Sequence record: ON075799
Reading direction: 5' to 3' (one strand)
Length of the DNA: 64,000 bases
Source of the DNA: Escherichia phage vB_EcoM_TH18
Part shown: piece after piece, positions 1-64,000 of the stretch
Layout of the letters: each line of letters opens with the position of its first letter
How positions within the stretch are numbered: position 1 is the stretch's first letter
Translations under genes and position numbers: made by a program
The notes under the pieces: model-generated
What the model was told of the DNA's origin: nothing
Seen by the model: only the letters and a program-made list of their open reading frames with translations
The model's database searches: none

Positions 1-575
1 GCAAGTTTTGCAAAAGGTGTAAATCTTGTTAATTTTGATTTATTGGTTGGTGTAGGATCTTTTTCTACTGTAAATCCTTCCGCTATTAGTTCACGAGAGC
101 TTGTTAAAAATTCACTTATTCCTGCTTGTCCTGGGTCAACACTGAAAATTATGGTAACATCATCACCATCAAAATAAGCCTGTTTCTTAATGATAACATC
201 ACGTTCCCCAGCTTTTTTACAGAATCTCCCCTGCGTTTGAGTTGAATATCTACCATCATCAAAAAATTCAGGACAATAATCACCAGACAAATAGTAAAAG
301 CCATCATTGTCTTTACTTACCTTAACAGATGCTGTAAAGTCAGGATATCTGTTTCCAGATGTTCTTTCTGTACCTGCTTTATCATACGGACGAACAGATA
401 CAACACCGAGAGGTAAGCAGGGAACCTCTTTTAAATAAGATCTCTGGAAATAGTTTGCCCCTTCAGGTCTTGCGTTCCAGTTTCCATGCAATAACTGGGC
501 TTTTTCTACCTCTGGAAGACCTTCAAGGAATGCTAGATAATCTGGGTTATTCTCCAGCATGGGAGGATTATCGAA
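1..575 (-). CDS. terminase large subunit-like protein, 3' exon (partial, continues beyond window start)
   Basis: Minus-strand frame open from ~575 to position 1, translating DNPPMLENNPDYLAFLEGLPEVEKAQLLHGNWN...VTIIFSVDPGQAG; follows the putative intron 3' end; in-frame stop just upstream marks exon start. Confidence 0.5.
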
Positions 576-1570
576 TCCTTGTATTCAAGGTTGGACGCAA
601 CGCCAACCCCCGCACCACTACGTGCTGCTGCATGTCACCATGCAGAGTAGACTATATCACCACCCACACATAATGGGTGCTTCGCTTTTCGAACGCCATT
701 AGCTTGCGATCTACTCCCTTGCGGGATAGTCGTTGAACTACATTACCATTCATAGTTGTTTGAGATATAGATGTAAGTTTTTCTATCTTTTATTCTTCTA
801 ACAAGATTAAAACTAACACCCCATTTTTTAGATATCTTATTAATGCTTAGGATACCGTCTCTCAGATCTTCACATATCCCTATAACTTTGGATTCACTAA
901 TTCTGTTGGAAGAAGGAACCATCCTGAAATTAAACTCTTTAGAAATGTCTGGGTAGACTCTCCCAGCTTTGATACTACTAACCACAGTCTGCCCAATACC
1001 AAACATCTCACTGATATCCTTTACTCTAGCACCCTGCTCAAGTAATCTGCATATCTCAAGGGCAGTGTTATCATCAAGAGGCCTGTAACTGTTTACATAA
1101 GACTTCTTAAGCCCTATTTCATGTGCGTGATGTGTGCTTTCCTTTGCAGTTGTCCACTCAAGATTCCACGCTGCGTTATTAAGTTTGTTTCCATCTAAAT
1201 GGTTCACTTGAGTTTTTGTATCAGGGCTATCATTCTCGACAAAAGCAAAAGCAATAACCCTATGGACAAGAACTTGAAACTTTTTACCATCCTCACACAA
1301 CGTTAACATTGCATAGCCAGTTTTCTTATGGACATTAGGATGTAAAAATTTGTGGGAATACAAACTATAAATTCTTCCATCATACGTCGCACAATAATGG
1401 GAATACCCTAAAAATCCTAAATTTTTCATCTCAAACATTCTCCCTACTACAGTTTCGGAAAAGTAATTATAGCTGCTGATTGCCCTTATACAAAGGGTTT
1501 CCCAGCAATTAACGAAGTTATTCGACATGCATTACTGCATGAAGCCACTATTCTTTTAATGGTTGCGGAA
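576..1570 (-). mobile_element. putative group I intron carrying an HNH homing endonuclease ORF (boundaries approximate)
   Basis: Separates two coding segments of one ATPase gene; R-like (revcomp of gatagtcgtt ~725) and S-like (revcomp of agactatatc ~650) elements in correct order at the 3' end. Confidence 0.5.
743..1528 (-). CDS. HNH homing endonuclease (intron-encoded)
   Basis: 261 aa ORF with HNH motif HRVIAFAFVEN...VNHLDGNKLNN; sits inside the intervening sequence; start codon uncertain. Confidence 0.7.
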   Translation of the reverse strand: MSNNFVNCWETLCIRAISSYNYFSETVVGRMFEMKNLGFLGYSHYCATYDGRIYSLYSHKFLHPNVHKKTGYAMLTLCEDGKKFQVLVHRVIAFAFVENDSPDTKTQVNHLDGNKLNNAAWNLEWTTAKESTHHAHEIGLKKSYVNSYRPLDDNTALEICRLLEQGARVKDISEMFGIGQTVVSSIKAGRVYPDISKEFNFRMVPSSNRISESKVIGICEDLRDGILSINKISKKWGVSFNLVRRIKDRKTYIYISNNYEW

Positions 1571-1902
1571 ATGAAGGAAAATGAAAGCGGTTTAGGCTTT
1601 CTTTTCTCATCCTTGCCATCCCAATACTTTTCAATTAATTCTTGCTCTGAGTCACCCCAGATAAATTCTCCGTCACGTCTTATAAACCATCTAATCACCC
1701 CATCTCGTTCAGGTATAGGATATCCCTCATCGTCTAAATACCAAGAAATCAACTCCTTAATCTTATGATCTGGATCAGGGTTACAAGAGATAACCATCCT
1801 GCTCGGATATTTAGAGTTTGAACGTAGACGAGATATCAGATAATCTATCTGTGACCATGTGAATTGTGTTCCCTCATCAAAGCCGATGAAGGTATACTGC
1901 AA
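1486..1902 (-). CDS. terminase large subunit-like protein, central exon (Walker B region); ORF ends likely run into introns
   Basis: Translation FIGFDEGTQF (hhhhDE Walker B-like) ...IWGDSEQELIEKYWDG; no plausible own start; flanked by intron-like sequence. Confidence 0.5.
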   Translation of the reverse strand: MQYTFIGFDEGTQFTWSQIDYLISRLRSNSKYPSRMVISCNPDPDHKIKELISWYLDDEGYPIPERDGVIRWFIRRDGEFIWGDSEQELIEKYWDGKDEKRKPKPLSFSFISATIKRIVASCSNACRITSLIAGKPFV

Positions 1903-1904
1903 CT

Positions 1905-2160
1905 TATTGTCCCCTCAGTTCGCTACACTGAGGCGGTGTGCCAAGACACCCGCCACATGTTTCCATGTGGAACAGACTATATCTTCCATCCTTGGCGTGC
2001 CGTTTGGATCACCAATCGCTTGTGATTCTACTCTCCTACACTCATCGGAGATAGTCGTTACACCCAGATTTTATATTTCCATATTCTGTGGCACGGTATT
2101 TTCCCATAGGGAGTTCCACCGTTATAGGCACGAAGGGCAAGCTATTCACCCTGATGATCT
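1905..2160 (-). mobile_element. putative small group I intron, no ORF (boundaries approximate)
   Basis: ~250 nt non-coding insert between exons; same R-like (gatagtcgtt ~2052) and S-like (agactatatc ~1975) motifs as the other three intervening sequences. Confidence 0.45.
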
Positions 2161-3512
2161 AATTTGTTATTCTCATACTCCATGTGTCTCCACAACACCT
2201 TTGCCCCAGATGGGAAAATTGCTTCCAGAGCTTTCTCCCTGAACTTCGGCTTCCATTCCTTATCGAGTTGCAAATAAATACTTTTTGCTGTATCAAAAAG
2301 CCCACCTGCACCTGTCAATTGAGGTGTTGTCCTACGAAACATTATACATGCTGTCTGCGGGTCATCGACATAAGCAAGCGGCATCAATTGTAGGAGATAT
2401 GATTTTCCACTATTCCCAGTGACAACCACACAATCTTCTAGTCTGGTAACAAAGAAACCTGTTTGTGTTACAAAGCAGTATTTAAACCCATCCGTAGGTA
2501 TAAACTCTTTAAACTCAGCTTTTCTGTCTTTATTAGCCAGTGACCTTAATCCTTTTCCTCTAGCCATAATATTAACAGTATAACTGTCCTTTCCACTTCT
2601 TGTATCATGGTTTATGGTGGTATTATAACCAAGAGAAGATCCTACAAACTGAACAAAATCAGCGTTCATCTTATGGACAGTAAAATATCTACCTGTAAAG
2701 CTGTTATGTGTTTTACCGCCATATGGCTTACAAAAAGAACCATCCCAATGAAAAATCTCATCAAGTATTATCTCCAGTTGTTCATTTGAACACTGATAGT
2801 ATTTCTCTGTAAATTTTTTATCAGGATATTTAGGCCATACAATAACCTCGTACTGTTCCCCAGTGGTATATCTTTCACTGGGTTTTGATCCTCTATCTTC
2901 ATATCTTAATCCAAACTTTTTACAAAGTTCGATTAAGCGGTCATATTTACGCTTTTTAGCAAAGCGCATCTGTGTATAATTATCTTTCCCTTCTTTAACA
3001 ACTCTCCCATCAGCCATGACAGCAACCTGAAGCCGTAATTCCCCTTCTGTCATGTCTATCCCAGGACCATCATAGTTAAATGTAGTTATGAACTTACCTG
3101 TCCAACCTTTTTTAACAGAGTTGTTATGTCTTTCTGCCACTTCAGAAAAAGAAAGTGTTCTTGGCTGTGATTTATAGTCTGGTTTATAAATCACAGTATG
3201 TTCGTCAGATAGCTCTTGACAAATGCCATTACCTTCTATTCTTGTAAGTTTTTCGCAAGGGAGTTTAACAAACTCTAAAGGGGGGATAAATTTAGCCTCC
3301 CCAGTGGCTTTGTCATATTGCAGAATGTCCTGCCCTGACCATTCTGATATCTTAATCCAGCCAGATGGTGTCAACACCTCGTGGTCTTTAGACAAACACC
3401 CGGCGGCCCCACCAATTATTAGAATTTGGGCTTTACTCTCCAAAATCATTTTTTGCTTAGGACTGGCAGGTCCAAATACTTTACTCAAAAGACCTCCATA
3501 TTTTCTATTCAT
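2142..3512 (-). CDS. terminase large subunit-like protein, 5' exon, with in-frame intein
   Basis: N-terminus ...ILIIGGAAG then intein then SGKSYLLQLM: extein junction reconstitutes a GGAAGSGKS P-loop (Walker A). Confidence 0.6.
   Translation of the reverse strand: MNRKYGGLLSKVFGPASPKQKMILESKAQILIIGGAAGCLSKDHEVLTPSGWIKISEWSGQDILQYDKATGEAKFIPPLEFVKLPCEKLTRIEGNGICQELSDEHTVIYKPDYKSQPRTLSFSEVAERHNNSVKKGWTGKFITTFNYDGPGIDMTEGELRLQVAVMADGRVVKEGKDNYTQMRFAKKRKYDRLIELCKKFGLRYEDRGSKPSERYTTGEQYEVIVWPKYPDKKFTEKYYQCSNEQLEIILDEIFHWDGSFCKPYGGKTHNSFTGRYFTVHKMNADFVQFVGSSLGYNTTINHDTRSGKDSYTVNIMARGKGLRSLANKDRKAEFKEFIPTDGFKYCFVTQTGFFVTRLEDCVVVTGNSGKSYLLQLMPLAYVDDPQTACIMFRRTTPQLTGAGGLFDTAKSIYLQLDKEWKPKFREKALEAIFPSGAKVLWRHMEYENNKLDHQGE
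2412..3398 (-). mobile_element. putative intein with LAGLIDADG-type endonuclease domain (residues ~39-367)
   Basis: Begins CLSKDHEVLTP (block A-like), contains LQVAVMADGR and LEIILDEIFHWDGSF, ends ...VVVTGN before Ser+1; interrupts the P-loop. Confidence 0.6.
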
Positions 3513-3583
3513 ACCATAGAGGGTAGTTTACCACGAATAACGATAAAAATAAAGCCCTTATCATTAAATAAGGGCATTGTCAA

Positions 3584-3877
3584 CTATTTATCTGAAGTAA
3601 ATATTGTCTTTACATACTGTTGTAGCGTTCTTAATTTCATACGATCTTCAGCAGCCTTAATGTTGTTTTTCTTGATCACCTCTATAGCATCCGCATTACT
3701 AAGACCACCTGGCAATTTTTCAGGTTCTTTCGGTGGTATCATAGCTTCAGCGGGTGGTCTTGCTAAGATATCGCTTATTATGATCTCTTTTGCAACAGGA
3801 ACAACTCTCTCAGGCGGTGAAGTGCACCCTGTTAACATCAATAATAGAAAAGGAACCATGATGACACACTTTTTCAT
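3584..3877 (-). CDS. o-spanin-like outer-membrane lipoprotein
   Basis: Signal peptide with lipobox LTGC, proline-rich mature part; overlaps the upstream i-spanin-like gene by 4 nt. Confidence 0.55.
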   Translation of the reverse strand: MKKCVIMVPFLLLMLTGCTSPPERVVPVAKEIIISDILARPPAEAMIPPKEPEKLPGGLSNADAIEVIKKNNIKAAEDRMKLRTLQQYVKTIFTSDK

Positions 3878-4275
3878 TTCACCCCCAGACTATCGTTATA
3901 AATATCAACAAACTGGTTATCTAGGCAAACCTGTTTTCCTGCTTGTGTTTTGCTATAACTTTTAACCTTTTTATCAAGGTCTTCTTTCAGTTGGTTATTA
4001 ATTTCTCTCTCTTTCACCAACATGGTTGACAACTCATCGATCTTATCCTGCTGTTGTTTTTTAAAAGCGTTGTTGTGATCTCTAACTTGCTGGTTAATCC
4101 TCTCCCATTTAAGGTCAGTATCGCTGACACCTGCGTTGTAGGATGATGTTAACTGGTCATTATACCAATGCTTTATCTCCACAACACCCCAAACGAGCAT
4201 CACACAACACAAAACGACACCTATCTGTTTTATGTTCTTAGAAAAGAAAGTTAACAGCGTTTTAAACCATATCAT
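3874..4275 (-). CDS. i-spanin-like protein (N-terminal TM helix plus coiled coil)
   Basis: 133 aa; hydrophobic N-terminus (IGVVLCCVMLVWGVV) followed by charged heptad-rich region. Confidence 0.55.
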   Translation of the reverse strand: MIWFKTLLTFFSKNIKQIGVVLCCVMLVWGVVEIKHWYNDQLTSSYNAGVSDTDLKWERINQQVRDHNNAFKKQQQDKIDELSTMLVKEREINNQLKEDLDKKVKSYSKTQAGKQVCLDNQFVDIYNDSLGVK

Positions 4276-5609
4276 GATATATCACCATCACACTCAATAA
4301 TATTTTCAATCTTCAACGTTGTTTTTCTGTTTTCAGAAATACACAGACTATTAAAATTGCTAATATCGTACTGGATCTTAGATGTATCGCTTACAGAAAC
4401 CTCTAACAGAACTGCTCCAGGCTGATATATTGTAAACCCATAACTATCTCCCTCCCCGTTCTCACACAGAATTTTGTACTCTCCTCTTGCCTCCGCTTCA
4501 TCAACATAAAGTCTGAGAGTTGGAAAATTATTTGCTATATCTTCTTTGTGAAGCCCAACATGATGTTTATCTTTTGTTGGCATCATGAGATAGAAAACTT
4601 CCGCAGGACAAACTCCATATAGTTTTGTAAAATATTTCCTACCTGTTGCTTTTCTTAATCTTTGGAAAATACTGAACATATTAACTTTAGATACATCATT
4701 AAACGGCAACGGTTGCACAGGGGTAACATTTTTGTCTACCTGCTGGCAACAAGATTCTAATCTGTCTAGGAACTCAACCAAAGAATCAAGTGAAAACTGT
4801 TTTGTCTCATCAAAGATATCTGACAGTTTCATTCCGTACATCCCGCTAAGATGTGACTTTGCCGATTCCCAACTTTCTATCTGAAGGCTGGCAATAGCCA
4901 TAGCCAGTTTCATTGTCTCTTTTTTCGAAATTGTATAGCCACGAGATTTGTATTTTTCAGATCTCAAAAGTGATATAATCGGGTATTCAGTCTTATGATT
5001 TACAACTAAGACTCTTTGAGCAATATGTTTTAAGAAATTGCTATCAAATTCCCACACACCATCCTTGAAGTTAAAAGCGCCCATGTTGATTGTAAAATCA
5101 ACTTTGCTAAAGATATCTTCTGTTGTTTTGAACACATCCACAGCAACACACTGTAATACAGGATCCTGCCCAAAGTACAGCGTTACGCTCTTATCTGTCA
5201 CACCAACTCTGGTAAGATTTGGGAGATCATCTTCTTCAAGATGAAAATTTTCACATCTGGACAAAGGGTCTGTGAAACATAAATGCGTATCCTGCCCATT
5301 ATCAAGGTTATAAAAATACCTAAAAGTTCTTTTTTGATTTTCCCATCCGTTTGTCTGTGCGGTTAAATCATACTTTCCACTTAAAAGATTTTTATCCATC
5401 ATGTACGCAATGAATATCTCAAGATTTTCCCAAGATGGGAAATACAAATCAAGATCGTTGACTTTACTATTAGAGAACAAAGAGGTTATTGCCCCGCCAG
5501 CTATCTTAACATCCAGCTTCGACAATAAATCATAAACACCTTTTGGTATAAAAGAGCACAAAATGTCGTACTCTCTTTGAAAATCTTCTTTTTTGAAAAC
5601 ATGCAACAT
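4272..5609 (-). CDS. Pol-beta-superfamily nucleotidyltransferase-fold protein, function unknown
   Basis: Start refined to MLHVFKK (ATG at 5609); motif IAGGAITSLFSNSKVNDLDLYF fits the hG[GS]-x9-13-DhD nucleotidyltransferase signature; long C-terminal domain unassigned. Confidence 0.55.
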   Translation of the reverse strand: MLHVFKKEDFQREYDILCSFIPKGVYDLLSKLDVKIAGGAITSLFSNSKVNDLDLYFPSWENLEIFIAYMMDKNLLSGKYDLTAQTNGWENQKRTFRYFYNLDNGQDTHLCFTDPLSRCENFHLEEDDLPNLTRVGVTDKSVTLYFGQDPVLQCVAVDVFKTTEDIFSKVDFTINMGAFNFKDGVWEFDSNFLKHIAQRVLVVNHKTEYPIISLLRSEKYKSRGYTISKKETMKLAMAIASLQIESWESAKSHLSGMYGMKLSDIFDETKQFSLDSLVEFLDRLESCCQQVDKNVTPVQPLPFNDVSKVNMFSIFQRLRKATGRKYFTKLYGVCPAEVFYLMMPTKDKHHVGLHKEDIANNFPTLRLYVDEAEARGEYKILCENGEGDSYGFTIYQPGAVLLEVSVSDTSKIQYDISNFNSLCISENRKTTLKIENIIECDGDIS

Positions 5610-5660
5610 CTTAGCTATCCTTAAGTACAAAACAAGATGCGTAGAGACTAGCACATAAAG

Positions 5661-5682
5661 AAAAACCCCGCAAGAGGCGGGG
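5661..5682 (-). terminator. rho-independent terminator downstream of the tRNA cluster
   Basis: Hairpin ccccgc-aagag-gcgggg with A-run on plus strand (U-run on minus-strand transcript). Confidence 0.55.
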
Positions 5683-5814
5683 TTAGGCATAGGAGAGGAG
5701 ATTGATTGGATTATTATTATAGTTATTTGAGAAAAGTGGCGAAGGAACCTTTACATGTCGAGAGTGTCTTACCGTTTACTCAGCCACGACCCTCCTTAGT
5801 GTCCACTTTAATTC

Positions 5815-5893
5815 TGGTTGCGAGTATTGGAATCGAACCTGCAATCTTCAGGGTATGAACCTAACATGGTAAATCCATTTCCACCAATCTGCA
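5815..5893 (-). tRNA. degenerate tRNA-like element (anticodon-loop CAU; weak acceptor and T stems)
   Basis: Canonical T-loop GGTTCGATTCC, D stem and anticodon arm TTAGG-TTCATAC-CCTGA present, but T stem and acceptor have several mismatches. Confidence 0.3.
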
Positions 5894-5899
5894 ATAATT

Positions 5900-5975
5900 T
5901 GGTGTGACGGACAGGATTCGAACCTGTGACCACCTAGTCTTCAGCAAGGCACTCTACCAACTGAGTTACCGTCAC
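5900..5975 (-). tRNA. tRNA-Phe (anticodon GAA)
   Basis: Manual cloverleaf: acceptor GTGACGG/CCGTCAC, D arm ACTC/GAGT, anticodon loop CTGAAGA, T loop TTCGAAT, encoded CCA. Confidence 0.8.
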
Positions 5976-5980
5976 ATAAT

Positions 5981-6057
5981 TGGTGGGCGATGAGGGACTC
6001 GAACCCCCAAAATTCAGGTTCTAAGCCTGACATGTATACCAATTCCATCAATCGCCC
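5981..6057 (-). tRNA. tRNA with anticodon UAG (Leu-reading) but short variable arm
   Basis: Acceptor GGGCGAT/ATCGCCC, anticodon arm TCAGG-CTTAGAA-CCTGA, T arm GGGGG-TTCGAGT-CCCTC, CCA encoded; D stem has one mismatch. Confidence 0.55.
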
Positions 6058-6071
6058 ATCTATATTAACAG

Positions 6072-6263
6072 TTATGGTTTTCCACGATACACAGAAATAG
6101 TTTTCCCATTAGCATTGATAACATAAGCGGTCTGATCCTCAGACAAAAACACTTTTTGATCAATGCCGGAAATAGCTATAGACTTTTGATGAGCACAATA
6201 CCCAACAATTTTCCCACAAAAAATTTGTTCATCATTTGGAGAGACGACTTTAACTGTTAACAT
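6072..6263 (-). CDS. small hypothetical protein (63 aa) inside the tRNA cluster
   Basis: Start refined to MLTVKVV with RBS agagga 6 nt upstream; the longer ORF-track start would overlap tRNA-Pro. Confidence 0.45.
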   Translation of the reverse strand: MLTVKVVSPNDEQIFCGKIVGYCAHQKSIAISGIDQKVFLSEDQTAYVINANGKTISVYRGKP

Positions 6264-6305
6264 GGTATCCTCTGTACATTTCTGCTTTGATATGTTTATG
6301 TTTGT

Positions 6306-6383
6306 TGGTCTGTCCGGTTGGATTTGAACCAACGACCTGGTCATCCCAAGTGACCCGCGCTACCCAAGCTGCGCTACGGACAG
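6306..6383 (-). tRNA. tRNA-Pro (anticodon UGG)
   Basis: Perfect cloverleaf: acceptor CTGTCCG/CGGACAG, D arm GCGC/GCGC, anticodon arm GGTCA-CTTGGGA-TGACC, T loop TTCAAAT, CCA encoded. Confidence 0.85.
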
Positions 6384-6467
6384 AGAAATGTAGATTTTAA
6401 TTGTCCCAGAATCTACTAACTGGTATCGCTGGCTAGGTGATATCTGTGACTTGATTAAGTCAAGAAT

Positions 6468-6559
6468 TGGCGGTTCCTGAAGGATTCGAACCTTCGGTGG
6501 GGAGATTCATTCCCAACGGCTTAACAGGCCGTCACCATCGACCACTCGGTCAAAGAACC
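6468..6559 (-). tRNA. type II (long variable arm) tRNA with anticodon GUU; identity uncertain
   Basis: 92 nt; acceptor GGTTCTT/AGGAACC (one G-U), anticodon arm ACGGC-CTGTTAA-GCCGT, ~20 nt variable arm, T arm GAAGG-TTCGAAT-CCTTC, CCA encoded. Confidence 0.55.
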
Positions 6560-6568
6560 TGAATATTT

Positions 6569-6645
6569 TGGTGGATCTGGTTGGGGTCGAACCAACAATC
6601 TCTCGATTAAAAGTCGAGTGACTTAAACCATTTGGCTACAAATCC
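6569..6645 (-). tRNA. tRNA-Lys (anticodon UUU), weak D arm
   Basis: Acceptor GGATTTG/CAGATCC, anticodon arm CTCGA-CTTTTAA-TCGAG, T arm GTTGG-TTCGACC-CCAAC, CCA encoded; D stem poorly paired. Confidence 0.55.
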
Positions 6646-6663
6646 GTTAAATTATCTTTAAAA

Positions 6664-6691
6664 TAGCTAATTACTCGCACATAATTAGCTA
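6664..6691 (-). terminator. hairpin plus U-run (terminator-like) within tRNA cluster
   Basis: Inverted repeat tagctaatt...aattagcta followed on the minus strand by TTTTAAAGA. Confidence 0.3.
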
Positions 6692-6878
6692 TACGCAACA
6701 ACTCTCCAAGGAGAGCACACTAATGATCGATTACGATTATATGACTAAATTTAGACCATCATAAGTGTTTGGCTTACGCCAGTAAAGAGCGGACTGCTCT
6801 GGGGTATCGGTAAGATGGTTGCAGCCATCTACCGAAAAATCACACCAAGCAACTAAACAAGCTACATTAAAGATAACT

Positions 6879-6967
6879 TGGAGGAGGCTGACAGAATCGA
6901 ACTGTCACCATATCTCTACAGCGGGACTGGGTTCAAACCAGCTTGTGCACCATGCACCCCAGCCTCC
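6879..6967 (-). tRNA. tRNA-Ser (anticodon UGA), type II
   Basis: 89 nt; acceptor GGAGGCT/AGCCTCC, anticodon arm GCTGG-TTTGAAC-CCAGT, long variable arm, T arm GACAG-TTCGATT-CTGTC, CCA encoded. Confidence 0.7.
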
Positions 6968-7038
6968 AAAGATAGCCTCTGCCGAGGATATACACCCAAC
7001 AAAGGAGGCGCTCAGGTCAGAAGAAATCTGAGCCTTAA

Positions 7039-7132
7039 TGGAGGAAGATGCCAGACTTGAACTGGCACACCCATTTCTGGGTTACTATCTCCTTAGCAGG
7101 GAGATCCCTTACCAAATTAGGGTTAATCTTCC
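7039..7132 (-). tRNA. tRNA-Ser (anticodon GCU), type II
   Basis: 94 nt; acceptor GGAAGAT/ATCTTCC, 3-bp D stem, anticodon arm TCTCC-CTGCTAA-GGAGA, T arm GCCAG-TTCAAGT-CTGGC, CCA encoded. Confidence 0.75.
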
Positions 7133-7153
7133 AATACCTTAGTAATTAAAAAC

Positions 7154-7243
7154 TGGTGGAGAAGGAGAGAATCGAACTCTCAAGCCGTTTTACCAGTCAG
7201 CACATTTCCAATGTGCTTTCGTCGCCAATCGATTTGCTTCTCC
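7154..7243 (-). tRNA. tRNA-Ser (anticodon GGA), type II
   Basis: 90 nt; acceptor GGAGAAG/CTTCTCC, anticodon arm GCACA-TTGGAAA-TGTGC, long variable arm, T arm GAGAG-TTCGATT-CTCTC, CCA encoded. Confidence 0.65.
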
Positions 7244-7252
7244 GTTTTAACT

Positions 7253-7328
7253 TGGCAGGGGATGGTTGATTCGAACAACCGATCACGGGGTCAAAGCCCG
7301 TTGCATTAGGCCACTATGCTAATCCCCT
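7253..7328 (-). tRNA. tRNA-Gln (anticodon UUG)
   Basis: Perfect cloverleaf: acceptor AGGGGAT/ATCCCCT, D arm GCAT/ATGC, anticodon arm ACGGG-CTTTGAC-CCCGT, T loop TTCGAAT, CCA encoded. Confidence 0.85.
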
Positions 7329-7333
7329 TTTGC

Positions 7334-7410
7334 ACGAGAGTGAGGAATAGAACCTCTTAGTCACTGGTTTTGGAGGCCAGCCTTCACCCAGTGAAGTTAC
7401 GCTACTCTCA
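7334..7410 (-). tRNA. non-canonical tRNA-like element
   Basis: Good acceptor (TGAGAGT/ACTCTCG) and T-loop-like GGTTCTATTCC, but D and anticodon regions do not fold into standard arms; no encoded CCA. Confidence 0.3.
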
Positions 7411-7417
7411 TTAAAAA

Positions 7418-7975
7418 CTATTTTCGAAAAGGACTTATGAAAAATGCCAACATCACTCTCTCTCTTGAAAAAGCTCTGTCTTCAGGAACCACACTCTTCA
7501 GTTTCCAACCGACATAAATTCGCCAGTAAAATTGTTTTCCAAACAATCTAAAAGACGGGACAAACGCGAATACACCCCACGCATTGTCATTCCACATCAA
7601 CAAATAGCCTTGTTGGTTATCCTCCACATCAGAGCTTACATGGAGGTTTCCTTTCCACTTTGTCACAGATGTGATTTCACGTCCAAGTACGTGATAGGAG
7701 AAATTGTAGGCTTTATTTCTCCACAACCAAGCAACTCGTTGTAGGTAAACACCAAAACTTCCTATTTTACGGACTTCTTCCCATCTCTCTATGTGTCCTC
7801 TATCACCGTCTATAGGATTATCATATGTCTCCATCCACCTGAAAATATAAGGCAGATGCCCTGTCTTCTCATTATAGAACGGAACAACAAAAGGAGCCAG
7901 AATAACACAGAGAACCGACATAACTGGGTCAAGAGGTGCTAACAGGATCCACGATAAATATTTTAAGTATCTCAT
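7418..7975 (-). CDS. hypothetical protein (185 aa, hydrophobic N-terminus)
   Basis: ORF from six-frame track; start overlaps stop of upstream gene (ATGA). Confidence 0.5.
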   Translation of the reverse strand: MRYLKYLSWILLAPLDPVMSVLCVILAPFVVPFYNEKTGHLPYIFRWMETYDNPIDGDRGHIERWEEVRKIGSFGVYLQRVAWLWRNKAYNFSYHVLGREITSVTKWKGNLHVSSDVEDNQQGYLLMWNDNAWGVFAFVPSFRLFGKQFYWRIYVGWKLKSVVPEDRAFSRERVMLAFFISPFRK

Positions 7976-8202
7976 GCAGGATCAAGCCTAGATATAATGT
8001 ACTGGTTTAAATCTGAATATGGGAAGATACTTTCAAAGATAACCTGTTTAAATCTGAAGCCGCACAAACCGAAAAGTACCTTCTGACACTCACCAAAAGA
8101 GCAATCTTTACCAACTTTTATCACAACCGTATCGGCAATCTGCACACTTTCTATCTCTTTAGATTCATGATGCCGTACTATGATTACTTTAGAAACCATC
8201 AT
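7972..8202 (-). CDS. hypothetical protein (76 aa)
   Basis: ORF from six-frame track; translationally coupled to downstream gene. Confidence 0.45.
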   Translation of the reverse strand: MMVSKVIIVRHHESKEIESVQIADTVVIKVGKDCSFGECQKVLFGLCGFRFKQVIFESIFPYSDLNQYIISRLDPA

Positions 8203-8327
8203 ACTCGTCCATATTAAAGCCTTCTACTAAAGATAGTAGATGTCTAGGGTTGGACCGCAAACGCAACCCCATGGAATTTGTTACGGTCTTCAGTTGACCC
8301 AAGCGGATTTCATTGACATCTTTTAAC

Positions 8328-8402
8328 TGGAGCATCCAGAGGGTATCGAACCCTCGACTTCAGCTTGGAAGGCTGTAGTTTTCCCAATTAAACTATGGAT
8401 GC
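8328..8402 (-). tRNA. tRNA-Gly (anticodon UCC)
   Basis: Acceptor GCATCCA/TGGATGC, D arm GTTT/AAAC, anticodon arm (A)CAGC-CTTCCAA-GCTG, T arm GAGGG-TTCGATA-CCCTC, CCA encoded. Confidence 0.75.
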
Positions 8403-8407
8403 ATATT

Positions 8408-8483
8408 TGGTGGGAGTGGTAGGCTCTGCCCCTACGTCCTCTCGATTATCGGTCGAGCGATCTACTAACTGATCTACACTCCC
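8408..8483 (-). tRNA. tRNA-like cloverleaf with Ile-type anticodon GAU but non-canonical D and T loops and C at position 33
   Basis: All four stems perfectly paired, CCA encoded, but D loop AGTTAGTA lacks GG, T loop is GGCAGAG (no TTC), anticodon loop is CCGATAA. Confidence 0.5.
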
Positions 8484-8546
8484 AAACTGTACTGGCCCAA
8501 CAACCACGATTGGAGGGTATCGTCACACATCAAAGCCAGTACAGTT
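8484..8546. other. long perfect hairpin (13-bp stem, ~37-nt loop) between two tRNA genes
   Basis: aaactgtactggc (8484-8496) and gccagtacagttt (8534-8546) are exact reverse complements. Confidence 0.6.
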
Positions 8547-8551
8547 TTAGT

Positions 8552-8641
8552 TGGTGTGCCGTGATAGAGTCGAACTACCCGAGTCCCTTTCGAGACAGGA
8601 GATTTACAGTCTCCCCCGCTACCCCTACGGTCTAACGACAC
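8552..8641 (-). tRNA. tRNA-Tyr (anticodon GUA), type II
   Basis: 90 nt; acceptor GTGTCGT/ACGGCAC (one G-U), anticodon arm GGAGA-CTGTAAA-TCTCC, long variable arm, T loop TTCGACT, CCA encoded. Confidence 0.7.
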
Positions 8642-8642
8642 A

Positions 8643-8990
8643 TTAACCTTGTTTGAATTGAACAATATCCGTCGAGAACGGTTTAGCTGCCTTAATAGGT
8701 GCTTTTTCTGAGTTATCTTTTTCGAGTAACTCTTCGTTTTCCTCATCAAAGTAATCAGAAAGCATCTGCTCACCTTTCTCAATAACATAACGAGCTATAT
8801 TTTCTCTGATATTGTCTTTTGTATTCACATTCTTCATCAAATCCCTAAGAACCTGATGAGCTTCAGGAATCATTGCAATCAGATTCGTTTTTAAATCTAG
8901 GATATTTTTCTCTAACTGAATTGCATTAGATTCCTCTTTCAGAGGACGACCTTTTCCTCTTCTACGTTTTGTAAGCTGCTTAGTAGCCAT
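8643..8990 (-). CDS. hypothetical protein (116 aa, basic N-terminus)
   Basis: Start refined to MATKQLTKRRRGKG; the longer ORF-track N-terminus overlaps the tRNA cluster; sigma70-like promoter just upstream. Confidence 0.5.
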   Translation of the reverse strand: MATKQLTKRRRGKGRPLKEESNAIQLEKNILDLKTNLIAMIPEAHQVLRDLMKNVNTKDNIRENIARYVIEKGEQMLSDYFDEENEELLEKDNSEKAPIKAAKPFSTDIVQFKQG

Positions 8991-9009
8991 TTTAAAACCC
9001 CACTTAATG

Positions 9010-9039
9010 ATATTATCAAATAAAAACATATCTGTCAAG
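9010..9039 (-). promoter_or_regulatory. sigma70-like promoter (TTGACA, 18-nt spacer, TAATAT)
   Basis: Minus strand reads TTGACA...TAATAT shortly upstream of the ATG at 8990. Confidence 0.5.
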
Positions 9040-9075
9040 TGGTATTTTAACATATTTACCAAGAAATTGAAAGTT

Positions 9076-9152
9076 TGGAGCACGGTGTCGGACTTGAACC
9101 GACATATATCTGTTTTGCAGACAGATCCGTAACCAAATTCCAGCAACCGTGC
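9076..9152 (-). tRNA. tRNA-Cys (anticodon GCA)
   Basis: Acceptor GCACGGT/ACCGTGC, anticodon arm TCTGT-CTGCAAA-ACAGA, T arm GTCGG-TTCAAGT-CCGAC, CCA encoded; D stem weak. Confidence 0.65.
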
Positions 9153-9228
9153 AATAAGTACCCCAGGTAGAGAACCTATAGAGTGGGTCTTACGAGCCGC
9201 GCTGACGATTCTCAAGTTGGGGTTAATC

Positions 9229-9305
9229 TGGTCGAGGAGACAGGATTCGAACCTGTGACCTACGGCTTAGAAGGCCGCTGCTCTATCCAACTGAGCTACA
9301 CCCCG
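9229..9305 (-). tRNA. tRNA-Arg (anticodon UCU)
   Basis: D arm GCTC-AGTTGGATA-GAGC, anticodon arm GCGGC-CTTCTAA-GCCGT, T arm ACAGG-TTCGAAT-CCTGT, CCA encoded; acceptor has one mismatch. Confidence 0.7.
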
Positions 9306-9505
9306 AAAATAAGAATGCTTTATAGTGTATGGTTACTCAACCTCACTCCAACTTCCACAGTTGGTGCTCTACGAGCATGACTACGTTTGAAATCAACGTT
9401 GCGCACCGATAGCTTTCTCACGCATTGTATGCCTCATTCCCAACAAATGCTGATCAGACATTTATATCGAATAATATAAGCTAATACACTATAAAACAAA
9501 CTTGT

Positions 9506-9602
9506 GGCTGGGTGATGGAATCGAACCACCTATGTATTCAACGGCTTCCCCGTCTATTTTCAGGATTATAAATCCTCGCCCTTGCCAAAGGGCTTACCCA
9601 GC
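9506..9602 (-). tRNA. over-long (97 nt) tRNA-like element, anticodon arm ambiguous
   Basis: Perfect acceptor (GCTGGGT/ACCCAGC), D arm GCCC-TTTGGCAA-GGGC, T arm GGTGG-TTCGATT-CCATC; central region has only a 4-bp stem with loop TTTATAA and ~30 extra nt; no encoded CCA. Confidence 0.35.
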
Positions 9603-9604
9603 AT

Positions 9605-9679
9605 TGGTGCTCGCAGCAGGTTTCGAACCTGCAACCCCCTGCTTACAAGGCAGGTGCTCTACCGTTGAGCTATACGAGC
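9605..9679 (-). tRNA. tRNA-Thr (anticodon UGU)
   Basis: Acceptor GCTCGTA/TGCGAGC, D arm GCTC/GAGC, anticodon arm CCTGC-CTTGTAA-GCAGG, T arm GCAGG-TTCGAAA-CCTGC, CCA encoded. Confidence 0.85.
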
Positions 9680-10044
9680 AATAAGACATTGCTTCCGATT
9701 AACAGCCTTGAGGCTTTACAGACCATATCTTGTGAGCCATAACCTGTGCCAAGGATTTCAGATGATAAACGAAATTTTATCTTTCAAGAGTCAACTTTCA
9801 AGTTTCATCTTTTACATTTAACCATTGACCTTTATTGTATGAACTTTTACTTAGTGGAAACAACAAGGCATCTTCGTGTGCCTCGCTGCATCTATGTCCT
9901 GTATTATCCTCATACATATACGATACATGGTGGGGGATATTTAACCTCCAACCCCCAGGAGGCAAGATGATGTAAACTTCGTTAATCAAAAGCAATGTTT
10001 TAAATTTCAAAACAAAGGAACGATAATGATATTATCAGAGCCTT

Positions 10045-10692
10045 TTAGAGAGAGTGCTCAATCTCAATTTCTGTCTTAGCGTTTGACTCAGACAACGCAA
10101 AATCAACGTTAGACAAGAAATCTTCAATCTCTTCTTCAAGAGAACGAATCTTAGAAGCCAGTTCAAGAGGATCCACAACCGATGGTGTGTTCATCATTCG
10201 AATAGGAGCTTCCACAGTCTTAATCTGCTCTGCATCTGGCGCTTTATCACGTTGGATATATGGCGCTCTTGCATTTTCAAGTTTATCTTCCAGAGATTTT
10301 TCTTCTTTTGCCAGAAGAAGCTGTGCAGAAGCACGCTGTGCACAAAGTTTGTTTAACAACTCTTGTTTAAAGCAAATCGTCCGTTTGCGTTCGATTGCCT
10401 CAGCAACTGTCATAGACACATTACCAATTTTGACAATTGTCTCAGCATTAGACTTAACAATTTTTGCTTTCAGTTCATCACGCACTGCCAAGAGGTCTTG
10501 CAGACTTTGATAGTCGTTGATCGCAGATTTCTTAAAATCATCAACAGAGCCGATATAACCCGGAATCTTACAATTATTCTCAGTTCCTTTTGCAATCTTA
10601 ATACAATCAAGATTGTAGATACGCTTATTGATCTTATCTTCAATTTTAGAGATAGAAGCAAGTGCACGAGTTACGGAAATCTTAGTAGACAT
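10045..10692 (-). CDS. hypothetical protein (215 aa, charged coiled-coil-like)
   Basis: ORF from six-frame track; charged, heptad-like composition. Confidence 0.55.
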   Translation of the reverse strand: MSTKISVTRALASISKIEDKINKRIYNLDCIKIAKGTENNCKIPGYIGSVDDFKKSAINDYQSLQDLLAVRDELKAKIVKSNAETIVKIGNVSMTVAEAIERKRTICFKQELLNKLCAQRASAQLLLAKEEKSLEDKLENARAPYIQRDKAPDAEQIKTVEAPIRMMNTPSVVDPLELASKIRSLEEEIEDFLSNVDFALSESNAKTEIEIEHSL

Positions 10693-10765
10693 GCGATCTC
10701 TCCTATGTAAATCAGCTTTGATAAAGTAACTATCCAGAAAAACAAAAACTATGTCAAGAAAAATT

Positions 10766-10957
10766 TTAATCTTTTACAGCATCTTTTATAGAATCACAAA
10801 GATCTTGAACAACATCAGATGTCGGTGACAAAATCATCTCGTCGGCTGCTGCTATAGCATCTGATGCTAAATCAACAAACGGAGTTGTTACCGCAGAAGT
10901 CACTTCAACAGCCGTTATTGTTACTTCGCTTGCAATCTTAAGCAAAGATCCTATCAT
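10766..10957 (-). CDS. hypothetical small acidic protein (63 aa)
   Basis: ORF from six-frame track in an otherwise gene-free gap. Confidence 0.4.
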   Translation of the reverse strand: MIGSLLKIASEVTITAVEVTSAVTTPFVDLASDAIAAADEMILSPTSDVVQDLCDSIKDAVKD

Positions 10958-11033
10958 AATCTCAACCCTCCTGAATATCCGTGATTCCCTTTATTTAACG
11001 ACGCTGGCTCACGGTGGCACTCTCGTCAATAAA

Positions 11034-11357
11034 CTATTTTTTAGTTTTCTTACCGTTTTCTACAGAAATGCTTGTTTTCTGTTTCGCTTCTCGTTCGCGC
11101 TTTGTTTTCCCAGTGCGAATACGATATGAAGCAGAAATAACTTCACCACCAATGACACGAGACACAGATTCGTAATACATTTCAGTATTACCGTCTTCAT
11201 CTTTGCGTTTTTTCAGAACTGCTACAGTTTGCGTTTTACCACCAAGGCGCACATCGTGCGGTGCAGAATGTGTCTGCGTGGATTTTGATCCAAACTGAAA
11301 AGGTTGCTTTATCGCCTCGATAGCTGACACCTTTTTAGCAGACTGTTTCTTAGCCAT
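11034..11357 (-). CDS. hypothetical basic protein (107 aa)
   Basis: Start refined to MAKKQSAKK with strong RBS ggagga upstream; lysine/arginine-rich. Confidence 0.55.
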   Translation of the reverse strand: MAKKQSAKKVSAIEAIKQPFQFGSKSTQTHSAPHDVRLGGKTQTVAVLKKRKDEDGNTEMYYESVSRVIGGEVISASYRIRTGKTKREREAKQKTSISVENGKKTKK

Positions 11358-11408
11358 TAAGTTTTCTCCTCCGAAAACAATAAACATAGTTTATTTCGTG
11401 TGCCACAT

Positions 11409-11485
11409 TTGGTGGCCCCTGCTGGACTTGAACCAGCGACCAAGCGATTATGAGTCACCTGCTCTATCCAACTGAGCTAAGGGGC
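11409..11485 (-). tRNA. tRNA-Met (anticodon CAU; initiator/elongator/Ile2 not distinguished)
   Basis: Acceptor GGCCCCT/AGGGGCC, D arm GCTC-AGTTGGATA-GAGC, anticodon loop CTCATAA, T arm GCTGG-TTCAAGT-CCAGC, CCA encoded. Confidence 0.8.
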
Positions 11486-11818
11486 CGAATCTCTTAATAT
11501 GAGATGATATTATCCTGTATGATCTACATTGTCAAGAGATATTTTAAAATTTTATACATCCCAGTTTTCTTCTTGATAACAACCTTCCCCGAATCCAACT
11601 TCTTTTTCAAAATCAATACCTTTTTTCATACATTCCTCACATTAACAGATATTGTTTTCAAACTCAAAACGTAAAATACGAACTCTGTCAATACACTGCT
11701 GTAATCTACAAAGCAACAACTCAACTTGTTTATGCGTCTCTTCAGTATACGTTTTGGTCATCTTGCTTTTCTCCGTGATCTTTTCATTGCAGCTTCTGCA
11801 CGTCTTTGTTTACGATTT

Positions 11819-12067
11819 TTAGATGGTTGTTCTAAGGATCCTGATAACGTACTTTGTTGTGCTAATCCCTTCGATGGGGTAGAAATAATATAATCCCCCT
11901 TCTTCACCGAACGATGCAATATATTTCCAGGATTCAATTCCAAAACCAGTTGTAGAAAAAGCGACATCATCCGCTTCTTCAAGCGCATCATCATGTGTTT
12001 TATGGAAAGACTCATGTTCTACGTACTCCCCGTTATCAGACTTAAGAACCATTTTTAATTTAAACAT
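11819..12067 (-). CDS. hypothetical acidic protein (82 aa)
   Basis: ORF from six-frame track with ggtga RBS-like sequence upstream; preferred over the overlapping frame 11758..12015. Confidence 0.45.
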   Translation of the reverse strand: MFKLKMVLKSDNGEYVEHESFHKTHDDALEEADDVAFSTTGFGIESWKYIASFGEEGGLYYFYPIEGISTTKYVIRILRTTI

Positions 12068-12135
12068 AACAAATCACCACTAATTTTATTTTTATCTTGT
12101 TATTAGATCTTATCAGTGGTGTTTATTTTTGTCAA

Positions 12136-12342
12136 TTAAACTATTCCAAAAGCCTTGACACCACGCTCGTATTCTGCTACTGCAAGCTCATGAGGAGAAA
12201 GGTCACATGAGGCATCCTTGCAAAGACCGACTTCGATGTAATGTTCTTCTAGTCCATCAAGGATATCTGGCTCCCACGCTTTTTTCATGTCTGGATGGAC
12301 TGATGCACGATTTCTATCGTACTTCGCTACGAGATTTCTCAA
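12136..12342 (-). CDS. hypothetical protein (68 aa)
   Basis: ORF from six-frame track, downstream of the nadV terminator. Confidence 0.45.
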   Translation of the reverse strand: MRNLVAKYDRNRASVHPDMKKAWEPDILDGLEEHYIEVGLCKDASCDLSPHELAVAEYERGVKAFGIV

Positions 12343-12354
12343 AACATTCTCCTC

Positions 12355-12382
12355 AAAATAAAAACCCCTCCATGTGGAGGGG
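12355..12382 (-). terminator. rho-independent terminator after nadV
   Basis: Hairpin cccctcca/tggagggg preceded on the plus strand by an A-run (U-run on the minus transcript). Confidence 0.55.
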
Positions 12383-12395
12383 AATGATTATGGTG

Positions 12396-14111
12396 TTAAA
12401 GCTGTGATAAGGCTCTTTGGCGAATTTCTTCAAGATCCTCATCCACAAGCAGCTTACCATTAACAAAAACTGTTCTAAGCTCGTTATCATGGTCAGATAC
12501 TTGGTTAATACCAAGATTATCTACCAGCTTCAACTCGCCATCATCACCACGAATAACTTTAACAAAACCTTTCGCAGATTTCTTCCCAAGATCAGTCTTA
12601 GGCTCTTTTACGACCATTACTTGTCTGCCATCAATCACAGCACCAGTAGCTTTTACAGCCATCCCAAGAGAATCACGGGTTGTATATTGCGTTGTATAAG
12701 ACCCTACACCAAACACAATGTTACTGGAAGCAAACCCTCGTTCTTCAAGGCGCTCAAAGATCTCTTTAGCACGGGAGATTGTGATAGAGTCTCCGTAGAT
12801 TAAACCAACATGGCTATCAAGAACTTTGTAACCCAAAGAGTTTACACTACCACCAAAGATTTCCCACAAGCATTGTACAGCACCCTTAACTTCCTCTTTT
12901 GTCAGATAATTTGTAAATTCATCACCTGTCAAAGATTTCCAATCTACGAGGTTGCCTTCCGAATCTCGCATCCATGAAGTGTCTCTGGACATCTCGTATA
13001 AAGTGACATATTTGCCATTTTTAAACAGCACAGCATCCATGTCACAGCACTGCCCCGTTGCCCATTCTTCCTGAGAGCACACGCGATAACCAGCAATGAT
13101 GTGCTCTGGGATCCCACTGTCAGGTCGGAAGACCAGCTTGCCATCACGAGACATAATCTCATCTTTCAGGATTTTTGCTGCCTGTGTAATGATTGCCCAA
13201 AAATCATAGCTGTCAGCGACGTATGAAGCATAACCTGATGGGAAAATCTCTGTCACATAACGCTTTAAGAACTCAACTTCAGCACGAAAACGTGCTTCAT
13301 CAAGCGGCATATCAGGATTTTCCTGCTGGATACGCTCAACAATAAAACCAATGTTCGTTGTCGCTACGCTATGCTCAGATGCGGGAATAGACCCAGCAAC
13401 AAAGCGACCTTTCATGTTGTAATAGCGATTTGCGTAAACAATCGCTGGAATTGTATCTGTGCCCATTGAGCTAATCAGTTGCCCAAATTCGCTCTGTGCT
13501 GCGTCATGTGTTCCAGCTTCACCACGGTATGCAAAACAATGGTTCTGGAAAGGAACATGATCGTTGTTATCACATGTTTTCTTTGCCCACAGTTCTGATA
13601 GTTTACGGTATTGCCAGAAAGTCGTTGCCGTGGTAATTGTCTTCCAAGTCTCCGATGAGATCACGCTCTCAAGGAAGTTCGGCAGCCAGTAAAAATCAGG
13701 ATGCGTGTTCTGAATCGTGAACATGGGAACCTGAACAGGAACAAGAGTTCCTTCAGGCAAAGCCCTAATTTCAATTGGGAGATAACCAAGGTCATGCAAT
13801 TTCTCAAAACCCCAAGTTTCAACAGCATCCTTCCCAATGCTCAAATCACAAATCTCTTTGTAATCCTGAATCGCCTTTTCTTTCGGTAAAGCGAAGAAAT
13901 TATTATTAAACATGTCGATCAGGAACCACTTGATAAATCCCTGAAGACCTGCAAACATCACACGATGGTCATCATCTGCAAAGTGTACAAAGTGTTTCAC
14001 ATTGCGTGGGGTCATGTTGTCTTGAACAAACTGTGAACGTCTATCGTACATCGAGATGTGACTTGGTTTATAAAAATCTGCGAACAGCAATGGACTTTCT
14101 TTGTGAAGCAT
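12396..14111 (-). CDS. nadV: nicotinamide phosphoribosyltransferase (NAMPT/NadV family)
   Basis: 571 aa; overall resemblance to the NAMPT family by eye (not searched); adjacent to a PRPP synthetase gene. Confidence 0.7.
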   Translation of the reverse strand: MLHKESPLLFADFYKPSHISMYDRRSQFVQDNMTPRNVKHFVHFADDDHRVMFAGLQGFIKWFLIDMFNNNFFALPKEKAIQDYKEICDLSIGKDAVETWGFEKLHDLGYLPIEIRALPEGTLVPVQVPMFTIQNTHPDFYWLPNFLESVISSETWKTITTATTFWQYRKLSELWAKKTCDNNDHVPFQNHCFAYRGEAGTHDAAQSEFGQLISSMGTDTIPAIVYANRYYNMKGRFVAGSIPASEHSVATTNIGFIVERIQQENPDMPLDEARFRAEVEFLKRYVTEIFPSGYASYVADSYDFWAIITQAAKILKDEIMSRDGKLVFRPDSGIPEHIIAGYRVCSQEEWATGQCCDMDAVLFKNGKYVTLYEMSRDTSWMRDSEGNLVDWKSLTGDEFTNYLTKEEVKGAVQCLWEIFGGSVNSLGYKVLDSHVGLIYGDSITISRAKEIFERLEERGFASSNIVFGVGSYTTQYTTRDSLGMAVKATGAVIDGRQVMVVKEPKTDLGKKSAKGFVKVIRGDDGELKLVDNLGINQVSDHDNELRTVFVNGKLLVDEDLEEIRQRALSQL

Positions 14112-14174
14112 GATCTCAACCCTCCAACCTAAAAGCGTATTTTTTCACTAAAACGTATCTTTGTCAAGATGTAA

Positions 14175-14984
14175 TTAAAAATTTTCTGTCCAGTCGTAGT
14201 ACGCATAGATTTCGTCAACGCCACCGTTGAGAATAAATTCTTTCCCACGAGAGAAAATCCCATGCGTGACATACAAGATAACACGTTTAGCACCAGCAGC
14301 TTTCAAGGCTTGAGCTAAGTTTGTAAACGTAAACCCACCATCGCAGATATCATCAACAATCAGGCACATCTTCCCATCGACATCACCAAACACTGTTGTG
14401 CCTGTGATTGCCCCTGTTCCCACATCACGGATTTTACCAGCTTCAACCACAGATAGTTCCAAGGCATCAGCTACCTTCTGGGTCTTCTTGCGTGCACCTG
14501 CATCTGGAGCAACCAACACAAGCGATTCGTCCGTAAGCAGATCAAAATCAAACTTCATGTTCAAGAACAATTCAGTCTGAGAACGAATTTTCACGTTATC
14601 AAGCAGTGCTGCGGATACGTCACTGTGTGGGTCATCGACGATGACTTTGTGGAAACCCAGCGAGTTAATCATTGTGGCAAAGACTTTCACCGACAGAGCT
14701 TCACCAGGGTTCATAACTCGGTCTTGTCGAGCATACGGGATGTACGGCAGGTGTAAAACCTTTTCCACACCAACATCCAAATTGCCAAGACGATTGACTG
14801 CATCAACAAGCAACGCAAGACACATCACATCTTGGGAGTGCTTAATGCGAGCGAAGATATCCACAAAACCAATCGAACCCTTAGGGATATAGTGCATATC
14901 GATCTTCACCTGCTCCTCACCACCACTGAAGGTAAAATGGTCAACTGGAACATGCAACTTGTTCAAACTCAAACGAATATTCAT
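14175..14984 (-). CDS. prs: ribose-phosphate pyrophosphokinase (PRPP synthetase)-like
   Basis: Motifs PYIPYARQDR, VAPDAGARKK and PRPP-binding LIVDDICDGGFT match the Prs family pattern. Confidence 0.7.
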   Translation of the reverse strand: MNIRLSLNKLHVPVDHFTFSGGEEQVKIDMHYIPKGSIGFVDIFARIKHSQDVMCLALLVDAVNRLGNLDVGVEKVLHLPYIPYARQDRVMNPGEALSVKVFATMINSLGFHKVIVDDPHSDVSAALLDNVKIRSQTELFLNMKFDFDLLTDESLVLVAPDAGARKKTQKVADALELSVVEAGKIRDVGTGAITGTTVFGDVDGKMCLIVDDICDGGFTFTNLAQALKAAGAKRVILYVTHGIFSRGKEFILNGGVDEIYAYYDWTENF

Positions 14985-15382
14985 GATTTATCTCCTCTAG
15001 CACGATTGACGATAATATAATTTCTTGGTTTCACGTTACCATCAGAATCCTGAAATCCTGATCTGACACGCCTGACATAACCAAAGCTCTCCATCCGAGA
15101 CAGAAATTCAGACACTTTGGTTCGTGAGTTTTCGTTCCACCCCAACAGACCACACAAGGATTGCTGTGACGGAAAGAATACCAGTTCCCCACCCAAGGGG
15201 TTCCGACTCTTGAAATACTCGTATCTCCACAACAAGCGTATCAGTCTTTGCAGATCGCTTGGTGATAACCGTTCATCAAAAACCCACTCTGTCGGCACAG
15301 CGATGTACGACCCAGCTTTCGGATTTACATGGAAACCCCCAACATTCGATTTCAAGGCAAACTCCGGTGTGTAATTCAACAC
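14981..15382 (-). CDS. hypothetical protein (133 aa)
   Basis: ORF from six-frame track; first minus-strand gene beside the AT-rich strand-switch region. Confidence 0.5.
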   Translation of the reverse strand: MLNYTPEFALKSNVGGFHVNPKAGSYIAVPTEWVFDERLSPSDLQRLIRLLWRYEYFKSRNPLGGELVFFPSQQSLCGLLGWNENSRTKVSEFLSRMESFGYVRRVRSGFQDSDGNVKPRNYIIVNRARGDKS

Positions 15383-15452
15383 CGAGAATGCTACTCATAA
15401 CACCACACAATGTCAACCCCTCCCATATGTCCCCATTTCAGGGACATTATGA

Positions 15453-15540
15453 TCTAATATAATATATATTATATAATATAATTTAATATAATACTACGTA
15501 TTATATATATTATAATATATATATATAATTTATATAAAAT
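15453..15540. repeat. AT-only low-complexity repeat tract (TA/ATA-type)
   Basis: ~90 nt of taatataatatatattatataatataatttaatataat... between divergent gene blocks. Confidence 0.8.
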
Positions 15541-15640
15541 ACACTAAGTCTTGAAGAATGTCAAGACTTGATTTTAAATATTTTTGTTGATATGATTCGA
15601 TTGAGTCGAATCGTATGGTTCGATGATTTCGAATCATAGA
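15541..15640. promoter_or_regulatory. cluster of palindromes at the divergent intergenic region
   Basis: agtcttga-agaatg-tcaagact, gattcga-ttgag-tcgaatc and atgattTCGAAtcat dyads next to the AT tract. Confidence 0.5.
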
Positions 15641-15976
15641 GTTCATGTTGTTTTGCCTGAAATCGTGAGTCGATGAGACTCTTCAGGCAATACGTGAGTG
15701 TGTAAGATGCTCACTGCGCTGATAGCTTGTGATCATCTAACCCTCATGAGCCATTCTGAGATAAACCCACATCAACAAACCCCACAGGTTTGTCTCTGTG
15801 TGTTAATCTCAATCATGGATTCGGGTTGTCACAAGTCACTATGTGACTCTGTGTGGGGATTTCGAATGTGTACCGGAGCATGGCGCACAGGACTGGTTCA
15901 TCTGTCCGTCTCAACTGGGGCGCGGCGGGGGTTAAGGTTTAGTTTTACGTTTTGTGTGGGTGTGGAGGAGAGTTTT

Positions 15977-16255
15977 ATGGCCTACGATGAAAATTCTATC
16001 CGGGTGCTGTCACCTGATGATATCAAACAACGATTTGACTGGGTACGCATCGGGGATTTGGTTCACGAATATAACTTACCTGTGGATTGGGTCAGACGTG
16101 GCTTTGAAGCGTGCTGGAGGTTAAACATCGAGCCTGATTATTTTATCAACAAGTACATCCTCAAGCAGGATGTTGAACCTGTACCTGATTTCGAGGTTGT
16201 TTTTAAAGAGATTGTTATGGAGTCTCGATTCAAGGATCAGGTATGCTCCAGGTAG
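15977..16255 (+). CDS. hypothetical protein (92 aa)
   Basis: Start refined to MAYDEN with RBS ggaggag 6 nt upstream. Confidence 0.55.
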   Translation: MAYDENSIRVLSPDDIKQRFDWVRIGDLVHEYNLPVDWVRRGFEACWRLNIEPDYFINKYILKQDVEPVPDFEVVFKEIVMESRFKDQVCSR

Positions 16256-16373
16256 TCTCAAAAACGCACCTGTGAATCAGATTTGCAAATGTAGTCCACA
16301 GATAGGTAAAAACATCAACGCAAATCGATTCTCCGCTGGATCTACAGAGTAAATTTTCAATTTTCGGAGAAAA

Positions 16374-16748
16374 ATGATGAAACGTACCATGACAGACAAA
16401 GAGCGCGAAATTGCCCTCCAGTTAGCAAGAGAAAAAAGAGAGCAACAAAAGCGAGAATGGGCTGCGCTGGCAGAAGCGGGAAAAATACGCCAACATTTCG
16501 CTGACGCTAATCACTGGGCAAGGCTCCGTAGTCAATACGGGATTACATCTCCGTACAAATTAGCTCCGGCAGAAAGTGATCATGGCATGAAAATTCTTAG
16601 ACGAACGATCAGACTGACCGGAGGATTCGAGTGGTTCAATGAGTCTTTCGGTATGGACATCAAGCAGTTTGTCAGAATGAACCCTACGTGGTCTGCATAC
16701 GCTATTCAGGGGGTAATCCTTGAAGAGTGGGATGATTATCAGAATTGA
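16374..16748 (+). CDS. hypothetical protein (124 aa)
   Basis: ORF from six-frame track with ggaga RBS. Confidence 0.55.
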   Translation: MMKRTMTDKEREIALQLAREKREQQKREWAALAEAGKIRQHFADANHWARLRSQYGITSPYKLAPAESDHGMKILRRTIRLTGGFEWFNESFGMDIKQFVRMNPTWSAYAIQGVILEEWDDYQN

Positions 16749-16841
16749 TTTTTGTTGTGTTTCTGGTAATCAACTGGTATGTTTATTACAGGGAGTGATA
16801 ACCACTCCCGTGTTACTTGTTTTATACAGGAGTATTAATAT

Positions 16842-17465
16842 ATGTCTTGGCCTTTTTTGATTTATCTTATTGATGTTCTTAGCACAGACGGGAAGTATGA
16901 AGGTTGGGGATTCTTGTTGTTTCTGTGTGTTATTGTATACATGCTGATGCGTATTCTTCCAAAGATCCTCGAAGAACCTAAGCTGGATATCTATCCAGGA
17001 CAAAACCTTGTTTTAGCACAAGACTGGTCACGATTTAAAGCCGGAGATGTTCTTGTTGTGAAGGATACTGCGGGTGGTGATGTTCTTCTTCGCCACGGGG
17101 AGGAATCACTTGGTTCTTGGGTGAGTAAGAGCATTTTACGAAAAGTGTGTAAACTTGATGAAAAACAAGGATATATCCCACAGCAAGATGCGATGGAAAC
17201 ACCGCGAAAGTTAACTGTGATTGCTATGGTTGTCTGTGTGATGGGTATTCTATACGCCAACTTCATGCCGCAGAAAGAGACTTCTTACAAGATGCTTGCT
17301 GCGTATGTTGGTCAAAACATTGTAGAATCTCCAAGGACTCAACAACTTGCGGATAGCACAATCAAGTATCTGGATGCCCAAATCAAGAAGTACACTCAAG
17401 AATTAGGTGATACTTCAGGAGTGGCGAGTAAGGATTCTAAGCCTGGTGAGAAGGTGAAAGAGTGA
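16842..17465 (+). CDS. hypothetical membrane protein (207 aa, 2-3 predicted TM segments)
   Basis: Hydrophobic stretches FLLFLCVIVYMLM and LTVIAMVVCVMGILYANF; aggag RBS. Confidence 0.55.
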   Translation: MSWPFLIYLIDVLSTDGKYEGWGFLLFLCVIVYMLMRILPKILEEPKLDIYPGQNLVLAQDWSRFKAGDVLVVKDTAGGDVLLRHGEESLGSWVSKSILRKVCKLDEKQGYIPQQDAMETPRKLTVIAMVVCVMGILYANFMPQKETSYKMLAAYVGQNIVESPRTQQLADSTIKYLDAQIKKYTQELGDTSGVASKDSKPGEKVKE

Positions 17466-17827
17466 TGGGAAAGTCATTTGAAACAAAACGAATAGCGTTG
17501 GACTTTGATGATACTTTCACGCTAGAGCCTGAGAGATGGTCACAATTTGTTGCTCTATTTGCAGCAAAGGATTCAGGTTGGTGTGTTAAATTTGTTACTT
17601 ATCGCTTCGATTCAGATGATAACTCTGATATCCAGTTTTGGGCTGAAAAACTAGGTATCGGAATAATTTATTGCAATGGTGTCCAGAAAGCACAAGTTTG
17701 TGCGGAACTTGGCTGGATCCCAGATGTGTGGATAGACGATTTTCCTGTTCTCATCCCTGTGAAACAACAACTACAGGGTATGCTTTTAGGGATAGAAAAT
17801 AACGAAGAAAAACATAATGTTAAGTAG
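17462..17827 (+). CDS. hypothetical protein (121 aa)
   Basis: ORF from six-frame track; start overlaps upstream stop (translational coupling). Confidence 0.5.
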   Translation: MMGKSFETKRIALDFDDTFTLEPERWSQFVALFAAKDSGWCVKFVTYRFDSDDNSDIQFWAEKLGIGIIYCNGVQKAQVCAELGWIPDVWIDDFPVLIPVKQQLQGMLLGIENNEEKHNVK

Positions 17828-18064
17828 TTTAAGGGGGAGTGTTGAGAAGCATTGCGTATTACAAATTCAAATGTTGGGAGAAACTCTATGATTTGAGCTA
17901 CCTTATTTTTGGGAATCTCCCTGTCACTGAAGACATTAAACACAAAATGTATCTTTCATACATGAAATACCGTCTCCACGAAAGAAAGAGTGGTTGATGA
18001 GAATGTTATAATGCCCTGTAGAGAGTGTCTACAGGGCTTTAATGCTTAATCACAGGACTTACCA

Positions 18065-18895
18065 ATGACAAGTATTTTACACACGACAGGTATTTTACCA
18101 CACTATCAGAAGGAATATTCTTTCCCTGATTTATCTGGGGATATGTTGCAAATATACGACAAAGTGCAAGGCGAAGTGTCGGAGCTACAATTTAGTTCAG
18201 ACCCTGATGATGAGCAAGAGTTTGATAAACAGATTTGTCGTGTAGAAAACGAGCTTATAGAGCTACAATCATTAGCCAAATCAACAGATATCGAAGACTT
18301 AAGGCGACACGTTGAGAATCTTGAAAATTTAGTGTTCGGGCTTTCGCAAGCTATTATAAACATTGGTGAAATTGCTAAAATTGCCTCTGACAAGTTGCCA
18401 GACAACACAGAAGATATTGAAGAAGCGTTGCAGAATATCTGCTATGAAGGAAGTTCTGCTCTCGGTTGTGAATGTAATCTAGGAAATGCTCTTGAAGAGC
18501 GTGGGTGGAACCTGTTCCAAAAAACTTTTGTTTATCGTGTTATTGGTGGTGAGTTTCCTCGGCTCATACAACTTAATGCCCTTTTTGGAAACAGCCAGGG
18601 TGATAATATTGCATTAGGTATTGATGGCTGGTTCTGTTTAAGAGGTAAAGAATTAGCATTTTGTTGTGGCGATGATGTGTTAATTCTCAATGCTTATAAA
18701 CCAGGTGTTGAAATAACAACAAAATTAAATGGTAAGTCCACTAAATTTCACACCAGAGAGTTGGAAGATATTTTCATGGACATATTTGATCCTACAGAAG
18801 ACGAAATTCTTATGTATGAAATGACCAGTGGAAAAAGATATGATATTTTGTCGTGGAGAAATATTTTTGGCAAGAAGAGAAAGCCTGTAGCGTGA
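18065..18895 (+). CDS. hypothetical acidic protein (276 aa)
   Basis: Long ORF from six-frame track on the plus strand. Confidence 0.55.
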   Translation: MTSILHTTGILPHYQKEYSFPDLSGDMLQIYDKVQGEVSELQFSSDPDDEQEFDKQICRVENELIELQSLAKSTDIEDLRRHVENLENLVFGLSQAIINIGEIAKIASDKLPDNTEDIEEALQNICYEGSSALGCECNLGNALEERGWNLFQKTFVYRVIGGEFPRLIQLNALFGNSQGDNIALGIDGWFCLRGKELAFCCGDDVLILNAYKPGVEITTKLNGKSTKFHTRELEDIFMDIFDPTEDEILMYEMTSGKRYDILSWRNIFGKKRKPVA

Positions 18896-19158
18896 TATTT
18901 TATCACTGATATTTGTTTTCCCTGTGATATTTTTGTCACAGGGAAAGTTTCAATAGTGGATATTTTCTTGATACTTTAAATTCCTACCAGAAATTTAAAT
19001 TCTGTAAATTTAGAAAACTATTACTTATAGGCGTTTCGACACAATTTTGTTATGAAAGCCTTGTTTTTATATAAAAACCTGTTTTAGCATGGGTGGTAGG
19101 ATCACACTCCATACTACCTTTATTCCTACAGATGAGCATCTCCATGTTCGAAAACTCG

Positions 19159-19370
19159 GTTCTCGATCGAAAATTCATTTTCCAGATCGTATTTGCTCCT
19201 TACGGAGAAAATTTTTTAGGGCTACAAGTTTCAGTTCTCGATCGGTTTTTCGATTTCAAAATCGTATTTGTTTTTTCTTGCGAAATTTTTCGCACGCTCA
19301 GTTCTCGATCGAGTTTTCAAAATCGAAATCGTATTTGCTCTATAGTGCGAAAAAATTTTTATGGGTATCA
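19159..19370. repeat. three tandem ~67-75 bp repeats with internal dyads
   Basis: Units begin gttctcgatcg at ~19159, 19234, 19301 and share ...atcgtatttg...gcgaaa; internal palindrome tgcgaaatttttcgca. Confidence 0.75.
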
Positions 19371-19742
19371 TAATTCTATCACACACTTAAACGCAAAGCA
19401 ACATAAAAATTTTTGTTGAATGATAATCATTCTCATTTGCAGAATGACAGGTAGGATCAGTGTCTTATCCTCCCCCGTTGACCATCGTCGCCGTAGTTTG
19501 AAGTTTATAGCCGTTCTCGGCTTATCTCTTTGTTAGAGATAGATTACCATAATTGATAAAGAAAGCAAGCGTTAATTGTAATCTTTACGTTTCTTTACAA
19601 ATTTATTTTAGACAAACTACCGGCGATCGACCTTCCAACCAGCGCCCTGGTATGTTAGCCCCGCCTTTACGCCGTGGGGATGGCGTTGCCTCTTCTGTAT
19701 GTTAGGCATTATAAGCCCAATCCCTGGGCTTGTCAAACATTT

Positions 19743-20006
19743 TTATTTATTTTCTTGCCAGGTTAGGACACCTAACCAGAAATGGCAATCACCTTTCGCC
19801 CATTGTGGTATATTGCTTTCTTTCCCACCTTCCCGCGCCCAGGAATAACCGCCCGTGTAACTTTGTAATTGATAACTATCCTCGACCTTATAATCTGACA
19901 GGTTGAGAACTGTTTCTACCTTTAAGCCTGTTGCGCTCGCTACCTGGTGGATAGTTCCCCCTTGCCAGCCTAACGCGTGCATAAGGTGCATTGTGGTAGT
20001 GGTCAT
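19743..20006 (-). CDS. hypothetical protein (87 aa)
   Basis: ORF from six-frame track with gagga RBS upstream on the minus strand; isolated between plus-strand blocks. Confidence 0.45.
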   Translation of the reverse strand: MTTTTMHLMHALGWQGGTIHQVASATGLKVETVLNLSDYKVEDSYQLQSYTGGYSWAREGGKESNIPQWAKGDCHFWLGVLTWQENK

Positions 20007-20102
20007 TTTTTCTATTCCTCTGTTAGTTGGTTGTCAGAATTGTATCTATAACCAACCAGGTTAGCAAGATAAATAAAAGAGAAAAATTTTTTAAAAATAC
20101 TA

Positions 20103-20131
20103 TTGACAGCTAGATAGTATAGGTCTACTAT
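20103..20131 (+). promoter_or_regulatory. sigma70-like promoter (TTGACA, 17-nt spacer, TACTAT)
   Basis: Consensus -35 and near-consensus -10 about 55 nt upstream of the ATG at 20186. Confidence 0.55.
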
Positions 20132-20185
20132 GTGCACATCAAGGCGATACACCGCCACCAACCAACCTAAAAGGGGTAAATCAAT

Positions 20186-20809
20186 ATGAAAACCATTGTT
20201 AACGCTGAGAATGTATCTTTCGATAAGTTGAACGACGCACAAAAAGAAAAAGCCATTGATCTTATTCGTGAGCGTGAAAGAGAAAGCGCCGATAATTTCT
20301 TTGCGGATAGTGTCATTGAAGACTATAAGAATGACATTTTACCAGAGTACGGGATCGATGACGCGGTTATCTATTGGTCAGGATTCTGGTCGCAAGGCGA
20401 CGGCGCATCTATCAGCACTGATCGCGTGGATATTGAAAAATTTTTAAGAAAAGTTAAATCTTTAACAAAATTTAGAGGTATCCGCAAACTATTTGATCTT
20501 GGTGAATATAGTCAGTTATACGCAAGCATTGAGCGGGATAATTACAGCCGCTACCATCATGAAAATACTGTTTCCGGTTACGTTGAAACTATGTATTGTG
20601 GTGATTTAACGGCAAAACAGGAAGATCTAGCCAATCAGCTTGAAAACTTGTTAACTGAAACGATCCGCGATCTGTCTTGTAAACTTTACAGAGATTTAGA
20701 ATCAGCCTATGATGACCAGTTTACAGATGAAGCCATCACCGAATCAATTGAAGCCAATGATTATCGTTTTGATATTGATGAAGATGGAGAAGTTTACGCT
20801 ATCGCTTAA
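20186..20809 (+). CDS. hypothetical acidic protein (207 aa)
   Basis: ORF with RBS aaaggggtaaatcaat-ATG and own promoter. Confidence 0.6.
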   Translation: MKTIVNAENVSFDKLNDAQKEKAIDLIRERERESADNFFADSVIEDYKNDILPEYGIDDAVIYWSGFWSQGDGASISTDRVDIEKFLRKVKSLTKFRGIRKLFDLGEYSQLYASIERDNYSRYHHENTVSGYVETMYCGDLTAKQEDLANQLENLLTETIRDLSCKLYRDLESAYDDQFTDEAITESIEANDYRFDIDEDGEVYAIA

Positions 20810-20896
20810 AAGTACTTGCATTCAGTTTTAAAATAGTATTATACTACTAAAACAGGACGGGGAACTGCTCCCCGTCACATTCAGGAGATCATCAAA

Positions 20897-21109
20897 ATGG
20901 CTAATATTCGCACCTTGTTAAAAAATGCAAAGCAAGTTTTATTTTCCGATCACGATTATTTCAATAAAGACATTACAGGCGTAAAGAATATCAAAGACGT
21001 AAAAAATGTCATGGGTATCTATTGCAATATGAAGCGAGTAGGCACATTTGGCAATAAAGTATTATATCAGGCAGGTGACTATAATTTTACTTTGACAATT
21101 ATTTCATAA
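20897..21109 (+). CDS. hypothetical protein (70 aa)
   Basis: ORF with RBS caggaga; GC hairpin in 5' UTR. Confidence 0.5.
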   Translation: MANIRTLLKNAKQVLFSDHDYFNKDITGVKNIKDVKNVMGIYCNMKRVGTFGNKVLYQAGDYNFTLTIIS

Positions 21110-21174
21110 AACCACTTGCAAAGTTATATAGCTCTGTTATACTACCAACATTGACAAACGAGAGGTAAATAAAA

Positions 21175-21531
21175 ATGGCAATCCAGGCAATCATGTTAGA
21201 ACTTACAGATTTCCGTAATACTGTAAAAAATTTATCTAAGAAACAGGTTGACAATATCATCAACGGATACCGTAGCAAGATTAAAGATCTTCCGCTTAAA
21301 CGCGATCAACATGCGGCTAATATGATGTTTAATGCTATGATTAAAAAGATGATCCAATGTGATCTTTCTCTGGCTTATGAATACGCTGGCGATCTCTTTG
21401 CAACGTATAACAAGCCCGTGCTAGGTATGAGCACCACGGAAGAATTACACGCCTTAAATCTGCGGCAAGATGCTTGGGATAATATGCACCGCGTTATGGT
21501 GTGGGTAGAAAGCGGTAAAATTTATCAATAA
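21175..21531 (+). CDS. hypothetical protein (118 aa)
   Basis: ORF with RBS gagaggtaaat. Confidence 0.55.
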   Translation: MAIQAIMLELTDFRNTVKNLSKKQVDNIINGYRSKIKDLPLKRDQHAANMMFNAMIKKMIQCDLSLAYEYAGDLFATYNKPVLGMSTTEELHALNLRQDAWDNMHRVMVWVESGKIYQ

Positions 21532-21586
21532 AAGTAGTTGACTTTTAGTTATGCCGTGATAGAATACACGGCATAGATAAGAGAAA
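21531..21586 (+). promoter_or_regulatory. promoter with dyad operator-like element, copy 1 of a 56-nt direct repeat
   Basis: TTGACT-17-TAGAAT with inverted repeat atgccgtg...cacggcat bracketing the -10; near-identical copy at 25765-25820. Confidence 0.6.
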
Positions 21587-21607
21587 CTACTTATCAGAGT
21601 TTAAAAG

Positions 21608-21826
21608 ATGAAAAATATTACGGGTAAAACCGAACTATTAAAGGCGCTTTCTGTTGGTGAGTCAGCTTTATGGGTATGTGAAAAAGATCGCCTACCATCG
21701 CGAGAGATGGCCTTATTTAAGGCTTTATCTCTGAAGCTGAAAATTAAATTATCCCAAAAATTAGCGGTTGTTGCCGCACCGAGGGAAACCGCTTTCAGTG
21801 TTGTAATGGTTAAACGGTTGGAGTAG
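21608..21826 (+). CDS. hypothetical protein (72 aa)
   Basis: ORF downstream of the repeat promoter; RBS weak. Confidence 0.45.
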   Translation: MKNITGKTELLKALSVGESALWVCEKDRLPSREMALFKALSLKLKIKLSQKLAVVAAPRETAFSVVMVKRLE

Positions 21827-21912
21827 AAAAAAATTAAAAATTATCTTGACAAGCAAAACAGCAAAAATTAAACTTACACACAGTTAAACAAACAATATTG
21901 ACGAGGTAAATC

Positions 21913-22284
21913 ATGAAACAGTTAACCGCTTCCCAAAAAACAATGATCCGTGAGTATGTTTTAAATTCTCTTTCTTTTGATCTTGAATCTGATCTCAAAC
22001 AAGATCAGATTCAAGAATTAAAAAACCGCTTTGAATCTGAATACTGGTACGATAGCAACAAGAAACGCTATCAAAATGATAAAGTACAAGGCCTTAAAAA
22101 CTGGCTACAAGGCTTGCCAAGCGGTGTTGATATTGATTTCACTTATTACGATATTGAGCAACGCCTTAAGGATTTTGGAATCATCACCGACACGACCAGA
22201 GAAAGCACCATTGAAAAATATGTTTCTGAGTGGTGGGATCTAGTAGCGCCGTTTTATGTGGGTCTGATCGTAAACTTAAAATAA
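21913..22284 (+). CDS. hypothetical protein (123 aa)
   Basis: ORF with RBS gaggtaaatc and upstream TTGACA-17-TAAACT. Confidence 0.55.
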   Translation: MKQLTASQKTMIREYVLNSLSFDLESDLKQDQIQELKNRFESEYWYDSNKKRYQNDKVQGLKNWLQGLPSGVDIDFTYYDIEQRLKDFGIITDTTRESTIEKYVSEWWDLVAPFYVGLIVNLK

Positions 22285-22361
22285 TTCTTGAAAACTGTTT
22301 TAAATTGGCTTAAATTAAAGGGGTGAATTTAATCACCCCCAACATGAAAGAGGTTAATCAA

Positions 22362-22673
22362 ATGAATACTTATTTTTCTACTCGTTCACTTGCACGCATT
22401 GCAGCGAAAGAAACAGGCGGTAAAGTTTTAGACAATGGCAAAGATTCACCGATCGGTAAACGTTGGCAGGTTATCCCCGGTTATGTTGTCGAAGCCTCCC
22501 AGGATACAGCAAAACAACGCGCGGAGATGGAAAATAAACCAGTAGTTACCTTATCCATCGGCAAGCGTAGCAATGTAGCGAATAAAGCCCGTAAGGCGCT
22601 TTATTACGCCATCAATTACGCAAGAAATAATAAAACTGTACCAGTTTATCATAAGCGTTCATTTAAGAAATAA
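22362..22673 (+). CDS. hypothetical basic protein (103 aa)
   Basis: Start refined to MNTYF (RBS agaggttaatcaa); ORF-track start is a GTG inside the 5' UTR hairpin. Confidence 0.5.
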   Translation: MNTYFSTRSLARIAAKETGGKVLDNGKDSPIGKRWQVIPGYVVEASQDTAKQRAEMENKPVVTLSIGKRSNVANKARKALYYAINYARNNKTVPVYHKRSFKK

Positions 22674-22743
22674 TTTTTAATTAGATAAAAAAGCGCCCTA
22701 GGAAATGGGCGCTAAACAAAAACACTTAAAGAGGTAAATTATT

Positions 22744-23094
22744 ATGACTAATATTGCAGAAGCTTTTCAAAAAGCTATCGAAAATAAAAACGCTGAGTTG
22801 TCTTTAACTTCTCTGGATTTTACGGATGTGTACGGTAACACTTATTTTGTTTATGAGCTTGCTTTTACTTGTCCTGAGTTAAAAACATGGGAAACGTTGC
22901 ATAAATCTCGCGAGCTGCAATATGGTTATGGCGATCATGTTCTTCATGTTGCAATGAAAGACCTTTCAACTATCGCCGAGGTAAAATCTGAGGCCGCATA
23001 TATTACCCGTTGGGCGCATGACAACGGCTTAAAAATTAGTGTCAACAAGCGCACCAATTGCCGGAAAAAAGATTTAAAACAGTTTATCGCTTGA
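22744..23094 (+). CDS. hypothetical protein (116 aa)
   Basis: ORF with RBS agaggtaaatt; GC hairpin in 5' UTR. Confidence 0.55.
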
Positions 23095-23119
23095 TCCTGT
23101 TAATCATCTTGGTGGTTGT

Positions 23120-23470
23120 ATGATTCAGTTTTATATAATCATCGCGGCGCTTGCAATTTACTTAGGATTGCACAAAAAAGTATTCAGGTTAATTCTCTGG
23201 TTTTATTACGAGTACAGGATCAGAATGGTTTTCCATTATATTGAATACTCTTTCCACGGTGAGAGATACCACACAAGGAGATCCGGCCCATTAAATGATC
23301 TTGAGGGAAACGGTTTAATCTGTGAGGTTAAAAAGCGTGGCGGGAAAATTCTTTACCACAAAGAGGGCACTTTTGATTATATTGATGAGGTGATTAATTT
23401 TAGGCAACAAGCCGTAAAAGATCACGCAAGCAAAATAATCAACGGCAGCTATAAACGCAAAGCGGGGTAA
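23120..23470 (+). CDS. hypothetical protein with N-terminal TM helix (116 aa)
   Basis: N-terminus MIQFYIIIAALAIYLGL hydrophobic. Confidence 0.5.
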   Translation: MIQFYIIIAALAIYLGLHKKVFRLILWFYYEYRIRMVFHYIEYSFHGERYHTRRSGPLNDLEGNGLICEVKKRGGKILYHKEGTFDYIDEVINFRQQAVKDHASKIINGSYKRKAG

Positions 23471-23471
23471 T

Positions 23472-23654
23472 ATGCGGAATTTTGAAAAAATTGTTAAAGC
23501 TAATCGCCTGGAATACGGGGAAACAGACGAAAAACGGGAACGGGTAGGCAAACGCCACAAGCCTAAAAAGGTTCCTAAATTGTGGTGCCCTGATAAATAC
23601 GACCACAAATTAAAACAACGCATCGCTGAAAAACAGCGATTAAATGCAAGATAA
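23472..23654 (+). CDS. hypothetical basic protein (60 aa)
   Basis: ORF immediately followed by a rho-independent terminator. Confidence 0.45.
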   Translation: MRNFEKIVKANRLEYGETDEKRERVGKRHKPKKVPKLWCPDKYDHKLKQRIAEKQRLNAR

Positions 23655-23660
23655 CAGACA

Positions 23661-23686
23661 AGGCCGGAACTATCCGGCCTTTTTAG
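23661..23686 (+). terminator. rho-independent terminator
   Basis: aggccgga-actat-ccggcct followed by TTTT. Confidence 0.7.
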
Positions 23687-23873
23687 CACCTAGTAGCGCC
23701 TGTAACGATTAAAAAGGCCAACGGTGGCATGATGCACCACAAAATAAAATAGCTCGTTAGAGAGTGTTTTAGAGGCCTTAAAATCGATCCGAAAAATATC
23801 TATAAAAATGCTTGCAATGCTTTCCCGCTATCGTTATAGTGTTCCCAACAAGCAAGCAAACGAGGTAACGGCA

Positions 23874-24011
23874 ATGATTGAGATTCTTAAAAATCCTATT
23901 TTGTGTGGTATGGTTGTTTCTGTGTCACTTCCGATCGTGCTGTTAGTCGTTAGCGAAATAGATGATTTTATTTTCAATAAAAGACTTGCCAACAAGTCAA
24001 AAACAAATTAA
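23874..24011 (+). CDS. small membrane peptide (45 aa)
   Basis: Start refined to MIEIL with RBS gaggtaacggca; hydrophobic core LCGMVVSVSLPIVLLVV. Confidence 0.4.
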   Translation: MIEILKNPILCGMVVSVSLPIVLLVVSEIDDFIFNKRLANKSKTN

Positions 24012-24048
24012 TATAGTACCAACATACTAACTAGCGAGGTGATTTAAT

Positions 24049-24267
24049 ATGTTTGGTTTTATTGTTCTATCTTGTTCTCTTTCTGTTACTGCTGCAAAGG
24101 TAGAATGTAACTACACTGTAAAAGAGACTTTTAATGATGAAAAGTCTTGCAATGTATACGAAAATAATTATAAACTAGGAGACGGGGAGCAGTTCGGGAT
24201 CTGTGATGAATTAAAGGACGGTATCAAGAAAGGCGATAAGCGCCCGATCTTGGTCCTGAAAAAATAA
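24049..24267 (+). CDS. small secreted or lipo-protein (72 aa)
   Basis: N-terminal hydrophobic segment MFGFIVLSCSLSVTAA; RBS gaggtga. Confidence 0.5.
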   Translation: MFGFIVLSCSLSVTAAKVECNYTVKETFNDEKSCNVYENNYKLGDGEQFGICDELKDGIKKGDKRPILVLKK

Positions 24268-24308
24268 TTTTTCTAATCATGTTGATCAATTTTTAAGAGG
24301 TGAATAAA

Positions 24309-24596
24309 ATGTTTGAAGTTTTCGCGGGTATGTGTTTTTATACAGCTTTGGCAATTCGTCAGTGTGATGATTATATCGTTGAATCATACGATGATCAGCT
24401 GACTTGCGAAATAGTCGCTAATGACTACGGCAAAAAAGATCGCTGGATTAATCCGGCTTGCATACCATCCCCAGAGGTAGAAGCCATGCCGGAAGGGGAA
24501 GAGGTATCAGATCCAGTTGTGGCGGTATCCTCCTTTTTCGTTGACAACCTGGACGCCCAAGAATTGATCGACATGTATGTAAAAAATCAAAAATAA
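24309..24596 (+). CDS. hypothetical acidic protein (95 aa)
   Basis: Start refined to MFEVF (RBS aagagg 8 nt upstream); ORF-track GTG start lies in the RBS. Confidence 0.5.
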   Translation: MFEVFAGMCFYTALAIRQCDDYIVESYDDQLTCEIVANDYGKKDRWINPACIPSPEVEAMPEGEEVSDPVVAVSSFFVDNLDAQELIDMYVKNQK

Positions 24597-24602
24597 CGCT
24601 TG

Positions 24603-24640
24603 ACGTTGATTTGTGCCGCTTTATAATAGGCGGCATAGGC
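24603..24640 (+). promoter_or_regulatory. sigma70-like promoter (TTGACG-17-TATAAT) with dyad around the -10
   Basis: Inverted repeat tgccgc...gcggca flanks TATAAT; shares CGGCATA motif with other promoters of this block. Confidence 0.5.
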
Positions 24641-24686
24641 AAGCGAAAGCGGATATAAATCTTAAACAAGTTAAGAGAGGTAAATC

Positions 24687-25007
24687 ATGGAACAAGCGAA
24701 TAAATTTTTCTTTCTGGCTGGGATCGTGGATAATGTGAAATGTGATTTCAAGCGTGAAAATGATAAGACGTTACTCACTTTCTGCGATATGCTTGATCAT
24801 GAGAATGCCGACACGTTACGAATCGAGATCCGCACGATAACCAATATCGACAATTTAAGCCGTTTAATTTATAAATCTCATTCTATAGCCTACAACCTGG
24901 AAACATCAACAAGCTGCCTCCAACAAGGAGAGAGCTTGCCCATTCTAAATAGTGCCGATGTATTTGGCGCGGTTGTTGCAATTGTAAATGATGTTTTTTC
25001 TCGTTGA
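24687..25007 (+). CDS. hypothetical protein (106 aa)
   Basis: ORF with RBS agagaggtaaatc. Confidence 0.55.
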   Translation: MEQANKFFFLAGIVDNVKCDFKRENDKTLLTFCDMLDHENADTLRIEIRTITNIDNLSRLIYKSHSIAYNLETSTSCLQQGESLPILNSADVFGAVVAIVNDVFSR

Positions 25008-25223
25008 TTGGTGTTAATATTATGTTAGAGAATATTGTGTTCTTGTGTGGTGTCGTTCTTGCTGTTGTGGTTGGCCTCCTGGCGACGATGGCGAATATTG
25101 TGATCTCAAACAACCTGGCAGGGTAAAAATTTTTAAAAATAGTATTGACATACTTGCGGCATATGGTATTATTTACCACATGAAGGGGCAAGATTGACTT
25201 GCCTCACTAACGAAAGGTAAATA

Positions 25224-25493
25224 ATGATGAACATTTCTAAAACTACTTTTAACTTTGCTAAAAAGCGCGGTATTGAGCTTGAGCTGATCGAAGCGGATGA
25301 TCGCTTGGTCCTGGCTTTTTATGAGGCTAAAAATGAATGTGAATGGATGTTCTCTTATAATGTTAATCATGATTGCCTAACATGGCGCGGCAATATCTAT
25401 CTTTCAAACGAAGTAAAAGAGGAGTTACCCGCCACGATCACGACTGAGAAAAAACTACGTGAGGTTATTGATTTCATCTCTAAAAATATCTAA
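25224..25493 (+). CDS. hypothetical protein (89 aa)
   Basis: ORF with RBS aaaggtaaat and TTGACA-17-TATTAT promoter upstream. Confidence 0.55.
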   Translation: MMNISKTTFNFAKKRGIELELIEADDRLVLAFYEAKNECEWMFSYNVNHDCLTWRGNIYLSNEVKEELPATITTEKKLREVIDFISKNI

Positions 25494-25540
25494 GATTACA
25501 TGAAAAGGGGCGAAAGCCCCTACCGAAGAAGGTAATAAAA

Positions 25541-25765
25541 ATGGATAAAGTAACAAAGATTGAGCATGAGGTAATTGACTTGGCACGGGCCAACAAGCCA
25601 TTTGATAAGATTTATTCTAAGGAGAATAAAGAGATCTTGAAAGACCTAACGCAAGGTCAAAAAGATGGCTTGCGCCGCTTATATCGTGAGGCGTATGACT
25701 ATTTTCGTTGGTGGGAAATAGAAGAGGCTAACGCGAAAATAGAAGGCCTAGAAAATTTAGTATAA
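25541..25765 (+). CDS. hypothetical protein (74 aa)
   Basis: ORF with RBS gaaggtaat; GC hairpin ggggcgaaagcccc in 5' UTR. Confidence 0.5.
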   Translation: MDKVTKIEHEVIDLARANKPFDKIYSKENKEILKDLTQGQKDGLRRLYREAYDYFRWWEIEEANAKIEGLENLV

Positions 25766-25820
25766 AAGTAGTTGACTTTTAGTTATGCCGTGATAGAATG
25801 CACGGCATAGATAAGAGAGA
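25765..25820 (+). promoter_or_regulatory. promoter with dyad operator-like element, copy 2 of the 56-nt direct repeat
   Basis: Differs from the 21531-21586 copy by a single base (tagaatG vs tagaatA). Confidence 0.6.
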
Positions 25821-25860
25821 CGGCACAAGCCATTGATTAAACTTAAAGAGGTAAATTATT

Positions 25861-26262
25861 ATGAATACTTACAAAACTGTTTTTAATTTCGACAATTTCA
25901 AAGCTATCTGCGACGACCAGATCGGCAAGTGCCGTAAAGAAAAAGGATTCTATAAATCTTATAAGTTGATTGCGGTTGTTGATGAAGAGATCACCGAAGT
26001 GGCAACGCTCAACCTGTACCACACTAACGCTACTAATTACGCTTGCTTATGGATGCACTGGGCCAATATTAAAGGTTGGGATCATGGCTATGTTGGCGGG
26101 AAAGCAAGCGGATACGGTTACAACAGGGAGGAGGCCGCGATCCATGTCGCAGCTAATAAACTCGGTATCACTGGCAACTGGTTTAACGGTGAACAATTGT
26201 TAGATGCAATGGCACGTAATTTTGATATGAAAGGCGCGAAGGTTATCTGCTGCAACGCGTGA
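25861..26262 (+). CDS. hypothetical protein (133 aa)
   Basis: ORF with RBS agaggtaaatt downstream of repeat promoter copy 2. Confidence 0.55.
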   Translation: MNTYKTVFNFDNFKAICDDQIGKCRKEKGFYKSYKLIAVVDEEITEVATLNLYHTNATNYACLWMHWANIKGWDHGYVGGKASGYGYNREEAAIHVAANKLGITGNWFNGEQLLDAMARNFDMKGAKVICCNA

Positions 26263-26309
26263 TCACTCAATAGCGGGGAATATTCCCCGCTTATAGATAG
26301 GGCATAATC

Positions 26310-26768
26310 ATGATTTACGATCTTAAATATTACGACGAATTGAGTATTGCAGCACAATTAACCGCCCGTGTCAATATTATAGCAGACCTGGAAAATCACC
26401 ATAGAAAGCGCATAGTCCAGACTATAGCCAGTTTTAAAAATGATCCTCATAAAGTGATTAATGACACGAAGCACATTCAACGCCTCATAAACGGCGCAAA
26501 GACGCTTTATAGTGTACGTCATTACGGGGATGATTACCTTATAAAGTTTATTCGTGATAATCGTTTGATCTTTACCCCTGGTGGTAGCTATATAACCTAT
26601 AGCGACGGCTTTATGATGATTATTGGAGGTAAGGAATACACCCCCACGGCCTCACAACAAAAAGCATTGAGAGAGCTTTATATAGCCATTAATGAGCGTG
26701 GTCAATCATATCATGATTGGTTATATAGAATGCACCACAAAATAAAAATTTTTATGATTCCCGCTTGA
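26310..26768 (+). CDS. hypothetical protein (152 aa)
   Basis: ORF from six-frame track; GC hairpin agcgggga...tccccgct upstream. Confidence 0.5.
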   Translation: MIYDLKYYDELSIAAQLTARVNIIADLENHHRKRIVQTIASFKNDPHKVINDTKHIQRLINGAKTLYSVRHYGDDYLIKFIRDNRLIFTPGGSYITYSDGFMMIIGGKEYTPTASQQKALRELYIAINERGQSYHDWLYRMHHKIKIFMIPA

Positions 26769-26846
26769 CACCTACATAAAAACGCCTTATTATCTATCTC
26801 ATAAGGCGGGGAGCGGTTCCCCGCCACACTTAAGAGGTAAATAATC

Positions 26847-27236
26847 ATGCGTAACCTGGTTCATGTTTCCAACGTTGAAAAATTCCAATCTTTACAGGCT
26901 ATCGTAAACGATACAGCGCCTTTTATCGTTAAAGGCTTGATTGCCAGAATGCAACAGAAAAAACCTGAAATCTGGGCTAATTATTGCCTTGATAATGATG
27001 ATCAGGCTGCCGCTTTCATGGTTGGCGAACTGCTGGGAAGTGTAGGGAACATGCTACCGGAAAACATCGCAGAAGAGATCACCTACCGTTATAATATGGC
27101 GATAACTTATCAGGAAGTCGCACAATTTAACCTGATGGATGACGACGAACAACAGGATCAGGAAATTTTCTGGGAGTATGCCGACCGCCAAGCCGTTTTT
27201 GATGAGCGGTTAGAGATGTACTATAACGAATGGTAA
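26847..27236 (+). CDS. hypothetical acidic protein (129 aa)
   Basis: ORF with RBS agaggtaaat; promoter TTGACA-17-TTATTA with dyad cgccttat/ataaggcg. Confidence 0.55.
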   Translation: MRNLVHVSNVEKFQSLQAIVNDTAPFIVKGLIARMQQKKPEIWANYCLDNDDQAAAFMVGELLGSVGNMLPENIAEEITYRYNMAITYQEVAQFNLMDDDEQQDQEIFWEYADRQAVFDERLEMYYNEW

Positions 27237-27332
27237 TAAACAGGCCGCTAATATGCGGCCTTTAATTTTTCTATTGACAATATCGCACTAACCTTTAAAA
27301 TGTTCTTTGTTAAGTATCTTTAAAGGTGTAAC

Positions 27333-27512
27333 ATGTTCCAATCAATCATTGATATTCTATCAGTCGCTAATAACGTGATGAACGTAATTACAATGATTAA
27401 ACTTGTTGCGTGGTTTGTTTCCGGGGATTATCGCTATATTAAATGGCGCAAGCCAACCATAAAAGACGTAGTGAAGATCTCATTTGAAGCAATGACAGAA
27501 TATTATCTATAA
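27333..27512 (+). CDS. hypothetical small protein (59 aa), not in ORF track (<60 aa)
   Basis: ATG at 27333 with RBS aaaggtg; translation MFQSIIDILSVANN... Confidence 0.4.
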   Translation: MFQSIIDILSVANNVMNVITMIKLVAWFVSGDYRYIKWRKPTIKDVVKISFEAMTEYYL

Positions 27513-27868
27513 CGATTATTTTTTGTTGACATCCAAAAGATTTTTCAATACCATTGATCACATAAGGGCGGCAATGATGCTGCCCACAACTGAAAGAGAA
27601 ATCACCATGGCGCTTAAAAAACTAACAAGTAATACACGTTGGGATGAAATCGGCGGGGAAGTATACATTTTTACCCGTAAACCAGGTGACCAAAAATGAT
27701 CAAAGGCTTTTACTTGCCACCCTGCAACCATAGACCTGATAAAAAGGGAAGGTTTACGCGAAGCAGTAGCAAGAAGTTTACTGATCCCTTATAAAAAATA
27801 GTTTGAAATTAATTTCACTATTGATAAAATATTATATAAAACTTTAACCTAAAAAGGGGTAAATTAAT

Positions 27869-28069
27869 ATGAAACGTTTTACTTATGGTGTGGTTGATGG
27901 TTATGTATCTAACCGTTTTTACAATACCGAGCGTGGTGCTAAAAATGCGGCTACCCGTGAACATGGCAATAGTGTAAATTTACAAGTTGGCTATATTAGC
28001 AAAATTAGCGGTATGTTTATTCCGGTTGCTCAACGCGGCATGTATTGCATAAACTGGATGCCAATGTAA
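27869..28069 (+). CDS. hypothetical protein (66 aa)
   Basis: ORF with RBS aaaggggtaaat. Confidence 0.5.
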   Translation: MKRFTYGVVDGYVSNRFYNTERGAKNAATREHGNSVNLQVGYISKISGMFIPVAQRGMYCINWMPM

Positions 28070-28084
28070 AAAGGAGTAATAAAA

Positions 28085-28276
28085 ATGGATGTATCACAAG
28101 TTAGAAAGGTATTAGCAGCGTTACGCTATCACAATCATAGCAAGGTGAAGAATGATCCTGATTATGTTGATTCAAGTCTGGAGGAAGACACCTTGCAAGC
28201 TATAAGCCATATGCAGGAATTGCTTAAGCGTATGACAGAGAAGAACAGATCTGACTATATAGGTGACGAGATCTAA
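28085..28276 (+). CDS. hypothetical protein (63 aa)
   Basis: ORF with RBS aaaggagtaat. Confidence 0.5.
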   Translation: MDVSQVRKVLAALRYHNHSKVKNDPDYVDSSLEEDTLQAISHMQELLKRMTEKNRSDYIGDEI

Positions 28277-28372
28277 TCTTTACAATCTCGCCTATTGACA
28301 CCGGATCACGCTTACATTATTATCTATCTTGTAGGGCAAGCAATACCGCAAGCCCACAAAGAGGACAATAAA

Positions 28373-28741
28373 ATGAGCAAATCAGCAATTAAAGCACTTG
28401 AAAAAGCGCAAAAAGTGATCGCTACTTCCACCACTGGCGCAAGTATTAATCTGATCGCTTACTTGGAAGATGAAACTATCCGTAAAAATTGGCGTAATAC
28501 TGATTTGCTGGCTTGCTTATTGATTAATAGTGTTGCTAATGCTTTCCAGTGTGAAACAGCCGAGAGCCTGGAAGAAAACTTGTTTGACAATATGGATCAA
28601 GCCATTGAAACCTATATCCAATCAAATCTGGATAGCTGGAACAGTAAAACATGGCCCGACAGCTTACGCGATACAACTGACCAACTGATCCGCCTTGCGG
28701 TGATGGTTGAACGCGATAACGTTTACAGCCGCACAAAGTAA
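28373..28741 (+). CDS. hypothetical protein (122 aa)
   Basis: Start refined to MSKSAIK with RBS aagagga; promoter TTGACA-17-TATTAT upstream. Confidence 0.55.
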   Translation: MSKSAIKALEKAQKVIATSTTGASINLIAYLEDETIRKNWRNTDLLACLLINSVANAFQCETAESLEENLFDNMDQAIETYIQSNLDSWNSKTWPDSLRDTTDQLIRLAVMVERDNVYSRTK

Positions 28742-28750
28742 GATAGTACA

Positions 28751-28779
28751 AAGGGCGCTTAATGCGCCCTTTCTTTTTG
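28751..28779 (+). terminator. strong rho-independent terminator closing the plus-strand block
   Basis: aagggcgc-ttaa-tgcgccctt followed by TTCTTTTT. Confidence 0.75.
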
Positions 28780-29165
28780 CCCTAACAAACATGATAAGTT
28801 TTATCTATCAAAACACCACACAGAAAGAAAGTGAATAAAACGCGGTATCGAGCTAAACGAGGGTGGGCAATACAACGGCAAGGCTAAACAATTAAGGCTG
28901 TTATAACGCGATTTAGGCCGCTTAAAATCGATCCCCACCACAAACAACACCCACAAAATGACCAAAACGACACAACATGACTTAAATGATAACCATTCCC
29001 AACAACATAAGCATTTTTATGCAATTTGAGTGAATATCTATTTAAATGATAATGACTCTCAACAACAAACTAACACGACCGAAGCGATTCAATCGCCTAC
29101 CACAAAATTAATCACTTGTAAAGAGTAATTTGAAAAAAGCTGCGTAGGTGGCGCGACCGTAGGGA

Positions 29166-29440
29166 GCGACACAATAACGCAGTAGTAGCCCCTCACCCCT
29201 CCTTCCAGTCGCCCCCGGTATCGGGGCAGCGTTATTGTGTCGCTAAGCGACAACGCGTTAACAATTTTGCAAGATTTTATTAATACTTTAACTGTTATAA
29301 TTTTATTGCAAAATTGTTAACCTACTGCGTTATTGTGTCACGTAGTGATTAGTTACATATGTAACTAACAGCTATCACTGCAAAATTGTGTCACGTAGTG
29401 ATTAGCTGAGAATCAGCTAACCCGTAAAACGGGCTAAATT
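29166..29440. repeat. cluster of inverted and direct repeats flanking an AT-rich core (candidate origin or regulatory hub)
   Basis: gcgacacaataacgcagtag at 29166-29185 with reverse-complement copies at 29229-29243 and 29321-29340; 16-bp dyad 29257-29272/29306-29321; direct repeat attgtgtcacgtagtgattag at 29332 and 29385; palindromes gttacatatgtaac and agctgagaatcagct. Confidence 0.7.
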
Positions 29441-30604
29441 GTGTCCGGTACGGATGAGATAATCTCTCATTAATCCCCGATTATTACGCAGTAAATCACC
29501 ATGAATCACCTGTTTTTAACCCTGTTATTGTGTTCTTGCCCAGGGATAACCGCTTACTATGCGGTTAAATGCTGTATAGTCGCTACGCGATTAAGCGCGA
29601 TGCGCTTAACCTGCAAAGCAGGCTTCTAAGTGCCTGAAATGCCAGATCAATTTGGTCACTGCGTGATCATGATTGCGACAATAATTTGCTTATGATTTGC
29701 TATTTATTTGTTTGTAGTTGGTTATAGTTGTTATGGTTTGTTTGTTAATAGTTGCTATAATTTTGCTTTATTTGATTTTATTTGTTAAACACCCTTTTAT
29801 CATTCCTCTTACATTTTCGCAATATTTATTTTTGTTATCGTTTTCCCTCATTTCATTTCGTTATTGAAAACAAGAATTATTATCAATGCGCCTTAACAGG
29901 CTGACAGGTCTGTTAGTGGGCTAGCTCTCTGTGTGGTTATGTGTCGGCTGTTATTGTTAGCTTGCTTATTGTTGTGTGGTGTATGTACCAGTTAACTAGT
30001 ACATTGTGTGGTGCGCATAACGTGTATTATGTTAAATCGCTAAGCCCACAAATCAGGTGACTTGTCAATAACAATAAGTGCTGTGTGCGGTAGGTCTGAC
30101 CTATCAGTGTGCCCCTTTGTTGTGTGGTGCTTCCAATGGCTGGTCTGCCTGCTGTCTGTGCTGCGTCAGGAATCGAGGGGACTCGATCGCAATAGCTGTA
30201 AGATATTTTGTAAAGATTCGTAGTTTTTCTTGACACCCACAATCGTCTGCCTAACCCTTCAGAGATAAATACTTCAGAGATTTATCTGGGCTTTTTACCC
30301 TTCAGGTATAGAGACGTGTGTTTTATCCCTCACTTCTGAGATAAAGCCGTAGATATTTTCACTCTTCACATCATGTGCAAGTTAATACATGTATGTCTTT
30401 ACAGACGGGGTGGGGTAACAATCAGGAAGTGGTCTGGCAGTGATAACGCACTGGATAAAAGCTCTGTGTGGATTGTCGATGATATTTGTGTGTGTGGGAA
30501 ATGCTGATAGGCAAGAGATAAGACACTTGTCTCCGGCAGGGGTGGGGTGTGGAAAAGAAATGGGCCTGTCCGACCCATTGTGTTACAGAGATGAAACGCC
30601 TATC

Positions 30605-30856
30605 TCACCATTGACCAGGTAAGCCAATATCAAGGCCAAATTCGTGACATTCATCCCAGTCAAGACTTTGATTCCAGTTTGTAACTGTTTGCTCTGTGTG
30701 GTGGGTGTGTGATGCTCTCTGTGACTGCTTGGGCATCTTTTTTGTCTGGGATTTCCCGAAGAGAGGTGTGTTGTCATTAAGTCTTCCGGCAGCCTTTTCA
30801 CCCTTTTTGACTTGTCTCCCACGGGCATTCCACTGCTCCAGTGTCCTGTAACACAT
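30605..30856 (-). CDS. possible small basic protein (83 aa)
   Basis: ORF with aggaga RBS ~9 nt upstream; lies in an otherwise low-complexity non-coding region. Confidence 0.3.
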   Translation of the reverse strand: MCYRTLEQWNARGRQVKKGEKAAGRLNDNTPLFGKSQTKKMPKQSQRASHTHHTEQTVTNWNQSLDWDECHEFGLDIGLPGQW

Positions 30857-31247
30857 AAAATGATTCTCCTGTAATATCTGGTGTGGGAATGATAGTGGAG
30901 AATGTCAGTCGTGTCAAGTAGGTTGCTCAGAGGCGCTATTATAAAAATTTTTTGGTGGCTTTCTGGGGCTTGTTGTGGGACTGTAAACAAGCTGTGGAGC
31001 CAGATGTGACGGGGCTTTCAGCCATGTTGTGTGTTGATAGCAAATAAGGATAAAATAATCAATATAAATGCGGATAAATGTTGTTTTATTGCGGTTGTGT
31101 GACTAGTGTGTCAATTCTTGATAGGCTATGTCTTGTACATATTTTGTACAATTGTGTGGTGTGTGGAGTTTGGGTGGCAATTCCCCAGACGGGGTAGGGT
31201 AGGTTATGGTGGGGAGCAGGGGCATGGTTAGCCCCATATGATCAGGG

Positions 31248-31565
31248 TTATGCGTCTGTTTGTTTGAACTGGTCTTTTGAACGTATTATATAGCTGCATC
31301 CGTATTTTCTTAGCCAGACAAGTTCCCATGGACTATCACTCAGGTTCTTCCTGTTTATCTCTTTTAGCTGGGCAACCGCATCGTCCCATGATGTGACTTC
31401 GAGATAACCGATAAGACAGTCCTCTCCAAAATCTCCGTAATCAAATGTGCATCTGACCTTGGCGATAAACTCTGTTTGTGGGCTTGTTGGTTTTACAAAA
31501 GCCCGGTGAAAGATTTGTTCTGTGCAGTGCTCATTAACCCATCTGATTTGTGTGGTCATAATCAC
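31248..31565 (-). CDS. hypothetical protein (105 aa)
   Basis: ORF from six-frame track; last gene of the minus-strand block. Confidence 0.55.
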   Translation of the reverse strand: MIMTTQIRWVNEHCTEQIFHRAFVKPTSPQTEFIAKVRCTFDYGDFGEDCLIGYLEVTSWDDAVAQLKEINRKNLSDSPWELVWLRKYGCSYIIRSKDQFKQTDA

Positions 31566-31568
31566 CCC

Positions 31569-32192
31569 TCATCGTATAATTTCGCCTCGGAAAACTGTCT
31601 CTTGCTCCTGAAGATGCCTTGTCATGTAGTCTTTGATCCGATCATCAACCCATTTAATACGTTCTGGGTTGGTGTGGCAATTAGCGTTGGTACTTTCCAA
31701 CCAGTAAGCCGCCTGGTCCGTGGCGAATGGAAAATTCAATGGACGACCCGCAGCTACGAATTGTGCTTGCATCTCCCGAAGTAAGTTATCCCTTTCTCGC
31801 CATGACCAGCGCCATTCTGCATAAGCCTTCAGATTGTTTTTCAGGCCTGTCTGTGTTGAAAACTTATACCCTAAATATTTGTCAGGGTCATTAAGCCATT
31901 TCTGGTAAGCCGTGTAAAACTCATACAGTTTTTCACTTGAAACTTTTATCTTTGTTGCCTGTGTGGGTGGCAGAGGCAGATATCTCCAGTGTGTTGGTTC
32001 ACACACAATACGCGTGTCATCGTGGTAAGCATACTGAAACACACCTTGCCCAATATGAGCACCAACAAACATTTCTTTAGTGTCTGAACAGAACACCAGA
32101 ACATCTACAAAATCTTGTGGTAACTTATCGGAACACATTGCCCATGTATCTTGATGATAGGTTTTTAATTCCGCAAAAAATTTATTTTCCAT
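31569..32192 (-). CDS. hypothetical protein (207 aa)
   Basis: Start refined to MENKFF with gagggtg RBS. Confidence 0.55.
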   Translation of the reverse strand: MENKFFAELKTYHQDTWAMCSDKLPQDFVDVLVFCSDTKEMFVGAHIGQGVFQYAYHDDTRIVCEPTHWRYLPLPPTQATKIKVSSEKLYEFYTAYQKWLNDPDKYLGYKFSTQTGLKNNLKAYAEWRWSWRERDNLLREMQAQFVAAGRPLNFPFATDQAAYWLESTNANCHTNPERIKWVDDRIKDYMTRHLQEQETVFRGEIIR

Positions 32193-32194
32193 AC

Positions 32195-32383
32195 CTACAC
32201 CCTCAAAAATAAGGAAAACAGACAGGCAATCCCACCGAATACACTGACGCAACTTAGAAGAATACCCCTGAGCCTTTTCCAACCTTTAACAGAGGCACTT
32301 TCCCAGAGTCCACTGACTGCCAATACGAAATTGGCAATCCCAAGAAAGGCTAGTAGTAAATTTAATAGTATATCCATTATCGG
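32195..32383 (-). CDS. small membrane protein (~62 aa)
   Basis: Two hydrophobic segments; start ambiguous (overlaps upstream gene). Confidence 0.35.
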   Translation of the reverse strand, partial: PIMDILLNLLLAFLGIANFVLAVSGLWESASVKGWKRLRGILLSCVSVFGGIACLFSLFLRV

Positions 32384-32385
32384 CA

Positions 32386-32742
32386 TCACCCAAACCACAT
32401 TACTATCCCCAGTACCACGAAAAGAAACCCAAGTAAACAAAAGGAGGTCATTCTCTCTTTCTTTTTAAACTCTTTTGTTGGGTTGTAATTTTCCTGTTTT
32501 AATACAAGGTTCTCATCATACCAAGTAATCCGTTGCCCGTTCAGGTTATAATACCGCTTATGAAGCTGCACAGCTTTTTTGGCAATATCTCCTGTTGGGT
32601 ATGGGTTTGAGTACATGGCATCGCCATCATCTGAAACTACTGTTTGATTTATCGCATTACCATCGTAGTACACTTCCCAGCAGGATTTAGTTATAACCCC
32701 ATCAACCATGTCTTCTATGTGGTATATATTGTACTTGCTCAT
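32386..32742 (-). CDS. hypothetical protein with C-terminal TM anchor (118 aa)
   Basis: C-terminus FCLLGFLFVVLGIVMWFG hydrophobic. Confidence 0.5.
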   Translation of the reverse strand: MSKYNIYHIEDMVDGVITKSCWEVYYDGNAINQTVVSDDGDAMYSNPYPTGDIAKKAVQLHKRYYNLNGQRITWYDENLVLKQENYNPTKEFKKKERMTSFCLLGFLFVVLGIVMWFG

Positions 32743-33092
32743 ACGTACTCTTTTATCTCCTGGATTGCATCTTTCGATAGCCAGTTATCAACAGGAATAC
32801 TACTGAAATCCTTGTGCCCCTCCCTATGGTCAAGGGGACATATATCCTCTGGCACTTTAAAATGAATGCCTTCGATATCGTAATAGTTTCCGTCTATAAG
32901 GGTATAGACGTGTCCTTGTATCCTGCTATAGCATATTTGTGCTTGTGGAAAAATGTGTTTAAGTACTAATGCCACCTGGTAGCACTTTCCATTCTGACCA
33001 ACCCACACACTATCTACTTGTGGTGGGAAAATATCTCTGATTTTTCTTATCAAAGATGTTATATGGTTCTCTACACAACCTGCCATACTCAT
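32739..33092 (-). CDS. hypothetical protein (117 aa)
   Basis: ORF from six-frame track; coupled overlaps with neighbours. Confidence 0.5.
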   Translation of the reverse strand: MSMAGCVENHITSLIRKIRDIFPPQVDSVWVGQNGKCYQVALVLKHIFPQAQICYSRIQGHVYTLIDGNYYDIEGIHFKVPEDICPLDHREGHKDFSSIPVDNWLSKDAIQEIKEYV

Positions 33093-33385
33093 CGCCTTGT
33101 TTTTAGCAGTGCCTTGAAAAATTTTCTCGCTGCTTTTTCTGCTTGCCCCTTACGAGAAAACTCATTCTCTCTGAATCTCCATTTCCCAGTGTCCTCGTCC
33201 TTCCAGACTTCTGTGTCAAGGAAATCAAGGATAGTCATCTTGTCTATGTACATAGTGCTTGGAATCATTCCAATATCCTCATCTGTAAACCAGTATTTTA
33301 TAACTCCGTTATAGACTTCTCGGAGGTACTCTCTACGATCATTACCAGAAATCATATTTTTCCCTGATAGCTGCTCCCAGTCCAA
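33089..33385 (-). CDS. hypothetical protein (98 aa)
   Basis: ORF from six-frame track. Confidence 0.5.
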   Translation of the reverse strand: MDWEQLSGKNMISGNDRREYLREVYNGVIKYWFTDEDIGMIPSTMYIDKMTILDFLDTEVWKDEDTGKWRFRENEFSRKGQAEKAARKFFKALLKTRR

Positions 33386-33527
33386 TACCGATAGCTAATA
33401 ATACTGCCACAGTGATCAACCAAAAGAGATAAGCATTGCCAAAAATGGTTGTTGGAAACACAACAATGAACAAAACAAGCAGTACGACAGGAACCCCGAT
33501 ACACAAATTCTTCAGCACTTCCTTCAT
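33342..33527 (-). CDS. small membrane protein (61 aa, two TM helices)
   Basis: Sequence almost entirely hydrophobic (VVLLVLFIVVF...LITVAVLLAIGIGLGAAI). Confidence 0.5.
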   Translation of the reverse strand: MKEVLKNLCIGVPVVLLVLFIVVFPTTIFGNAYLFWLITVAVLLAIGIGLGAAIREKYDFW

Positions 33528-33529
33528 AA

Positions 33530-33820
33530 TTACAAACTATCCTCTTTCTTTGGTAAAGGTTTAAAGCATGGCGGTAATTCACCACCTAACGACCAACGTA
33601 GAAGATAATTATATCCTGGAAGTCTCTTGATACCGCCTTCTCCTTTATACACCCACGGAACAAGCGTAGATTCAAATTTTCTCTTGCCTGTCTTTGACTC
33701 ATACAATAGCCACATACCTTTGGTATTGGTTCCTGTATCCGTCCAGTTTATCTGCCACTCTGATGTTCCCACTAATTCGAAATTGTCTGTTTCTTTCTTT
33801 TTCTTAAACCATCCAAACAT
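33530..33820 (-). CDS. hypothetical protein (~96 aa)
   Basis: Start tentatively MFGWFKKKK; ORF from six-frame track. Confidence 0.45.
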   Translation of the reverse strand: MFGWFKKKKETDNFELVGTSEWQINWTDTGTNTKGMWLLYESKTGKRKFESTLVPWVYKGEGGIKRLPGYNYLLRWSLGGELPPCFKPLPKKEDSL

Positions 33821-33977
33821 TACTCTATCCTTACTGATACATATCGCCATGTTCTTTTGTAATATTCTACAGTTTCCTTCAGTTTGTCAAGAGGTACTTT
33901 GGTTTTCAACACCCACCAGTTTCCCAAGTATTCGGCAGAACATGCACTCATCCTGCCACATATGGTATACGTTGCCA

Positions 33978-34178
33978 CTACATCCTCCACGTTAGTTTCT
34001 GAGCGATCTCTAACAAGGCATCTATCTTGTGCATATACTCTTTCCTTTTCTCACTACCAGGAGGGAATTGGTCTCTCGTTTGCATCAAGGTTTTTATCTC
34101 TTCAGACAGATGATTAAGGATTTCAACGCGCTCACGTTTTCGACCTAGTTGCTCAATTTCTTTATCACGACAATTCAT
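33978..34178 (-). CDS. hypothetical protein (66 aa)
   Basis: ORF from six-frame track; divergent from the plus-strand gene at 34258. Confidence 0.45.
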   Translation of the reverse strand: MNCRDKEIEQLGRKRERVEILNHLSEEIKTLMQTRDQFPPGSEKRKEYMHKIDALLEIAQKLTWRM

Positions 34179-34194
34179 AATACACCCTACAGTG

Positions 34195-34223
34195 TTGTCA
34201 AACTATGAGAGTATGATAATATA
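34195..34223 (+). promoter_or_regulatory. sigma70-like promoter (TTGTCA, ~16-nt spacer, TAATAT)
   Basis: Upstream of the lone plus-strand gene starting at 34258. Confidence 0.45.
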
Positions 34224-34257
34224 TGGTGCAACAACTTACAATAGCAGGAGACGATTT

Positions 34258-34539
34258 ATGACTGTAAAAATCCCTAAAGGTGGCAGACCAGATAGAAATG
34301 CATGTGACATGCGTGTAAGGGTAGGGAGAATGTGTCTAATTTATGGAATAACTTATCCACCAATGGTGCGACTTAATGGTAAAATATGTAAGGTCATCGA
34401 CATACCAAAAGATAACACAACACGCTTCTTGTGCAAGGTCAAAGATGAAGAGAAGGTTTTTAACATCCCACACAAAAACCTAACAGTTTTGGATCTTAAT
34501 GACAACATTGTTATCTCTAAATACCGTTGTATAAGCTAA
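34258..34539 (+). CDS. hypothetical protein (93 aa), lone plus-strand gene within the minus-strand block
   Basis: Start refined to MTVKIPKGG with RBS aggag; own promoter and terminator. Confidence 0.5.
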   Translation: MTVKIPKGGRPDRNACDMRVRVGRMCLIYGITYPPMVRLNGKICKVIDIPKDNTTRFLCKVKDEEKVFNIPHKNLTVLDLNDNIVISKYRCIS

Positions 34540-34542
34540 CAT

Positions 34543-34566
34543 AAAAGCCCCGCATGGGGCTTTTAT
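34543..34566. terminator. bidirectional rho-independent terminator
   Basis: aaaagccccg-cat-ggggctttt with A-run and T-run on either side, between convergent genes. Confidence 0.7.
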
Positions 34567-34568
34567 GT

Positions 34569-35309
34569 TTATTCAAAATCATCAACACCACTATCGGTAA
34601 GGTTTTCTCTGCTTGAAGGTTTTGTCGAAAGAACTTGCTCAAGCAGAGAGGAAAATTTCTGCAAATTACTTACAGAAGAAGTACCTGCTGCCATGGCAAG
34701 CATATCCACTTCTTTTTCGGTAGGTTGAGCCCAGTCTAGAAACATCTCTTTCATGTACAACGTTGATGACCCTATTGGTGTGGCGAGGTCAACCCTATCA
34801 GCATAGATCCAGAAAAGAACCTCTTTCTCTATACATACACACAAAGCAGCACCCAACGAGTATCCTGTAACGATGGATGGATATCTTGCAACGAGGATCT
34901 CGACATTCAGGTCATCCCAGTGAAATACAACACCCAAATACTTCATACCCACAATGTCTTCCACTGCGGGTTTTAGCTCCTCATGGGAAGAAAGGGAGTC
35001 ATAGTTAATATTCTTTATGAATTTAAGAACGTCTTGGCGGTTGTAGGCACAATCGTTATCACCTTGCTTCCAATAACCCCAAAATGAAGTCGATAAATTC
35101 AACCAAAAACTTGCAGTTGTCCCTAATGTCTCAGCCAGTTTTTCAGCCACATCTTCTGATACTTCTTCCATGTTATAAAGGATGGTTCTCAACTTATTTA
35201 CCGGTATACCAGATTTGTCGGCAAGATCATCCACACACCAACCTAATGGATCTAGATATTCGTGGATAATAACCTCACCTGGTGATACTGGTGCTCTTTC
35301 TTTTAACAT
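34569..35309 (-). CDS. HTH (XRE/HigA-like) DNA-binding domain fused to an unknown C-terminal domain
   Basis: Start refined to MLKERAP; N-terminus PGEVIIHEYLDPLGWCVDDLADKSGIPVNKLRTIL resembles HigA/XRE HTH; ~180 aa C-terminal part unassigned. Confidence 0.55.
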   Translation of the reverse strand: MLKERAPVSPGEVIIHEYLDPLGWCVDDLADKSGIPVNKLRTILYNMEEVSEDVAEKLAETLGTTASFWLNLSTSFWGYWKQGDNDCAYNRQDVLKFIKNINYDSLSSHEELKPAVEDIVGMKYLGVVFHWDDLNVEILVARYPSIVTGYSLGAALCVCIEKEVLFWIYADRVDLATPIGSSTLYMKEMFLDWAQPTEKEVDMLAMAAGTSSVSNLQKFSSLLEQVLSTKPSSRENLTDSGVDDFE

Positions 35310-35365
35310 TCTTGCTCCTCTATCTATATCAGAAAACCCTGCAAAGCAGCAGGGTTCTGTCACTC

Positions 35366-35569
35366 TTAACACTTAGGTGAGCATTTATCGCACGAACATG
35401 AAATTCCGTGGAAACACAATCCTGTCCCGTCTTTCTTGACCCCTGTTCCACCACACTGGGGACAACTATCGTGTAAACATTTTGTTTTTGTTGTCTCCTC
35501 TTTATCTTTATTAAAGAGGTTTTTCATAATCATTTTCTGTTGTTCAATCGTAAACATTTGCGTCCCCAA
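35366..35569 (-). CDS. small Cys-rich (zinc-binding-like) protein (67 aa)
   Basis: CPQCGG...CFHGISCSCDKCSPKC cysteine pattern. Confidence 0.5.
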   Translation of the reverse strand: MGTQMFTIEQQKMIMKNLFNKDKEETTKTKCLHDSCPQCGGTGVKKDGTGLCFHGISCSCDKCSPKC

Positions 35570-35850
35570 AATCTTTCAAGTGCTTCTGCCTCTTCCATGT
35601 TCGGGAAGATACCGTAGAAACAGAACTTACCTTTAGAGAAGTACGGAATAAATACCCGCCCATCACTGGTTTCAAACATCTTATCAAAATTTGGTAGCTT
35701 CAGGTGTGATTTTATAGCCTCTTTAATACTTTTATCCCATTGATGCTGCCATTTACAGGCTTTTAGGTATTCACTAATATTGTAAGAACCTACTCTCCTC
35801 AAAATACTGGTGAGAAACTTTTTGTTTTTACGAATAATCTTCTTTTTCAC
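35530..35850 (-). CDS. hypothetical protein (106 aa), paralog of the next gene
   Basis: N-terminus MKKKIIRKNKKFLTSIL similar to MKKKLARRNKLFLSKSL of 35828..36133. Confidence 0.5.
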   Translation of the reverse strand: MKKKIIRKNKKFLTSILRRVGSYNISEYLKACKWQHQWDKSIKEAIKSHLKLPNFDKMFETSDGRVFIPYFSKGKFCFYGIFPNMEEAEALERFWGRKCLRLNNRK

Positions 35851-36133
35851 TCAAAAGCCTCATTTCTTCAAACTGCTCTGGTGTCAATAAACTTGTTCCT
35901 ACACGACTGCCATTACCACACATAAGAGGTACGGCAATCATATGGCTATCCTTTTCTGCATTACCTAAATCAAGGTACTCCCCATAACGTTTGATAAGTC
36001 GAATGCTCATTTTTGAATTAGCTAAAGCCCTTGTGTTATAGAGATAATCCTCAAGGTACAAATGTAGATCGTTTGCCACCTTTAAAGATTTTGATAAGAA
36101 TAATTTATTACGCCGTGCCAGTTTTTTCTTCAT
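35828..36133 (-). CDS. hypothetical protein (101 aa), paralog of the previous gene
   Basis: Shared N-terminal basic motif with 35530..35850. Confidence 0.5.
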   Translation of the reverse strand: MKKKLARRNKLFLSKSLKVANDLHLYLEDYLYNTRALANSKMSIRLIKRYGEYLDLGNAEKDSHMIAVPLMCGNGSRVGTSLLTPEQFEEMRLLSEKEDYS

Positions 36134-36326
36134 ACACCCCTCGCTTGTGCCTGTACATTGCCAGAGGCCATACAGAACTCACTATAAAGCATTTCCATGC
36201 CCAACCCCATGCAGTTTTTGGTGCATAGACCTGTTCAAGTGTTTTACTATTCTCCATCTCTGCGGTATGCACAAACCATACCGCAATATACAATGTAACT
36301 GTAATGTAGATAAAGCTATTAATCAT
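36108..36326 (-). CDS. small membrane protein (72 aa)
   Basis: Two hydrophobic segments (FIYITVTLYIAVWFV; CFIVSSVWPLAM). Confidence 0.45.
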   Translation of the reverse strand: MINSFIYITVTLYIAVWFVHTAEMENSKTLEQVYAPKTAWGWAWKCFIVSSVWPLAMYRHKRGVYEEKTGTA

Positions 36327-37380
36327 TCATCTTATCCCAACACATTTGTTGCGCTGTCATCAAGACGTCAGCAGCAAAATCAAGGTCTGTTGACTTCGGT
36401 AAATGCGTGCTCTTGTACAGAGTGTTACGAATATAATCATCCTTCTCTTCTGCCCAAGCCAAGAGCTTCTCCAAAGACCATGCACCATTCCTGATTGCAA
36501 GAAGCTCCTGAGCATCAGGTCTTTTTACTAAGACTTTACCTTCTGCTAGGATCTCCTCAGCCATACGCATCAATCTTACCAAATGGAGAGCATGTTTGCA
36601 ATCGTACCCGTACTTTTCTTCTAAGTCATGCCGAACCAGATTTCTGTTTTTAACCCATGCCCAGTAGTTCTTATGTTTTTCCTTTGCTTGTTTATGCTCC
36701 TCTGCCAGATATTTAACAATTAAAATTGGCTTACGTCTCTTATCCTCGTCAGAGAACTGCTCGTAAGGAACTTTACGAATAGAACCATCAGAGTTAAACA
36801 AGCCAGCATTGTCGTGTGTTCCGATCACGCCATAGATATTATCACCCATGGGTAAAAAGACACACAACTTGTTAAGATCATCCAACATTTTCTGGAAGTC
36901 TTTGTGTTTTGTAAGATTATCATCCATCCACGAGTGTGTCAAGCGCATGAACTCTTTTTGTGTTGGTTGCTCTTTAGGTTGCGGGTTATTAATCCATTTA
37001 TTATGGCCTTTGATACGCTTAAGTTGCGCCATCGCATACCCAGAAAAAGTAAAAGCAACTTTGCTGGATAGGAGTTTTGGCGCTTGCTCGCGTAGGTACT
37101 CGTAAACATCTGAAGTTTGCAGAATGTCACCTCTATCAACAAACATAAGCTCGATGATGTTTGGGTTCATATCAACGAACAACTTCATGTAGTTTGTTAG
37201 CTCATACAGCTTACCATCCTCTTCATCAATAAGGGTCATTTCTCTGTCAACGAAAAATGGGGTAAGAATGCTTTTAGGCTCTGCACAATAAATTCCGCGA
37301 ATATCCACATCGGATGTTGGTAAGTTAGTTCCATATGCAATGCTGCCGGAGTAACAGCGCATTAGTTCTAGTTTCTTCAT
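36319..37380 (-). CDS. Pol-beta-superfamily nucleotidyltransferase, function unknown
   Basis: N-terminal signature YSGSIAYGTNLPTSDVDIRGIY (GS-x9-13-DhD) typical of minimal and cGAS/DncV-like nucleotidyltransferases; 353 aa. Confidence 0.6.
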   Translation of the reverse strand: MKKLELMRCYSGSIAYGTNLPTSDVDIRGIYCAEPKSILTPFFVDREMTLIDEEDGKLYELTNYMKLFVDMNPNIIELMFVDRGDILQTSDVYEYLREQAPKLLSSKVAFTFSGYAMAQLKRIKGHNKWINNPQPKEQPTQKEFMRLTHSWMDDNLTKHKDFQKMLDDLNKLCVFLPMGDNIYGVIGTHDNAGLFNSDGSIRKVPYEQFSDEDKRRKPILIVKYLAEEHKQAKEKHKNYWAWVKNRNLVRHDLEEKYGYDCKHALHLVRLMRMAEEILAEGKVLVKRPDAQELLAIRNGAWSLEKLLAWAEEKDDYIRNTLYKSTHLPKSTDLDFAADVLMTAQQMCWDKMND

Positions 37381-37739
37381 TCTCGTACCTTTGTGCTTTT
37401 TCTTACATTATCCCAAAAATCAAGGATATTTTGGTATCGGATCTTGTCTTCCATATATTCAGCCTCATCACGAAGATCGCATACATGGTCTATTAAGGCA
37501 CACACTTCATTATAGTGTTCTGTATCACTTGTGATGTGCTTAATCATACAAGATCCTGCTTTCCACTTTGAAAGTGAGTATCTCAGATTATCATCTTTCT
37601 CTGTGGGGGACGCGTCAACTAATATTTTTGCCTTATTGCCTTTTATCTTTTGTACCACCCCTCTGCGCAATTCATTATTACCCCAATAGATAAATACTGT
37701 ATCGCCAACAAACAGTTTTGTTCCGCTTGCGTCTCTCAT
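37377..37739 (-). CDS. hypothetical protein (120 aa)
   Basis: ORF from six-frame track; coupled to the nucleotidyltransferase gene (overlapping stop/start). Confidence 0.5.
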   Translation of the reverse strand: MRDASGTKLFVGDTVFIYWGNNELRRGVVQKIKGNKAKILVDASPTEKDDNLRYSLSKWKAGSCMIKHITSDTEHYNEVCALIDHVCDLRDEAEYMEDKIRYQNILDFWDNVRKSTKVRE

Positions 37740-37740
37740 T

Positions 37741-38085
37741 TTAAGACCCTAGTAAGAAGAAATAATAAATGGTTATTGCTGCAAAGTAAGTAATCCCGCT
37801 CAATAACCCAAACCAACATTGCTTGGCAGTATAAACTTTCTCTGACAAAAGATTATTCCCTGCTACAATATGCCTACACAACCAAACTCCCATCAAGAAT
37901 CCACCTATTAAGCCACCCGTCGGAGGTGTTAACATGGTGATCATTGCAAGACCTTCAAGCAAAGAGAATATTAAAAAACATGGGAATGCTTTTCTTTTAC
38001 ATTTAAAACCTTTTCCATCGACACAAACTTTGGCTAGGCTTGCTATGCAAAAGACCGTCCAAAGCACATACAATGTATAAACCAT
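37741..38085 (-). CDS. membrane protein (114 aa, 3-4 TM helices)
   Basis: Highly hydrophobic throughout. Confidence 0.5.
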   Translation of the reverse strand: MVYTLYVLWTVFCIASLAKVCVDGKGFKCKRKAFPCFLIFSLLEGLAMITMLTPPTGGLIGGFLMGVWLCRHIVAGNNLLSEKVYTAKQCWFGLLSGITYFAAITIYYFFLLGS

Positions 38086-38149
38086 AATCCACTTAACCTT
38101 CGAATGTTAACCTCTCCTATTCTATCAGAGAGGTTTCAAAAATGATCTA

Positions 38150-38647
38150 CTACTCACCTTTTAGCTTAAAACTTTTCAACGTTTTGATAAAGTCTTTCTC
38201 TGCTGGTGTGTAAGTGTGAACTAAACCTGTTTCTTCACAGGTGTAGGTATCATTAACCTCCATTGCATGTTGAGGGATAAATGTACCTTCAGGAACAGGC
38301 TTATATTCTGGGTTGTAGATAAACTCCGGCAGCACAACAGCCACAGCAGTCATTGCTCCATTCAAGGCTTCCTCTTCTTCACGCCACCAAGCATATGGAT
38401 AAGTTTTGAGAGGCATAAGTTGAGCAAGAAAATCTTGGAGTACTGACTGATAACCACCATTTAAAATAATGATGGTCTTATCTTTTTCTCTCCAACATTT
38501 CAACCAGTGGTGTGCGGTTAACTCCTCTGGCGCTCCTGCTGGTTGGTCATACCATGTCATGAGTTCCGCAATAGCATGTGCCGATTGGATACCTGCATGG
38601 ATACCGGAGATATACTGATTAACAACACAATACATTCTTGTTTTCAT
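38150..38647 (-). CDS. hypothetical protein (165 aa)
   Basis: ORF from six-frame track. Confidence 0.5.
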   Translation of the reverse strand: MKTRMYCVVNQYISGIHAGIQSAHAIAELMTWYDQPAGAPEELTAHHWLKCWREKDKTIIILNGGYQSVLQDFLAQLMPLKTYPYAWWREEEEALNGAMTAVAVVLPEFIYNPEYKPVPEGTFIPQHAMEVNDTYTCEETGLVHTYTPAEKDFIKTLKSFKLKGE

Positions 38648-38862
38648 TTTTCTTTCTTCCTAAAGATTATTCTATCTTCACTAAAAATTTCCTGTAACCC
38701 AGCAGCTATCAGTGCAAATATTGCTACCCACCATACAACTAACAGGAGTACCCCAACAAGCAAATCTCTACCTGTGATCTGTTGCTCAACCCTGTAGGTA
38801 ATAATAAAGAAAGCTACGGATACTAAAGCACCAACAAAGAAGTAGATAAACACTTCAGTCAT
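38644..38862 (-). CDS. small membrane protein (~73 aa)
   Basis: Start refined to MTEVFIYFF (ggaga RBS) to remove the frame overlap with the upstream gene. Confidence 0.45.
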   Translation of the reverse strand: MTEVFIYFFVGALVSVAFFIITYRVEQQITGRDLLVGVLLLVVWWVAIFALIAAGLQEIFSEDRIIFRKKEK

Positions 38863-39173
38863 TATCTCTTTTCTCCAAGTACCTTTTTTACCATAAGGGC
38901 CACAACGTAAATTCCCACAAGACAAATCCAGAATGTGAAAATAATAGGTAAAAGCATTACCGCAAGCGTTATAAACAGTGGTCCTGCAACAGTGACGAAT
39001 GCTGTTCCAAGCAACAACAAAAATACTACATATCTAACCGTTTCATCCACCTTCTTAAGATACACACCTAAACACACAGAAGACAATAGGAATGATAGAA
39101 TGGACAGCAACAGATACCAATTATCAATGAAAATGACAATTGGACTAGCAACATTTTCTAACCACCACATCAT
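38862..39173 (-). CDS. membrane protein (103 aa, 3 TM helices)
   Basis: Hydrophobic throughout. Confidence 0.5.
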   Translation of the reverse strand: MMWWLENVASPIVIFIDNWYLLLSILSFLLSSVCLGVYLKKVDETVRYVVFLLLLGTAFVTVAGPLFITLAVMLLPIIFTFWICLVGIYVVALMVKKVLGEKR

Positions 39174-39187
39174 ATATTCATACCTCT

Positions 39188-40432
39188 TTAGAATAACATA
39201 TCCCTGCTAATTGCTTTACGAATAGCATCAATACGGGCTACTCGCACAGCTTCACCAATCTCTTTACCCTTCTTACCTTTTTCCAGAAGAGGGTTTGTGA
39301 TAGCTTTAGAATCAACTTTTGTCATAGCGTCATAGGCTTCCAACAAAATATGACCTTGAAGGTAAGGTTTATGCCTAAAATCACCACCTCTTCCTTTAGC
39401 ATCACAATAACATGCATCTGCAAGTGTGTAAACCTTCATTTTCTGATCAGCTTGTCCAGCAGCTTCAAATATTTTCATGATGCTTTTTGGTTTCAAACCG
39501 TTGTTACCATCTGTGGGAGAGATGGCGTGCACTTTTGTGTGATTTTCTGCAACATATTTTGCCGTGTCACGATAGATATTATAAATCTTTAACCTTTCGC
39601 ACAAAGATTGGATAACATCCGCACCAGCTTTTTCATGACCATGCAAATTACCATTGTTCTTGTAAGTTACAGCTTTGCCAAAATCATGGCAAAGCACAGC
39701 AAACTTGGTCAGTGGATCAGCTTCTAATTCATCGGCAACCCGTAACGCTAGAATTGTATGAGTGTAAGCATCCCCTTCTGGGTGGTGTTCTTTAGGTTGT
39801 TGTACACGACGCAGGGCTTCCAGTTCAGGAAGCTCGCCAATACGTCCCATATTGACAGCAAAAGATCTGAAATAATCACTCTTTAAGGCTTTCAACATTT
39901 CATTCCATTTACGCTCGGCGCTTATTTCTGCCAAAGAGTGTCGGTTGTCATAAGCCAGTTTAAAAGTCTCTGGGTGGATATGCCATTCTTCCCCAAGCTG
40001 GGCTTTAAATCTAAACAGGCGTAGAATACGTAACGGGTCTTCAATAAATGCCTGTGATGTATGACGTAATGTTTTAAGTCCTAAATCAACCTGGCCACCA
40101 AAAGGATCAATAATCTCACCACTGTCAACATCCATCGCCATGGAGTTGATGGTTAGATCTCTACGTGCCAAATCCTCTTCCAGAGTTACATCTGGGCTAA
40201 AGCATACCTCAAATCCTTTATGGCCTTCGCCTGTTTTTCTTTCTGTGCGTGCAAGAGCGTACTCTTCTTTTGTTTCTGGGTGAAGATAAACTGGAAAAGA
40301 TGCGCCAACTTGTGTGAACCCTCTTTTCAACATCTCTTCATGCGTAGCTCCAACAACAACATAATCACGGTCTGATAATTCACGACCCAATAATTTATCT
40401 CTAACCGCCCCACCTACCAAATATACCTTCAT
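39188..40432 (-). CDS. cca: tRNA nucleotidyltransferase (CCA-adding enzyme) with HD domain
   Basis: Start MKVYLVGGAVRDKLLG...DRDYVVVG (class II head) and HD-domain region; ATGA overlap with upstream stop. Confidence 0.85.
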   Translation of the reverse strand: MKVYLVGGAVRDKLLGRELSDRDYVVVGATHEEMLKRGFTQVGASFPVYLHPETKEEYALARTERKTGEGHKGFEVCFSPDVTLEEDLARRDLTINSMAMDVDSGEIIDPFGGQVDLGLKTLRHTSQAFIEDPLRILRLFRFKAQLGEEWHIHPETFKLAYDNRHSLAEISAERKWNEMLKALKSDYFRSFAVNMGRIGELPELEALRRVQQPKEHHPEGDAYTHTILALRVADELEADPLTKFAVLCHDFGKAVTYKNNGNLHGHEKAGADVIQSLCERLKIYNIYRDTAKYVAENHTKVHAISPTDGNNGLKPKSIMKIFEAAGQADQKMKVYTLADACYCDAKGRGGDFRHKPYLQGHILLEAYDAMTKVDSKAITNPLLEKGKKGKEIGEAVRVARIDAIRKAISRDMLF

Positions 40433-40701
40433 TTCTTCACCCACATGTTCATATAATTAACAATATCTTTTATGGTTCTCTTGCCGTCCAGTGGATAAAC
40501 CATGTCATCGCTCATCCCACCGTGTTTTAGCATTGCTACCAGCCTAGTATATACCCCTTTTGGTCTTTTGCAAGTTCTTTTCTTCCATTTATGACCGTCT
40601 GGGGAGTACTCCTTATCTTCAAGAGAGATATGAAGTATATCTCCTATAAACTCTTTTGCCTGTGTGCTGTAAAGTGGACGGTAGAATATGTAGAATTTCA
40701 T
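40429..40701 (-). CDS. hypothetical protein (~90 aa)
   Basis: Start tentatively MKFYIFYRPLY; stop overlaps cca start. Confidence 0.45.
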   Translation of the reverse strand: MKFYIFYRPLYSTQAKEFIGDILHISLEDKEYSPDGHKWKKRTCKRPKGVYTRLVAMLKHGGMSDDMVYPLDGKRTIKDIVNYMNMWVKK

Positions 40702-40760
40702 CGCTTGCTCCTTTGTTGTAATAACAATACCAGTGCAAGCCACCTGTGTCAACACATAAA

Positions 40761-40785
40761 GAAAAACCCGCTAAAAAGCGGGTTA
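40761..40785 (-). terminator. rho-independent terminator (hairpin usable in both directions)
   Basis: aacccgc-taaaaa-gcgggtt flanked by A/T runs. Confidence 0.6.
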
Positions 40786-40790
40786 ATCTC

Positions 40791-41072
40791 TTACCATGTT
40801 ACAAATATGTTTATAGATGTGCCTTGTTTTGTTGGTTGATAGCTAATAATATCCACCATGAAACCACCACCACGAAGATCGCCAACAATATGAGGCAGGT
40901 AATCACCCATTTCCTCCGGGAACTGTAGTGACATACCCATTCCAAATAGACCTTTCTTTGCACATTGGCTTATCCCGTTTACTATCTGGTCGTACAGTTC
41001 CACCAGAGATTTTGGGGTATCCTTCTTTGACTTGTTCGCTATCTCTCTCATTTTGCTGGCGACATTTGCCAT
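40791..41072 (-). CDS. hypothetical protein (93 aa)
   Basis: Strong RBS aagaggtaaaga upstream; overlaps the 3' end of the methyltransferase ORF in another frame. Confidence 0.5.
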   Translation of the reverse strand: MANVASKMREIANKSKKDTPKSLVELYDQIVNGISQCAKKGLFGMGMSLQFPEEMGDYLPHIVGDLRGGGFMVDIISYQPTKQGTSINIFVTW

Positions 41073-41583
41073 CTTTACCTCTTAAAAAATAGAAAGGCTT
41101 CAAATTAAGGGTGTTCTTTTTGTCCCACACATACCATGCATACCCGCTTCCATCTGTCTTACCATCCTCTGTAAAAGATGGTCTTTGAGAAAGTACAAGC
41201 AGAGATGTTGGGGGATTATCTTGCCACCACTCCCACCTTTTCATACTTTCAAGAAAACCAAGACGTAGAAGCATGATAACGACATCAGCATCACGTAGAG
41301 CTTTCTCAACAAACTCTTGAGCCAGTGAGTATGGAGGGTTAGAGATTATGATGTCTGTGTGATTATACTCTGTTGTCAGATAATCAACACCTTGGCGTAT
41401 TTCTCCCCAAGCACTTCCGATTGGTAGAAAATTATAAATCCTACCGGAAGCTCTGCACGGCTCCATATATTTCTTTTTCATATCTATGGGGATGACTTCC
41501 AACAGGGCTTCAACAGCCCATACTGGGGTTTCATACGTGTCGTACTCTCTCCGATCACCCTTCCTTTTCAGAGGTGCTACCAT
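40903..41583 (-). CDS. DNA N6-adenine methyltransferase
   Basis: Motif IV DIIISNPPY; the last ~55 residues are low-complexity and overlap the next gene, so the true 3' end is uncertain. Confidence 0.65.
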   Translation of the reverse strand: MVAPLKRKGDRREYDTYETPVWAVEALLEVIPIDMKKKYMEPCRASGRIYNFLPIGSAWGEIRQGVDYLTTEYNHTDIIISNPPYSLAQEFVEKALRDADVVIMLLRLGFLESMKRWEWWQDNPPTSLLVLSQRPSFTEDGKTDGSGYAWYVWDKKNTLNLKPFYFLRGKDGKCRQQNERDSEQVKEGYPKISGGTVRPDSKRDKPMCKERSIWNGYVTTVPGGNG

Positions 41584-42530
41584 CAGTTACCAACCTTTTC
41601 GATAGTTTCTTTCAAAATATCTTCGGAAACACTAAGAATTTGATTCAGTAGAATGTCTCTTTTGTGTGGTATTACTCTGGTCTCATTCTCACCATATTGC
41701 AGGTTGTTTAATTGCGCAAGAATTTCTTTTAGCTCGTCAACGTTAAAACCATCAAAATCACGGTCGTTCAAAGTTGACATATTGAAACTAAAATTCTCGC
41801 CACCAACGGTAATGTTCATAAGCATTTCTTGTACCTCACCCTTAGGAACGGCATCTATGTTTTTGGGTGTGACATTCTTAACCACTGTTGTTTTTGTGGT
41901 TTTTAGGCCAGTTACATACCGCAAACCTTGCTGTTCTCTTCGGATATTCTCTTTATCCAGTAAAGCGGCTTCAGTGCGTACCAAAATATCTTCTTCTGTC
42001 AGCCAAACTTCCCCACCACCTTTAATGGTTTCCATTTCTTCAGGTGTTAGCACATCCTTATAGAAATGATCGAAGACACGATCAAAGTAGTCTTTTTGGA
42101 ACACAGCTTGGCGGTAAATGTTGGATCCGTCCCCGCCTATCCAACCCTGATAGTTATGGAACATAAAAATTGTCAATGGTGAGACAGTTCTGCGCTCACA
42201 TGCCAACCATAATACTGTTCCTGCTGAACACACTTGGCCTTCTGCATGAACAATAACCATGGCCTGACTTTCTCGGATGGCGCTAACGTATGCCATAGCA
42301 ATAGCAACATCCCCACCCAATGTATTTATAATAATGCGTACTGTATCCTCTGGATTGGCTGCACGAATTGTTTGTAATCGCTCTTGGTGGTCTTCCAACC
42401 AATGCATCTCATTAACGTATATGACATGATTATTAGCATGAGCACGATATGTAAAAACGTTAGCAGTCTCTACACGGTTAACATTAAAACCATTATTCAG
42501 TTTTTGCATTACAACCTTCTCCGTTTTCAA
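41583..42530 (-). CDS. ClpP-family (S14) serine protease-like protein
   Basis: TLGGDVAIAMAYVSAI and GQVCSAGTVL resemble the ClpP fold and active-site serine region; 315 aa. Confidence 0.55.
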   Translation of the reverse strand: MKTEKVVMQKLNNGFNVNRVETANVFTYRAHANNHVIYVNEMHWLEDHQERLQTIRAANPEDTVRIIINTLGGDVAIAMAYVSAIRESQAMVIVHAEGQVCSAGTVLWLACERRTVSPLTIFMFHNYQGWIGGDGSNIYRQAVFQKDYFDRVFDHFYKDVLTPEEMETIKGGGEVWLTEEDILVRTEAALLDKENIRREQQGLRYVTGLKTTKTTVVKNVTPKNIDAVPKGEVQEMLMNITVGGENFSFNMSTLNDRDFDGFNVDELKEILAQLNNLQYGENETRVIPHKRDILLNQILSVSEDILKETIEKVGN

Positions 42531-42990
42531 TGAGGATGCCCCTCAAAATATGACTATTACTCAAAAGCCAATCTATGTTTATGCCACACTCCTCATCAAC
42601 AATAACTTTGTCGCTGTACATGGAGCACCGGATAACTCTACGGGCATATTCAGCCGCTATAGCTGCTTGGTGTATAATTGTAAACCTATCGAGATCTTTT
42701 TTAGCAAGATAAATGAACTTAGATTTGCCATTCATACAGATAAGGTGCTCTAGCAACTCAATTCTGTTAGAGAACATCAATTCGGCATCCCTCTTAGCAG
42801 CACTTTCAGAATAAAACATACTAGCCAAGAAGCCTTTATTAACAATTCTCAAAGAATTAGCTACTGTGATCATATATCTATTATAAAGCTCAGTAGCCAT
42901 CTCTTCAAACACGTCAGGCTCTACAACCCCACAATTCTGTAACTTTACCAAGGTATCGTTTGTTAAGACACTGTAGACAGTACTTTTCAT
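42493..42990 (-). CDS. hypothetical protein (165 aa)
   Basis: ORF from six-frame track. Confidence 0.5.
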   Translation of the reverse strand: MKSTVYSVLTNDTLVKLQNCGVVEPDVFEEMATELYNRYMITVANSLRIVNKGFLASMFYSESAAKRDAELMFSNRIELLEHLICMNGKSKFIYLAKKDLDRFTIIHQAAIAAEYARRVIRCSMYSDKVIVDEECGINIDWLLSNSHILRGILIENGEGCNAKTE

Positions 42991-42996
42991 TGTCCC

Positions 42997-43326
42997 CTAC
43001 CTAGCAATTAAATATCGTATCTTTCCGTCATCTTCCTGATACCCGACATCTACAACATAGTATTCTCCAACATCAGGAATCAACAACTTATCCCCAACTT
43101 CATACTCTTTTTGGGTATGATACACCATTGACTCTGTAAAATATTTGTACTTATTTGTATCGTTAATGTTGCATGAAACTTCCATTTCTCCGCTCTTGTT
43201 GAGGATAAGAATATCCTCACCATTCTTTTTTCCAACCACATAACCGCCAGCCAATGTCTTGACCAAGCACAGTGTTTTATTGAGTTTGTCTTGGAACTTT
43301 GGCAAAAGAGTCCTCCATCTTGTCAA
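42997..43326 (-). CDS. hypothetical protein (109 aa)
   Basis: ORF from six-frame track. Confidence 0.5.
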   Translation of the reverse strand: MTRWRTLLPKFQDKLNKTLCLVKTLAGGYVVGKKNGEDILILNKSGEMEVSCNINDTNKYKYFTESMVYHTQKEYEVGDKLLIPDVGEYYVVDVGYQEDDGKIRYLIAR

Positions 43327-43921
43327 GGAAAGTTTTTAGGAGTTTTATTCTTTCTGGTGTGTTAAGATTAAGAGTTTTAATCCCTTTCATTTTGGCAAGG
43401 TTGACAGCAGTGGCTGTACCTCCTTTCGGGTTTCCGTTCTTATCTTCTTTTGCAAAGTAAAGCACAAAGGAAGATGGCTTTGGGTTGTTAATATTCACTC
43501 CCAATACTTGATGCACATTCCTGGAATGTAGAGCAAATGCTGCTCTGTTTCTCAGCAATGCTTGTGGGTTTGGATGCACCTTTTGTACTAACTCATTTCG
43601 GTATTCCATTTGCTCGATATACAGATGGTTAATATATTGTAAGTCATAATCCCAGTTATCGTACAAATCAGCTTCTTTATCACCAAAACCTTTCCATGGT
43701 ATGTAAATTTCTGCGAGTCTGTTACCATACAACATCTTTGTTTTATCGTCAAGGCTATTGAAATATCGCTGCATCCCTCTCTGGAACGCTGCATCGGCTC
43801 CTTCTGCCTTACCGCTCCGCAATGTAAACCCTAACCCAGCCAGTCTAAAAGCAGCGTCTTCCATGACGCTGATAACTTCTGGGGGTGTTTCACGAGAACC
43901 TACCCCAGTATAATAACGCAT
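43277..43921 (-). CDS. Rossmann-fold protein of the DprA/LOG-like (SLOG) type
   Basis: N-terminal YTGVGSRETP...SGKAEGADAAFQRG motif. Confidence 0.5.
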   Translation of the reverse strand: MRYYTGVGSRETPPEVISVMEDAAFRLAGLGFTLRSGKAEGADAAFQRGMQRYFNSLDDKTKMLYGNRLAEIYIPWKGFGDKEADLYDNWDYDLQYINHLYIEQMEYRNELVQKVHPNPQALLRNRAAFALHSRNVHQVLGVNINNPKPSSFVLYFAKEDKNGNPKGGTATAVNLAKMKGIKTLNLNTPERIKLLKTFLDKMEDSFAKVPRQTQ

Positions 43922-43929
43922 AAACCCCC

Positions 43930-44715
43930 TTATGATGCCATTGGTGTGTAAATACCTTTATCTCTGTCTTTCAACAATCCCTTGGCGATCTCCTTGACAA
44001 CACCACCACGGACTACATCCTGTAGTTGATTAAATTGAACAATACCCACACCAGAAATATTATGTCTGTGGAGAAAATCTTCAACCCATTCCAAACCAGA
44101 GACACCACGTATATCTTTTTGACTTTCATCCCCCATGATGACAAGAGTGCAATTATCTGAAATGCGAGTTACAATACTCAGCATTTCTTCTGGAGTGCTT
44201 TGTTGTGCCTCGTCAATCAGCAGGAAGCTGTTTTCATCAAACGATCTTCCTCTAATACTTTCCAACTCTTGCACCTCGATACGTCCATGCAATCCATCTT
44301 TCAATGAATTGTAATACGCCCCATCACCCATTCTTTTACGAATTGTGTCGAGCATATTTCTTACGTAAGGATATAGTTTCTCCAGAGTAGAACCAGGTTT
44401 GAAGCCTGAGGTCTTTCCCGTTTGCACATATGGTCTTGCCACAATGATTTTATCTATCTCATTTTTCCTGAGAAGATCAGCAGCATATGCAGAGGCGAGA
44501 TATGTCTTTCCTGTTCCAAAGATCCCTTTTGCTATAATGATGTTACAGGTCTTAAGTTTTTGGAGGTAATCTTGTTGCTTTCTATTCATGGCAACAAGTG
44601 CTGGGGCGCTGTTTCTATCTTCATCAAACTTAGGATTGTATTTCATCTTTCTTTCAGCGCGTGCTTTCTTCCTTGCGGCAAGTTTCAAAGCACGCGTCTC
44701 TTTACTTCTTCCCAT
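43930..44715 (-). CDS. phoH: PhoH-like ATPase
   Basis: Walker A GIFGTGKTYLA and Walker B LLIDEAQ in PhoH-typical context. Confidence 0.85.
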   Translation of the reverse strand: MGRSKETRALKLAARKKARAERKMKYNPKFDEDRNSAPALVAMNRKQQDYLQKLKTCNIIIAKGIFGTGKTYLASAYAADLLRKNEIDKIIVARPYVQTGKTSGFKPGSTLEKLYPYVRNMLDTIRKRMGDGAYYNSLKDGLHGRIEVQELESIRGRSFDENSFLLIDEAQQSTPEEMLSIVTRISDNCTLVIMGDESQKDIRGVSGLEWVEDFLHRHNISGVGIVQFNQLQDVVRGGVVKEIAKGLLKDRDKGIYTPMAS

Positions 44716-44727
44716 CAGAGGGTCTCC

Positions 44728-45432
44728 TTAAGAGTTCAGAACAGATTTAGCTTTATTATAGTATGCAGTTCTTTCAGACAGATGGTTTGTCCCACCATTC
44801 ACAAGTTTTGTTATTTTTACAATATCATCAGCATCACAAGCTGCATTAATATTCCTAGATTGCCAGTACCAACCAGCACTTAATACAGCATATTCCGGCT
44901 GCTCAAGAAGCTCTGGGTGATTAATCAAATCTATGCCTAGAGCTTTGCCACAATCTCTGTAATTGGCATAACCTGTAATCTGGATAAGGCCTCTTCCTTT
45001 ATACTTTGCCCCATCACCATCTTTTTCCGGTGTATTGCCGAGTTTTTTTGCTAGGCTACCTGTGTCATACTTGTCAAAATAGGAATCATTCCCAAGTTCC
45101 CTAACATATTTAAATTCAGCAGATTCAACCCCTATCTGGGATAGGAAACCAGCTATCCTGTTTGTGGTGTTTATATTTGTCTTTGAGAATAGCTCATTCA
45201 GAGGCTCAAGAAATTTAGAATTTCTGTTGGCTTTCGCACCTGTAGGAAAGATCTTATCTAGTTGCGATTGTGTTAGTAGTGTATTCCCCCCGTTTGTTGA
45301 GTTAGCTTTCTGTATGCATTTTTCCAATGCGGATTTAGTGGCGGGGCCATATATTCCATCAGCCCCTGATTTTCCTACACTAAAACCACCATTTATCAGC
45401 ATACGTTGAATTTCGGCTATCGCAGAGTTCAT
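44728..45432 (-). CDS. endolysin: peptidoglycan-binding domain plus GH19-type lysozyme/chitinase domain
   Basis: N-terminal ...GADGIYGPATKSAL (PG-binding-like) and C-terminal GRGLIQITGYANY (GH19 signature). Confidence 0.8.
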   Translation of the reverse strand: MNSAIAEIQRMLINGGFSVGKSGADGIYGPATKSALEKCIQKANSTNGGNTLLTQSQLDKIFPTGAKANRNSKFLEPLNELFSKTNINTTNRIAGFLSQIGVESAEFKYVRELGNDSYFDKYDTGSLAKKLGNTPEKDGDGAKYKGRGLIQITGYANYRDCGKALGIDLINHPELLEQPEYAVLSAGWYWQSRNINAACDADDIVKITKLVNGGTNHLSERTAYYNKAKSVLNS

Positions 45433-45447
45433 TTTCCCTCTTCTGTG

Positions 45448-45906
45448 TTAGCCCTCTCCAATTGCCTCACTAAAAGCTGTTTGAAAACTGGAAGCAACTC
45501 CAGCAAGTTTAATCGTAATTCTTTCTTGATAAATTGCATACGCTAGCTCATCTGGCGAGAGAGCTTCTTTCAAATGACCAGCCATTACACCCATTACTTT
45601 CTCAAGTGTATCTTCAGATAACATCTTCTTGAGCCGTTTCTGGGCTGTGTTTAACTCTTTCTCAAGAGTTGGATTAGAGTCTTTCTTAGCTTGCGCTTTC
45701 ATCATCTTCATGGAATCAATCATTAACTGAGTGTCCTCAGTCACCTGATTAATCAATCTTGGGAAGATCAATTCTGCGAAAATATAGGCCAACTCTTGAT
45801 GAGTTTTAAGGAGTAAACTATCAATCGCTAGTTTTGGTGCGTACAAGTTTTCTTCATTAATGATATCTGCCATGATATTATCCTCTACGGGTTGCTCGTG
45901 CTGCAT
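45448..45906 (-). CDS. hypothetical protein (152 aa)
   Basis: ORF from six-frame track. Confidence 0.5.
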   Translation of the reverse strand: MQHEQPVEDNIMADIINEENLYAPKLAIDSLLLKTHQELAYIFAELIFPRLINQVTEDTQLMIDSMKMMKAQAKKDSNPTLEKELNTAQKRLKKMLSEDTLEKVMGVMAGHLKEALSPDELAYAIYQERITIKLAGVASSFQTAFSEAIGEG

Positions 45907-46024
45907 TATCAGCCATTACCTGAAACAATTCCTCTTCGGTAATTTTTCTTTTCTTGCGTTTTCCACTGCGCAGCGCCAGCGCAAGCTCTTTTTCATATGC
46001 TTTTCGTAGAGTTTTCTTACTCAT
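45878..46024 (-). CDS. possible small basic protein (48 aa), not in ORF track
   Basis: ATG directly after nrdG stop with RBS aggaga; MSKKTLRKAYEKELALALRSGKRKKRK... Confidence 0.35.
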   Translation of the reverse strand: MSKKTLRKAYEKELALALRSGKRKKRKITEEELFQVMADNAARATRRG

Positions 46025-46498
46025 TTAAATCTCCTCTTTCCACAAACCATCTTTTTTAACCCACATTTTTTGGTTATCAGAACCCCTGAACCTTTTGGTT
46101 GTAGGCTTAGACATATCATACTTACCATCTATAACAATGTCAACAAGATTTTTAATACTTTCAGGTATTTCTTCAAATAAATATCCTGTCCACAGCCAAA
46201 TGTCTTTATCATCTCCGTAAACTGACCGTACCTTTAAAATAATCTTTATAACACCATCAATATTTTGTGGATCAAGTGGTTCCCCACCTAAAATTGAGAG
46301 TCCTTTTATTTGCTTACGTGCCAAATCCTTTATAATTCTATCTAAGTGTTCGTCTGTAAACATTTCACCATAGCTATATGACCAAGCTCTTTGGTTAAAG
46401 CATCCGCGACAACAATGACCACATCCGCTAACCCAGAGGGAGCATCGCACTCCCTCCCCGTTGATCATATCTGTTGGTTCATAACCGCAGAAATTCAT
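46025..46498 (-). CDS. nrdG: anaerobic ribonucleotide reductase activating protein
   Basis: Cys cluster SGCGHCCRGCFN typical of the NrdG glycyl-radical activase; adjacent to nrdD. Confidence 0.85.
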   Translation of the reverse strand: MNFCGYEPTDMINGEGVRCSLWVSGCGHCCRGCFNQRAWSYSYGEMFTDEHLDRIIKDLARKQIKGLSILGGEPLDPQNIDGVIKIILKVRSVYGDDKDIWLWTGYLFEEIPESIKNLVDIVIDGKYDMSKPTTKRFRGSDNQKMWVKKDGLWKEEI

Positions 46499-46875
46499 GT
46501 ATGTTTCACTCTCTCTACAACTTCTTGCATCTTACCCTTGTTATAAGGACGGCTGTTTGGAGCAGACAAATATCCAGACACACGTCTAATCACACTTATT
46601 GTTTCTTCATCATGATTGCCACAAGAAGGGCACTCGAATCCCTTAGCTGTGGCCTTGAACTCACCAGAGAAACCACACTCGTAACATCTATCTACAGGCT
46701 GATTTATACCAAAATAAGGGATGTGTTCATATCCATAATCCACTAAGGCTTCCAACGCTTGCATGTTGTTTCTTAGATTAGGAACTTCCACATAACCTAT
46801 GTTACCACCATTGCTTATCTCAGCAAACCCACATTCATAATCCCATTTGGAGAATGGATCAGACGTTTTCCACAC
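46495..46875 (-). CDS. nrdD: anaerobic ribonucleotide reductase NrdD, 3' exon (glycyl-radical and zinc-ribbon region)
   Basis: CYECGFSGEF...CPSCGNHD zinc ribbon and RRVSGYL glycyl-radical motif. Confidence 0.75.
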   Translation of the reverse strand: MWKTSDPFSKWDYECGFAEISNGGNIGYVEVPNLRNNMQALEALVDYGYEHIPYFGINQPVDRCYECGFSGEFKATAKGFECPSCGNHDEETISVIRRVSGYLSAPNSRPYNKGKMQEVVERVKHT

Positions 46876-46879
46876 TGGT

Positions 46880-47240
46880 TGATGAAACGAGTTTGTCAGA
46901 TAATCTCTTTCGATTAATCCTGGGTATGCTTCTTTAAGTTTTGTGGCAAATTTATAACACAGAGATTCTGCCGATGTACCGCTGCTTTCGCAGTATTTTC
47001 ACGGACTAGACTATATCACGATCTTGTGACCACTCACAAGACCCTCCACATTTCGCCATTCAAGGCTACTCTACTCGCTTCTTCACATCAGGTGAAGCTG
47101 ATGCTATGCTTTCGATAGTCGTTAGAGACAATCTCTTGCCTACGGGGTTAGCTCTGCCCCAACAGGGTTTAGCCTTTCTTACCAGCTTATTGTTTATTCA
47201 GCTATGCCCGTTTAGTGGAGTTATTCGACAACCATCACTG
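46880..47240 (-). mobile_element. putative group I intron in nrdD (no ORF; boundaries approximate)
   Basis: ~360 nt non-coding insert between nrdD segments; R-like gatagtcgtt (~47120) and S-like agactatatc (~47003) elements. Confidence 0.5.
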
Positions 47241-47753
47241 GTTGAAGGCCCAATTGTGTTTAGGCGTGCCATATAGGCTAAATGCTAAACCACTTCGCTC
47301 TTTAAAATCAGCACAAATATCCTTCATATATTTCAAGATATTCATTGCCATCTCTTTACGAACTGGTTCGCCATACAAAATTTCAACTGCTTCATAAAGA
47401 CCCACATAGCCAATACTGATTGATGCGTAGCCATTAAAGAAGAGTTTACTAATCTTTTCATCAGGTCCGAGCCGTGCAATAGCCCCCTCCATAAACATTG
47501 TGGGATTCTGGGATGCTTTTACATCCATCAATCTACCGACTCTAACCATGTGCGCTTTATACGCCATTTCCATGTGCTTTTCAAGCAATTCGGTAAACAG
47601 AGTTTTCTTAGATTTTGCTTCTGCTGCAATCATAGGTAAGTTTAGAGAGACAACACCAAGATTGAATCTACCATCATATTTCTCACCATGTTCTGTTGCA
47701 TAATAAGATAAGAAACTTCTACACATTATGTTCGAAGTGGTTCGCAAGGCCAC
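47235..47753 (-). CDS. nrdD: anaerobic ribonucleotide reductase NrdD, central exon (ORF ends extend into introns)
   Basis: In-frame segment between two intron-like inserts, assigned to nrdD by position; true exon limits likely ~47245-47725. Confidence 0.6.
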   Translation of the reverse strand: MALRTTSNIMCRSFLSYYATEHGEKYDGRFNLGVVSLNLPMIAAEAKSKKTLFTELLEKHMEMAYKAHMVRVGRLMDVKASQNPTMFMEGAIARLGPDEKISKLFFNGYASISIGYVGLYEAVEILYGEPVRKEMAMNILKYMKDICADFKERSGLAFSLYGTPKHNWAFNQ

Positions 47754-47985
47754 TCCCGCACCACTACGTGCTGCTGCATGTCACCATGCAGACCAGACCA
47801 TATCTTCATGCTTAAAGCATGTCTGCCGTTTGGGGTGTCATCAGCTTACACTCTACATCCCTACATTCATCAGGATTGGTCGTTAGGCATTTACGGTTGA
47901 TACCGATTTAGCACGGGATTCCCTCCATAGAGGATTCCCCCGTTTAGGCAGATTTTACATGAGCAGTTATAGTTTACCCATGCTT
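47726..47985 (-). mobile_element. putative group I intron in nrdD (no ORF; boundaries approximate)
   Basis: Non-coding insert with a 38-nt block (47755-47792) identical to one in the terminase intron (609-646); S-like agaccatatc and R-like ggtcgtta elements. Confidence 0.5.
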
Positions 47986-49142
47986 GTAACACGCCCGTCT
48001 GAAGAACCTGTTACCTTTTTATTCAACGGTACAGATATGAAATCTGGATAAATCCTTTCAACACAACACTCCATGGCTAATTGCTTTAAGTCGTAGTTGG
48101 GATCGCCAGGTTTCATGTTTACACCATCTTCCAAGAAGAAGATAACTTTTGGAAAAACAGGTGTGACTTTGTCTTTGCCAAGTCCGTTTTTGTGAACAAG
48201 AAGATAATTCTTTGTAATCATTCTCCCAAAATAGGAAGTATCAAGCCCAAGACTCAAGGTGATAAATGGGCATTGACCGTTAGCACTCATCAAGGTATTT
48301 ACCTGATAAAGCAATGTCTGCATAGCATCGTAAACATCTTTTTCCGTCATCTGCATAGCTACACCTTCTGGGTCTGGCAGCCATTGCTCCTGACAAAATT
48401 TTAGATTTTTATCGTAACTTGCCTTGGCATATTGTTTTAATCCTTCATCAATATGGGTGTATGACTGACCACCATATTGAACCGAAGAAACTGATTGGGA
48501 TATCTGGCTAAGAATGGTACAGGCAACACCTATCGATTTCGGCTTTTCTATTTTTGCATTGCCAATTTTAAAACCGTTCTCCAACATATCCCTATAATTT
48601 ACAAGACTGCAATTAGTTAATGGGCTTATCAAATAATCTAAGTCATGTATATGACCATAACCATTTGTATGCCATTCAGCCAATTCTTTTGGTAGAATTT
48701 GAGTTAGTGAGACGTGCTTGCTAAGGATACCCGCGAGAAGATCACGATGGCTACTAACCACCCCACTTGGTTTATTAGCGTTTTCTTTAGTAAATTCATC
48801 GGCAGTTTGTTCTAAGAATCCCGTAATATCTGCAAACAGTTTTCCTTTACCTTCCCTAACGTTATCACGCGTTTTACGATATTCAATATACGCCCGTGCA
48901 GCGTTCTTGAGGTCAAGATCCATTAGTGAATCTTCCACAATGCGGTGAATATCACAAACAGCCACTTTCTCTTGCGGTGGTTCTGATTTTTCCAGAGTTT
49001 CATAGGCTTGCTCGCCAACTGCACACGCCAGAGGATATGATTTCTCACCATAACCAGCAGCAATTAAAGCGGCTTCTGCCGCTTTAATAACTTTCACACC
49101 ATCATAATCTTCTTCACGCCCATCACGTTTAACAACTTTCAT
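47967..49142 (-). CDS. nrdD: anaerobic ribonucleotide reductase NrdD, 5' exon (N-terminal region)
   Basis: N-terminus MKVVKRDGREEDYDGVKVIKAAEAA (ATP-cone-like); ORF 3' end likely runs a few codons into the intron. Confidence 0.75.
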   Translation of the reverse strand: MKVVKRDGREEDYDGVKVIKAAEAALIAAGYGEKSYPLACAVGEQAYETLEKSEPPQEKVAVCDIHRIVEDSLMDLDLKNAARAYIEYRKTRDNVREGKGKLFADITGFLEQTADEFTKENANKPSGVVSSHRDLLAGILSKHVSLTQILPKELAEWHTNGYGHIHDLDYLISPLTNCSLVNYRDMLENGFKIGNAKIEKPKSIGVACTILSQISQSVSSVQYGGQSYTHIDEGLKQYAKASYDKNLKFCQEQWLPDPEGVAMQMTEKDVYDAMQTLLYQVNTLMSANGQCPFITLSLGLDTSYFGRMITKNYLLVHKNGLGKDKVTPVFPKVIFFLEDGVNMKPGDPNYDLKQLAMECCVERIYPDFISVPLNKKVTGSSDGRVTSMGKL

Positions 49143-49145
49143 TGT

Positions 49146-49415
49146 TTATTCCCCCAGTTCAGTATTAATAAACGCAATAAATTCATCTGCCGTGCCAACA
49201 TATACAGTATCGACACCGCACTCATAAAAAATCCGTGGGACTGTTTTTGGGATAACAGGAGAGCATTTTAAGACCAATTCCTCTTTGGTGAAATCTTCTC
49301 CTAATTTCTTATAGATAAAGTTAAGTCCTTTTTGTTTTGCAAACTCTTTTGCTCTTACACAATGAGGGCAATTATCTTTCCCATAAATTACAAACGTGCA
49401 TTCTTTAAAGTTCAT
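49146..49415 (-). CDS. glutaredoxin/thioredoxin-like redoxin
   Basis: Start refined to MNFKECTFVIYGKDNCPHC (CxxC active site); next to nrdB. Confidence 0.7.
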   Translation of the reverse strand: MNFKECTFVIYGKDNCPHCVRAKEFAKQKGLNFIYKKLGEDFTKEELVLKCSPVIPKTVPRIFYECGVDTVYVGTADEFIAFINTELGE

Positions 49416-49416
49416 C

Positions 49417-50505
49417 TTAAAAATCCCAGATTTCTTCTTCTGCATCATTCACCGTTGTGTTAACACGATAGTCTGTGTTGGACATTTCTTGGTTAGCCGT
49501 CTGCTGCAATGCAGGATTCATCCATACTTGCATTAACGGTAAAGGGTCTTTGGAAGGAGGGTTGAAGTCCCTATCAAATCCAAAATGGTCATAGATAGGA
49601 GCACAATTATAATCAACCCACTCTTTCAGCAATGATTCGTTAAGGCCAATGATTGCCCTACCATCACTGAAGATATAGTGACTCCAACTATACTCTTTAA
49701 ATCTAACTTCGTCAAGAATTTCTTTCAATTCATGTTTGATGGCATTAAAGCTGTTCAACCATACAGGATCTTCTAACAGAATTTCAATAATTGCAAAGTC
49801 GTTTTTTGTATGGAGAATCTCATCAAGCATTATTTTTTGCACAAGCTGTGCAACTTGAACAAAAATCCCCTGTTCCGCTAGAGCAAATGTGCACGCAAAA
49901 CTGGATATGAACTCTATGGCCTCTAGGCCAAGCAGAGCAAACATAGCTCTCAGAATACCTCTACGGATATCTTCTTTATCTATAGAAGCAGGATCCAGTC
50001 TGTATTTAGCACCAAGAACTTCTAGTTCACGCATATATTTGACAATGACACCAGATCTGTTTAAAACTTCTTGGTTGTTTTGTACTTCTTCAATAATTTC
50101 TCGTGCATTTGGCAAACACTGTCTGACAATTTCTGAGTATGTCAAAGCATGAAGCACTTCGATTTCTGCCTGTTTCATCATCAAAGCGTATAATTCACTG
50201 TTTGTGATGAATGGGGCAAATAAACAGATAATTGATTGCGCTGCAACACTATCAGCTTCCCATTGCCACATCAAAGTTTGCACCATAACATCATAGGTTG
50301 ATTTACTGCATGTAGCAAAATCTGAAATTGATTGTACTAAATCAACTTCGTCTTCTGACCAGTCTTGCTCTTTTTGTTTTTTATACAAATCGAAAAGTTT
50401 TGGGTATTTTTTATTAATGGAGTCATACATCCCCATCTGCTGACCAAGAAACAGAGGGTAATCCCCAGTTTTATGTGCTGTGTTTTCTGTATTGAATAAT
50501 GCCAT
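49417..50505 (-). CDS. nrdB: ribonucleotide reductase small subunit (class I beta)
   Basis: 362 aa; assigned by overall resemblance to the R2 family and position directly downstream of nrdA. Confidence 0.85.
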   Translation of the reverse strand: MALFNTENTAHKTGDYPLFLGQQMGMYDSINKKYPKLFDLYKKQKEQDWSEDEVDLVQSISDFATCSKSTYDVMVQTLMWQWEADSVAAQSIICLFAPFITNSELYALMMKQAEIEVLHALTYSEIVRQCLPNAREIIEEVQNNQEVLNRSGVIVKYMRELEVLGAKYRLDPASIDKEDIRRGILRAMFALLGLEAIEFISSFACTFALAEQGIFVQVAQLVQKIMLDEILHTKNDFAIIEILLEDPVWLNSFNAIKHELKEILDEVRFKEYSWSHYIFSDGRAIIGLNESLLKEWVDYNCAPIYDHFGFDRDFNPPSKDPLPLMQVWMNPALQQTANQEMSNTDYRVNTTVNDAEEEIWDF

Positions 50506-50516
50506 TTAAACCTCGA

Positions 50517-50539
50517 TGAAAAAGGGGCTTTCGCCCCTT
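50517..50539 (-). terminator. hairpin plus U-run between nrdA and nrdB (terminator/attenuator-like)
   Basis: aaaggggc-tttc-gcccctt; on the minus strand followed by TTTTTCATCGAGG and the nrdB RBS. Confidence 0.5.
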
Positions 50540-50545
50540 AATAAA

Positions 50546-52861
50546 TTACAATGCACAACTCTCGCAGTACGGATCTTCAACTGAACTGTCTGCAATCAAA
50601 GGATAGTTCTTTTTAGTTTCTTCCTCAGCTTGTCTCTTCGCGTGAAGTTCCGCTGTCAAGGAATCACCAGCACCAACCTTAGAATTTAGATAGTACCACG
50701 TTTTCATACCCACTTTTGTTGCTTTGATAAGATACCCTAGCTGCTCTTTCATAGAAATCTTACCATCTTTTTGTTTGGTGTAATCAAGGTAGAGATCTGC
50801 ACTGATCGTCTGCCCAGTAAATTTCTGGAATAGAGCATAGATATCTATCATGTCATTTGTTGGTGTATCCCAAGCAGATGTGTAGTAATCTTTTAATTCT
50901 TCATAATCAGGGACAATAAAAAGAACCTGACCTTGAGGTGATTTTTTAAAGATCACATGATCACGAACAGGGTATATACCATTTGTTGTGTTTGTTGCCA
51001 AAGACGAACTTTCGTTCGGCATGTAGGCTTCCAGCACACTGTTCCTTATTCCACCAAAATCAATAATCTCCTTGCGTAATGACTCCCAATCCTGTTTGAG
51101 TGTGGGATCCTCCACCACACTATCAATCGCCTTATTATAGGTATCGATCGGTAGCCAGCCAGACGGGTATTTTGTTTTACCAATCCACTCACAAACACCA
51201 CGTTCTTTAGCTAACCGCAGACTTGCCTTATGAAGGCTGTAGCTGTGCAATTCAGCTAAATCATGTACCAACTGTTTGCTCTCAGGAGAACCATAAGGAA
51301 CTCTATGTGTCGCAATATAATGTGCCACGTTTGTGATGCCAACACCAATAGACCTGCGTTTTTTAACTGTACTCTCCATATTTTCATACGGATAGGTCAT
51401 GATATCCATCACGTTGTCAATCATGAGTACGGTATAGTATGCCACATCTTCATATTCTTCTGGTTTAACTCTGCCAGCAACCAACGAGGCCAAGAAGCAC
51501 AAAGCAACTTCACCATCTTCAGCATCATACTTGAAGAGGTTACGCATATCTGAATAACCTTTTGTTGGGAGTGATATCTCACAACACAGATTGCTTGAAT
51601 AAATAATTTCCTTAAATGGGGTGTGTCTATTCATCTCGTCAGTCCAGTAAACATAAAGTCTACCAGTTTCTGTACGCTGGGTAATTATCTCTATTGCCAA
51701 ATCTCTTGCCTTAATCCAAGTTTTTGGAATAGAAGCATCTTTGGCAATCTTATCAACTTCAGAGTCAAACTCCTCCATTGTCATAGTGAACATCCCATCA
51801 TGGAGTTGTGGGGCATCTTTATAAGATACCAGCATCCAATCCAAGTTTTTCGCAACACGATTGACAAAAGATTTGTTAATACCAACGGAATAATCCATTG
51901 TGTTAATTCGCTTAGATGTCACAGTCATAGGGTTACGTAAGCGAATTAATTCATCAATTTGTGGATCAAGAGCTAAGAAAGAAACTGTTGCTGAACCACC
52001 TCTGGACTGTTGCCTATTCTCTTTTACCCCAGCATCAATACCACGATAGTAAGGTAGTTTGCCCATATGCTTGATTGTGTTCCCTCTAACACCATCACCA
52101 ATAGAGCGAGATGCTAGATAATAACCAATACCAGCTTGATTAACAGTCATCGTATATGCAACTTCTCGTGCAACACCGATGGATTTAGCTGTATCGTCTG
52201 CCTTGATTACACAACATGAAGCATATCCTGTTTTTCCGGTACGAAGCCCGTTAAGGTATGGTGTCGGGGCGTTAATCTTAAGATCAGACAAATATGTGTA
52301 CAATTTTGTCACATCTTTAATACGACGAGCCTTGGGCATATTCTTCATAACTGCCATTGCCATCCCCATAAACATCATCTGCGGGGATTCAAAAAGGATG
52401 TCATTAACAGCGTCCTTAATACCGTACTTATCACGGAACTGTTTCAATACAGCATACCCATAAGACAGGTCTTTACTATGGTCGATAACAGCTTCTAATG
52501 CTGTTAGTTCCAAACCTGTGTATTTCATATCTTCCCAATAGCCTGAATCAACCATACGGTGATAGAAATTTGGCAAACTAGGAATTTTTGTGAACCCACC
52601 AAAGGCTTCTTTATAAATCTGCCCGACTAAAACTCTACCAGCCATCCGTGCATGTGCTTCATCTTTACGGCTAATACACGCATCTATAATAGCTTGGTTA
52701 ACTTCTTTTGTTGTGCAACCATCATATAATCTTCTATATGCGTCAAGAGCAATGTGTGACCAGTTGCCGTTGCCATCATCACCAAAAATGGCAGCTTTGT
52801 TAAGACGCTCAGGATCGAACACTACCTCTGACCCATCGCTTTTAATAACTTTAGTAATCAA
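50546..52861 (-). CDS. nrdA: ribonucleotide reductase large subunit (class I alpha)
   Basis: 771 aa; ATP cone VIKSDGSEVVFDPERLNKA and catalytic region NLCCEISLPT. Confidence 0.9.
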   Translation of the reverse strand: MITKVIKSDGSEVVFDPERLNKAAIFGDDGNGNWSHIALDAYRRLYDGCTTKEVNQAIIDACISRKDEAHARMAGRVLVGQIYKEAFGGFTKIPSLPNFYHRMVDSGYWEDMKYTGLELTALEAVIDHSKDLSYGYAVLKQFRDKYGIKDAVNDILFESPQMMFMGMAMAVMKNMPKARRIKDVTKLYTYLSDLKINAPTPYLNGLRTGKTGYASCCVIKADDTAKSIGVAREVAYTMTVNQAGIGYYLASRSIGDGVRGNTIKHMGKLPYYRGIDAGVKENRQQSRGGSATVSFLALDPQIDELIRLRNPMTVTSKRINTMDYSVGINKSFVNRVAKNLDWMLVSYKDAPQLHDGMFTMTMEEFDSEVDKIAKDASIPKTWIKARDLAIEIITQRTETGRLYVYWTDEMNRHTPFKEIIYSSNLCCEISLPTKGYSDMRNLFKYDAEDGEVALCFLASLVAGRVKPEEYEDVAYYTVLMIDNVMDIMTYPYENMESTVKKRRSIGVGITNVAHYIATHRVPYGSPESKQLVHDLAELHSYSLHKASLRLAKERGVCEWIGKTKYPSGWLPIDTYNKAIDSVVEDPTLKQDWESLRKEIIDFGGIRNSVLEAYMPNESSSLATNTTNGIYPVRDHVIFKKSPQGQVLFIVPDYEELKDYYTSAWDTPTNDMIDIYALFQKFTGQTISADLYLDYTKQKDGKISMKEQLGYLIKATKVGMKTWYYLNSKVGAGDSLTAELHAKRQAEEETKKNYPLIADSSVEDPYCESCAL

Positions 52862-53136
52862 ACATTCTCCTTCTCTTCTACATCATATCTAGCCAAAAAT
52901 AAAGCAGCTTCATCATTAAGATCTTCTTTTAAAGAGTCTCTATCATCTGCAAGGATATTAATTACTTTTCCTGTGTATGCGTCATAATAAACATCATCAT
53001 ACATCTTGCTATCATCTGTAAGATCATTAAAATATAACCACCCAGCATAATGATATTTATCATCAAAACCGCGATCTTTCCATTTGGTCTTTTCTCGTGC
53101 CATTAATCCCCCAGACCAAACATATCGCCAAGCCAT
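52858..53136 (-). CDS. hypothetical protein (92 aa)
   Basis: ORF from six-frame track; coupled to nrdA. Confidence 0.5.
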   Translation of the reverse strand: MAWRYVWSGGLMAREKTKWKDRGFDDKYHYAGWLYFNDLTDDSKMYDDVYYDAYTGKVINILADDRDSLKEDLNDEAALFLARYDVEEKENV

Positions 53137-53579
53137 GATTCATCTTTAGAATCAAAGTTAATATCTAAACTCTGCTTTCTTTCTCCACGCTTTGTGTATT
53201 TTCTGACATTGACTTTTTCTGTCACAGGAAGATCATACGGAAGATCAATAACAAATTCCATATCCTTTTCTGAATACATTTCTACATCAAGAATATCTAT
53301 GCCATTATAAATTCCTGCGTATGGATAATCATTCCTCATATCACCTACAAAAATTGTTGTTTTTCTATAGGTTGATGGGTAGTTGGCACAACGAACATTC
53401 TTGTTGTGTAGCATTGTAATATGTTTAGGAAGTCCATCAGCATCACTGACTTGGAATCCAATAGCATACAACGCAGCACGAAGTTGATTTTCTTCTTTAA
53501 TATTAAAACCGGGGATTGTGCGAAGAAAGTCCAGCGTCACAGAAATATGCTGTGTAGGTTTACGTTTTGTTTTTTTCAT
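53103..53579 (-). CDS. hypothetical protein (158 aa)
   Basis: ORF from six-frame track, downstream of a sigma70-like promoter. Confidence 0.5.
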   Translation of the reverse strand: MKKTKRKPTQHISVTLDFLRTIPGFNIKEENQLRAALYAIGFQVSDADGLPKHITMLHNKNVRCANYPSTYRKTTIFVGDMRNDYPYAGIYNGIDILDVEMYSEKDMEFVIDLPYDLPVTEKVNVRKYTKRGERKQSLDINFDSKDESWLGDMFGLGD

Positions 53580-53638
53580 ATATTCTCCACCACATTTGCA
53601 AACTAGGGGACAAATAGCCCCCTATACATCATGCAAAC

Positions 53639-53668
53639 ATAATATGTATTTTTATTAAATTTGTCAAC
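53639..53668 (-). promoter_or_regulatory. sigma70-like promoter (TTGACA, ~18-nt spacer, TATTAT)
   Basis: Consensus hexamers on the minus strand ~50 nt upstream of the ATG at 53579; GC hairpin in the UTR. Confidence 0.55.
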
Positions 53669-55553
53669 CTGCCACAACATTGTTGGGAACTAGTTGGCGG
53701 TATTGTACCCACCCACGTAGATTTCCTGACCACATGTTTCCCTTTCTATCCATATGCGTCACGCCGTCACTTGCCTGTCCATCCCACCACAATGAAGCCT
53801 CATTCTCCAACATAGGTGTTGCAACATGCTCAAAAGGAGAGGCGTGTACCTTATCACCACTTGTTAACTTTTTATAGATATCAAGGGCTTTATCCTTAGT
53901 GTTGTTAAGCACGCGATAAGAGACTTGTGCACAACAAGACACAGAAATAGCAATTGCCTCATCAACACGTAGCATCACAGGTTCGTTGTTTTCGTCTAAA
54001 ACACAATACCCCTGAAATTCTCCAACACCCTCACCAACCTCAACTGTGTAGAGGTGCGCTACATATGGGGTGTGCCACTGCCCAGGTTCTAATGGTTCAG
54101 GTACAGACTCATCCACAGCTTGTTTCATGAGAGATGCTAGTTTATGGATCGTCGGGTCCGCATCTCCATCTTCGCGCAGATGGAAAAAATTATTCCAATC
54201 CGTAGCAGTAACAACAGTTTTCATCCTCTGGAACGGTTCCAGTAAGCGATTTGCCACCTGCTTGTGGTATCCAGCTTGTGAGTATGCTTCGGCAAAACGT
54301 GATGCACTTAAAGCCGCCAATTGCCACCAATCCTCTGGGGAATATCCAGCATCTATTTCAGCATTGTGATTACCATCATCTTGCATACCAGGTTTATTCT
54401 TACCAAATTGAACAGGCATGGCAGGATTTTTTCGTACTTGCTCAATCATCTTAGAGATTGGAATTGCTCTGCTACTCATGGCATTCCTGCTAAACAGTCT
54501 ATGCGTCATAAGTTCACAGTTCCCACTGATAAATACGACACCTTCCCTTCGAACAACCACGTAGGAGGTGTCTACACTTACACAATACACCTTCCCTACA
54601 TAGTCCTCATACTCGAAGATATCTTTATCCTGCCTTAGACTAATGTAGTTCGTAACTTTAAATGAGCATTTATACAGAGAGCCATACTTACGAATATTCA
54701 CAGAGTCACCATTCAGGTGAGCTAACACCTGAATTTGGTTAATCAGTGTTTTGGATGTGGTGTTATACTCCATGTTGTCAATATTGCCGTCTGAGAGTAG
54801 CAATGCTCTCTTAAATAAGCGGTACTGCTCCTTATTTAACCCTCTGATATATTTTGGTAATTTTTTCTCCCCTTCTCCAGTGTAACATGCTTCTGTTAAT
54901 GGGTTTTTATTAAAACTGATAACTATATCGTCCCCATATATAGAGGTGCTATATTCGTATCCACACTCTTCAAGGATACGTGTAACTTCCTGTACCTTCC
55001 GAGACTTTTTAAAGTGGAAGTTTGCCTTATTCCCCTTTTCTGGGGTATGCCCATCAGCAGCAAACCAAACACAAAATTCAATCTCCGCATCAGAAAGGTC
55101 ACACTTTGCATCCATTACCCCAGACTGCTCGATACGTAATGTTCCATAGTCTCCTACAAGTTCCTCAGCAAGAATCGTCTTACTTACAAATTTACCCCCA
55201 GTGGTCCTTTTTTTTTTCGTAAGGACTCGATGCTTGTCTGTAACAAGCATGGGGAACTTCTTCTTGTTCAGAGATACCATCCGATGACGACCTTCGTTCT
55301 CTATGTGTGCGGATGGGGTTACAAAGCTAATAGCTCCTGTTGTATCATCATACTGTGCTACCTTAGCATTGAGTGCAAATACTTCCCTGAAAGATCTGAA
55401 CTCTGGCAATTCCGAGTTAATCTGACTGAGTATCTCTGTCTTCTCGTCAAAGCAGTGAATAATGCGAGGGTATTCCAACTCAAAAGTGGTAATTCTGATA
55501 CCTTGTGGGGAAATACTGTCAGCTACGATATGTACAGAAATCTGATTATTCAT
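53664..55553 (-). CDS. thyX: ThyX-like (flavin-dependent thymidylate synthase family) protein containing an in-frame intein
   Basis: Extein motifs ELMTHRLFSRNAMSSR (RHR-x7-S-x-R spacing), NFFHLR and SPFEH; 312-aa insert with intein and LAGLIDADG features. Confidence 0.55.
   Translation of the reverse strand: MNNQISVHIVADSISPQGIRITTFELEYPRIIHCFDEKTEILSQINSELPEFRSFREVFALNAKVAQYDDTTGAISFVTPSAHIENEGRHRMVSLNKKKFPMLVTDKHRVLTKKKRTTGGKFVSKTILAEELVGDYGTLRIEQSGVMDAKCDLSDAEIEFCVWFAADGHTPEKGNKANFHFKKSRKVQEVTRILEECGYEYSTSIYGDDIVISFNKNPLTEACYTGEGEKKLPKYIRGLNKEQYRLFKRALLLSDGNIDNMEYNTTSKTLINQIQVLAHLNGDSVNIRKYGSLYKCSFKVTNYISLRQDKDIFEYEDYVGKVYCVSVDTSYVVVRREGVVFISGNCELMTHRLFSRNAMSSRAIPISKMIEQVRKNPAMPVQFGKNKPGMQDDGNHNAEIDAGYSPEDWWQLAALSASRFAEAYSQAGYHKQVANRLLEPFQRMKTVVTATDWNNFFHLREDGDADPTIHKLASLMKQAVDESVPEPLEPGQWHTPYVAHLYTVEVGEGVGEFQGYCVLDENNEPVMLRVDEAIAISVSCCAQVSYRVLNNTKDKALDIYKKLTSGDKVHASPFEHVATPMLENEASLWWDGQASDGVTHMDRKGNMWSGNLRGWVQYRQLVPNNVVAG
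54519..55454 (-). mobile_element. putative intein with LAGLIDADG-type endonuclease domain (residues ~34-345)
   Basis: Begins CFDEKTEIL, block-B-like VTDKHRVLT, LAGLIDADG-like FCVWFAADGHT and FKRALLLSDGNID, ends ...VVFISGN before Cys+1. Confidence 0.6.
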
Positions 55554-55873
55554 TATAAAGCCCCTTCCAGTTTCTTTAGAAAGTCATCTTTAAAACTATC
55601 TACCAGTTTCATATATTCTTCTGCAATCATATCCTCAATAATCCCACGGCGTTCAGAATATTTTTTATCGAAGGAGATCATTTCTTCGATTTCTTCTGCG
55701 GTGAAGATTTTTAAGTGCATATCGTTAATAATTTTAGTAACAAATTCCTCTGTGATACCCAGATCTTCAATTGTGATCCCTGTTCCTTCAAGGCCAAGGA
55801 TAGGGATGATTTTACCTGCACGAGCAATCATTTCAGTCTTAAGGTATTCAAAAGATTCTTTTTTCAACATCAT
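55553..55873 (-). CDS. hypothetical acidic protein (106 aa)
   Basis: ORF from six-frame track; stop overlaps the next start (TAATG). Confidence 0.5.
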   Translation of the reverse strand: MMLKKESFEYLKTEMIARAGKIIPILGLEGTGITIEDLGITEEFVTKIINDMHLKIFTAEEIEEMISFDKKYSERRGIIEDMIAEEYMKLVDSFKDDFLKKLEGAL

Positions 55874-56067
55874 CTTCCTCTCTTTTTTATCTTGAACTTT
55901 GTTTGTGGATCCATGCCAGCTTTAAAAACAAGATATCTTGTAAGAATATCGTTACACATATCGCTGGTAGCTTTAAAAGATATTAAGAAGTCTCCACTCT
56001 CTGTGAAAACTTCTACCCAATCTCCATATTTTACTACAAAATCACCTTTTGTGCATCGTCTAATCAT
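55870..56067 (-). CDS. hypothetical protein (65 aa)
   Basis: ORF from six-frame track. Confidence 0.45.
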   Translation of the reverse strand: MIRRCTKGDFVVKYGDWVEVFTESGDFLISFKATSDMCNDILTRYLVFKAGMDPQTKFKIKKRGR

Positions 56068-56669
56068 GCTATATCTAAAACAAAATCACGTATTGTATAC
56101 CAATCATCTGTTTCAAGGTCTAGGGATGTCTTTAATTCTTCAGACTGATCGTAAGGTGTTTTAAATTTAATTTTAATAACCTCTGGACCAAACTGATTAA
56201 GGAACTCATTCCTATCATCAATAATAACATCAACATCTACCCCAGCTTTATGCTTTGTTGCATAGAAAGCATGACCGGAACCAGGCTCTAGGCTGAAAAA
56301 CTCTTCTGTTTCTCTTTTTAGAAAGCGCACTTTAGATGAAAAATGACCTTTCATGCAATAAGAGACAAAATGATTAAAATGACCAGCTTTAGCCCATGCA
56401 GCCACGGCTTCCACTGCACCGGGGAGAGGTTTCAACTTATCGTAAAGATAAGGATCCTCCCAAAATTCATAAGGACTAAGCTGATGCACCTTCGCAGGTG
56501 GGAAATACTTAGAAACATTGTAATACAGCATACCTTGTGGATTAGGTGGTGGTAATGATAAATCCATTTTAACACCATAAACCTTTTCCAACCACTCAAT
56601 CCAAGGTGTTCCAGAGTCAACAAATGTCAAATCCACATCAATTCCGATCTTAAGCCTGTTCATCCTCAC
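56064..56669 (-). CDS. HAD-family phosphatase (5'-nucleotidase/deoxyribonucleotidase-like)
   Basis: N-terminal motif IGIDVDLTF (DxDxT HAD motif I). Confidence 0.55.
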   Translation of the reverse strand: MRMNRLKIGIDVDLTFVDSGTPWIEWLEKVYGVKMDLSLPPPNPQGMLYYNVSKYFPPAKVHQLSPYEFWEDPYLYDKLKPLPGAVEAVAAWAKAGHFNHFVSYCMKGHFSSKVRFLKRETEEFFSLEPGSGHAFYATKHKAGVDVDVIIDDRNEFLNQFGPEVIKIKFKTPYDQSEELKTSLDLETDDWYTIRDFVLDIA

Positions 56670-57274
56670 TTCACCTCACCAAGACCAGTTACTGAAAAAA
56701 CGAACCACTTATGGATTGATTTGGCACACTCTTCCATCTTACCATCAATATTCTCGAAATCTCTTTCGTACCCTCGGATCCCGTCTAAACAGAGCCAATT
56801 ACGACTATCATTGCCCCAGTCGCAACCTTCTCTGTGAATACGTGCCAAGAAGAATTTACCGCCAGTTTCATAGGCATAGTTGGAAAGCTCAAGAATCTCT
56901 TCTTTAAAACCACCATCTGAAAAAACAACCAACCACGCTTCTTGATAATTTTTCTTTAAGTTCTCTACAGCAGCTTTGCCAAATGCATTCTCACCGAAAA
57001 TTGGTTTAATCACATTCTCTGAACAATGGATCATCCATTCTCGTGGTGAAACATGCTTTCCATCAATTTGCAGGTAAGGGCACGGTTTTTCTTTGTATCT
57101 ACGGTCATAAAGACTGTTCCATAAATCTTTTGAAACTCCAGAAGACCTAACAGCAACTTCAAAAAGCAATTTCTTCACTTCTTCGTGAAAAACACCAGAA
57201 ATATTCTCACACAAATAAGAGCAAATAGCGTCTTTTCCAGCACCAGGTGGTGCATTTAAAACAAGAATATGCAT
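56666..57274 (-). CDS. P-loop kinase (deoxynucleoside monophosphate kinase-like)
   Basis: N-terminal Walker A ILVLNAPPGAGKD; size and context fit a phage dNMP kinase. Confidence 0.55.
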   Translation of the reverse strand: MHILVLNAPPGAGKDAICSYLCENISGVFHEEVKKLLFEVAVRSSGVSKDLWNSLYDRRYKEKPCPYLQIDGKHVSPREWMIHCSENVIKPIFGENAFGKAAVENLKKNYQEAWLVVFSDGGFKEEILELSNYAYETGGKFFLARIHREGCDWGNDSRNWLCLDGIRGYERDFENIDGKMEECAKSIHKWFVFSVTGLGEVK

Positions 57275-57288
57275 TCAATCTCCAACAA

Positions 57289-58263
57289 TCAGATGATATT
57301 GACAAGAGTATTAGCCATCTCTTCTTTGGTGCGGATATTACGTCTATCACGCATAACAGATCCGCAACATTCGCAACGGTAAGCCTGGAATTTTGATAAA
57401 TATGTTGTCCCTACCTTACCATCCATAACTGACAAATTATCAGAATTGCATCTTACGCAACGAAGCCCCACATTATCATCCGGCTCATTAAAAAGCGTAA
57501 CGTTAGGATGTTTTTTCATAAAAGGTCTTACTTTAAGGTAAATACCTTCCAGTGTTGGAATATCACCAATATTATAGTACTCCATTTCCTCAAACGCCTT
57601 AACATCTCCGTGGCAGCATCGTTTCCACAAAGAGATCCCTTCGTGGTGTCTTTTACGAGCTTCCAGTTGAAAGTAGTTACACGCAGCTTCTAAGGAGTTA
57701 GAAGGTAATGAAAAAGCATTCTTTAACTCAGCAAGAGTATCAATAACAATATATGGCGAGGGGGGGTTCATACCATGAAAAGCAAATCTTTGGTTTGCCC
57801 AACCCTTATCAAATTTAGCATTATGTGCAATAAAAATATCACACTCATCCAGAATATGCCACAAATCTTCCACAAGCTCTCTGTCATTATGGATATCTGT
57901 TTTAAATGTTTCGTAGTCAGGTAATTTACGACTTAATATTGCGGGGTTGTCTAACCACTTTCCTGCCCATGTTAACATATATGGTTCGCTCTCTACGTGG
58001 GACGGAGAGATGTTTTCTTTAACTCTTCTAAAAACCCAAGCCAATGTTGGTGCTACTTCCACATCACCAAGAAAAATCTTTGCCCCTGGTTTTTTAGTTA
58101 GGACTTCGACAATCTGTTTTGATGCCCCAGCATTCTGAGCGTGAGCTTTAAGAACTAACCTGATATGGGACTCTTTGCTTTCTTTTCCCAGATACCGACG
58201 AGCTATTTCTCTGTTGCTCAAGCCTTTAGATTTTAACTCTAGAATTTCTTCTGCACTAAGCAT
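57289..58263 (-). CDS. DEDD-family 3'-5' exonuclease with N-terminal HTH-like and C-terminal zinc-ribbon segments
   Basis: Exo motifs IFLGDVEV (DxE) and IAHNAKFD (H-x4-D); C-terminal CVRCN...CECCGS. Confidence 0.65.
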   Translation of the reverse strand: MLSAEEILELKSKGLSNREIARRYLGKESKESHIRLVLKAHAQNAGASKQIVEVLTKKPGAKIFLGDVEVAPTLAWVFRRVKENISPSHVESEPYMLTWAGKWLDNPAILSRKLPDYETFKTDIHNDRELVEDLWHILDECDIFIAHNAKFDKGWANQRFAFHGMNPPSPYIVIDTLAELKNAFSLPSNSLEAACNYFQLEARKRHHEGISLWKRCCHGDVKAFEEMEYYNIGDIPTLEGIYLKVRPFMKKHPNVTLFNEPDDNVGLRCVRCNSDNLSVMDGKVGTTYLSKFQAYRCECCGSVMRDRRNIRTKEEMANTLVNII

Positions 58264-58475
58264 TACACCTCTCTAACAAACTCGATGATATCGTTAACAG
58301 CAAAATCACGGACATCACCCTTGTCGATATCGTATGCCCTCATTAACCATTGGGGTTTTTTGTGATAAGGGGTCGTTCCAAACCACAATTTTGGGTCTAA
58401 AACATTCCTGTACCCACACTTACCTTTCCAGTTTTTATAATAAAAACGTAGAGGGTTATTCAAATCTTCAGCCAA
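58263..58475 (-). CDS. hypothetical protein (70 aa)
   Basis: ORF from six-frame track. Confidence 0.45.
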   Translation of the reverse strand: MAEDLNNPLRFYYKNWKGKCGYRNVLDPKLWFGTTPYHKKPQWLMRAYDIDKGDVRDFAVNDIIEFVREV

Positions 58476-58755
58476 ACTTCTCCTCCGTCTGCCTCACAAA
58501 TTCCTTCAAATACAAGATGATACTATCCTGCTTCTTAGCAGTTGAAGGAATGTCTAATCCAAGGTCTTGTTTTGCTCTTTCGATAATCTTTTCATTAGAG
58601 CATCTTCTTAAGAATTTTAGCATGTCATCCTTATATGAGGGATGTAATGGGTAACTGCTAAAATCCCTCTCAAGATAATCTGCAAGGTTTCTTAATGCTG
58701 TAGACAAAGATGTTTCTGTGTGAAGTGACACATACTTCATCCAAGCCTTCAACAC
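58468..58755 (-). CDS. hypothetical protein (95 aa)
   Basis: ORF from six-frame track. Confidence 0.45.
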   Translation of the reverse strand: MLKAWMKYVSLHTETSLSTALRNLADYLERDFSSYPLHPSYKDDMLKFLRRCSNEKIIERAKQDLGLDIPSTAKKQDSIILYLKEFVRQTEEKFG

Positions 58756-58979
58756 GTAACCTTCGAAAGTGTTAACACACTGACTAAGGACTCCACGGCA
58801 TTTTCCTTCAAAATGGTCATGATCAAGACAAGGGTTGCGAAGTGGCTCACCTAAAACAGGATCAAGACCATTCTGGTCTAAGATCAGATATTCTCTAAAC
58901 TCAGCTATTTGCTTAGGATTTTTTAACCAGAGACTATCGTTGAGAGGGACGCTTACTGCTTTCTTCCTTGGCTTACGTT

Positions 58980-59609
58980 TTACTTTCTGTTGTTTTTGTC
59001 TTTTTCTTGGGATAATTCCTCCAAGAATTTTTTACCTATTAGGTAAGCATCAGCATAATCGGATTTACCAGCAGCCAATGTAATACCATCTAACCAACCA
59101 GGACAAACACAATCAACAGCTCGTATCATGTGTGATTTTTCCATCTTTACTTTACGAGATGAGTATACCTTTTTCCCAGTCTTTTTGTCAAGTCTTTCTT
59201 TAACTATTTCTCTATCTTTTTCTGGGAGTAAGTTTCTGGCAAAAGACTTTAGAGAAGTTGGTGGTATTTTATGTATATTATCAAGCCACTCAGGTGATTT
59301 ATCACATAAGGCATAGACAATGCAATGGAACAAACCTGCCAAATCACGCGTCGCATTCCCTACAGATCCGAAACTCAAATCCTCCATCACATACTTATCT
59401 ATCTTGTACTTATCAACTAATTCCAAGATCTTTTGAACTATGTGTCTGATTTGTTCGTAGACTGTATCGTAATAAACGACATCTTTATTTTTCTTAGACC
59501 TGCTGGAGTTAGATCCTGTTCTAATCATCTCTCTATATATGGGAACACCATGCTCCCATATAACAACAGCGCAGTGGGAGATTGACTGGTCAACCGACAT
59601 CAGTCGCAT
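58980..59609 (-). CDS. RuvC-like Holliday junction resolvase
   Basis: N-terminal MSVDQSISHCAVVIWE, central VMEDLSFG...NATRDLAGL and C-terminal DYADAYLIG resemble RuvC catalytic motifs. Confidence 0.6.
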   Translation of the reverse strand: MRLMSVDQSISHCAVVIWEHGVPIYREMIRTGSNSSRSKKNKDVVYYDTVYEQIRHIVQKILELVDKYKIDKYVMEDLSFGSVGNATRDLAGLFHCIVYALCDKSPEWLDNIHKIPPTSLKSFARNLLPEKDREIVKERLDKKTGKKVYSSRKVKMEKSHMIRAVDCVCPGWLDGITLAAGKSDYADAYLIGKKFLEELSQEKDKNNRK

Positions 59610-59919
59610 CTAAACCCCCGCCAAAATCTTCAACAGCCTGATCTTTAAATAAAACTAAACCACATTCTAAATCACCATGCAACACACTTGTCAGAAGAAC
59701 TAGTCTTTCTCCTTCTACCAACTCACAATCTTCTAAAATCTGTGCAGCAAACATTTTATCCTTGTTTATAAAATCATCCTTAAAAAGGATATGATCACCA
59801 TTCTCATCTTCTACTAATTTCCACTGCCCTGTACCAACCAAGAACTTCGGTTTCAAAGACGATACAGAAAGTGCTTGGGAGTCCCTCATCACAGCTTCTA
59901 TAATCATCACATCTATCAT
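59590..59919 (-). CDS. hypothetical protein (109 aa)
   Basis: ORF from six-frame track. Confidence 0.5.
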   Translation of the reverse strand: MIDVMIIEAVMRDSQALSVSSLKPKFLVGTGQWKLVEDENGDHILFKDDFINKDKMFAAQILEDCELVEGERLVLLTSVLHGDLECGLVLFKDQAVEDFGGGLDATDVG

Positions 59920-61049
59920 AGTACCCCTACCCTTTTCAATTCTGTTGCTAGTGTTGTTTTATCATTGGGGTGTCTTTTCATGTAAACCATCTGGAAAATT
60001 ACAGATGCCCATTGACCAGCACTCATCTTTTTAAGGCTTCCATCCCAAGATGTAAATTCAACCCCGTTTGGAAACCATGCCTTATACTGGTCAACAATTG
60101 CTTCCCACATCTCTTTTTCTGTTCCAAGATGCCCGATCAAATTGAAAGCCGCAGTATCCCCAAATCTTCCGTTTATATCAAAGCACTGGTATGGCTTAAT
60201 ATTGTCAGAAATATCACCACAAAGCATCTGATAACCGAAGAACTTTTTGCCCCAGCCTTTAATCTTACTACCTTCCATCCATATTTCACCCATTGAGTCA
60301 TCAATCAGCATTGGGGTTGGATGTTTCCACTGCTTCTCCCCGTTATCGCGCATCGTATCAAATAGCAGACCTGGTGTTCCTTTCTGATCCTTATCGAAGG
60401 ATGCTATCAAGAAATTAAACTTACCTGTCTTCTTATAATTTTCCCACCCTGTGTACATTAGTACGGATAAGTAATCATCTGCTTCAACACCATTGATGAC
60501 TTTTGCATTGTACTTCTTCTTAACGTAATCTCGCGTTTCCTGTAAAAGCAACGGCCTGAGTAGATCTTCCCTATTACCTTTATATCTTTCTGGGGCAGGA
60601 AGCATAAGACGGAAATTATTCTCGCCACCAAGAACACCAACACCTTGCTTGCTGCTAATTTCAAGATGATCAAAAATAGCATTAATCTTCATTTTTAGGA
60701 GATGCAAGCAATTCTCAACAGGCTCTGGTGTTTGGATATCCTCAACAAGGAAGTCTTCCCTCGTCCATGGTGTAAATGATTTTCCTGCGGCCTTCGCTTT
60801 CATTTCCATATTAGCATTTTGGTCTTTTAGCCAACCGCCTACAACTTTTTTTGTTGATCCCCAAAACTCTGTGCGATTACGAAACTCTTTAGATTTCCCA
60901 GATTTAATATGCGTCGCTCGGATGGTTCTTTTTTCAGAGCCAGCAGCCGATACGTAACATGTTTGATCTAAATCCAAGACAATTACACAATCATTTGTGA
61001 TTTTATCTTTCCAGTTTTTATCGTATGGATACCCCACAACACCTCTCAA
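59916..61049 (-). CDS. 5'-3' exonuclease / flap endonuclease (FEN family)
   Basis: N-terminal VIVLDLDQT and the hallmark GVEADDYLSVL motif. Confidence 0.7.
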   Translation of the reverse strand: MRGVVGYPYDKNWKDKITNDCVIVLDLDQTCYVSAAGSEKRTIRATHIKSGKSKEFRNRTEFWGSTKKVVGGWLKDQNANMEMKAKAAGKSFTPWTREDFLVEDIQTPEPVENCLHLLKMKINAIFDHLEISSKQGVGVLGGENNFRLMLPAPERYKGNREDLLRPLLLQETRDYVKKKYNAKVINGVEADDYLSVLMYTGWENYKKTGKFNFLIASFDKDQKGTPGLLFDTMRDNGEKQWKHPTPMLIDDSMGEIWMEGSKIKGWGKKFFGYQMLCGDISDNIKPYQCFDINGRFGDTAAFNLIGHLGTEKEMWEAIVDQYKAWFPNGVEFTSWDGSLKKMSAGQWASVIFQMVYMKRHPNDKTTLATELKRVGVL

Positions 61050-61483
61050 GTATTACCTAAATAATCTTTCAAATAGCTAACGTCAAGTTCCCATTCCTGA
61101 CGCTTACTTCTCTCACGATACAAAGCAAATGCATCTTCAACATATTTTTCGGCTACATGTTGGGGGATGTTGTTGACTTTCATGAAATGCTTCAAAGCTA
61201 TATGCCCTCTACCTCGTAAACTAGCCAAACCGATATGTTTAACTTCGTGACACGATGGACATAGTGCAATAAGACCTTTCAGGGTGATCTTACCATCTTC
61301 AAAATCCCACACCTCGTGGCATTCAACAGGGTGTTTATGCCCTTTCCCTCCGCAGATTTCACATTTGTAACCTGCCTCTACATAACATTTCTTTCTTACC
61401 TTGTCCCATTCTGATTTTGATAAGTAAGAACGTAGATTGTTGAACCATGCCGTTTTAGGTACTAGCTCAATAGTTAATTTCAT
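61046..61483 (-). CDS. zinc-binding HNH-like protein (145 aa)
   Basis: CEICGGKGHKHPVECHEVWDF and CPSCHEVKH motifs. Confidence 0.45.
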   Translation of the reverse strand: MKLTIELVPKTAWFNNLRSYLSKSEWDKVRKKCYVEAGYKCEICGGKGHKHPVECHEVWDFEDGKITLKGLIALCPSCHEVKHIGLASLRGRGHIALKHFMKVNNIPQHVAEKYVEDAFALYRERSKRQEWELDVSYLKDYLGNT

Positions 61484-61661
61484 TCTTATTTCTCCCGAAG
61501 TACATATGCAAAATTCTCATCCAACTAGGCATTGGTAAAAGAGCCAGTAGAGAACATATCATTAATGCCTTCAAATCATAATCTTGGCAAACAAGCCATC
61601 CAATGCTTACCAAACATAAAGACAGGATAAAACTTAACAACATTATTAACATATTTTTCAT
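61467..61661 (-). CDS. small membrane protein (64 aa)
   Basis: Hydrophobic segments LIMLLSFILSLCLVSIGWL. Confidence 0.45.
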   Translation of the reverse strand: MKNMLIMLLSFILSLCLVSIGWLVCQDYDLKALMICSLLALLPMPSWMRILHMYFGRNKNEINY

Positions 61662-61681
61662 AACAATCTATGTTCTATGTT

Positions 61682-61879
61682 TTAATGAAAGGTTCTTTTT
61701 GATGGGCAGCTTCCAGCACCTTCTTTAACCACTGCTTCTGTTCTATGCCCGTCGCTATAGATACAGACTTTGGAATCACCATCACGATATTCTGCCTCAA
61801 GGCTCAAGGTGTTTGTGGTAGAAATTGCTAGAGGACTAAACAGAAGTGATGAGAAGAGGATAATGTTTTTAGCTTTCAT
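61682..61879 (-). CDS. small secreted protein (~65 aa)
   Basis: Start refined to MKAKNIILFSSLLFSPLAIS (signal-peptide-like). Confidence 0.45.
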   Translation of the reverse strand: MKAKNIILFSSLLFSPLAISTTNTLSLEAEYRDGDSKVCIYSDGHRTEAVVKEGAGSCPSKRTFH

Positions 61880-61892
61880 TTTTACCACCTTT

Positions 61893-61920
61893 GAAAAAGC
61901 CCGATGAAAGCTCATCGGGC
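61893..61920 (-). terminator. rho-independent terminator after the SPFH gene
   Basis: gcccgatga-aagc-tcatcgggc preceded on the plus strand by gaaaaa (U-run on the minus transcript). Confidence 0.65.
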
Positions 61921-61933
61921 ATACGGTATATTA

Positions 61934-62824
61934 TTACTTACCTGTAGGTAATGTTACAAACGGGGCTTGTGCTCCACTAGTCATATACACAGGTGTTACA
62001 CCATTCCATTTATTAATTGCTTCAAGCTGCATAATCTCTGGATTTTTACGCAGGGCAGCACCACGTAATTCAATAGACTCTGCATCACCTTTGGCAATCA
62101 GAATTTTGGCATCTGCCTCGCCTTGTGCCTGTAGACGTTTAGACTCAGCCTCACCACGAGCAGCCTCGATACGTTTCTGAGCTTCAGCTTTCACTTGCTG
62201 AATTTCGTTTTCACGAAGCAGTGCTTTTTGGGTTGCTTCGATCTTAGCATTGATGGAAGCCGTCACCTGTGGTGGATACACCAGATCGTCTGTATAAGAC
62301 AGCTTCACAAGCACAATACCAACAGGATCAAGTTTTTGTTTCAGATGCTTGGTTACACGCTCAAGCAGTTGTGTTTTTCCATCTCCAGCTAGTGTACCGA
62401 TATCCATTGAACCAGCTTCCTTGATCAAGGCATCAGAGATATTCTGGCGAATATTTACCTCTGTAATTTCTTGCACACCTTTACGGTACGTCTGGAAAAT
62501 AGTTGTTACTTTAGAACGATCAACATAATATTCAACACCAATTTTCGCAGAAACTGTCATAGAGTCTTTTGTCTGGAAATTGAATGGTTGATCATAGTTA
62601 TGCAACTGGTTAAAAGTCGGGAACTGATAAATCTCTTCGTTCCAAGTCAGCCAGTATTTACCTACCCCAACTTCTTGTTGTTGGACACCTTTTTCATCGC
62701 CGTACAGGTCAACTTTAACGCCAACGTAACCTGCTGGAACGGTTGCACGCTCACAACCTGTCAGACCAATTGCAGAGACTGCAAGAATACCTGCAAAAAT
62801 AACTCGTTTAATAGATTTAAACAT
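61934..62824 (-). CDS. SPFH/band-7 (stomatin/prohibitin/HflC-like) domain lipoprotein
   Basis: Signal peptide with lipobox LTGC, SPFH-like core, C-terminal coiled coil QKALLRENEIQQVKAEAQKRIEAARGEAESKRLQAQGEADAK. Confidence 0.7.
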   Translation of the reverse strand: MFKSIKRVIFAGILAVSAIGLTGCERATVPAGYVGVKVDLYGDEKGVQQQEVGVGKYWLTWNEEIYQFPTFNQLHNYDQPFNFQTKDSMTVSAKIGVEYYVDRSKVTTIFQTYRKGVQEITEVNIRQNISDALIKEAGSMDIGTLAGDGKTQLLERVTKHLKQKLDPVGIVLVKLSYTDDLVYPPQVTASINAKIEATQKALLRENEIQQVKAEAQKRIEAARGEAESKRLQAQGEADAKILIAKGDAESIELRGAALRKNPEIMQLEAINKWNGVTPVYMTSGAQAPFVTLPTGK

Positions 62825-62837
62825 TAAAACAATCTCC

Positions 62838-63050
62838 TTACTTTTTACGTTTCCCAGTCTTCTTCTTAGAAGACTTGCCTAAGAATACCTTACGCCCCCA
62901 GACAAAAATAATCATCGGAGACACAAGCAACATTGCAAATCCACACACTACCATCAGTGTGTCTTTTGCAGACAGCATTGTTGGCACTACAAATCCAATA
63001 ATGACACAGATAAAAACAAGAATACCAACGCAATTTAAATACGTCTTCAC
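62838..63050 (-). CDS. small membrane protein with basic C-tail (70 aa)
   Basis: Two TM-like segments then KSSKKKTGKRKK. Confidence 0.5.
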   Translation of the reverse strand: MKTYLNCVGILVFICVIIGFVVPTMLSAKDTLMVVCGFAMLLVSPMIIFVWGRKVFLGKSSKKKTGKRKK

Positions 63051-63052
63051 AA

Positions 63053-63370
63053 TTATCCCTCACTACCAAACAAAATATCCACCTCAGCCATTTGTTCGAT
63101 CTTCTCTTCAAGATCTTTACGTTTCTTTCCTGCTTGGTATTGTCGATCAAACAGAGCATTGATCATGGCATTAATAAATTTAGGATCGTAGCCGTGACTT
63201 TCTTTTTCTACTGAAACGATATCTTTAAGCATGTCACCTGCGTCTTTTTGCATGATGCGAGCTTCAACACCTTCCAAGATAACTTTTTTCAGTCGATCGC
63301 ACTCGACAGGATCAGAAGGTAAAGTATTTTTCAGTTCAATTTTTGTTTTAGGCATACGTGGCATTTTCAT
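63053..63370 (-). CDS. hypothetical protein (105 aa)
   Basis: ORF from six-frame track. Confidence 0.5.
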   Translation of the reverse strand: MKMPRMPKTKIELKNTLPSDPVECDRLKKVILEGVEARIMQKDAGDMLKDIVSVEKESHGYDPKFINAMINALFDRQYQAGKKRKDLEEKIEQMAEVDILFGSEG

Positions 63371-63428
63371 CTCCTCTGTCTACGTATAAATTTAATTATA
63401 AAATTTTTATATGGTTTGTCAAGGGGTG

Positions 63429-63635
63429 TTAAAGAAAATCTACACCAACCAAATCACCATCACAACGAGCAATATTATCTGCCACACTGCTAAGTTCATA
63501 GACATAGCAAGTATGAGCATATTTCTTAGCTCCACCCCAACGACGCTTCACAACAAAGCGTACAACACACTTCTGAAACAGTGTTTCTGTACCACCGCGT
63601 TGTTCTATCTTCTTGATAATATCTTCGATATTCAC
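63429..63635 (-). CDS. hypothetical protein (68 aa)
   Basis: ORF from six-frame track; hairpin agcccctcataaggggct downstream. Confidence 0.45.
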   Translation of the reverse strand: MNIEDIIKKIEQRGGTETLFQKCVVRFVVKRRWGGAKKYAHTCYVYELSSVADNIARCDGDLVGVDFL

Positions 63636-63690
63636 TTTTCACCACACTTCCAAAACAAGCCCCTCATAAGGGGCTATTGTTATAGATTGA

Positions 63691-63993
63691 TTATACTTTA
63701 ATAATTGGTTCAACAAAGGTAATTGGTTTCATAATTTTACCATTGCCATCCATAAAAGCAACACGTTCACCGACCTGAGCATGGATTACAGAATTATAAC
63801 GCCCTTTTGAACGGCGTTCAATCTCTTTACATTCAAACTCCAACATCTCAAGTTCTTTATCCTTGTAGTCAGGATATTTAACAAGTAGTTGTGTGATTGT
63901 TGGGAATTTAGAGTCGTTGGAATTAAGAACCTCTTCCATATTGTATCCAAGATTGATATCCAAATTATAGCATAAAGCCACAACTTGTTTCAA
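63691..63993 (-). CDS. hypothetical protein (100 aa)
   Basis: ORF from six-frame track near window end. Confidence 0.45.
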   Translation of the reverse strand: MKQVVALCYNLDINLGYNMEEVLNSNDSKFPTITQLLVKYPDYKDKELEMLEFECKEIERRSKGRYNSVIHAQVGERVAFMDGNGKIMKPITFVEPIIKV

Positions 63994-64000
63994 AATCTCT

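Follow-up and report, generated by a model that had tools for sequence, protein, structure and literature searches.

The window analysed here is a stretch of 64,000 nucleotides from Escherichia phage vB_EcoM_TH18, an Avunavirus (Vequintavirinae, Av-05 group). Its minus strand carries, at 5815-11486, an island of 17 tRNA genes and two tRNA-like genes. The 16 tRNA genes called by ARAGORN all lie on this strand within this interval; it found none elsewhere in the 64 kb. The Rfam tRNA model RF00005 (gathering score, 29 bits; 47 bits for the tRNA-Sec model) confirmed 13 of these 16 at its gathering score and added a 17th gene, tRNA-Ile(GAU) (hit 8411-8483); a permissive Rfam scan added the two tRNA-like genes (hits 9506-9602 and 7336-7407). 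In the following list, tRNA genes were called by ARAGORN unless otherwise stated, and bits are Rfam scores.

4272-5609, minus: Gad2-family nucleotidyltransferase, directly downstream of the island
5664-5684, minus: intrinsic-terminator-like hairpin closing the island (8-bp stem, 6 G-C pairs, then TTTCTTT)
5815-5893, minus: degenerate CAU tRNA (ARAGORN only; 25.1 bits at 5818-5893, below the gathering score of 29)
5900-5975, minus: tRNA-Phe(GAA) (68.4 bits)
5981-6057, minus: tRNA-Leu(UAG), class I, 77 nt, A73 (63 bits)
6306-6383, minus: tRNA-Pro(UGG) (62.4 bits)
6468-6559, minus: tRNA-Asn(GUU), class II, 92 nt, G73 (56.8 bits)
6569-6645, minus: tRNA-Lys(UUU) (61.3 bits)
6879-6967, minus: tRNA-Ser(UGA), U73
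7039-7132, minus: tRNA-Ser(GCU), U73 (41 bits)
7154-7243, minus: tRNA-Ser(GGA), A73
7253-7328, minus: tRNA-Gln(UUG) (61.2 bits)
7330-7411, minus: tRNA-Trp(CCA)-like gene (Rfam scan; tRNA-Sec model 32 bits, below the gathering score of 47)
8328-8402, minus: tRNA-Gly(UCC) (63.4 bits)
8408-8483, minus: tRNA-Ile(GAU) (53.4 bits; not called by ARAGORN)
8552-8641, minus: tRNA-Tyr(GUA), class II, A73
9010-9038, minus: sigma-70-like promoter (TTGACA, 17 nt, TAATAT; consensus match only)
9076-9152, minus: tRNA-Cys(GCA) (53.1 bits)
9229-9305, minus: tRNA-Arg(UCU), reads AGA/AGG (69.9 bits)
9503-9602, minus: tRNA-like RNA (Rfam scan; tRNA model 33.1 bits, above the gathering score of 29)
9605-9679, minus: tRNA-Thr(UGU) (73.6 bits)
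10045-10692, minus: largest of seven small island ORFs, 215 aa (PHROG match)
11410-11486, minus: tRNA-Ile2 (CAU, ileX type, reads AUA), ends A73-CCA (65.3 bits)
11034-11357, 10766-10957, 8643-8993, 7972-8202, 7418-7975 and 6072-6263, minus: other small island ORFs (PHROG matches)
11507-11535, 10729-10757 and 9774-9801, minus: further sigma-70-like sites (consensus matches only)
39188-40432, minus: cca, class II CCA-adding/repair enzyme with HD domain (Pfam, PHROG, NCBIfam, motifs)

The total of 19 agrees with a preliminary description of about 19 tRNA genes. That description also named three Ser isoacceptors, which ARAGORN found as UGA, GCU and GGA, and stated that most genes encode CCA. CCA is encoded in all 17 tRNA genes and is absent only from the two look-alikes (17 of 19 overall), of which the Trp-like gene ends in G73-CAA and the tRNA-like RNA in C73-ACA. 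Its gene list left out Leu(UAG), Asn(GUU) and Ile(GAU), and its Met gene is tRNA-Ile2. ARAGORN likewise called 11410-11486 tRNA-Met, but the gene is identical to E. coli ileX at 74 of 77 positions, compared with 56 of 77 for metT, indicating a tRNA-Ile2 (CAU, converted to lysidine) that reads AUA. The tRNA-Tyr(GUA) gene scored only 28.5 bits in Rfam, against the tRNA-Sec model.

The island covers 14 amino acids and is without Ala, Val, Asp, Glu, His, elongator and initiator Met, and the major Leu, Arg and Gly species. Apart from Ile2, its tRNAs are 54-76% identical to their E. coli cognates, indicating old phage genes and not recent captures, and they change at about half the rate of the flanking DNA (this phage versus Av-05). 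At the tRNA-Arg site, Av-05 has a UCU gene of different structure. The GenBank records of Avunavirus annotate none of the island's tRNAs; the Av-05 paper reported 9 tRNAs. Synteny with annotated Seunavirus clusters and the presence of cca in about 475 phage records, spread over many families, indicate that this kind of island is already known. The new details are the class II tRNA-Asn, the class I tRNA-Leu, the C33 tRNA-Ile, the tRNA-like RNA and the adjoining Gad2-family gene.

Several members have unusual bodies. The tRNA-Asn has a 20-nt variable region with a 4-bp stem and is kept in Av-05, 7t3, GAP31, 4MG and PVP-SE1, with changes on both sides in 14 of 24 pairs, the variable-arm helix among them. 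The tRNA-Leu(UAG) is without a long variable arm, while its D loop is of Leu type (GAAUUGGUAUA); in E. coli, leuW has a long arm and measures 85 nt, and copies in GAP31, 4MG and PVP-SE1 are 84-87% identical to the phage gene. Both forms are conserved across genera. The tRNA-Ile(GAU) has C33 in place of U33, the T loop GGCAGAG and A18 in the D loop, and PVP-SE1 has the same oddities plus a compensating T-stem change. In the Trp-like gene, a 6-bp hairpin with a UGG loop takes the place of the D arm. The 81-nt 'tRNA-Trp' of PVP-SE1 has the same hairpin with covarying sequence, and the Av-05 copy ends in G-CCA and is called Trp by ARAGORN at a relaxed threshold. The CAU gene at 5815-5893 has two acceptor-stem mismatches and a weak or broken T stem and is probably a decaying pseudogene. 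Its homologs in PVP-SE1 and GAP31 are 82 nt and well paired, and Av-05 has mostly different sequence there, with only the last 25 nt kept.

In the tRNA-like RNA, the acceptor stem is 7 bp, the D stem is 6 bp with a loop of 4 nt, and the T arm is normal; the 'anticodon' arm has 5 bp and the 5-nt loop UUAUA, and a variable hairpin lies between A-rich linkers. Homologs were found in 186 phage records, and no match was found in E. coli genomes. Across 12 distinct aligned sequences, pairing is kept in 99.3% of cells, both sides have changed in 9 of the 23 pairs, and the elbow pair G19-C56 swaps to U19-A56; the covariance model built for it (R1) scored the RNA at 107.6 bits. Between lineages the body is constant and the loop switches (UUAUA, UUUUA, CAUCCA, CAUCAAA, AAUCAAG). 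The discriminator is U, C or A among relatives, a variation that speaks against a single fixed synthetase.

The five best promoter matches (10/12 consensus) all lie on the coding strand, each ahead of a gene block, although the total of 23 matches is not far above that in shuffled sequences (16.4 +/- 4.2). The records of rV5 and PVP-SE1 annotate promoters in their own clusters. Each of the seven small ORFs matches one conserved PHROG family (E <= 1e-25). The Gad2-family ORF is predicted to adopt a class II tRNA-nucleotidyltransferase/poly(A)-polymerase fold, matches a Brevibacillus laterosporus protein (E = 2e-32) and shows synteny with the tRNA cluster in genera related to this one.

The cca ORF spans 39188-40444, with a probable start at 40432. 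Its product matched Pfam PolyA_pol (head, 77.7 bits), PolyA_pol_RNAbd and HD, as well as phrog_2244 (E = 1e-144), and related PDB chains exist. It is full length, with GGAVRD..DRD, RRD and EDPLR motifs and an HD phosphohydrolase domain that are all intact. The class II CCA-adding enzyme proposed earlier is of the E. coli repair type by domains and motifs. Its proposed pairing with the island is loose, with the loci about 28 kb apart. Septuagintavirus phages have cca and only 5 tRNA genes. In rV5-like phages, the island has 6 tRNAs and cca is probably absent, since cca occurs in at most 49 Escherichia phage records and the island's tRNA-like RNA in 103. Because 17 of 19 genes encode CCA, maintenance or repair, and not biosynthesis, is the natural role of the enzyme, as for E. 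coli Cca. Repair of host-cleaved 3' ends, as suggested earlier, is plausible, if the host does cleave them. The two genes with defective CCA ends provide a direct biosynthetic reason for a phage Cca, a point that the preliminary description overlooked. A phage copy may not be needed, given that E. coli carries a cca gene as well.

Anticodon classes were ordered by the ratio of phage to host codon demand, taken from 100 ORFs of the phage and 56 of E. coli K-12 (one strain, sampled over 65 kb). Phage tRNAs fill 8 of the 9 top classes and none of the nine lowest (Mann-Whitney p = 6.6e-5). The demand ratios were 5.2x for Arg UCU, 2.8x for Ile2, 2.6x for Thr UGU, 2.3x for Leu UAG, 1.8x for Cys and Lys, and 1.6x for Ser UGA and Pro UGG; the match fails for Ser(GCU) (0.77) and Ile(GAU) (1.02). 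The tRNA set thus tracks phage-enriched codons, indicating that codon supply is the best-supported function. We give a probability of roughly 0.6 to a Vequintavirinae-type island for codon supply whose 3' ends are kept complete by the phage Cca. The island is the form that the Vequintavirinae tRNA gene island takes in Avunavirus. Host RNA polymerase probably transcribes it early, from several promoters of sigma-70 type to one strong terminator, and host enzymes would cut the transcripts into tRNAs. Its main job would be to raise the supply of tRNAs for the codons on which this 40% G+C phage draws far more heavily than E. coli does (AGA/AGG, AUA, ACA, CUA, UGY, AAR, UCA, CCA and GGA). The E. 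coli-type Cca would keep the 3' ends of this pool complete and would also need to rebuild those of the two genes with defective CCA. The codon match accounts neither for the unusual tRNA bodies kept across genera nor for the conservation of the non-decoding tRNA-like RNA.

These bodies bear on a possible but less favored explanation, compatible with codon supply, in which the island provides nuclease-resistant replacements or decoys for host tRNAs hit by PARIS AriB, PrrC or retron PtuAB, and Cca repairs 3' ends attacked by CCA-directed toxins. The Lys, Thr and Asn tRNAs of T5 neutralise PARIS, and resistance of T5 tRNA-Lys involves a U39 substitution (PMC12409363). All three AriB targets, Lys(UUU), Thr(UGU) and Asn(GUU), are in the island, together with Tyr. 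Both phage tRNA-Thr and tRNA-Asn have G39 where E. coli (thrU for Thr) has U39, which breaks the UAAU motif. Odd yet conserved bodies (class II Asn, class I Leu, the Ile with C33 and an altered elbow, the tRNA-like RNA), the adjoining Gad2-family gene of putative anti-defence function and the HD phosphohydrolase domain kept in Cca also fit. Against this, tRNA-Lys retains U36AAUC, its anticodon loop being identical to that of E. coli lysT (with G41 replacing A41), and most anticodon loops equal those of E. coli. Variable-arm or elbow changes are tied to no known nuclease, and codon demand already accounts for the membership of the set.

The idea that phage tRNAs replace a failing host pool stems from published phage tRNA work. 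Here, the island and Cca would sustain late translation, whatever the codon bias, after host nucleic acids are degraded or tRNA synthesis stops. The coverage of common species with demand ratios near 1, including Phe, Lys (1.8x), Asn, Tyr and Ile(GAU), the several strong-looking putative promoters and a repair enzyme suited to a non-renewable pool are in line with it. It is unlikely, however, because without the missing species (Ala, Val, Asp, Glu, His, Met and major Leu, Arg and Gly) the island cannot replace the host pool, and the phage avoids precisely the codons of these absent classes.

SerRS ignores anticodons and reads the long arm. The phage tRNA(GUU) has G1-C72, G2-C71, C11-G24, G73 and a Ser-sized variable region of 17-20 nt, and the tRNA-like RNA, with its switching loop, is 92.8% identical to the rV5 copy, compared with 70-76% for six ordinary tRNAs. 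Charging of the former by SerRS, and a role of the latter as a recoding tRNA, regulator or decoy, are nevertheless very improbable: Ser at Asn codons would harm every phage protein, and no loop of 5-6 nt is known to decode. The identity set of E. coli AsnRS consists of exactly GUU and G73 (PMC9976931), which makes normal Asn charging the simpler reading.

Among known systems, the allo-tRNAs and tRNA-Sec-like species (Mukai et al., PMC5389517) resemble the tRNA-like RNA in the long variable arm, in an unusual D arm with a 6-bp stem and a 4-nt loop, and in having an 'anticodon' that varies among relatives while the body is kept. They differ in that the tRNA-like RNA has an ordinary 7/5 acceptor/T arrangement, not 8/4 or 9/3, a 5-7-nt loop and no G discriminator. 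Neither odd gene reached the Rfam tRNA-Sec threshold, and the tRNA-like RNA matched the general tRNA model only. The PARIS-neutralising tRNAs of T5 share the three anticodons, and position 39, substituted in the phage Thr and Asn, is the site of one T5 tRNA-Lys resistance mutation; the island-associated phrog_1491 ORF (putative 'tail fiber' label) also has relatives in T5-sized contigs. In contrast, the phage tRNA-Lys retains U39-C40, and the bodies are unrelated beyond the tRNA fold.

The phage Cca matches E. coli Cca (PRK10885, 'multifunctional CCA addition/repair protein') over its full length (residues 5-412), with the same head, neck and HD architecture and the common motifs GGxVRD..DxD, RRD, EDxxR and HD, but the predicted enzyme scores 414 bits, below the equivalog cutoff of 451. 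The Gad2-family ORF is 36.5% identical over 167 aa to SPbetaL6 'Gad2' of the SPbeta-like Bacillus phages (anti-Gabija). It differs in having about 45 more residues and an additional C-terminal domain, and also in its Gram-negative host and its place beside a tRNA island; an anti-Gabija role is putative. The tRNA region of phage T4 includes two stable RNAs, species 1 and 2, and some T4 tRNA genes are without CCA and rely on host CCA addition. Compared by description, both clusters encode stable, tRNA-like RNAs that have ends of acceptor type, as well as members with a 3' end that must be completed after transcription; unlike this phage, T4 is not known to encode a cca of its own.

The closest likeness in genomic slot and gene order is to Seunavirus (PVP-SE1, GAP31 and 4MG; Vequintavirinae), in which the syntenic run comprises the phrog_1491 ORF, Thr to Phe, the CAU tRNA, a nucleotidyltransferase ORF of 445-475 aa (445 aa in this phage), Rz spanins and terminase. 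The Seunavirus clusters have 22-24 genes, compared with 17 plus two here. They include Glu, Asp, His, Ala, Val, Arg(ACG) and Leu(UAA), which are absent from this island, and their Lys gene is 84-87 nt with an insertion, whereas it is of normal length here. In this phage, the CAU gene is degenerate and intact CCA is lost in two genes. Shared with Seunavirus are the class II Asn, the class I Leu(UAG), the tRNA-like RNA and a cca gene (65-66% identity), and with PVP-SE1 also the odd Ile(GAU) and the hairpin-D-arm Trp.

The full ARAGORN run proposed in the preliminary description called 16 tRNA genes in the window, all of them within 5815-11486 and on the minus strand, the location and orientation originally given. 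Rfam confirmed 13 of these at gathering score (29 bits for the tRNA model RF00005) and added tRNA-Ile(GAU) at 8411-8483, which ARAGORN had missed. With default filters, 14 genes scored 41-73.6 bits and passed the RF00005 threshold. The CAU gene at 5818-5893 (25.1 bits in a permissive scan) and the Trp-like gene at 7336-7407 (a match to the tRNA-Sec model only, 32 bits against a gathering score of 47) stayed below it, and 9506-9602 reached 33.1 bits to the tRNA model in the permissive scan, above the gathering score. The genes for tRNA-Ser(UGA), tRNA-Ser(GGA) and tRNA-Tyr, all class II with long variable arms, were called by ARAGORN only. The total is 17 tRNA genes (one weak) and two tRNA-like genes, matching the earlier estimate of about 19 and including the three Ser isoacceptors reported there.

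Features of the window discussed in the text
5815-11486, minus strand: tRNA island
5815-5893, minus strand: weak CAU gene
7330-7411, minus strand: Trp(CCA)-like gene
9503-9602, minus strand: tRNA-like RNA
11410-11486, minus strand: tRNA-Ile2 (CAU)
4272-5609, minus strand: ORF of the Gad2 family
39188-40432, minus strand: cca

Several island genes are separated by spacers of merely 1-9 nt. The small ORFs said to be interleaved with the tRNAs number seven, each matching one conserved PHROG family of no assigned function. The statement that most genes encode CCA holds for 17 of 19: all 17 tRNA genes finish in N73-CCA, and the exceptions are the Trp-like gene (G-CAA) and the tRNA-like gene (C-ACA). 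A plus-strand 'tRNA-Pro(GGG)' at about 6768-6837 appeared only at a relaxed ARAGORN threshold and was rejected, having mismatched stems, a 6-nt T loop, no CCA, the wrong strand and no Rfam support. A tRNA-Sec identity (RF01852; at least 47 bits, a UCA anticodon and an 8/5 acceptor/T arrangement) was likewise rejected for the two genes with 6-bp D stems. Their anticodon is CCA or replaced by a 5-nt loop, their arrangement is 7/5, the Trp-like gene scores 32 bits, and the only match of the tRNA-like RNA is to the general tRNA model, not to that of tRNA-Sec.

E. coli K-12 tRNA genes were retrieved and aligned with their phage cognates. The 'Met' gene of the preliminary description, at 11410-11486, is a CAU gene of ileX type (tRNA-Ile2) and not of Met type, with C4-G69, C5-G68 and the acceptor stem GGCCCCU. 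Because it is identical at 74 of 77 positions to E. coli ileX (lysidine-dependent tRNA-Ile2, CAU), versus 56 of 77 to metT, it should read AUA, as predicted via TilS lysidine formation at C34 and IleRS charging. The recurrent 'puzzling phage tRNA-Met' would thus be an AUA-reading tRNA-Ile2. In the CAU gene at 5815-5893, the acceptor stem contains two mismatches and the T stem is poor, versus well-paired 82-nt homologs in the Seunavirus phages PVP-SE1 and GAP31; the gene is probably decaying.

The codon-usage comparison suggested at the outset was made between 100 non-overlapping window ORFs and 56 E. coli K-12 ORFs taken from 90 kb, and 40 anticodon classes were ordered by phage/host demand. 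Phage tRNAs serve eight of the nine classes in highest demand (Arg UCU 5.2-fold, Ile2 2.8-fold, Thr UGU 2.6-fold, Leu UAG 2.3-fold, Cys and Lys 1.8-fold, Ser UGA and Pro UGG 1.6-fold) and none of the bottom nine (Mann-Whitney, P = 6.6e-5). Such a match is the classical codon-compensation pattern for a phage of 40% G+C in a host of 51% G+C. Codon supply is the best-supported mechanism for the island, with a probability of roughly 0.6. It is statistically testable here and holds, which provides a baseline for the newer idea of tRNAs as anti-defence elements. The five best sigma-70-type matches between 5400 and 12400 (10 of 12) are all on the coding strand, each upstream of a gene block; they are consensus matches only, and the records of PVP-SE1 and of the Vequintavirinae phage rV5 annotate promoters in their own clusters. 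A strong terminator-like hairpin is located at 5664-5684, beyond the last island gene.

Two tRNAs of the island differ in structural class from their E. coli counterparts. The tRNA-Asn(GUU) is 92 nt long and class II, with a 4-bp stem paired between the anticodon and T arms, whereas E. coli tRNA-Asn is a 76-nt class I molecule. Homologs of 85-91 nt are present in Escherichia phage Av-05, in Seunavirus phages and in the 349-kb Salmonella phage 7t3, and the variable arm of these relatives carries a GNRA-type loop. The variable-arm stems are GGGA/UCCC, UGGA/UCCA, GAGA/UCUC and GAGU/ACUC, with two of the four pairs changing on both sides. Over the whole fold (six sequences), 99.3% of positions are paired and 14 of 24 pairs show both-side changes, the variable-arm helix included. 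The E. coli asparagine identity set consists of anticodon G34 U35 U36 and discriminator G73 (PMC9976931); all four are present and invariant in six homologs, and by this set the phage tRNA is a predicted AsnRS substrate. It is also Ser-like in arm length, G1-C72, G2-C71 and G73. A derivation from E. coli tRNA-Tyr was rejected: despite an identical T arm, the two are only 59% identical overall, no better than for Ser tRNAs. The literature search found no description of a long-arm tRNA-Asn in phages.

The tRNA-Leu(UAG), conversely, is class I and 77 nt long; its variable loop has 5 nt, its D loop is of Leu type and its discriminator is A73, and it is 84-87% identical in three Seunavirus phages. 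Leucine identity in E. coli depends on A73 and D-loop/T-loop tertiary elements (the elbow), and the long arm is dispensable (PMC9976931). The phage tRNA has A73, the D loop GAAUUGGUAUA with G18 G19 and the T loop UUCGAGU, and on this identity set it would be a LeuRS substrate. The occurrence, in a bacterial system, of a tRNA-Asn with a long arm and a tRNA-Leu with a short one is relevant to the limits within which synthetases accept a change of tRNA class.

The tRNA-Ile(GAU) carries C33 where U33 is nearly universal; it also has A18, and its T loop, GGCAGAG, lacks U54 and U55. C33 was found in all four phages examined.

Genes for tRNA-Ile(GAU) with C33 (L004, L005 and L006 are Seunavirus loci, from PVP-SE1, GAP31 and 4MG)
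window 8408-8483, minus strand
L006:3046-3121
L005:2705-2781
L004:2575-2649

The PVP-SE1 gene shares the C33, A18 and T-loop oddities and has a compensating T-stem change; those of GAP31 and 4MG have C33 but normal elbows. In the window and PVP-SE1 molecules, whose T loops lack U54 and U55, the usual m5U54 and pseudouridine-55 are predicted to be unable to form. In the Trp(CCA)-like gene, the D arm gives way to a 6-bp hairpin whose loop is UGG; the 81-nt 'tRNA-Trp' of PVP-SE1 is its covarying homolog, with the same hairpin built from a different complementary sequence. The discriminators of the Ser tRNAs (6879-7243, minus strand) are U73, U73 and A73, versus G73 in the four E. coli Ser tRNAs examined. 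G73 has been described both as an antideterminant against LeuRS and TyrRS and, in vivo, as a SerRS identity determinant.

Homologs of the tRNA-like RNA were found in 186 phage records across Avunavirus, Vequintavirus, Seunavirus, Mydovirus and Henunavirus, where it is unlabeled or entered as tRNA-OTHER, tRNA-???(atcc), tRNA-Lys or tRNA-TERM. Twelve distinct sequences, folded separately, gave one shape: an acceptor of 7 bp, a D stem of 6 bp and loop of 4 nt, an 'anticodon' stem of 5 bp and loop of 5-7 nt, and a normal T arm, with conserved linkers GAAAAUA and GAAUACAUA on either side of a variable hairpin. The 'anticodon' loop differs by lineage (UUAUA, UUUUA, CAUCCA, CAGCCA, CCUCCA or CAUCAAA, and AAUCAAG in one IMG/VR contig). 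In the 12 sequences, 99.3% of cells are paired, and 9 of 23 pairs changed on both sides, compared with 0-1 in slid controls. The D-loop/T-loop elbow pair is G-C in seven sequences and U-A in five without exception; because the five U-A sequences are related, this switch may be a single event. Seunavirus, Mydovirus and Henunavirus copies finish in U73-CCA, Avunavirus copies in C/U73-ACA, and those of rV5-like phages in A73-CCU or A73-CAU. Between the window and rV5, the RNA is 92.8% identical, versus 70-76% for six orthologous tRNAs. The RNA had no match in 5,426 E. coli genomes. A pattern scan of IMG/VR for its core gave nine loci, and a covariance-model search of the window and 59 loci with phrog_1491 relatives placed it in the window, Av-05 and one metagenomic contig only.

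With introns allowed, ARAGORN read 9506-9602 as a tRNA-Pro(GGG) with an 18-nt intron. This reading was rejected because the covariation among the 12 sequences supports continuous helices and a short loop. The RNA is an L-shaped tRNA mimic and very probably does not decode.

The cca ORF extends over 39188-40444, with a probable start at 40432, and contains PolyA_pol head (PF01743, 77.7 bits), RNA-binding (PF12627, 28.7 bits) and HD (33.1 bits) domains. It matches phrog_2244, 'tRNA nucleotidyltransferase', at 1e-144. Its full-length alignment with NCBIfam PRK10885, the model for the E. coli multifunctional enzyme, scores 414 bits, below the equivalog cutoff of 451; it is a close relative and, by the NCBI threshold, no equivalog. 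The motifs of a class II CCA-adding enzyme were read in its sequence as GGAVRD..DRD (motif A, GG..DxD), RRDLTIN (motif B, RRD) and EDPLRILR (motif D, EDxxR, which separates CCA addition from poly(A) addition), and the H..HD residues of the HD motif are present. Because of these domains, the PRK10885 alignment and the motifs, the product is predicted to be a repair-type CCA-adding enzyme like that of E. coli and not a poly(A) polymerase, and the class II assignment made earlier from sequence stands. Its predicted activities are CCA addition to tRNA 3' ends and HD-dependent hydrolysis of 2',3'-cyclic and 2'/3' phosphates. Since 17 of the 19 genes encode CCA, a maintenance role would be the default reading; the two defective CCA ends are a possible biosynthetic task. 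Repair of 3' ends cleaved by the host, as suggested in the preliminary description, would be a further candidate function.

The island had also been described as paired with cca. The association of cca with tRNA-rich phages is real but loose, because homologs occur in 475 phage records from many families, including other Vequintavirinae genera, Septuagintavirus phages carry cca with just five tRNA genes, and rV5-like phages probably lack it. The last point follows from the record counts, at most 49 Escherichia phage records with cca versus 103 with the tRNA-like RNA, and from the silence of the rV5 paper on the gene. A third nucleotidyltransferase gene (36319-37380, minus strand; phrog_388) lies about 2 kb from cca and encodes an RlaP domain (PF10127, 'RNA repair pathway DNA polymerase beta family'); among the ORFs scanned, no RNA ligase or kinase partner for it was found. 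At 47774-48014 (minus strand), a group I intron (Rfam, 79.8 bits) lies between ORFs 47967-49142 and 47235-47753, which correspond, in the Pfam model of anaerobic ribonucleotide reductase (NrdD), to its N-terminal and middle parts; from this position, nrdD appears to be split by a self-splicing intron.

Directly past the island terminator, ORF 4272-5609 had no match in a PDB sequence search or in a Pfam set without PF26128, and all 75 of its homologs carry PF26128. It contains motif A (AGG..NDLDLYF) and motif B (DFTINM), without the EDxxR template motif. Its predicted nucleotidyltransferase fold and its homology to Gad2, the anti-Gabija nucleotidyltransferase of SPbeta-like phages, place it in the Gad2 family; Gabija blocking has been demonstrated for Bacillus and Brevibacillus homologs only. 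The gene lies beside the tRNA cluster in Avunavirus, Seunavirus, Mydovirus and Henunavirus and is absent next to the small cluster of rV5. With PADLOC models, the island ORFs together with the two extra nucleotidyltransferases yielded a single weak match, of a Cmr5 model to ORF 11034-11357 (E = 0.0012). Directly upstream of the island, genes for nicotinamide phosphoribosyltransferase and ribose-phosphate pyrophosphokinase (12396-14984, minus strand) make up a pair for NAD salvage, by which NAD-depleting defences could be offset.

Counter-defence is a plausible, if tentative, overlay on codon supply. The PARIS nuclease AriB cuts the E. coli tRNAs for Lys(UUU), Thr(UGU) and Asn(GUU) beside a U36AAUC motif, and the Lys, Thr and Asn tRNAs of T5 neutralise PARIS, with one resistance change of the T5 tRNA-Lys located at U39 (PMC12409363). 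G39 in the Thr and Asn tRNAs of the window is suggestive only, whereas the window tRNA-Lys retains UAAUC, with G41. It is possible, though doubtful, that beyond codon supply the re-engineered Asn, Leu, Ile and Trp bodies and the tRNA-like RNA escape or decoy host enzymes that read tRNA shape. Candidate targets would be immunity nucleases or CCA-directed toxins recognising that shape, and the phage Cca and the Gad2-family enzyme, with its tRNA-nucleotidyltransferase fold, might be parts of one tRNA-centred counter-defence module. For studying the evasion of tRNA-targeting immunity by phage tRNAs, the conserved odd RNAs are concrete objects. A recent origin of the island by capture from the host was rejected, Ile2 alone resembling its E. 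coli gene and the other phage tRNAs being 54-76% identical to their host cognates.

Over 5600-11700, identity is 100% to three partial records, of Escherichia phages 18-1-2, 19-1-2 and 24-2-1 from marmot samples in China, and 95.7% to Av-05 (Vequintavirinae, genus Avunavirus). The feature tables of the matching records present the island as hypothetical CDS only, with zero tRNA entries. The Av-05 genome announcement gives 9 tRNAs (PMC4463512), versus 17 and two tRNA-like genes found in the window, and the tRNA content of Avunavirus is badly under-annotated. With two replaced segments set aside, the tRNA genes diverged between the window and Av-05 about half as fast as the surrounding DNA. These segments (Av-05 locus L001, about 5865-5950 and 2216-2540) hold a different UCU-anticodon gene, apparently without a normal D arm, at the Arg(UCU) position, and non-homologous sequence, including a small annotated ORF, that replaces most of the degenerate CAU tRNA. 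Farther on, gene order diverges between about 41700-64000 and L021 (Av-05 12001-62000) past a DprA-like gene, which is followed by PhoH, an endolysin-like gene and nrd genes in the window and by tail-fibre and structural genes in Av-05; the cause is either a rearrangement or the way in which the two records were assembled or oriented.

The annotated clusters of PVP-SE1, GAP31 and 4MG, with 22-24 tRNA genes, occupy the slot of the island and follow its order. The shared order is the phrog_1491 ORF, Thr to Phe, a CAU tRNA, a 445-475-aa ORF, Rz spanins and terminase. The position between the phrog_1491 ORF and the nucleotidyltransferase, spanin and terminase genes, together with the tRNA gene order, assigns the island to the Vequintavirinae type. 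The phrog_1491 ORF (10045-10692, minus strand), labeled 'tail fiber protein' in the database, has relatives with 40-42% identity in many 104-122-kb contigs (L037-L061) and is noted in the PVP-SE1 record as similar to T5.085; the label looks doubtful, and it may be a tRNA-region-associated ORF. Compared with the Seunavirus clusters, the Avunavirus island is reduced, without Glu, Asp, His, Ala, Val, Arg(ACG) and Leu(UAA). The Seunavirus tRNA-Lys(UUU) is 84-87 nt long, with about 10 extra nt between the D arm and the anticodon stem, whereas that of the window is a normal 77 nt.

Seunavirus tRNA-Lys(UUU) genes
L006:3848-3933
L004:3745-3831
L005:3744-3830

The island is already known in kind, as another, under-annotated Vequintavirinae tRNA island, and both it and its cca gene, which is common in phages, are ordinary for large virulent phages. 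What deserves follow-up is the conserved non-canonical tRNAs and the tRNA-like RNA. The literature search found no description of the latter in Vequintavirinae, and the closest parallel to it is offered by two stable RNAs of unassigned function in the tRNA region of T4.

Follow-up and report, generated by a model that had tools for sequence, protein, structure and literature searches.

Escherichia phage vB_EcoM_TH18 carries a predicted tRNA-Leu(UAG) with a leucine-type body and a short variable loop

The stretch of DNA analysed here (the window) is 64,000 nucleotides of Escherichia phage vB_EcoM_TH18 (record ON075799); its positions 1-15447 correspond to 64001-79447 of OK136180. A tRNA array lies on the minus strand at 5815-11486 and contains 16 tRNAs called by ARAGORN and three further Rfam tRNA-like matches. 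The third gene from the end of this array is a 77-nt tRNA gene at 5981-6057, also on the minus strand, that ARAGORN calls tRNA-Leu(tag) with an encoded CCA. A sequence-only reading of the window had placed a tRNA at these positions without giving the strand, and the ARAGORN call agrees with it. Rfam family RF00005 matches the gene over its full length (model positions 1-71 of 71) with 63.0 bits (gathering score 29, E = 3e-12) and no non-canonical pairs flagged. No other Leu tRNA occurs in the window or in the 79-kb scaffold of an identical phage.

On the sense strand the 5' half of the tRNA reads GGGCGAU UG AUGG AAUUGGUAU ACAU G UCAGG CUUAGAA and the 3' half reads CCUGA AUUUU GGGGG UUCGAGU CCCUC AUCGCCC A CCA. 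The D-arm (6032-6048) has a 3-bp stem closed by a G13·A22 mismatch, and its loop contains A14, A15, G18G19 and A20a. The anticodon arm, UCAGG-CUUAGAA-CCUGA (6014-6030), has a perfectly paired stem and the anticodon UAG at 6021-6023; both features had been read from the sequence earlier and are confirmed by ARAGORN and the Rfam alignment. The variable loop is AUUUU (6009-6013), which upholds the earlier count of five nucleotides, and its last base, U48, is the Levitt-pair partner of A15. The T-arm, GGGGG-UUCGAGU-CCCUC (5992-6008), has U54, U55, C56 and A58. The discriminator base A73 is at 5984 and the encoded CCA is at 5981-5983. When the tRNA is folded as a single sequence, the minimum free energy (MFE) structure is not a cloverleaf (-26.9 versus -24.4 kcal/mol for the cloverleaf, z = -1.99); the MFE fold of the homolog from phage 4MG is the cloverleaf. 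Since single-sequence folding misses the cloverleaf, the covariance model and covariation are relied on for the fold.

A tRNA-Phe gene with anticodon GAA (5900-5975, ARAGORN and Rfam) is located immediately downstream of tRNA-Leu in the same orientation, followed by a 79-nt tRNA-Met(CAU) gene called by ARAGORN (5815-5893, minus strand). The three genes are separated by only 5-6 nt, and tRNA-Leu is probably co-transcribed with the Phe and Met genes. A strong intrinsic-terminator-like hairpin, AACCCCGC-CTCTT-GCGGGGTT followed by a T run, was detected by a consensus scan at 5664-5684 on the minus strand, about 130 nt past the last tRNA; the tRNA transcription unit probably ends here. The tRNA-Met gene itself scores 25.1 bits in Rfam, under the gathering score, and the isotype classifier described below gives it 3.8 bits for Gln and 0.2 for Met. 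Escherichia phages 18-1-2, 19-1-2 and 24-2-1 match this region at 100% identity and Av-05 (Vequintavirinae, Avunavirus) at 96%, and the records of these four phages have no tRNA annotation across it.

The phage tRNA was laid out structurally, element by element, against all five E. coli K-12 Leu isoacceptors (leuW, leuZ, leuU, leuX and leuQPV). All share U8-G9, a 3-bp D-stem, a purine13·A22 mismatch and a D-loop of the form AAU(U/C)GGUA(G/U) that holds A14, A15, G18G19 and A20a. The phage D-loop, AAUUGGUA, is nearly identical to those of the host isoacceptors, with one position differing, and the whole D-arm is AUGG-AAUUGGUAU-ACAU in the phage and G(C/U)G(G/A)-AAU(U/C)GGUAG-AC(G/A)C in the host. 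U48, directly 5' of the T-stem, and A73 are present in the phage tRNA and in all five isoacceptors. The T-loop UUC(A/G)AGU is also common to both, and the phage version, UUCGAGU, is identical to that of leuX. The anticodon UAG is that of leuW. Position 37 is A in the phage tRNA and G (m1G) in leuW and the other E. coli tRNALeu that read CUN codons, and the acceptor stems of the phage and host tRNAs are unrelated. The sole architectural difference is the variable region, which is AUUUU in the phage and a 13-15-nt arm in all five host isoacceptors; the earlier statement that bacterial tRNA-Leu is type II thus holds for this host. A blastn search of the 77-nt tRNA against 5,426 E. coli genomes found no match at E <= 10, and the likeness to the host is visible only by a structure-aware comparison, position by position.

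The shared positions are those on which E. coli leucyl-tRNA synthetase (LeuRS) is known to rely. The identity set, as summarised in PMC9976931 citing Larkin 2002, comprises A73, A14, A15-U48, G18G19, A20a and tertiary pairs that join the D-loop to the T-loop. SELEX experiments have shown that A15-U48, G18G19 and A20a are essential and that G18:U55, G19-C56 and U54:A58 matter too (PMC9976931). Neither the anticodon nor the long arm is needed by E. coli LeuRS, and the arm is described as characteristic but not a determinant (PMC9976931). Truncated tRNALeu without the arm is still charged by the enzyme (PMC9976931 citing Larkin 2002; PMC6614811). The phage tRNA has A73, U8, A14, A15, U48, G18G19 and A20a, and the partners U54-A58, G18-U55 and G19-C56 are present, so far as such contacts can be deduced from sequence. 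G18G19 occupies the Leu-specific position of the 9-nt D-loop, next to a 3-bp D-stem and a non-Watson-Crick 13·22 pair. What is missing is the long variable arm of class II tRNAs, 5 nt being found in place of the 13-15 nt of the host. The phage tRNA is, judged by its sequence, outside the architectural definition of tRNALeu while keeping the published LeuRS recognition set.

Three kinds of short-armed tRNALeu have been described elsewhere. Minimalist E. coli tRNALeu constructs lack the arm and, according to PMC9976931, are still LeuRS substrates if A73 and the D/T-loop contacts are intact. These constructs are engineered; some have no anticodon arm either and play no part in translation. The phage tRNA amounts to a natural version of them. 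The type I tRNALeu(CAA) of Streptomyces coelicolor is a natural bacterial tRNA with a short variable loop that is leucylated by its own LeuRS (PMC6614811). Its identity element is C74, not A73, and E. coli LeuRS fails to charge it (PMC6614811), which suggests that arm loss is tolerated depending on context and not automatically. It was modelled on a canonical type I tRNA (PMC6614811), whereas the phage tRNA keeps a type II style core with the 13·22 mismatch and A15-U48. The animal mitochondrial tRNALeu(UUR) and tRNALeu(CUN) are short-armed as well, with identity resting on A73 and A14 (PMC9976931), but mitochondria have a dedicated LeuRS that charges them, their structures are fragile, and they are unrelated in sequence to the phage tRNA.

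Homologs of the 77-nt tRNA were found by blastn in 180 phage records at 77-100% identity. Those of the rV5-like phages 4MG, GAP31 and PVP-SE1 are 84-87% identical and annotated as tRNA-Leu, annotated homologs in T5-like phages are about 77% identical, and Vibrio and Aeromonas phages carry homologs as well. Some homologs are labelled 'tRNA-Pseudo-TAG' or 'tRNA-OTHER' (phiR2-01, NBSal005), and the arm-less Leu body accounts for these pipeline labels. In the Vequintavirinae 4MG, GAP31 and PVP-SE1 the tRNA-Leu(UAG) gene is syntenic, in the order Ala/…-Leu-Val/Phe upstream of the terminase gene. Compared with 4MG, the anticodon stem has two compensatory double changes. Phage 4MG carries, in addition, a short-armed Leu tRNA whose anticodon is UAA; the TH18 window has the UAG tRNA only.

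Of all these relatives, only tRNAL1 of BF23 carries experimental annotation. The BF23/T5 tRNAL1 (AJ604530) is 77 nt long and, like the phage tRNA, has an anticodon loop CUUAGAA, A73 and an encoded CCA, with the same D-arm, UGAUGGAAUUGG[C/U]AUAC. Its variable loop is GUUUU where that of TH18 is AUUUU, both being U-rich and 5 nt long. The acceptor stem differs (GCGUGAU in tRNAL1, GGGCGAU in TH18), tRNAL1 has a U30·U40 mismatch, and the two phages belong to Demerecviridae and Vequintavirinae, respectively. The note in AJ604530 states that tRNAL1 recognizes CUA and that replacing its anticodon by CUA gave an effective amber suppressor; the inserted amino acid is not named. The relative is therefore charged, with an amino acid that the note leaves unstated, and used by the E. 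coli ribosome. The phage tRNA is homologous to tRNAL1 and its relatives and shares with them the D-arm, a 5-nt U-rich loop and a Leu anticodon. The Leu(UAG) gene is an unannotated, new representative of a phage tRNA-Leu family that is already known.

A scan of viral contigs for the 17-nt D-arm gave at least 120 loci. Among the matches listed, 119 of 120 tRNAs with this D-arm have a Leu anticodon and one has a Gln anticodon, the Leu anticodons being UAG (54), UAA (37), CAA (20), AAG (5), GAG (2) and CAG (1). These six anticodons belong to two codon boxes whose sole common property is the amino acid, as predicted if selection acts on the Leu identity of the body. The tRNAs in the same matches are mostly 74-77 nt long (109), and 11 are long-armed (83-88 nt). 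The long-armed twins show the short form to be the same tRNA minus its arm.

The cloverleaf is well supported in this family. In 59 diverse members 98.7% of cloverleaf cells are paired, compared with 66.9% in shuffles, and sliding the register cuts pairing to 33-48%. Changes on both sides were found in 19 of 20 pairs, and the covariation supports all four helices. In the 98 unique family members of 77 nt, U8, A14, A15, A20a and G18 are invariant (98 of 98 each), and U48, U54, U55, C56, A58, A73 and G19 are present in 97 each, while the stems vary freely. The core of the phage D-arm is thus among the invariant parts. The consensus of the variable loop is (A/G)UU(U/C)U, with ATTTT the commonest form. 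The gene encodes a conserved, covarying cloverleaf tRNA with an encoded CCA, a Leu-type D-arm, A15-U48 and A73.

The identity of the body was scored with the anticodon masked. The classifier is a home-made surrogate that sums position-specific naive-Bayes log-odds in structural numbering and ignores the variable region, and for its Leu class the training examples were long-armed Leu tRNAs only. In the first set-up, cross-validated by locus with an accuracy of 80%, the tRNA scored 21.6 bits for Leu and 2.2 for Ala, the strongest isotype call of any tRNA in the window. The first viral sample had been recruited by the D-arm itself, which was controlled in two further set-ups. Removal of Leu training examples with a D-arm within two mismatches of the phage one gave 17.1 bits for Leu and 2.7 for Ala, with the D region contributing 14.7 of the 17.1 bits. 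With a training sample recruited by a generic T-arm plus CCA pattern, containing zero Leu examples with the phage D-arm, the scores were 12.9 bits for Leu and 2.3 for Tyr at a cross-validated accuracy of 63%; the host controls leuW and leuV gave 22.7 and 24.6 bits for Leu. Across the three set-ups the Leu score of the whole molecule exceeds that of any rival isotype by 10-19 bits. A15 together with U48 is present in 135 of 143 short-armed Leu tRNAs among the matches listed; the combination is rarer in most other isotypes and common in Arg, Trp and Lys.

It had been proposed from the sequence that the tRNAs of this phage decouple the anticodon from the body type. This is correct insofar as a Leu anticodon is carried by a tRNA of type I shape. 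The body, however, is Leu apart from the arm, and for Leu(UAG) the proposal is not supported: the surrogate scores the tRNA as Leu in three set-ups and related phages have annotated homologs, the two outcomes that the sequence-only reading had named as refuting it. The link between shape and anticodon is looser in viral contigs than in cells: among the matches listed, 36% of Leu tRNAs are short-armed, and 23 of 37 UAU and 6 of 84 GUU tRNAs are long-armed.

The figure for Leu comes from a second viral sample, recruited by the generic T-arm plus CCA pattern independently of the D-arm, in which tRNAs of <= 80 nt were counted as short. Among the matches listed from this sample, 27 of 74 unique tRNAs with Leu anticodons are short-armed, and all Ser (0 of 47 short) and Tyr (0 of 17) tRNAs keep the long arm. 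Leu would be the one class II isotype able to lose its arm because SerRS depends on the arm. Bacterial TyrRS also depends on it. In cellular genomes the same D-arm occurs, among the matches listed, in 36 long-armed Leu tRNAs out of 52 and in 15 short-armed copies, the latter mainly in dense tRNA arrays.

Isolate genomes of Tumebacillus avium (L158, chromosome), T. lipolyticus (L179) and Effusibacillus consociatus (L138), however, have a 77-nt short-armed Leu(CAA) with the same D-arm. In these Alicyclobacillaceae it sits in an ordinary-looking chromosomal operon, Gly-Thr-Asn-Ala-Leu-Tyr-Met-Ser, which indicates that cellular type I tRNALeu is not confined to Streptomyces. A second short-armed viral kind (L249-L367) has the D-arm UAGCCCAACUGGCAGAGGC and variable loops such as AUGUU and UCAGU. 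Its D-arm follows the Leu-type plan (3 bp plus C13·A22, A14A15, GG at 18-19, A20a) but its sequence is unlike that of the T5/rV5 family, and arm loss may therefore have occurred more than once.

A review by Giegé and Eriani (PMC9976931) describes tRNALeu as long-armed everywhere but in animal mitochondria, and a 2019 study found that only type II tRNALeu is charged by E. coli LeuRS. In contrast to both, coliphages routinely carry arm-less Leu tRNAs with the full E. coli identity set. No description of short-armed tRNALeu in phages was found in the literature searched, which did not extend to the older papers on T5/BF23 tRNAs. The phage tRNAs are natural counterparts of the minimalist tRNALeu and ready substrates for probing the function of the long arm. 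For the TH18 window itself the finding carries little weight, the gene being an ordinary member of a family with an experimentally handled T5/BF23 relative; the wider pattern is of interest to tRNA specialists.

The codon usage of the phage, which has a GC content of 40%, agrees with a modest role in decoding. In 47 long open reading frames of the window CUA makes up 10.2% of Leu codons (8.8 per 1000), CUU 26% and CUG 15%, compared with 3% (4.1 per 1000), 15% and 47% in a small sample from E. coli; the phage uses CUA about twice as often. The sequence-only reading had singled out CUA in the late genes for comparison. No enrichment is present there: in the blocks annotated in OK136180 the frequency is 6.9 per 1000 in structural genes (minus strand) and 8.2 in early genes (plus strand), and of the 19 Leu codons in the major capsid gene 16 are CUG and none is CUA. 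Any benefit of codon supply would thus be genome-wide and modest. A tRNA with anticodon UAG could read CUU too if its U34 carries the modification found in host tRNALeu(UAG). The likely role of the tRNA is to supply CUA/CUN decoding. A suppressor or recoding role was rejected, as the anticodon UAG reads CUA and CUG and not a stop codon.

The gene very probably encodes a functional phage tRNA-Leu(UAG) that descends from a long-armed tRNALeu of bacterial type by loss of the variable arm. The long arm of the ancestor would have been lost and a U-rich 5-nt linker left in its place. The tRNA would be transcribed with the minus-strand array and processed by host enzymes. Host LeuRS, which would ignore both the anticodon and the missing arm, is predicted to charge it with leucine via A73 and the elbow where the D- and T-loops meet (A14, A15-U48, G18G19, A20a, U54-A58). 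The charged tRNA would then decode CUA and CUG, and possibly CUU with the U34 modification, and may supplement a host decoding pool poor in CUA for a phage in which CUA and CUU are commoner than in its host.

It is also possible, though unlikely, that the arm was lost for an adaptive reason, a short-armed Leu tRNA escaping host nucleases or toxins that recognise or cut class II variable arms. This is compatible with a normal Leu acceptor and competes only with codon supply as the account of the form of the tRNA. Cleavage of tRNATyr in its variable loop has been reported for retron-Eco7 and Septu, and the tRNATyr of T5 is reported to escape by having a different variable loop (PMC13096335), which suggests an alternative driver, namely that an arm-less tRNALeu would be invisible to an arm-directed nuclease. 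The high frequency of short-armed Leu tRNAs in viral contigs, set against the mostly long-armed cellular tRNAs with the same D-arm, and the lack of CUA enrichment in late genes fit this idea. The anticodon loop also differs from that of leuW at 32, 37 and 38, in line with the idea of evasion by loop mutations (PMC10264068). However, no defence system that cuts the variable arm of tRNALeu was found in the literature searched, 27 viral loci among the matches listed hold both short- and long-armed Leu tRNAs, and relaxed constraint is sufficient because LeuRS does not need the arm. The more specific proposal that arm loss is a countermeasure, open to Leu tRNAs because LeuRS would alone among the synthetases of class II tRNAs be independent of the arm, so that host nucleases or toxins keyed to the arm are evaded, is considered improbable. 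If it were true, the gene would serve as an anti-defence replacement tRNA and not to supplement codon usage, and short-armed tRNALeu, about one third of the viral Leu tRNAs sampled, would be the signature of an undescribed immunity that targets tRNALeu.

The strong form of the decoupling proposed earlier is that the tRNA mistranslates, its type I body being charged with another amino acid such as Ala or Val while it reads Leu codons. Nematode nev-tRNAs are an example of such identity-mismatched tRNAs. The acceptor stem GGGCGAU on its own is slightly Ala-like (4.6 bits in the second set-up), Ala, Val, Ile, Lys and Met tRNAs have A73 too, and 28 of 143 short-armed Leu-anticodon tRNAs from viral loci, among the matches listed, are not classified as Leu. 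Alanine identity requires G3·U70, and it was rejected for the phage tRNA, whose pair 3-70 is G-C and not G·U. The synthetases for Val, Ile and Met rely on anticodon bases that UAG does not contain. The body and the anticodon of the phage tRNA are both Leu, the Leu score stands well above that of every other isotype, and the Leu anticodons of nearly all tRNAs with this D-arm would have no explanation if a different amino acid were attached to the body. Mistranslation is very unlikely on these grounds. That the gene is a decaying, non-functional pseudogene, as the 'pseudo' and 'other' labels of homologs, the missing annotation in the four closest records and the MFE fold might suggest, is hardly credible given strong covariation in phages that have diverged widely, tertiary positions that hardly vary among them, the compensatory changes relative to 4MG, the intact CCA, T-loop and 7-nt anticodon loop, and the effective suppressor derived from the BF23 relative.

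Two other sequences in the array are noteworthy for a long variable region. A 92-nt tRNA with anticodon GUU at 6468-6559 (minus strand, Rfam 56.8 bits) is the only GUU tRNA in the array, and the type II arm attributed to it earlier is indeed present, with a variable arm of about 20 nt. It has G73, G1-C72, G2-C71 and a Ser-like D-arm, and it carries both the bacterial Asn set (anticodon and G73) and the Ser set (long arm, acceptor pairs and G73), which makes its charging ambiguous. The classifier weakly prefers Ser (4.9 bits). The tRNA is kept at 81-82% identity in GAP31, 4MG and EC152, where it is annotated as tRNA-Asn, and the six long-armed tRNAs among the 84 unique GUU tRNAs listed from viral loci have several unrelated bodies.

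The other is a 97-nt tRNA-like sequence at 9506-9602 (minus strand) that scores 33 bits in Rfam and is missed by ARAGORN. Its anticodon loop is UUUAUAA, and its variable region contains a long insert. The predicted anticodon UAU would read AUA, which makes up 19% of Ile codons in the phage. The 23 long-armed (> 82 nt) tRNAs among the 37 unique UAU tRNAs listed come from viral loci that include L007, L024, L031, L034, L043, L051 and L056, and a motif such as CCAGAUUAG or CUAGAUAAG recurs in many of their variable arms. From their sequences, long-armed AUA-reading tRNAs look like a recurrent phage class, and no description of one was found in the literature searched. The long-armed GUU tRNA and the long-armed UAU class are more puzzling than the Leu(UAG) tRNA.

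Several other features of the region were observed. A GAU (Ile) tRNA at 8411-8483 (minus strand) scores 53 bits in Rfam and is missed by ARAGORN; its T-loop is GGCAGAG, compared with the usual UUCRANY. A tRNA-like sequence at 7336-7407 (minus strand), directly upstream of tRNA-Gln, is syntenic with the tRNA-Trp(CCA) of 4MG. Its top Rfam match is tRNA-Sec with a sub-threshold score of 32 bits and its anticodon-loop region looks irregular; the sequence could be a tRNA-Trp that is degenerate or unusual. A small open reading frame of about 63 codons (6073-6263, minus strand) lies between tRNA-Pro and tRNA-Leu and is a "hypothetical protein" in related records, and small open reading frames are interleaved in the tRNA arrays of BF23 and 4MG too. 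Just downstream of the array, the terminase large subunit is annotated as three pieces in OK136180 (64743-67488, about 743-3488 of the window, minus strand). Two of the three are separated by an HNH homing endonuclease open reading frame, which suggests an insertion of intron or intein type in the terminase gene.

Follow-up and report, generated by a model that had tools for sequence, protein, structure and literature searches.

Does a phage tRNA that joins a long variable arm to the anticodon GUU still insert asparagine, and why would it carry such an arm? By the textbook rule, only Ser, Leu, Tyr and Sec tRNAs carry long variable arms in bacteria, and this rule underlies the models used for annotation and identity. 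The window analyzed here, a 64,000-nt stretch of Escherichia phage vB_EcoM_TH18 (ON075799), contains a gene that combines both features. An earlier note on the window had offered a recoding or mistranslating tRNA, or a decayed Ser or Tyr tRNA, as explanations. We found that the gene belongs to a conserved family, and its product is probably a functional tRNA-Asn on a class II scaffold, charged with Asn by the host AsnRS.

The gene and its surroundings

ARAGORN identified a tRNA-Asn(gtt) of 92 nt at exactly 6468-6559 on the minus strand. The earlier note had placed a long-arm, type II tRNA with GUU at this position; the structure stands, and the strand is corrected to minus. The Rfam tRNA model (RF00005) matched the gene over its full length with 56.8 bits (E = 1.3e-10), above the gathering score of 29, and the surplus bases appeared as an insertion in the variable region. 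Three hairpins were recovered independently by RNAfold, namely that of the anticodon (ACGGC/CUGUUAA/GCCGU), that of the extra arm (GGGA/UCCC) and the T arm, with a minimum free energy of -34.5 kcal/mol (z = -2.44). The three tools agree with the note on a sound 92-nt cloverleaf with the stem ACGGC/GCCGT, the loop CTGTTAA and the anticodon GUU, and none of them placed the anticodon elsewhere, the outcome that the note had named as speaking against its reading.

The cloverleaf comprises a 7-bp acceptor stem, a 4-bp D stem, a 5-bp anticodon stem, a 20-nt variable region, a 5-bp T stem, G73 and an encoded CCA. Read as RNA from 5' to 3', its segments are GGUUCUU UG ACCG AGUGGUCGA UGGU G ACGGC CUGUUAA GCCGU U GGGA AUGAAUC UCCC CACC GAAGG UUCGAAU CCUUC AGGAACC G CCA (Table 1). 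By our own reading of the position numbering, UCGA in the D-loop corresponds to U20, C20a, G20b and A21. Bacterial tRNA-Asn has a class I body with a variable loop of 4-5 nt, and the window tRNA instead has 20 nt with a 4-bp hairpin. The locus is a real, functional-looking tRNA gene in which a type II shape and a GUU anticodon form an atypical combination, as the note had held.

Table 1. Coordinates of the long-arm tRNA gene, its parts and neighboring elements in the window.
Feature	Position	Strand	Basis
tRNA cluster, 16 ARAGORN calls and 3 additional Rfam tRNA hits, minus strand throughout	5815..11486	-	ARAGORN, Rfam
Sigma-70-like promoter match TTTACT-17-TATGAT, 9/12, weak, upstream of tRNA-Lys and tRNA-Asn	6758..6786	-	Motif match
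Intrinsic-terminator-like hairpin, 8 bp (6 GC) followed by a T run, 3' of the final tRNA of this cluster section	5664..5684	-	Hairpin match
Long-arm tRNA-Asn(GUU) gene, 92 nt with encoded CCA	6468..6559	-	ARAGORN; Rfam tRNA, 56.8 bits; RNAfold
Acceptor stem, 5' strand GGUUCUU (G1, G2)	6553..6559	-	With 3' strand, 13/14 positions as in T5 tRNA-Asn
D arm ACCG-AGUGGUCGA-UGGU, 4-bp stem with C11-G24, 9-nt class-II-type loop	6534..6550	-	Sequence comparison
Anticodon arm ACGGC-CUGUUAA-GCCGU	6516..6532	-	ARAGORN, Rfam
Anticodon GUU, for AAC and AAU	6523..6525	-	ARAGORN, Rfam
Variable region, 20 nt, with U44, a GGGA/UCCC stem, an AUGAAUC loop and CACC as unpaired 3' tail	6496..6515	-	RNAfold; covariation; shuffles
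T arm GAAGG-UUCGAAU-CCUUC	6479..6495	-	17/17 as in the T arm of E. coli tRNA-Tyr
Acceptor stem, 3' strand AGGAACC	6472..6478	-	Sequence comparison
Discriminator G73, Asn (and Ser) determinant, TyrRS/LeuRS antideterminant	6471..6471	-	Identity rules (PMC9976931)
Encoded 3' CCA	6468..6470	-	Sequence

The long-arm gene is the sole Asn tRNA of the cluster and, because phage Av-05 has no tRNA genes beyond the equivalent cluster, it is taken to be the only Asn tRNA of the phage. Separate Ser(GCU) and Tyr(GUA) genes lie in the same cluster, and Lys(UUU) and Thr(UGU) tRNAs are also encoded (all by ARAGORN). There is a second long candidate in the window, a 97-nt Ile(UAU)-like gene at 9506-9602.

The region is 100% identical in Escherichia phages 18-1-2, 19-1-2 and 24-2-1, and so is the tRNA gene itself. 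In Av-05 (Vequintavirinae, Avunavirus) the region is 95.7% identical and the tRNA 97.8%, with GUU kept; the whole design (GUU, CUGUUAA, G73 and CCA) is found there too. None of these four records has a tRNA annotated at the site. Genes for a tRNA nucleotidyltransferase and for a protein of the RNA ligase family are also present in Av-05.

A family of long-arm Asn tRNAs

Through a distant blastn search, a long tRNA-Asn was found annotated in four more groups beyond that of the window phage. The jumbo Salmonella phage 7t3 has one of 89 nt, and the phiKZ-like Pseudomonas phages such as OMKO1 have one of 87 nt. In Seunavirus the gene is 89 nt in GAP31 and 85 nt in PVP-SE1, and it also occurs in 4MG and VIK251, for which the basis is only blastn matches of about 89 bases annotated as tRNA-Asn. 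ARAGORN called the genes of 7t3, GAP31, PVP-SE1 and OMKO1 Asn(gtt), each being the sole Asn tRNA in the tRNA locus fetched. These four and the window tRNA all have CUGUUAA as anticodon loop, G73 and an encoded CCA, and in all five the extra-arm stem is short, with a sequence that is lineage-specific (GGGA/UCCC, GAGA/UCUC, GAGU/ACUC or GGC/GCC). The earlier note had allowed that homologs might prove to be standard Ser(GCU) or Tyr(GUA) genes; the related phages instead keep GUU, CUGUUAA and G73. Long 'tRNA-Lys' genes annotated in GAP31 and PVP-SE1 were considered as parallel cases and rejected as probable annotation artefacts: ARAGORN read the former as Ser(UGA) in another register (5651-5739), and the latter was ambiguous.

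IMG/VR was scanned for CTGTTAA followed, after a gap of 18-36, by GGTTCRAATCC. This gave at least 120 stretches, and in the loci listed ARAGORN found 102 genes for long-arm Asn(GUU) tRNAs. When short-arm genes were admitted as well, in a second scan, 12 of the 120 stretches listed were long-arm, therefore the long kind makes up about one tenth of the sampled viral Asn(GUU) genes that have this T-loop. Prokaryotic genomes, one per species, were scanned with a stricter pattern. This returned at least 123 matches; 25 of the 123 listed are true long-arm Asn genes, mostly within dense arrays of 7-22 tRNA genes, and this listing supports neither an estimate of density nor specificity for phages. They include a nearly invariant 87-nt version, for which the two titled loci are Planctomycetota MAGs. 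The other matches listed were mostly genes for Ser(UGA), intron-containing tRNAs of archaea, and copies of the 3' half of tRNA-Asn. The long-arm tRNA-Asn is a conserved family in many large phages and mobile tRNA arrays.

We found no description of a long-arm tRNA-Asn in open-access text, including a review of non-canonical tRNAs, an identity review, and papers on tRNA arrays and phage tRNAs. GenBank records label these genes plain tRNA-Asn or, in the closest relatives of the window phage, leave them unannotated, and the structural class has apparently been passed over so far. The family is widespread yet apparently undescribed.

The IMG/VR genes listed and the reference phages together gave 98 unique long Asn sequences. 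A hairpin of at least 3 bp in the variable region was present in 93% of them, compared with 64% of shuffled sequences (maximum 74% in 500 shuffles), and one of at least 4 bp in 55% compared with 21%. The stems have 60 different sequences; most of the loops are GNRA tetraloops, with GAAA in 31 cases, and the usual unpaired 3' tail is CACC or CAUC. In an alignment of 27 relatives, all four extra-arm pairs change on both sides in a compensatory manner, and the outer three are formed in 27/27, 26/27 and 26/27 relatives, comparable to the anticodon and T stem controls. These counts cover the anticodon, extra-arm and T helices only, as some rows of the MAFFT alignment were displaced by one column at the 5' end. 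Overall, 94.2% of the cells were paired, against 69.1% after shuffling and 34-50% with the partners slid by 1-3 columns. Both the covariation and the hairpin excess indicate that the extra arm is under selection, and they rule out a decaying gene.

Long arms also occur on other isoacceptors. Among the matches listed, the IMG/VR loci with a long Asn tRNA had genes of 82 nt or more for Cys (9/30), Met (12/71), Thr(UGU) (10/49) and Ile(UAU) (4/15), so a purely Asn-specific explanation is incomplete. By our own sum, about 8% of the tRNAs other than Ser, Leu, Tyr and Asn are long in these loci; in loci with short Asn only, about 14 such tRNAs had a variable region of 10 nt or more, an estimated 3% or so. 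The tendency seems to belong to particular sets of phage tRNAs, and Asn is its commonest case.

Amino acid identity, lineage and alternatives

In E. coli, Asn identity is composed of G73 and the three anticodon bases, and a different tRNA body can be given this identity by transplantation (PMC9976931). The key Tyr determinants are A73 and U35, A73 is also crucial for Leu, and G73 counteracts both LeuRS and TyrRS; Ser identity comes mainly from the arm, with G1-C72 and G2-C71 conserved in bacterial tRNA-Ser; and U1-A72 directs GatCAB amidation in organisms without AsnRS (PMC9976931). The window tRNA has G34-U35-U36 and G73, which is the complete E. coli AsnRS set. Its first pair is G1-C72, as in T5 tRNA-Asn, and not U1-A72, which is present in the OMKO1 version. 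Pseudomonas hosts make Asn-tRNA via the GatCAB route, and U1-A72 in the Pseudomonas-phage version fits such a host. E. coli uses AsnRS directly.

Among the 102 long Asn matches listed, G73 is present in 93 (91%), U1-A72 in 55%, a stem of 3-4 bp in 88% and a tail of 3-4 unpaired 3' nt in 71%. The short Asn comparators have G73 in 38/39, U1-A72 in 51% and no extra-arm stem, so that both kinds show the same split between U1-A72 and G1-C72 among the matches listed. The Tyr comparators (A73 in 41/41, mostly G1) mostly have a 3-bp stem and 3 unpaired nt 3' of the arm, and the long-arm Leu comparators (A73 in 50/52, mostly G1) a stem of 2-6 bp and mostly 1-2 unpaired nt. In the Ser comparators (G73 in 45/62, mostly G1) the stem is mostly 5-7 bp, and 82% have 0-1 unpaired nt. 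In E. coli tyrT the arm stem is 3 bp long with UUC after it, whereas serU has 6 bp and then a single C. The window arm, with 4 bp and CACC, departs from the Ser form and has the short stem and roughly three unpaired 3' nt of Tyr, its stem exceeding the one in E. coli tRNA-Tyr by one or two pairs. By these measures the extra arm is Tyr-like, not Ser-like, in geometry. D-loops are 9-11 nt in long Asn tRNAs, as in class II tRNAs, and 7-8 nt in short ones, so the core is co-adapted and not just interrupted by an insertion.

At 43 fixed structural positions, the long Asn tRNAs are on average nearest to the co-resident short Asn tRNAs (identity 0.565; other types 0.43-0.53, with Tyr 0.506 and Ser 0.513). 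Nearest neighbors at these positions were not enriched for Tyr or Ser, and we rejected a recent origin from a co-resident Tyr or Ser tRNA. The best match to the window tRNA among the host and phage comparators was the short-arm, 78-nt tRNA-Asn of phage T5, which is functional in E. coli and the expression of which helps to rescue PARIS toxicity (PMC12409363). The two acceptor stems agree at 13/14 positions (GGUUCUU/AGGAACC in the window, GGUUCCU/AGGAACC in T5), and the 7t3 version equals T5 tRNA-Asn over its last 28 nt (T arm, 3' acceptor strand, G73 and CCA). These matches show that the window tRNA is the acceptor/T half of a phage tRNA-Asn joined to a class-II-type core. The core looks mosaic, with a T arm identical to that of Tyr and a Ser-like D arm (ACCG-AGUGGUCGA-UGGU), including G9, C11-G24 and G20b.

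The window tRNA thus shares the loop CUGUUAA, G73 and CCA with canonical tRNA-Asn (E. coli asnT and T5), and differs from it in its 20-nt variable region with a hairpin instead of 5 nt and in its longer, class II D-loop. With bacterial tRNA-Tyr it shares one unpaired 5' nt, a 3-4-bp stem, a tetraloop-type loop and 3-4 unpaired 3' nt in the arm, the T arm of E. coli tyrT and G34-U35; the differences are G73 instead of A73, U36 instead of A36 (GUU, not GUA) and an Asn-type acceptor, and there is no special closeness to co-resident Tyr tRNAs.

The codons of the phage give further evidence. A NAMPT homolog in the window (12399-14111, minus strand) aligns with solved NAMPT structures (E = 1e-124). 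By a count by eye in the printed alignment, some ten Asn residues encoded by AAY coincide with a conserved Asn (for example fnNnff/fnNenff, tiqNt/tieNt, ssNivfg/svNvvfg and fvNgkll/fiNgqll), and no AAY codon is aligned with Ser. In 37 long ORFs of the window (40% GC), AAY accounts for 47.6 per 1000 codons (about 4.8%), a frequency at which efficient Ser insertion would be highly damaging. Other codons of the phage tRNAs are likewise frequent, at 25.8 (ACA), 11.8 (AUA), 8.8 (CUA) and 50.3 (AAA) per 1000. This codon use fits the classical view that phage tRNAs supply heavily used codons.

Class II synthetases come to the tRNA on the side of its variable loop, and AsnRS might therefore be hindered by a long arm. 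SerRS is blind to the anticodon and reads the long arm; a tRNA that it charged would insert Ser at Asn codons. This would be the mistranslating or recoding tRNA of the earlier note, with natural precedents in the allo-tRNAs (PMC7609411), and the window tRNA does share with tRNA-Ser and the allo-tRNAs the long arm, G73, G1-C72 and G2-C71, C11-G24, a Ser-like D-loop with G20b, and an anticodon unfit for its scaffold. We consider it improbable, in view of the Tyr-type arm, the stem of which is short and followed by 4 unpaired nt where the Ser tRNAs of E. coli and of phages show 5-7 bp followed by 0-1 nt, the acceptor/T half of T5 tRNA-Asn type, and the position of AAY on Asn and never on Ser in NAMPT. 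The U1-A72 of 55% of the family matches listed also departs from the G1-C72/G2-C71 of bacterial tRNA-Ser, and the conserved Asn marks (GUU, G73, and U1-A72 where GatCAB is used) would be needless for charging by SerRS. The stems of the window tRNA are 7/5, and not the 8/4 or 9/3 that define allo-tRNAs (PMC7609411). A milder form, in which the tRNA is mainly Asn and low-level charging by SerRS or TyrRS gives a tolerated or useful statistical mistranslation, is unlikely as well. The Asn set is here combined with a Ser-like acceptor and D arm, a Tyr-like arm and T arm, and G34-U35 that TyrRS reads, and the Ser-like features (G1-C72, G2-C71, G9, C11-G24, G20b and G73) make low-level serylation of this tRNA possible; but G73 is an antideterminant for TyrRS and LeuRS (PMC9976931), the arm geometry disfavors SerRS, and the sequences carry no sign of selection for ambiguity.

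The tRNA might also be not mainly translational, serving as a decoy or competitive inhibitor of host tRNA-targeting nucleases or in another tRNA-like role. The host already has four Asn tRNA genes, and some viral tRNAs have been suggested to inhibit the PARIS nuclease AriB by competition (PMC12409363). There is little to recommend such a role when G73, CCA, U1-A72 (in GatCAB hosts) and the exact loop CUGUUAA are conserved, which points to selection for charging and decoding, and when the long-arm tRNA fills the Asn slot of near-complete tRNA sets. Least credible of all is a pseudogene, or a Ser(GCU) or Tyr(GUA) tRNA altered by a recent anticodon mutation or a sequencing error. GUU is one substitution away from both GCU and GUA, and the T arm is that of E. 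coli tRNA-Tyr; yet GUU is retained in the three identical phage records, in Av-05 and in about 100 divergent relatives among the matches listed, independent examples that contradict the sequencing-level anticodon change considered in the earlier note. The decayed Ser or Tyr tRNA that it proposed is likewise contradicted by conservation in unrelated phages, by the covarying stems with their compensatory arm changes and by the T5-type acceptor; in addition, the discriminator is G and not the A of Tyr, and the phage has its own Ser(GCU) and Tyr(GUA) genes in the same cluster.

We therefore prefer a working tRNA-Asn. The gene would be transcribed within the minus-strand cluster, its product charged by the host AsnRS via G34-U35-U36 and G73, and the charged tRNA would decode AAC and AAU as Asn. 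It would supply Asn tRNA to an AT-rich phage with heavy use of Asn codons, filling the Asn slot of a near-complete phage tRNA set. The architecture of the family is an Asn-type acceptor/T half on a class-II-type core with a long D-loop, a short Tyr-like hairpin and a 3-4-nt tail of CAYC type.

The extra arm and tRNA-cleaving nucleases

Three host tRNAs, Lys(UUU), Thr(UGU) and Asn(GUU), are cut by PARIS AriB after position 40 and before position 41, beside a UAAU motif, and the AlphaFold 3 model of the authors has the second AriB subunit reading U16 of the D-loop, with further tRNA contacts suspected (PMC12409363). The window tRNA resembles the known nuclease-resistant phage tRNAs (T5 Lys, Thr and Asn against AriB; phage tRNA-Tyr against retron and PtuAB) in being a copy of a nuclease-targeted species, and its phage also has Lys(UUU) and Thr(UGU). 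Like an escaping tRNA, it is changed beside the cleavage site: positions 36-41 are U-A-A-G-C-C in the window tRNA and U36-A-A-U39-C40|C41 in host tRNA-Asn, so that position 39 is G where the host has U. It differs in that the known escapes are point substitutions in short-arm tRNAs. T5 itself escapes PARIS with its 78-nt, short-arm tRNA-Asn (PMC12409363), hence the arm is not needed for that escape, and the PARIS work did not already employ a long-arm Asn tRNA. The extra arm emerges between the two contact areas of AriB, the anticodon stem's 3' strand and the D-loop.

By analogy with these systems, we tentatively suggest an anti-defence role, which is possible though not the likelier case: the arm and the class II D-loop might hide tRNA-Asn from tRNA-cleaving nucleases while charging by AsnRS is kept. 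Speculatively, the arm would alter the face of the tRNA (3' strand of the anticodon stem, variable region and D-loop) that is read by nucleases such as PARIS AriB. An added arm as a device of nuclease escape was not found described in the open-access literature.

A large conserved tRNA-Asn family breaks the rule on long arms, and it is found in the tRNA arrays of bacterial assemblies as well. If AsnRS charges these tRNAs, a class IIb synthetase tolerates an arm on its approach side; if the arm attracts SerRS, the family would be a natural mistranslation device; and if the arm blocks defence nucleases, it would be a new kind of counter-defence. The anti-defence reading, if true, would extend, in fewer cases, to tRNAs for Thr(UGU), Ile(UAU), Cys and Met in these phages, and phages would then have in the swapping of scaffolds a general strategy that differs from the known escapes by point mutation.

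Tail pairing and cellular counterparts of the long-arm tRNA-Asn

In the long-arm tRNA-Asn of the phage, RNAfold paired CACC (6496-6499, minus strand) with the complementary GGUG at 6533-6536 on the same strand. The former is the conserved unpaired tail behind the extra arm, with the consensus CAYC across the long-arm Asn family, and the latter is composed of the 3' strand of the D-stem and G26; this pairing may stem from a tertiary contact, or the RNA may adopt an alternative fold.

Through the scan of cellular genomes, two kinds of tRNA-Asn loci were found among the matches listed. Six loci from genomes of different species (L138, L185, L208, L221, L235 and L243) contained a near-invariant 87-nt long-arm Asn(GUU) with a U1-A72 pair and the arm GAGG-GCAA-CCUC, which was located in arrays of at most 17 tRNA genes; the two whose record titles are known, L138 and L185, come from MAGs of Planctomycetota. 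The other kind comprised repeated partial copies of the tRNA-Asn 3' half (L130, L158, L162, L165, L169, L176, L213, L227, L245 and others), each with a palindromic insert behind CUGUUAA, and with an intact tRNA-Asn gene a few hundred bases away. These copies look like integration-site duplications or scars, and where the record titles are known, they belong mostly to MAGs of the Verrucomicrobiota lineage.

Other unusual tRNA genes in the cluster

The short-arm tRNA-Leu(UAG) of the window (see table) is the opposite of the tRNA-Asn anomaly. Leu tRNAs with a short arm occur often in the viral loci; of the 28 Leu(UAG) genes among the matches listed, for instance, 14 are short. The long arm is dispensable for E. 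coli LeuRS (PMC9976931).

Three further genes matched Rfam models and received no call from ARAGORN. The Ile(UAU)-like gene, a second non-canonical long tRNA in the window besides the tRNA-Asn, showed the anticodon loop UUUAUAA, giving the anticodon UAU (Ile/AUA), and a GACGG/CCGUU hairpin inside a variable region of about 28-30 nt; in the IMG/VR loci, Ile(UAU) genes were long in 4/15 and 2/14 cases among the matches listed. The gene with anticodon GAU contained the loop CCGAUAA, in which position 33 is C instead of the universal U33, together with an aberrant T-loop (GGCAGAG). The Trp(CCA)-like gene, located next after tRNA-Gln, matched only the tRNA-Sec model, with a score below the threshold of that model.

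Features of the phage window and of related phage genomes
Feature	Location	Strand	Details
tRNA-Leu(UAG), short-arm, A73	5981-6057	minus	77 nt
Trp(CCA)-like tRNA, odd D arm	7336-7407	minus	tRNA-Sec model, 32 bits (threshold 47)
tRNA, anticodon GAU (Ile)	8411-8483	minus	tRNA model 53.4 bits, encoded CCA
Long Ile(UAU)-like tRNA	9506-9602	minus	97 nt, Rfam tRNA 33.1 bits
Nicotinamide phosphoribosyltransferase (NAMPT)	12396-14111	minus	E = 1e-124 to solved NAMPTs
Ribose-phosphate pyrophosphokinase homologue	14175-14984	minus
Gene annotated 'tRNA-Lys', GAP31	L002 5745-5831		86-87 nt
Gene annotated 'tRNA-Lys', PVP-SE1	L003 5848-5933		86-87 nt
tRNA nucleotidyltransferase and RNA ligase family protein, Av-05	L005 37094-38338; L357 43070-44104		annotation

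Annotation of tRNA genes in related phages

The records of the closest relatives (OK136180, OK181858, OK181861 and KM190144/NC_025830) contained no annotated tRNA gene in the cluster, at the equivalent of window positions 5500-9800, which is covered by 'hypothetical protein' CDSs instead. The absence of tRNA labels is an annotation gap. The 'tRNA-Lys' genes of phages GAP31 and PVP-SE1 are probably mis-annotated: ARAGORN read the GAP31 stretch as Ser(UGA) in another register (5651-5739), while its call for the PVP-SE1 gene was ambiguous and gave a four-base anticodon, ggca.

Genes for NAD salvage and possible tRNA repair

The NAMPT gene adjoins the ribose-phosphate pyrophosphokinase homologue, and the two constitute an NAD salvage pair. 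In the related phage Av-05, an endoribonuclease and a 'valyl tRNA synthetase modifier' are annotated at other sites of the genome, and together with the nucleotidyltransferase and the RNA ligase family protein they possibly compose a toolkit for tRNA repair and processing.
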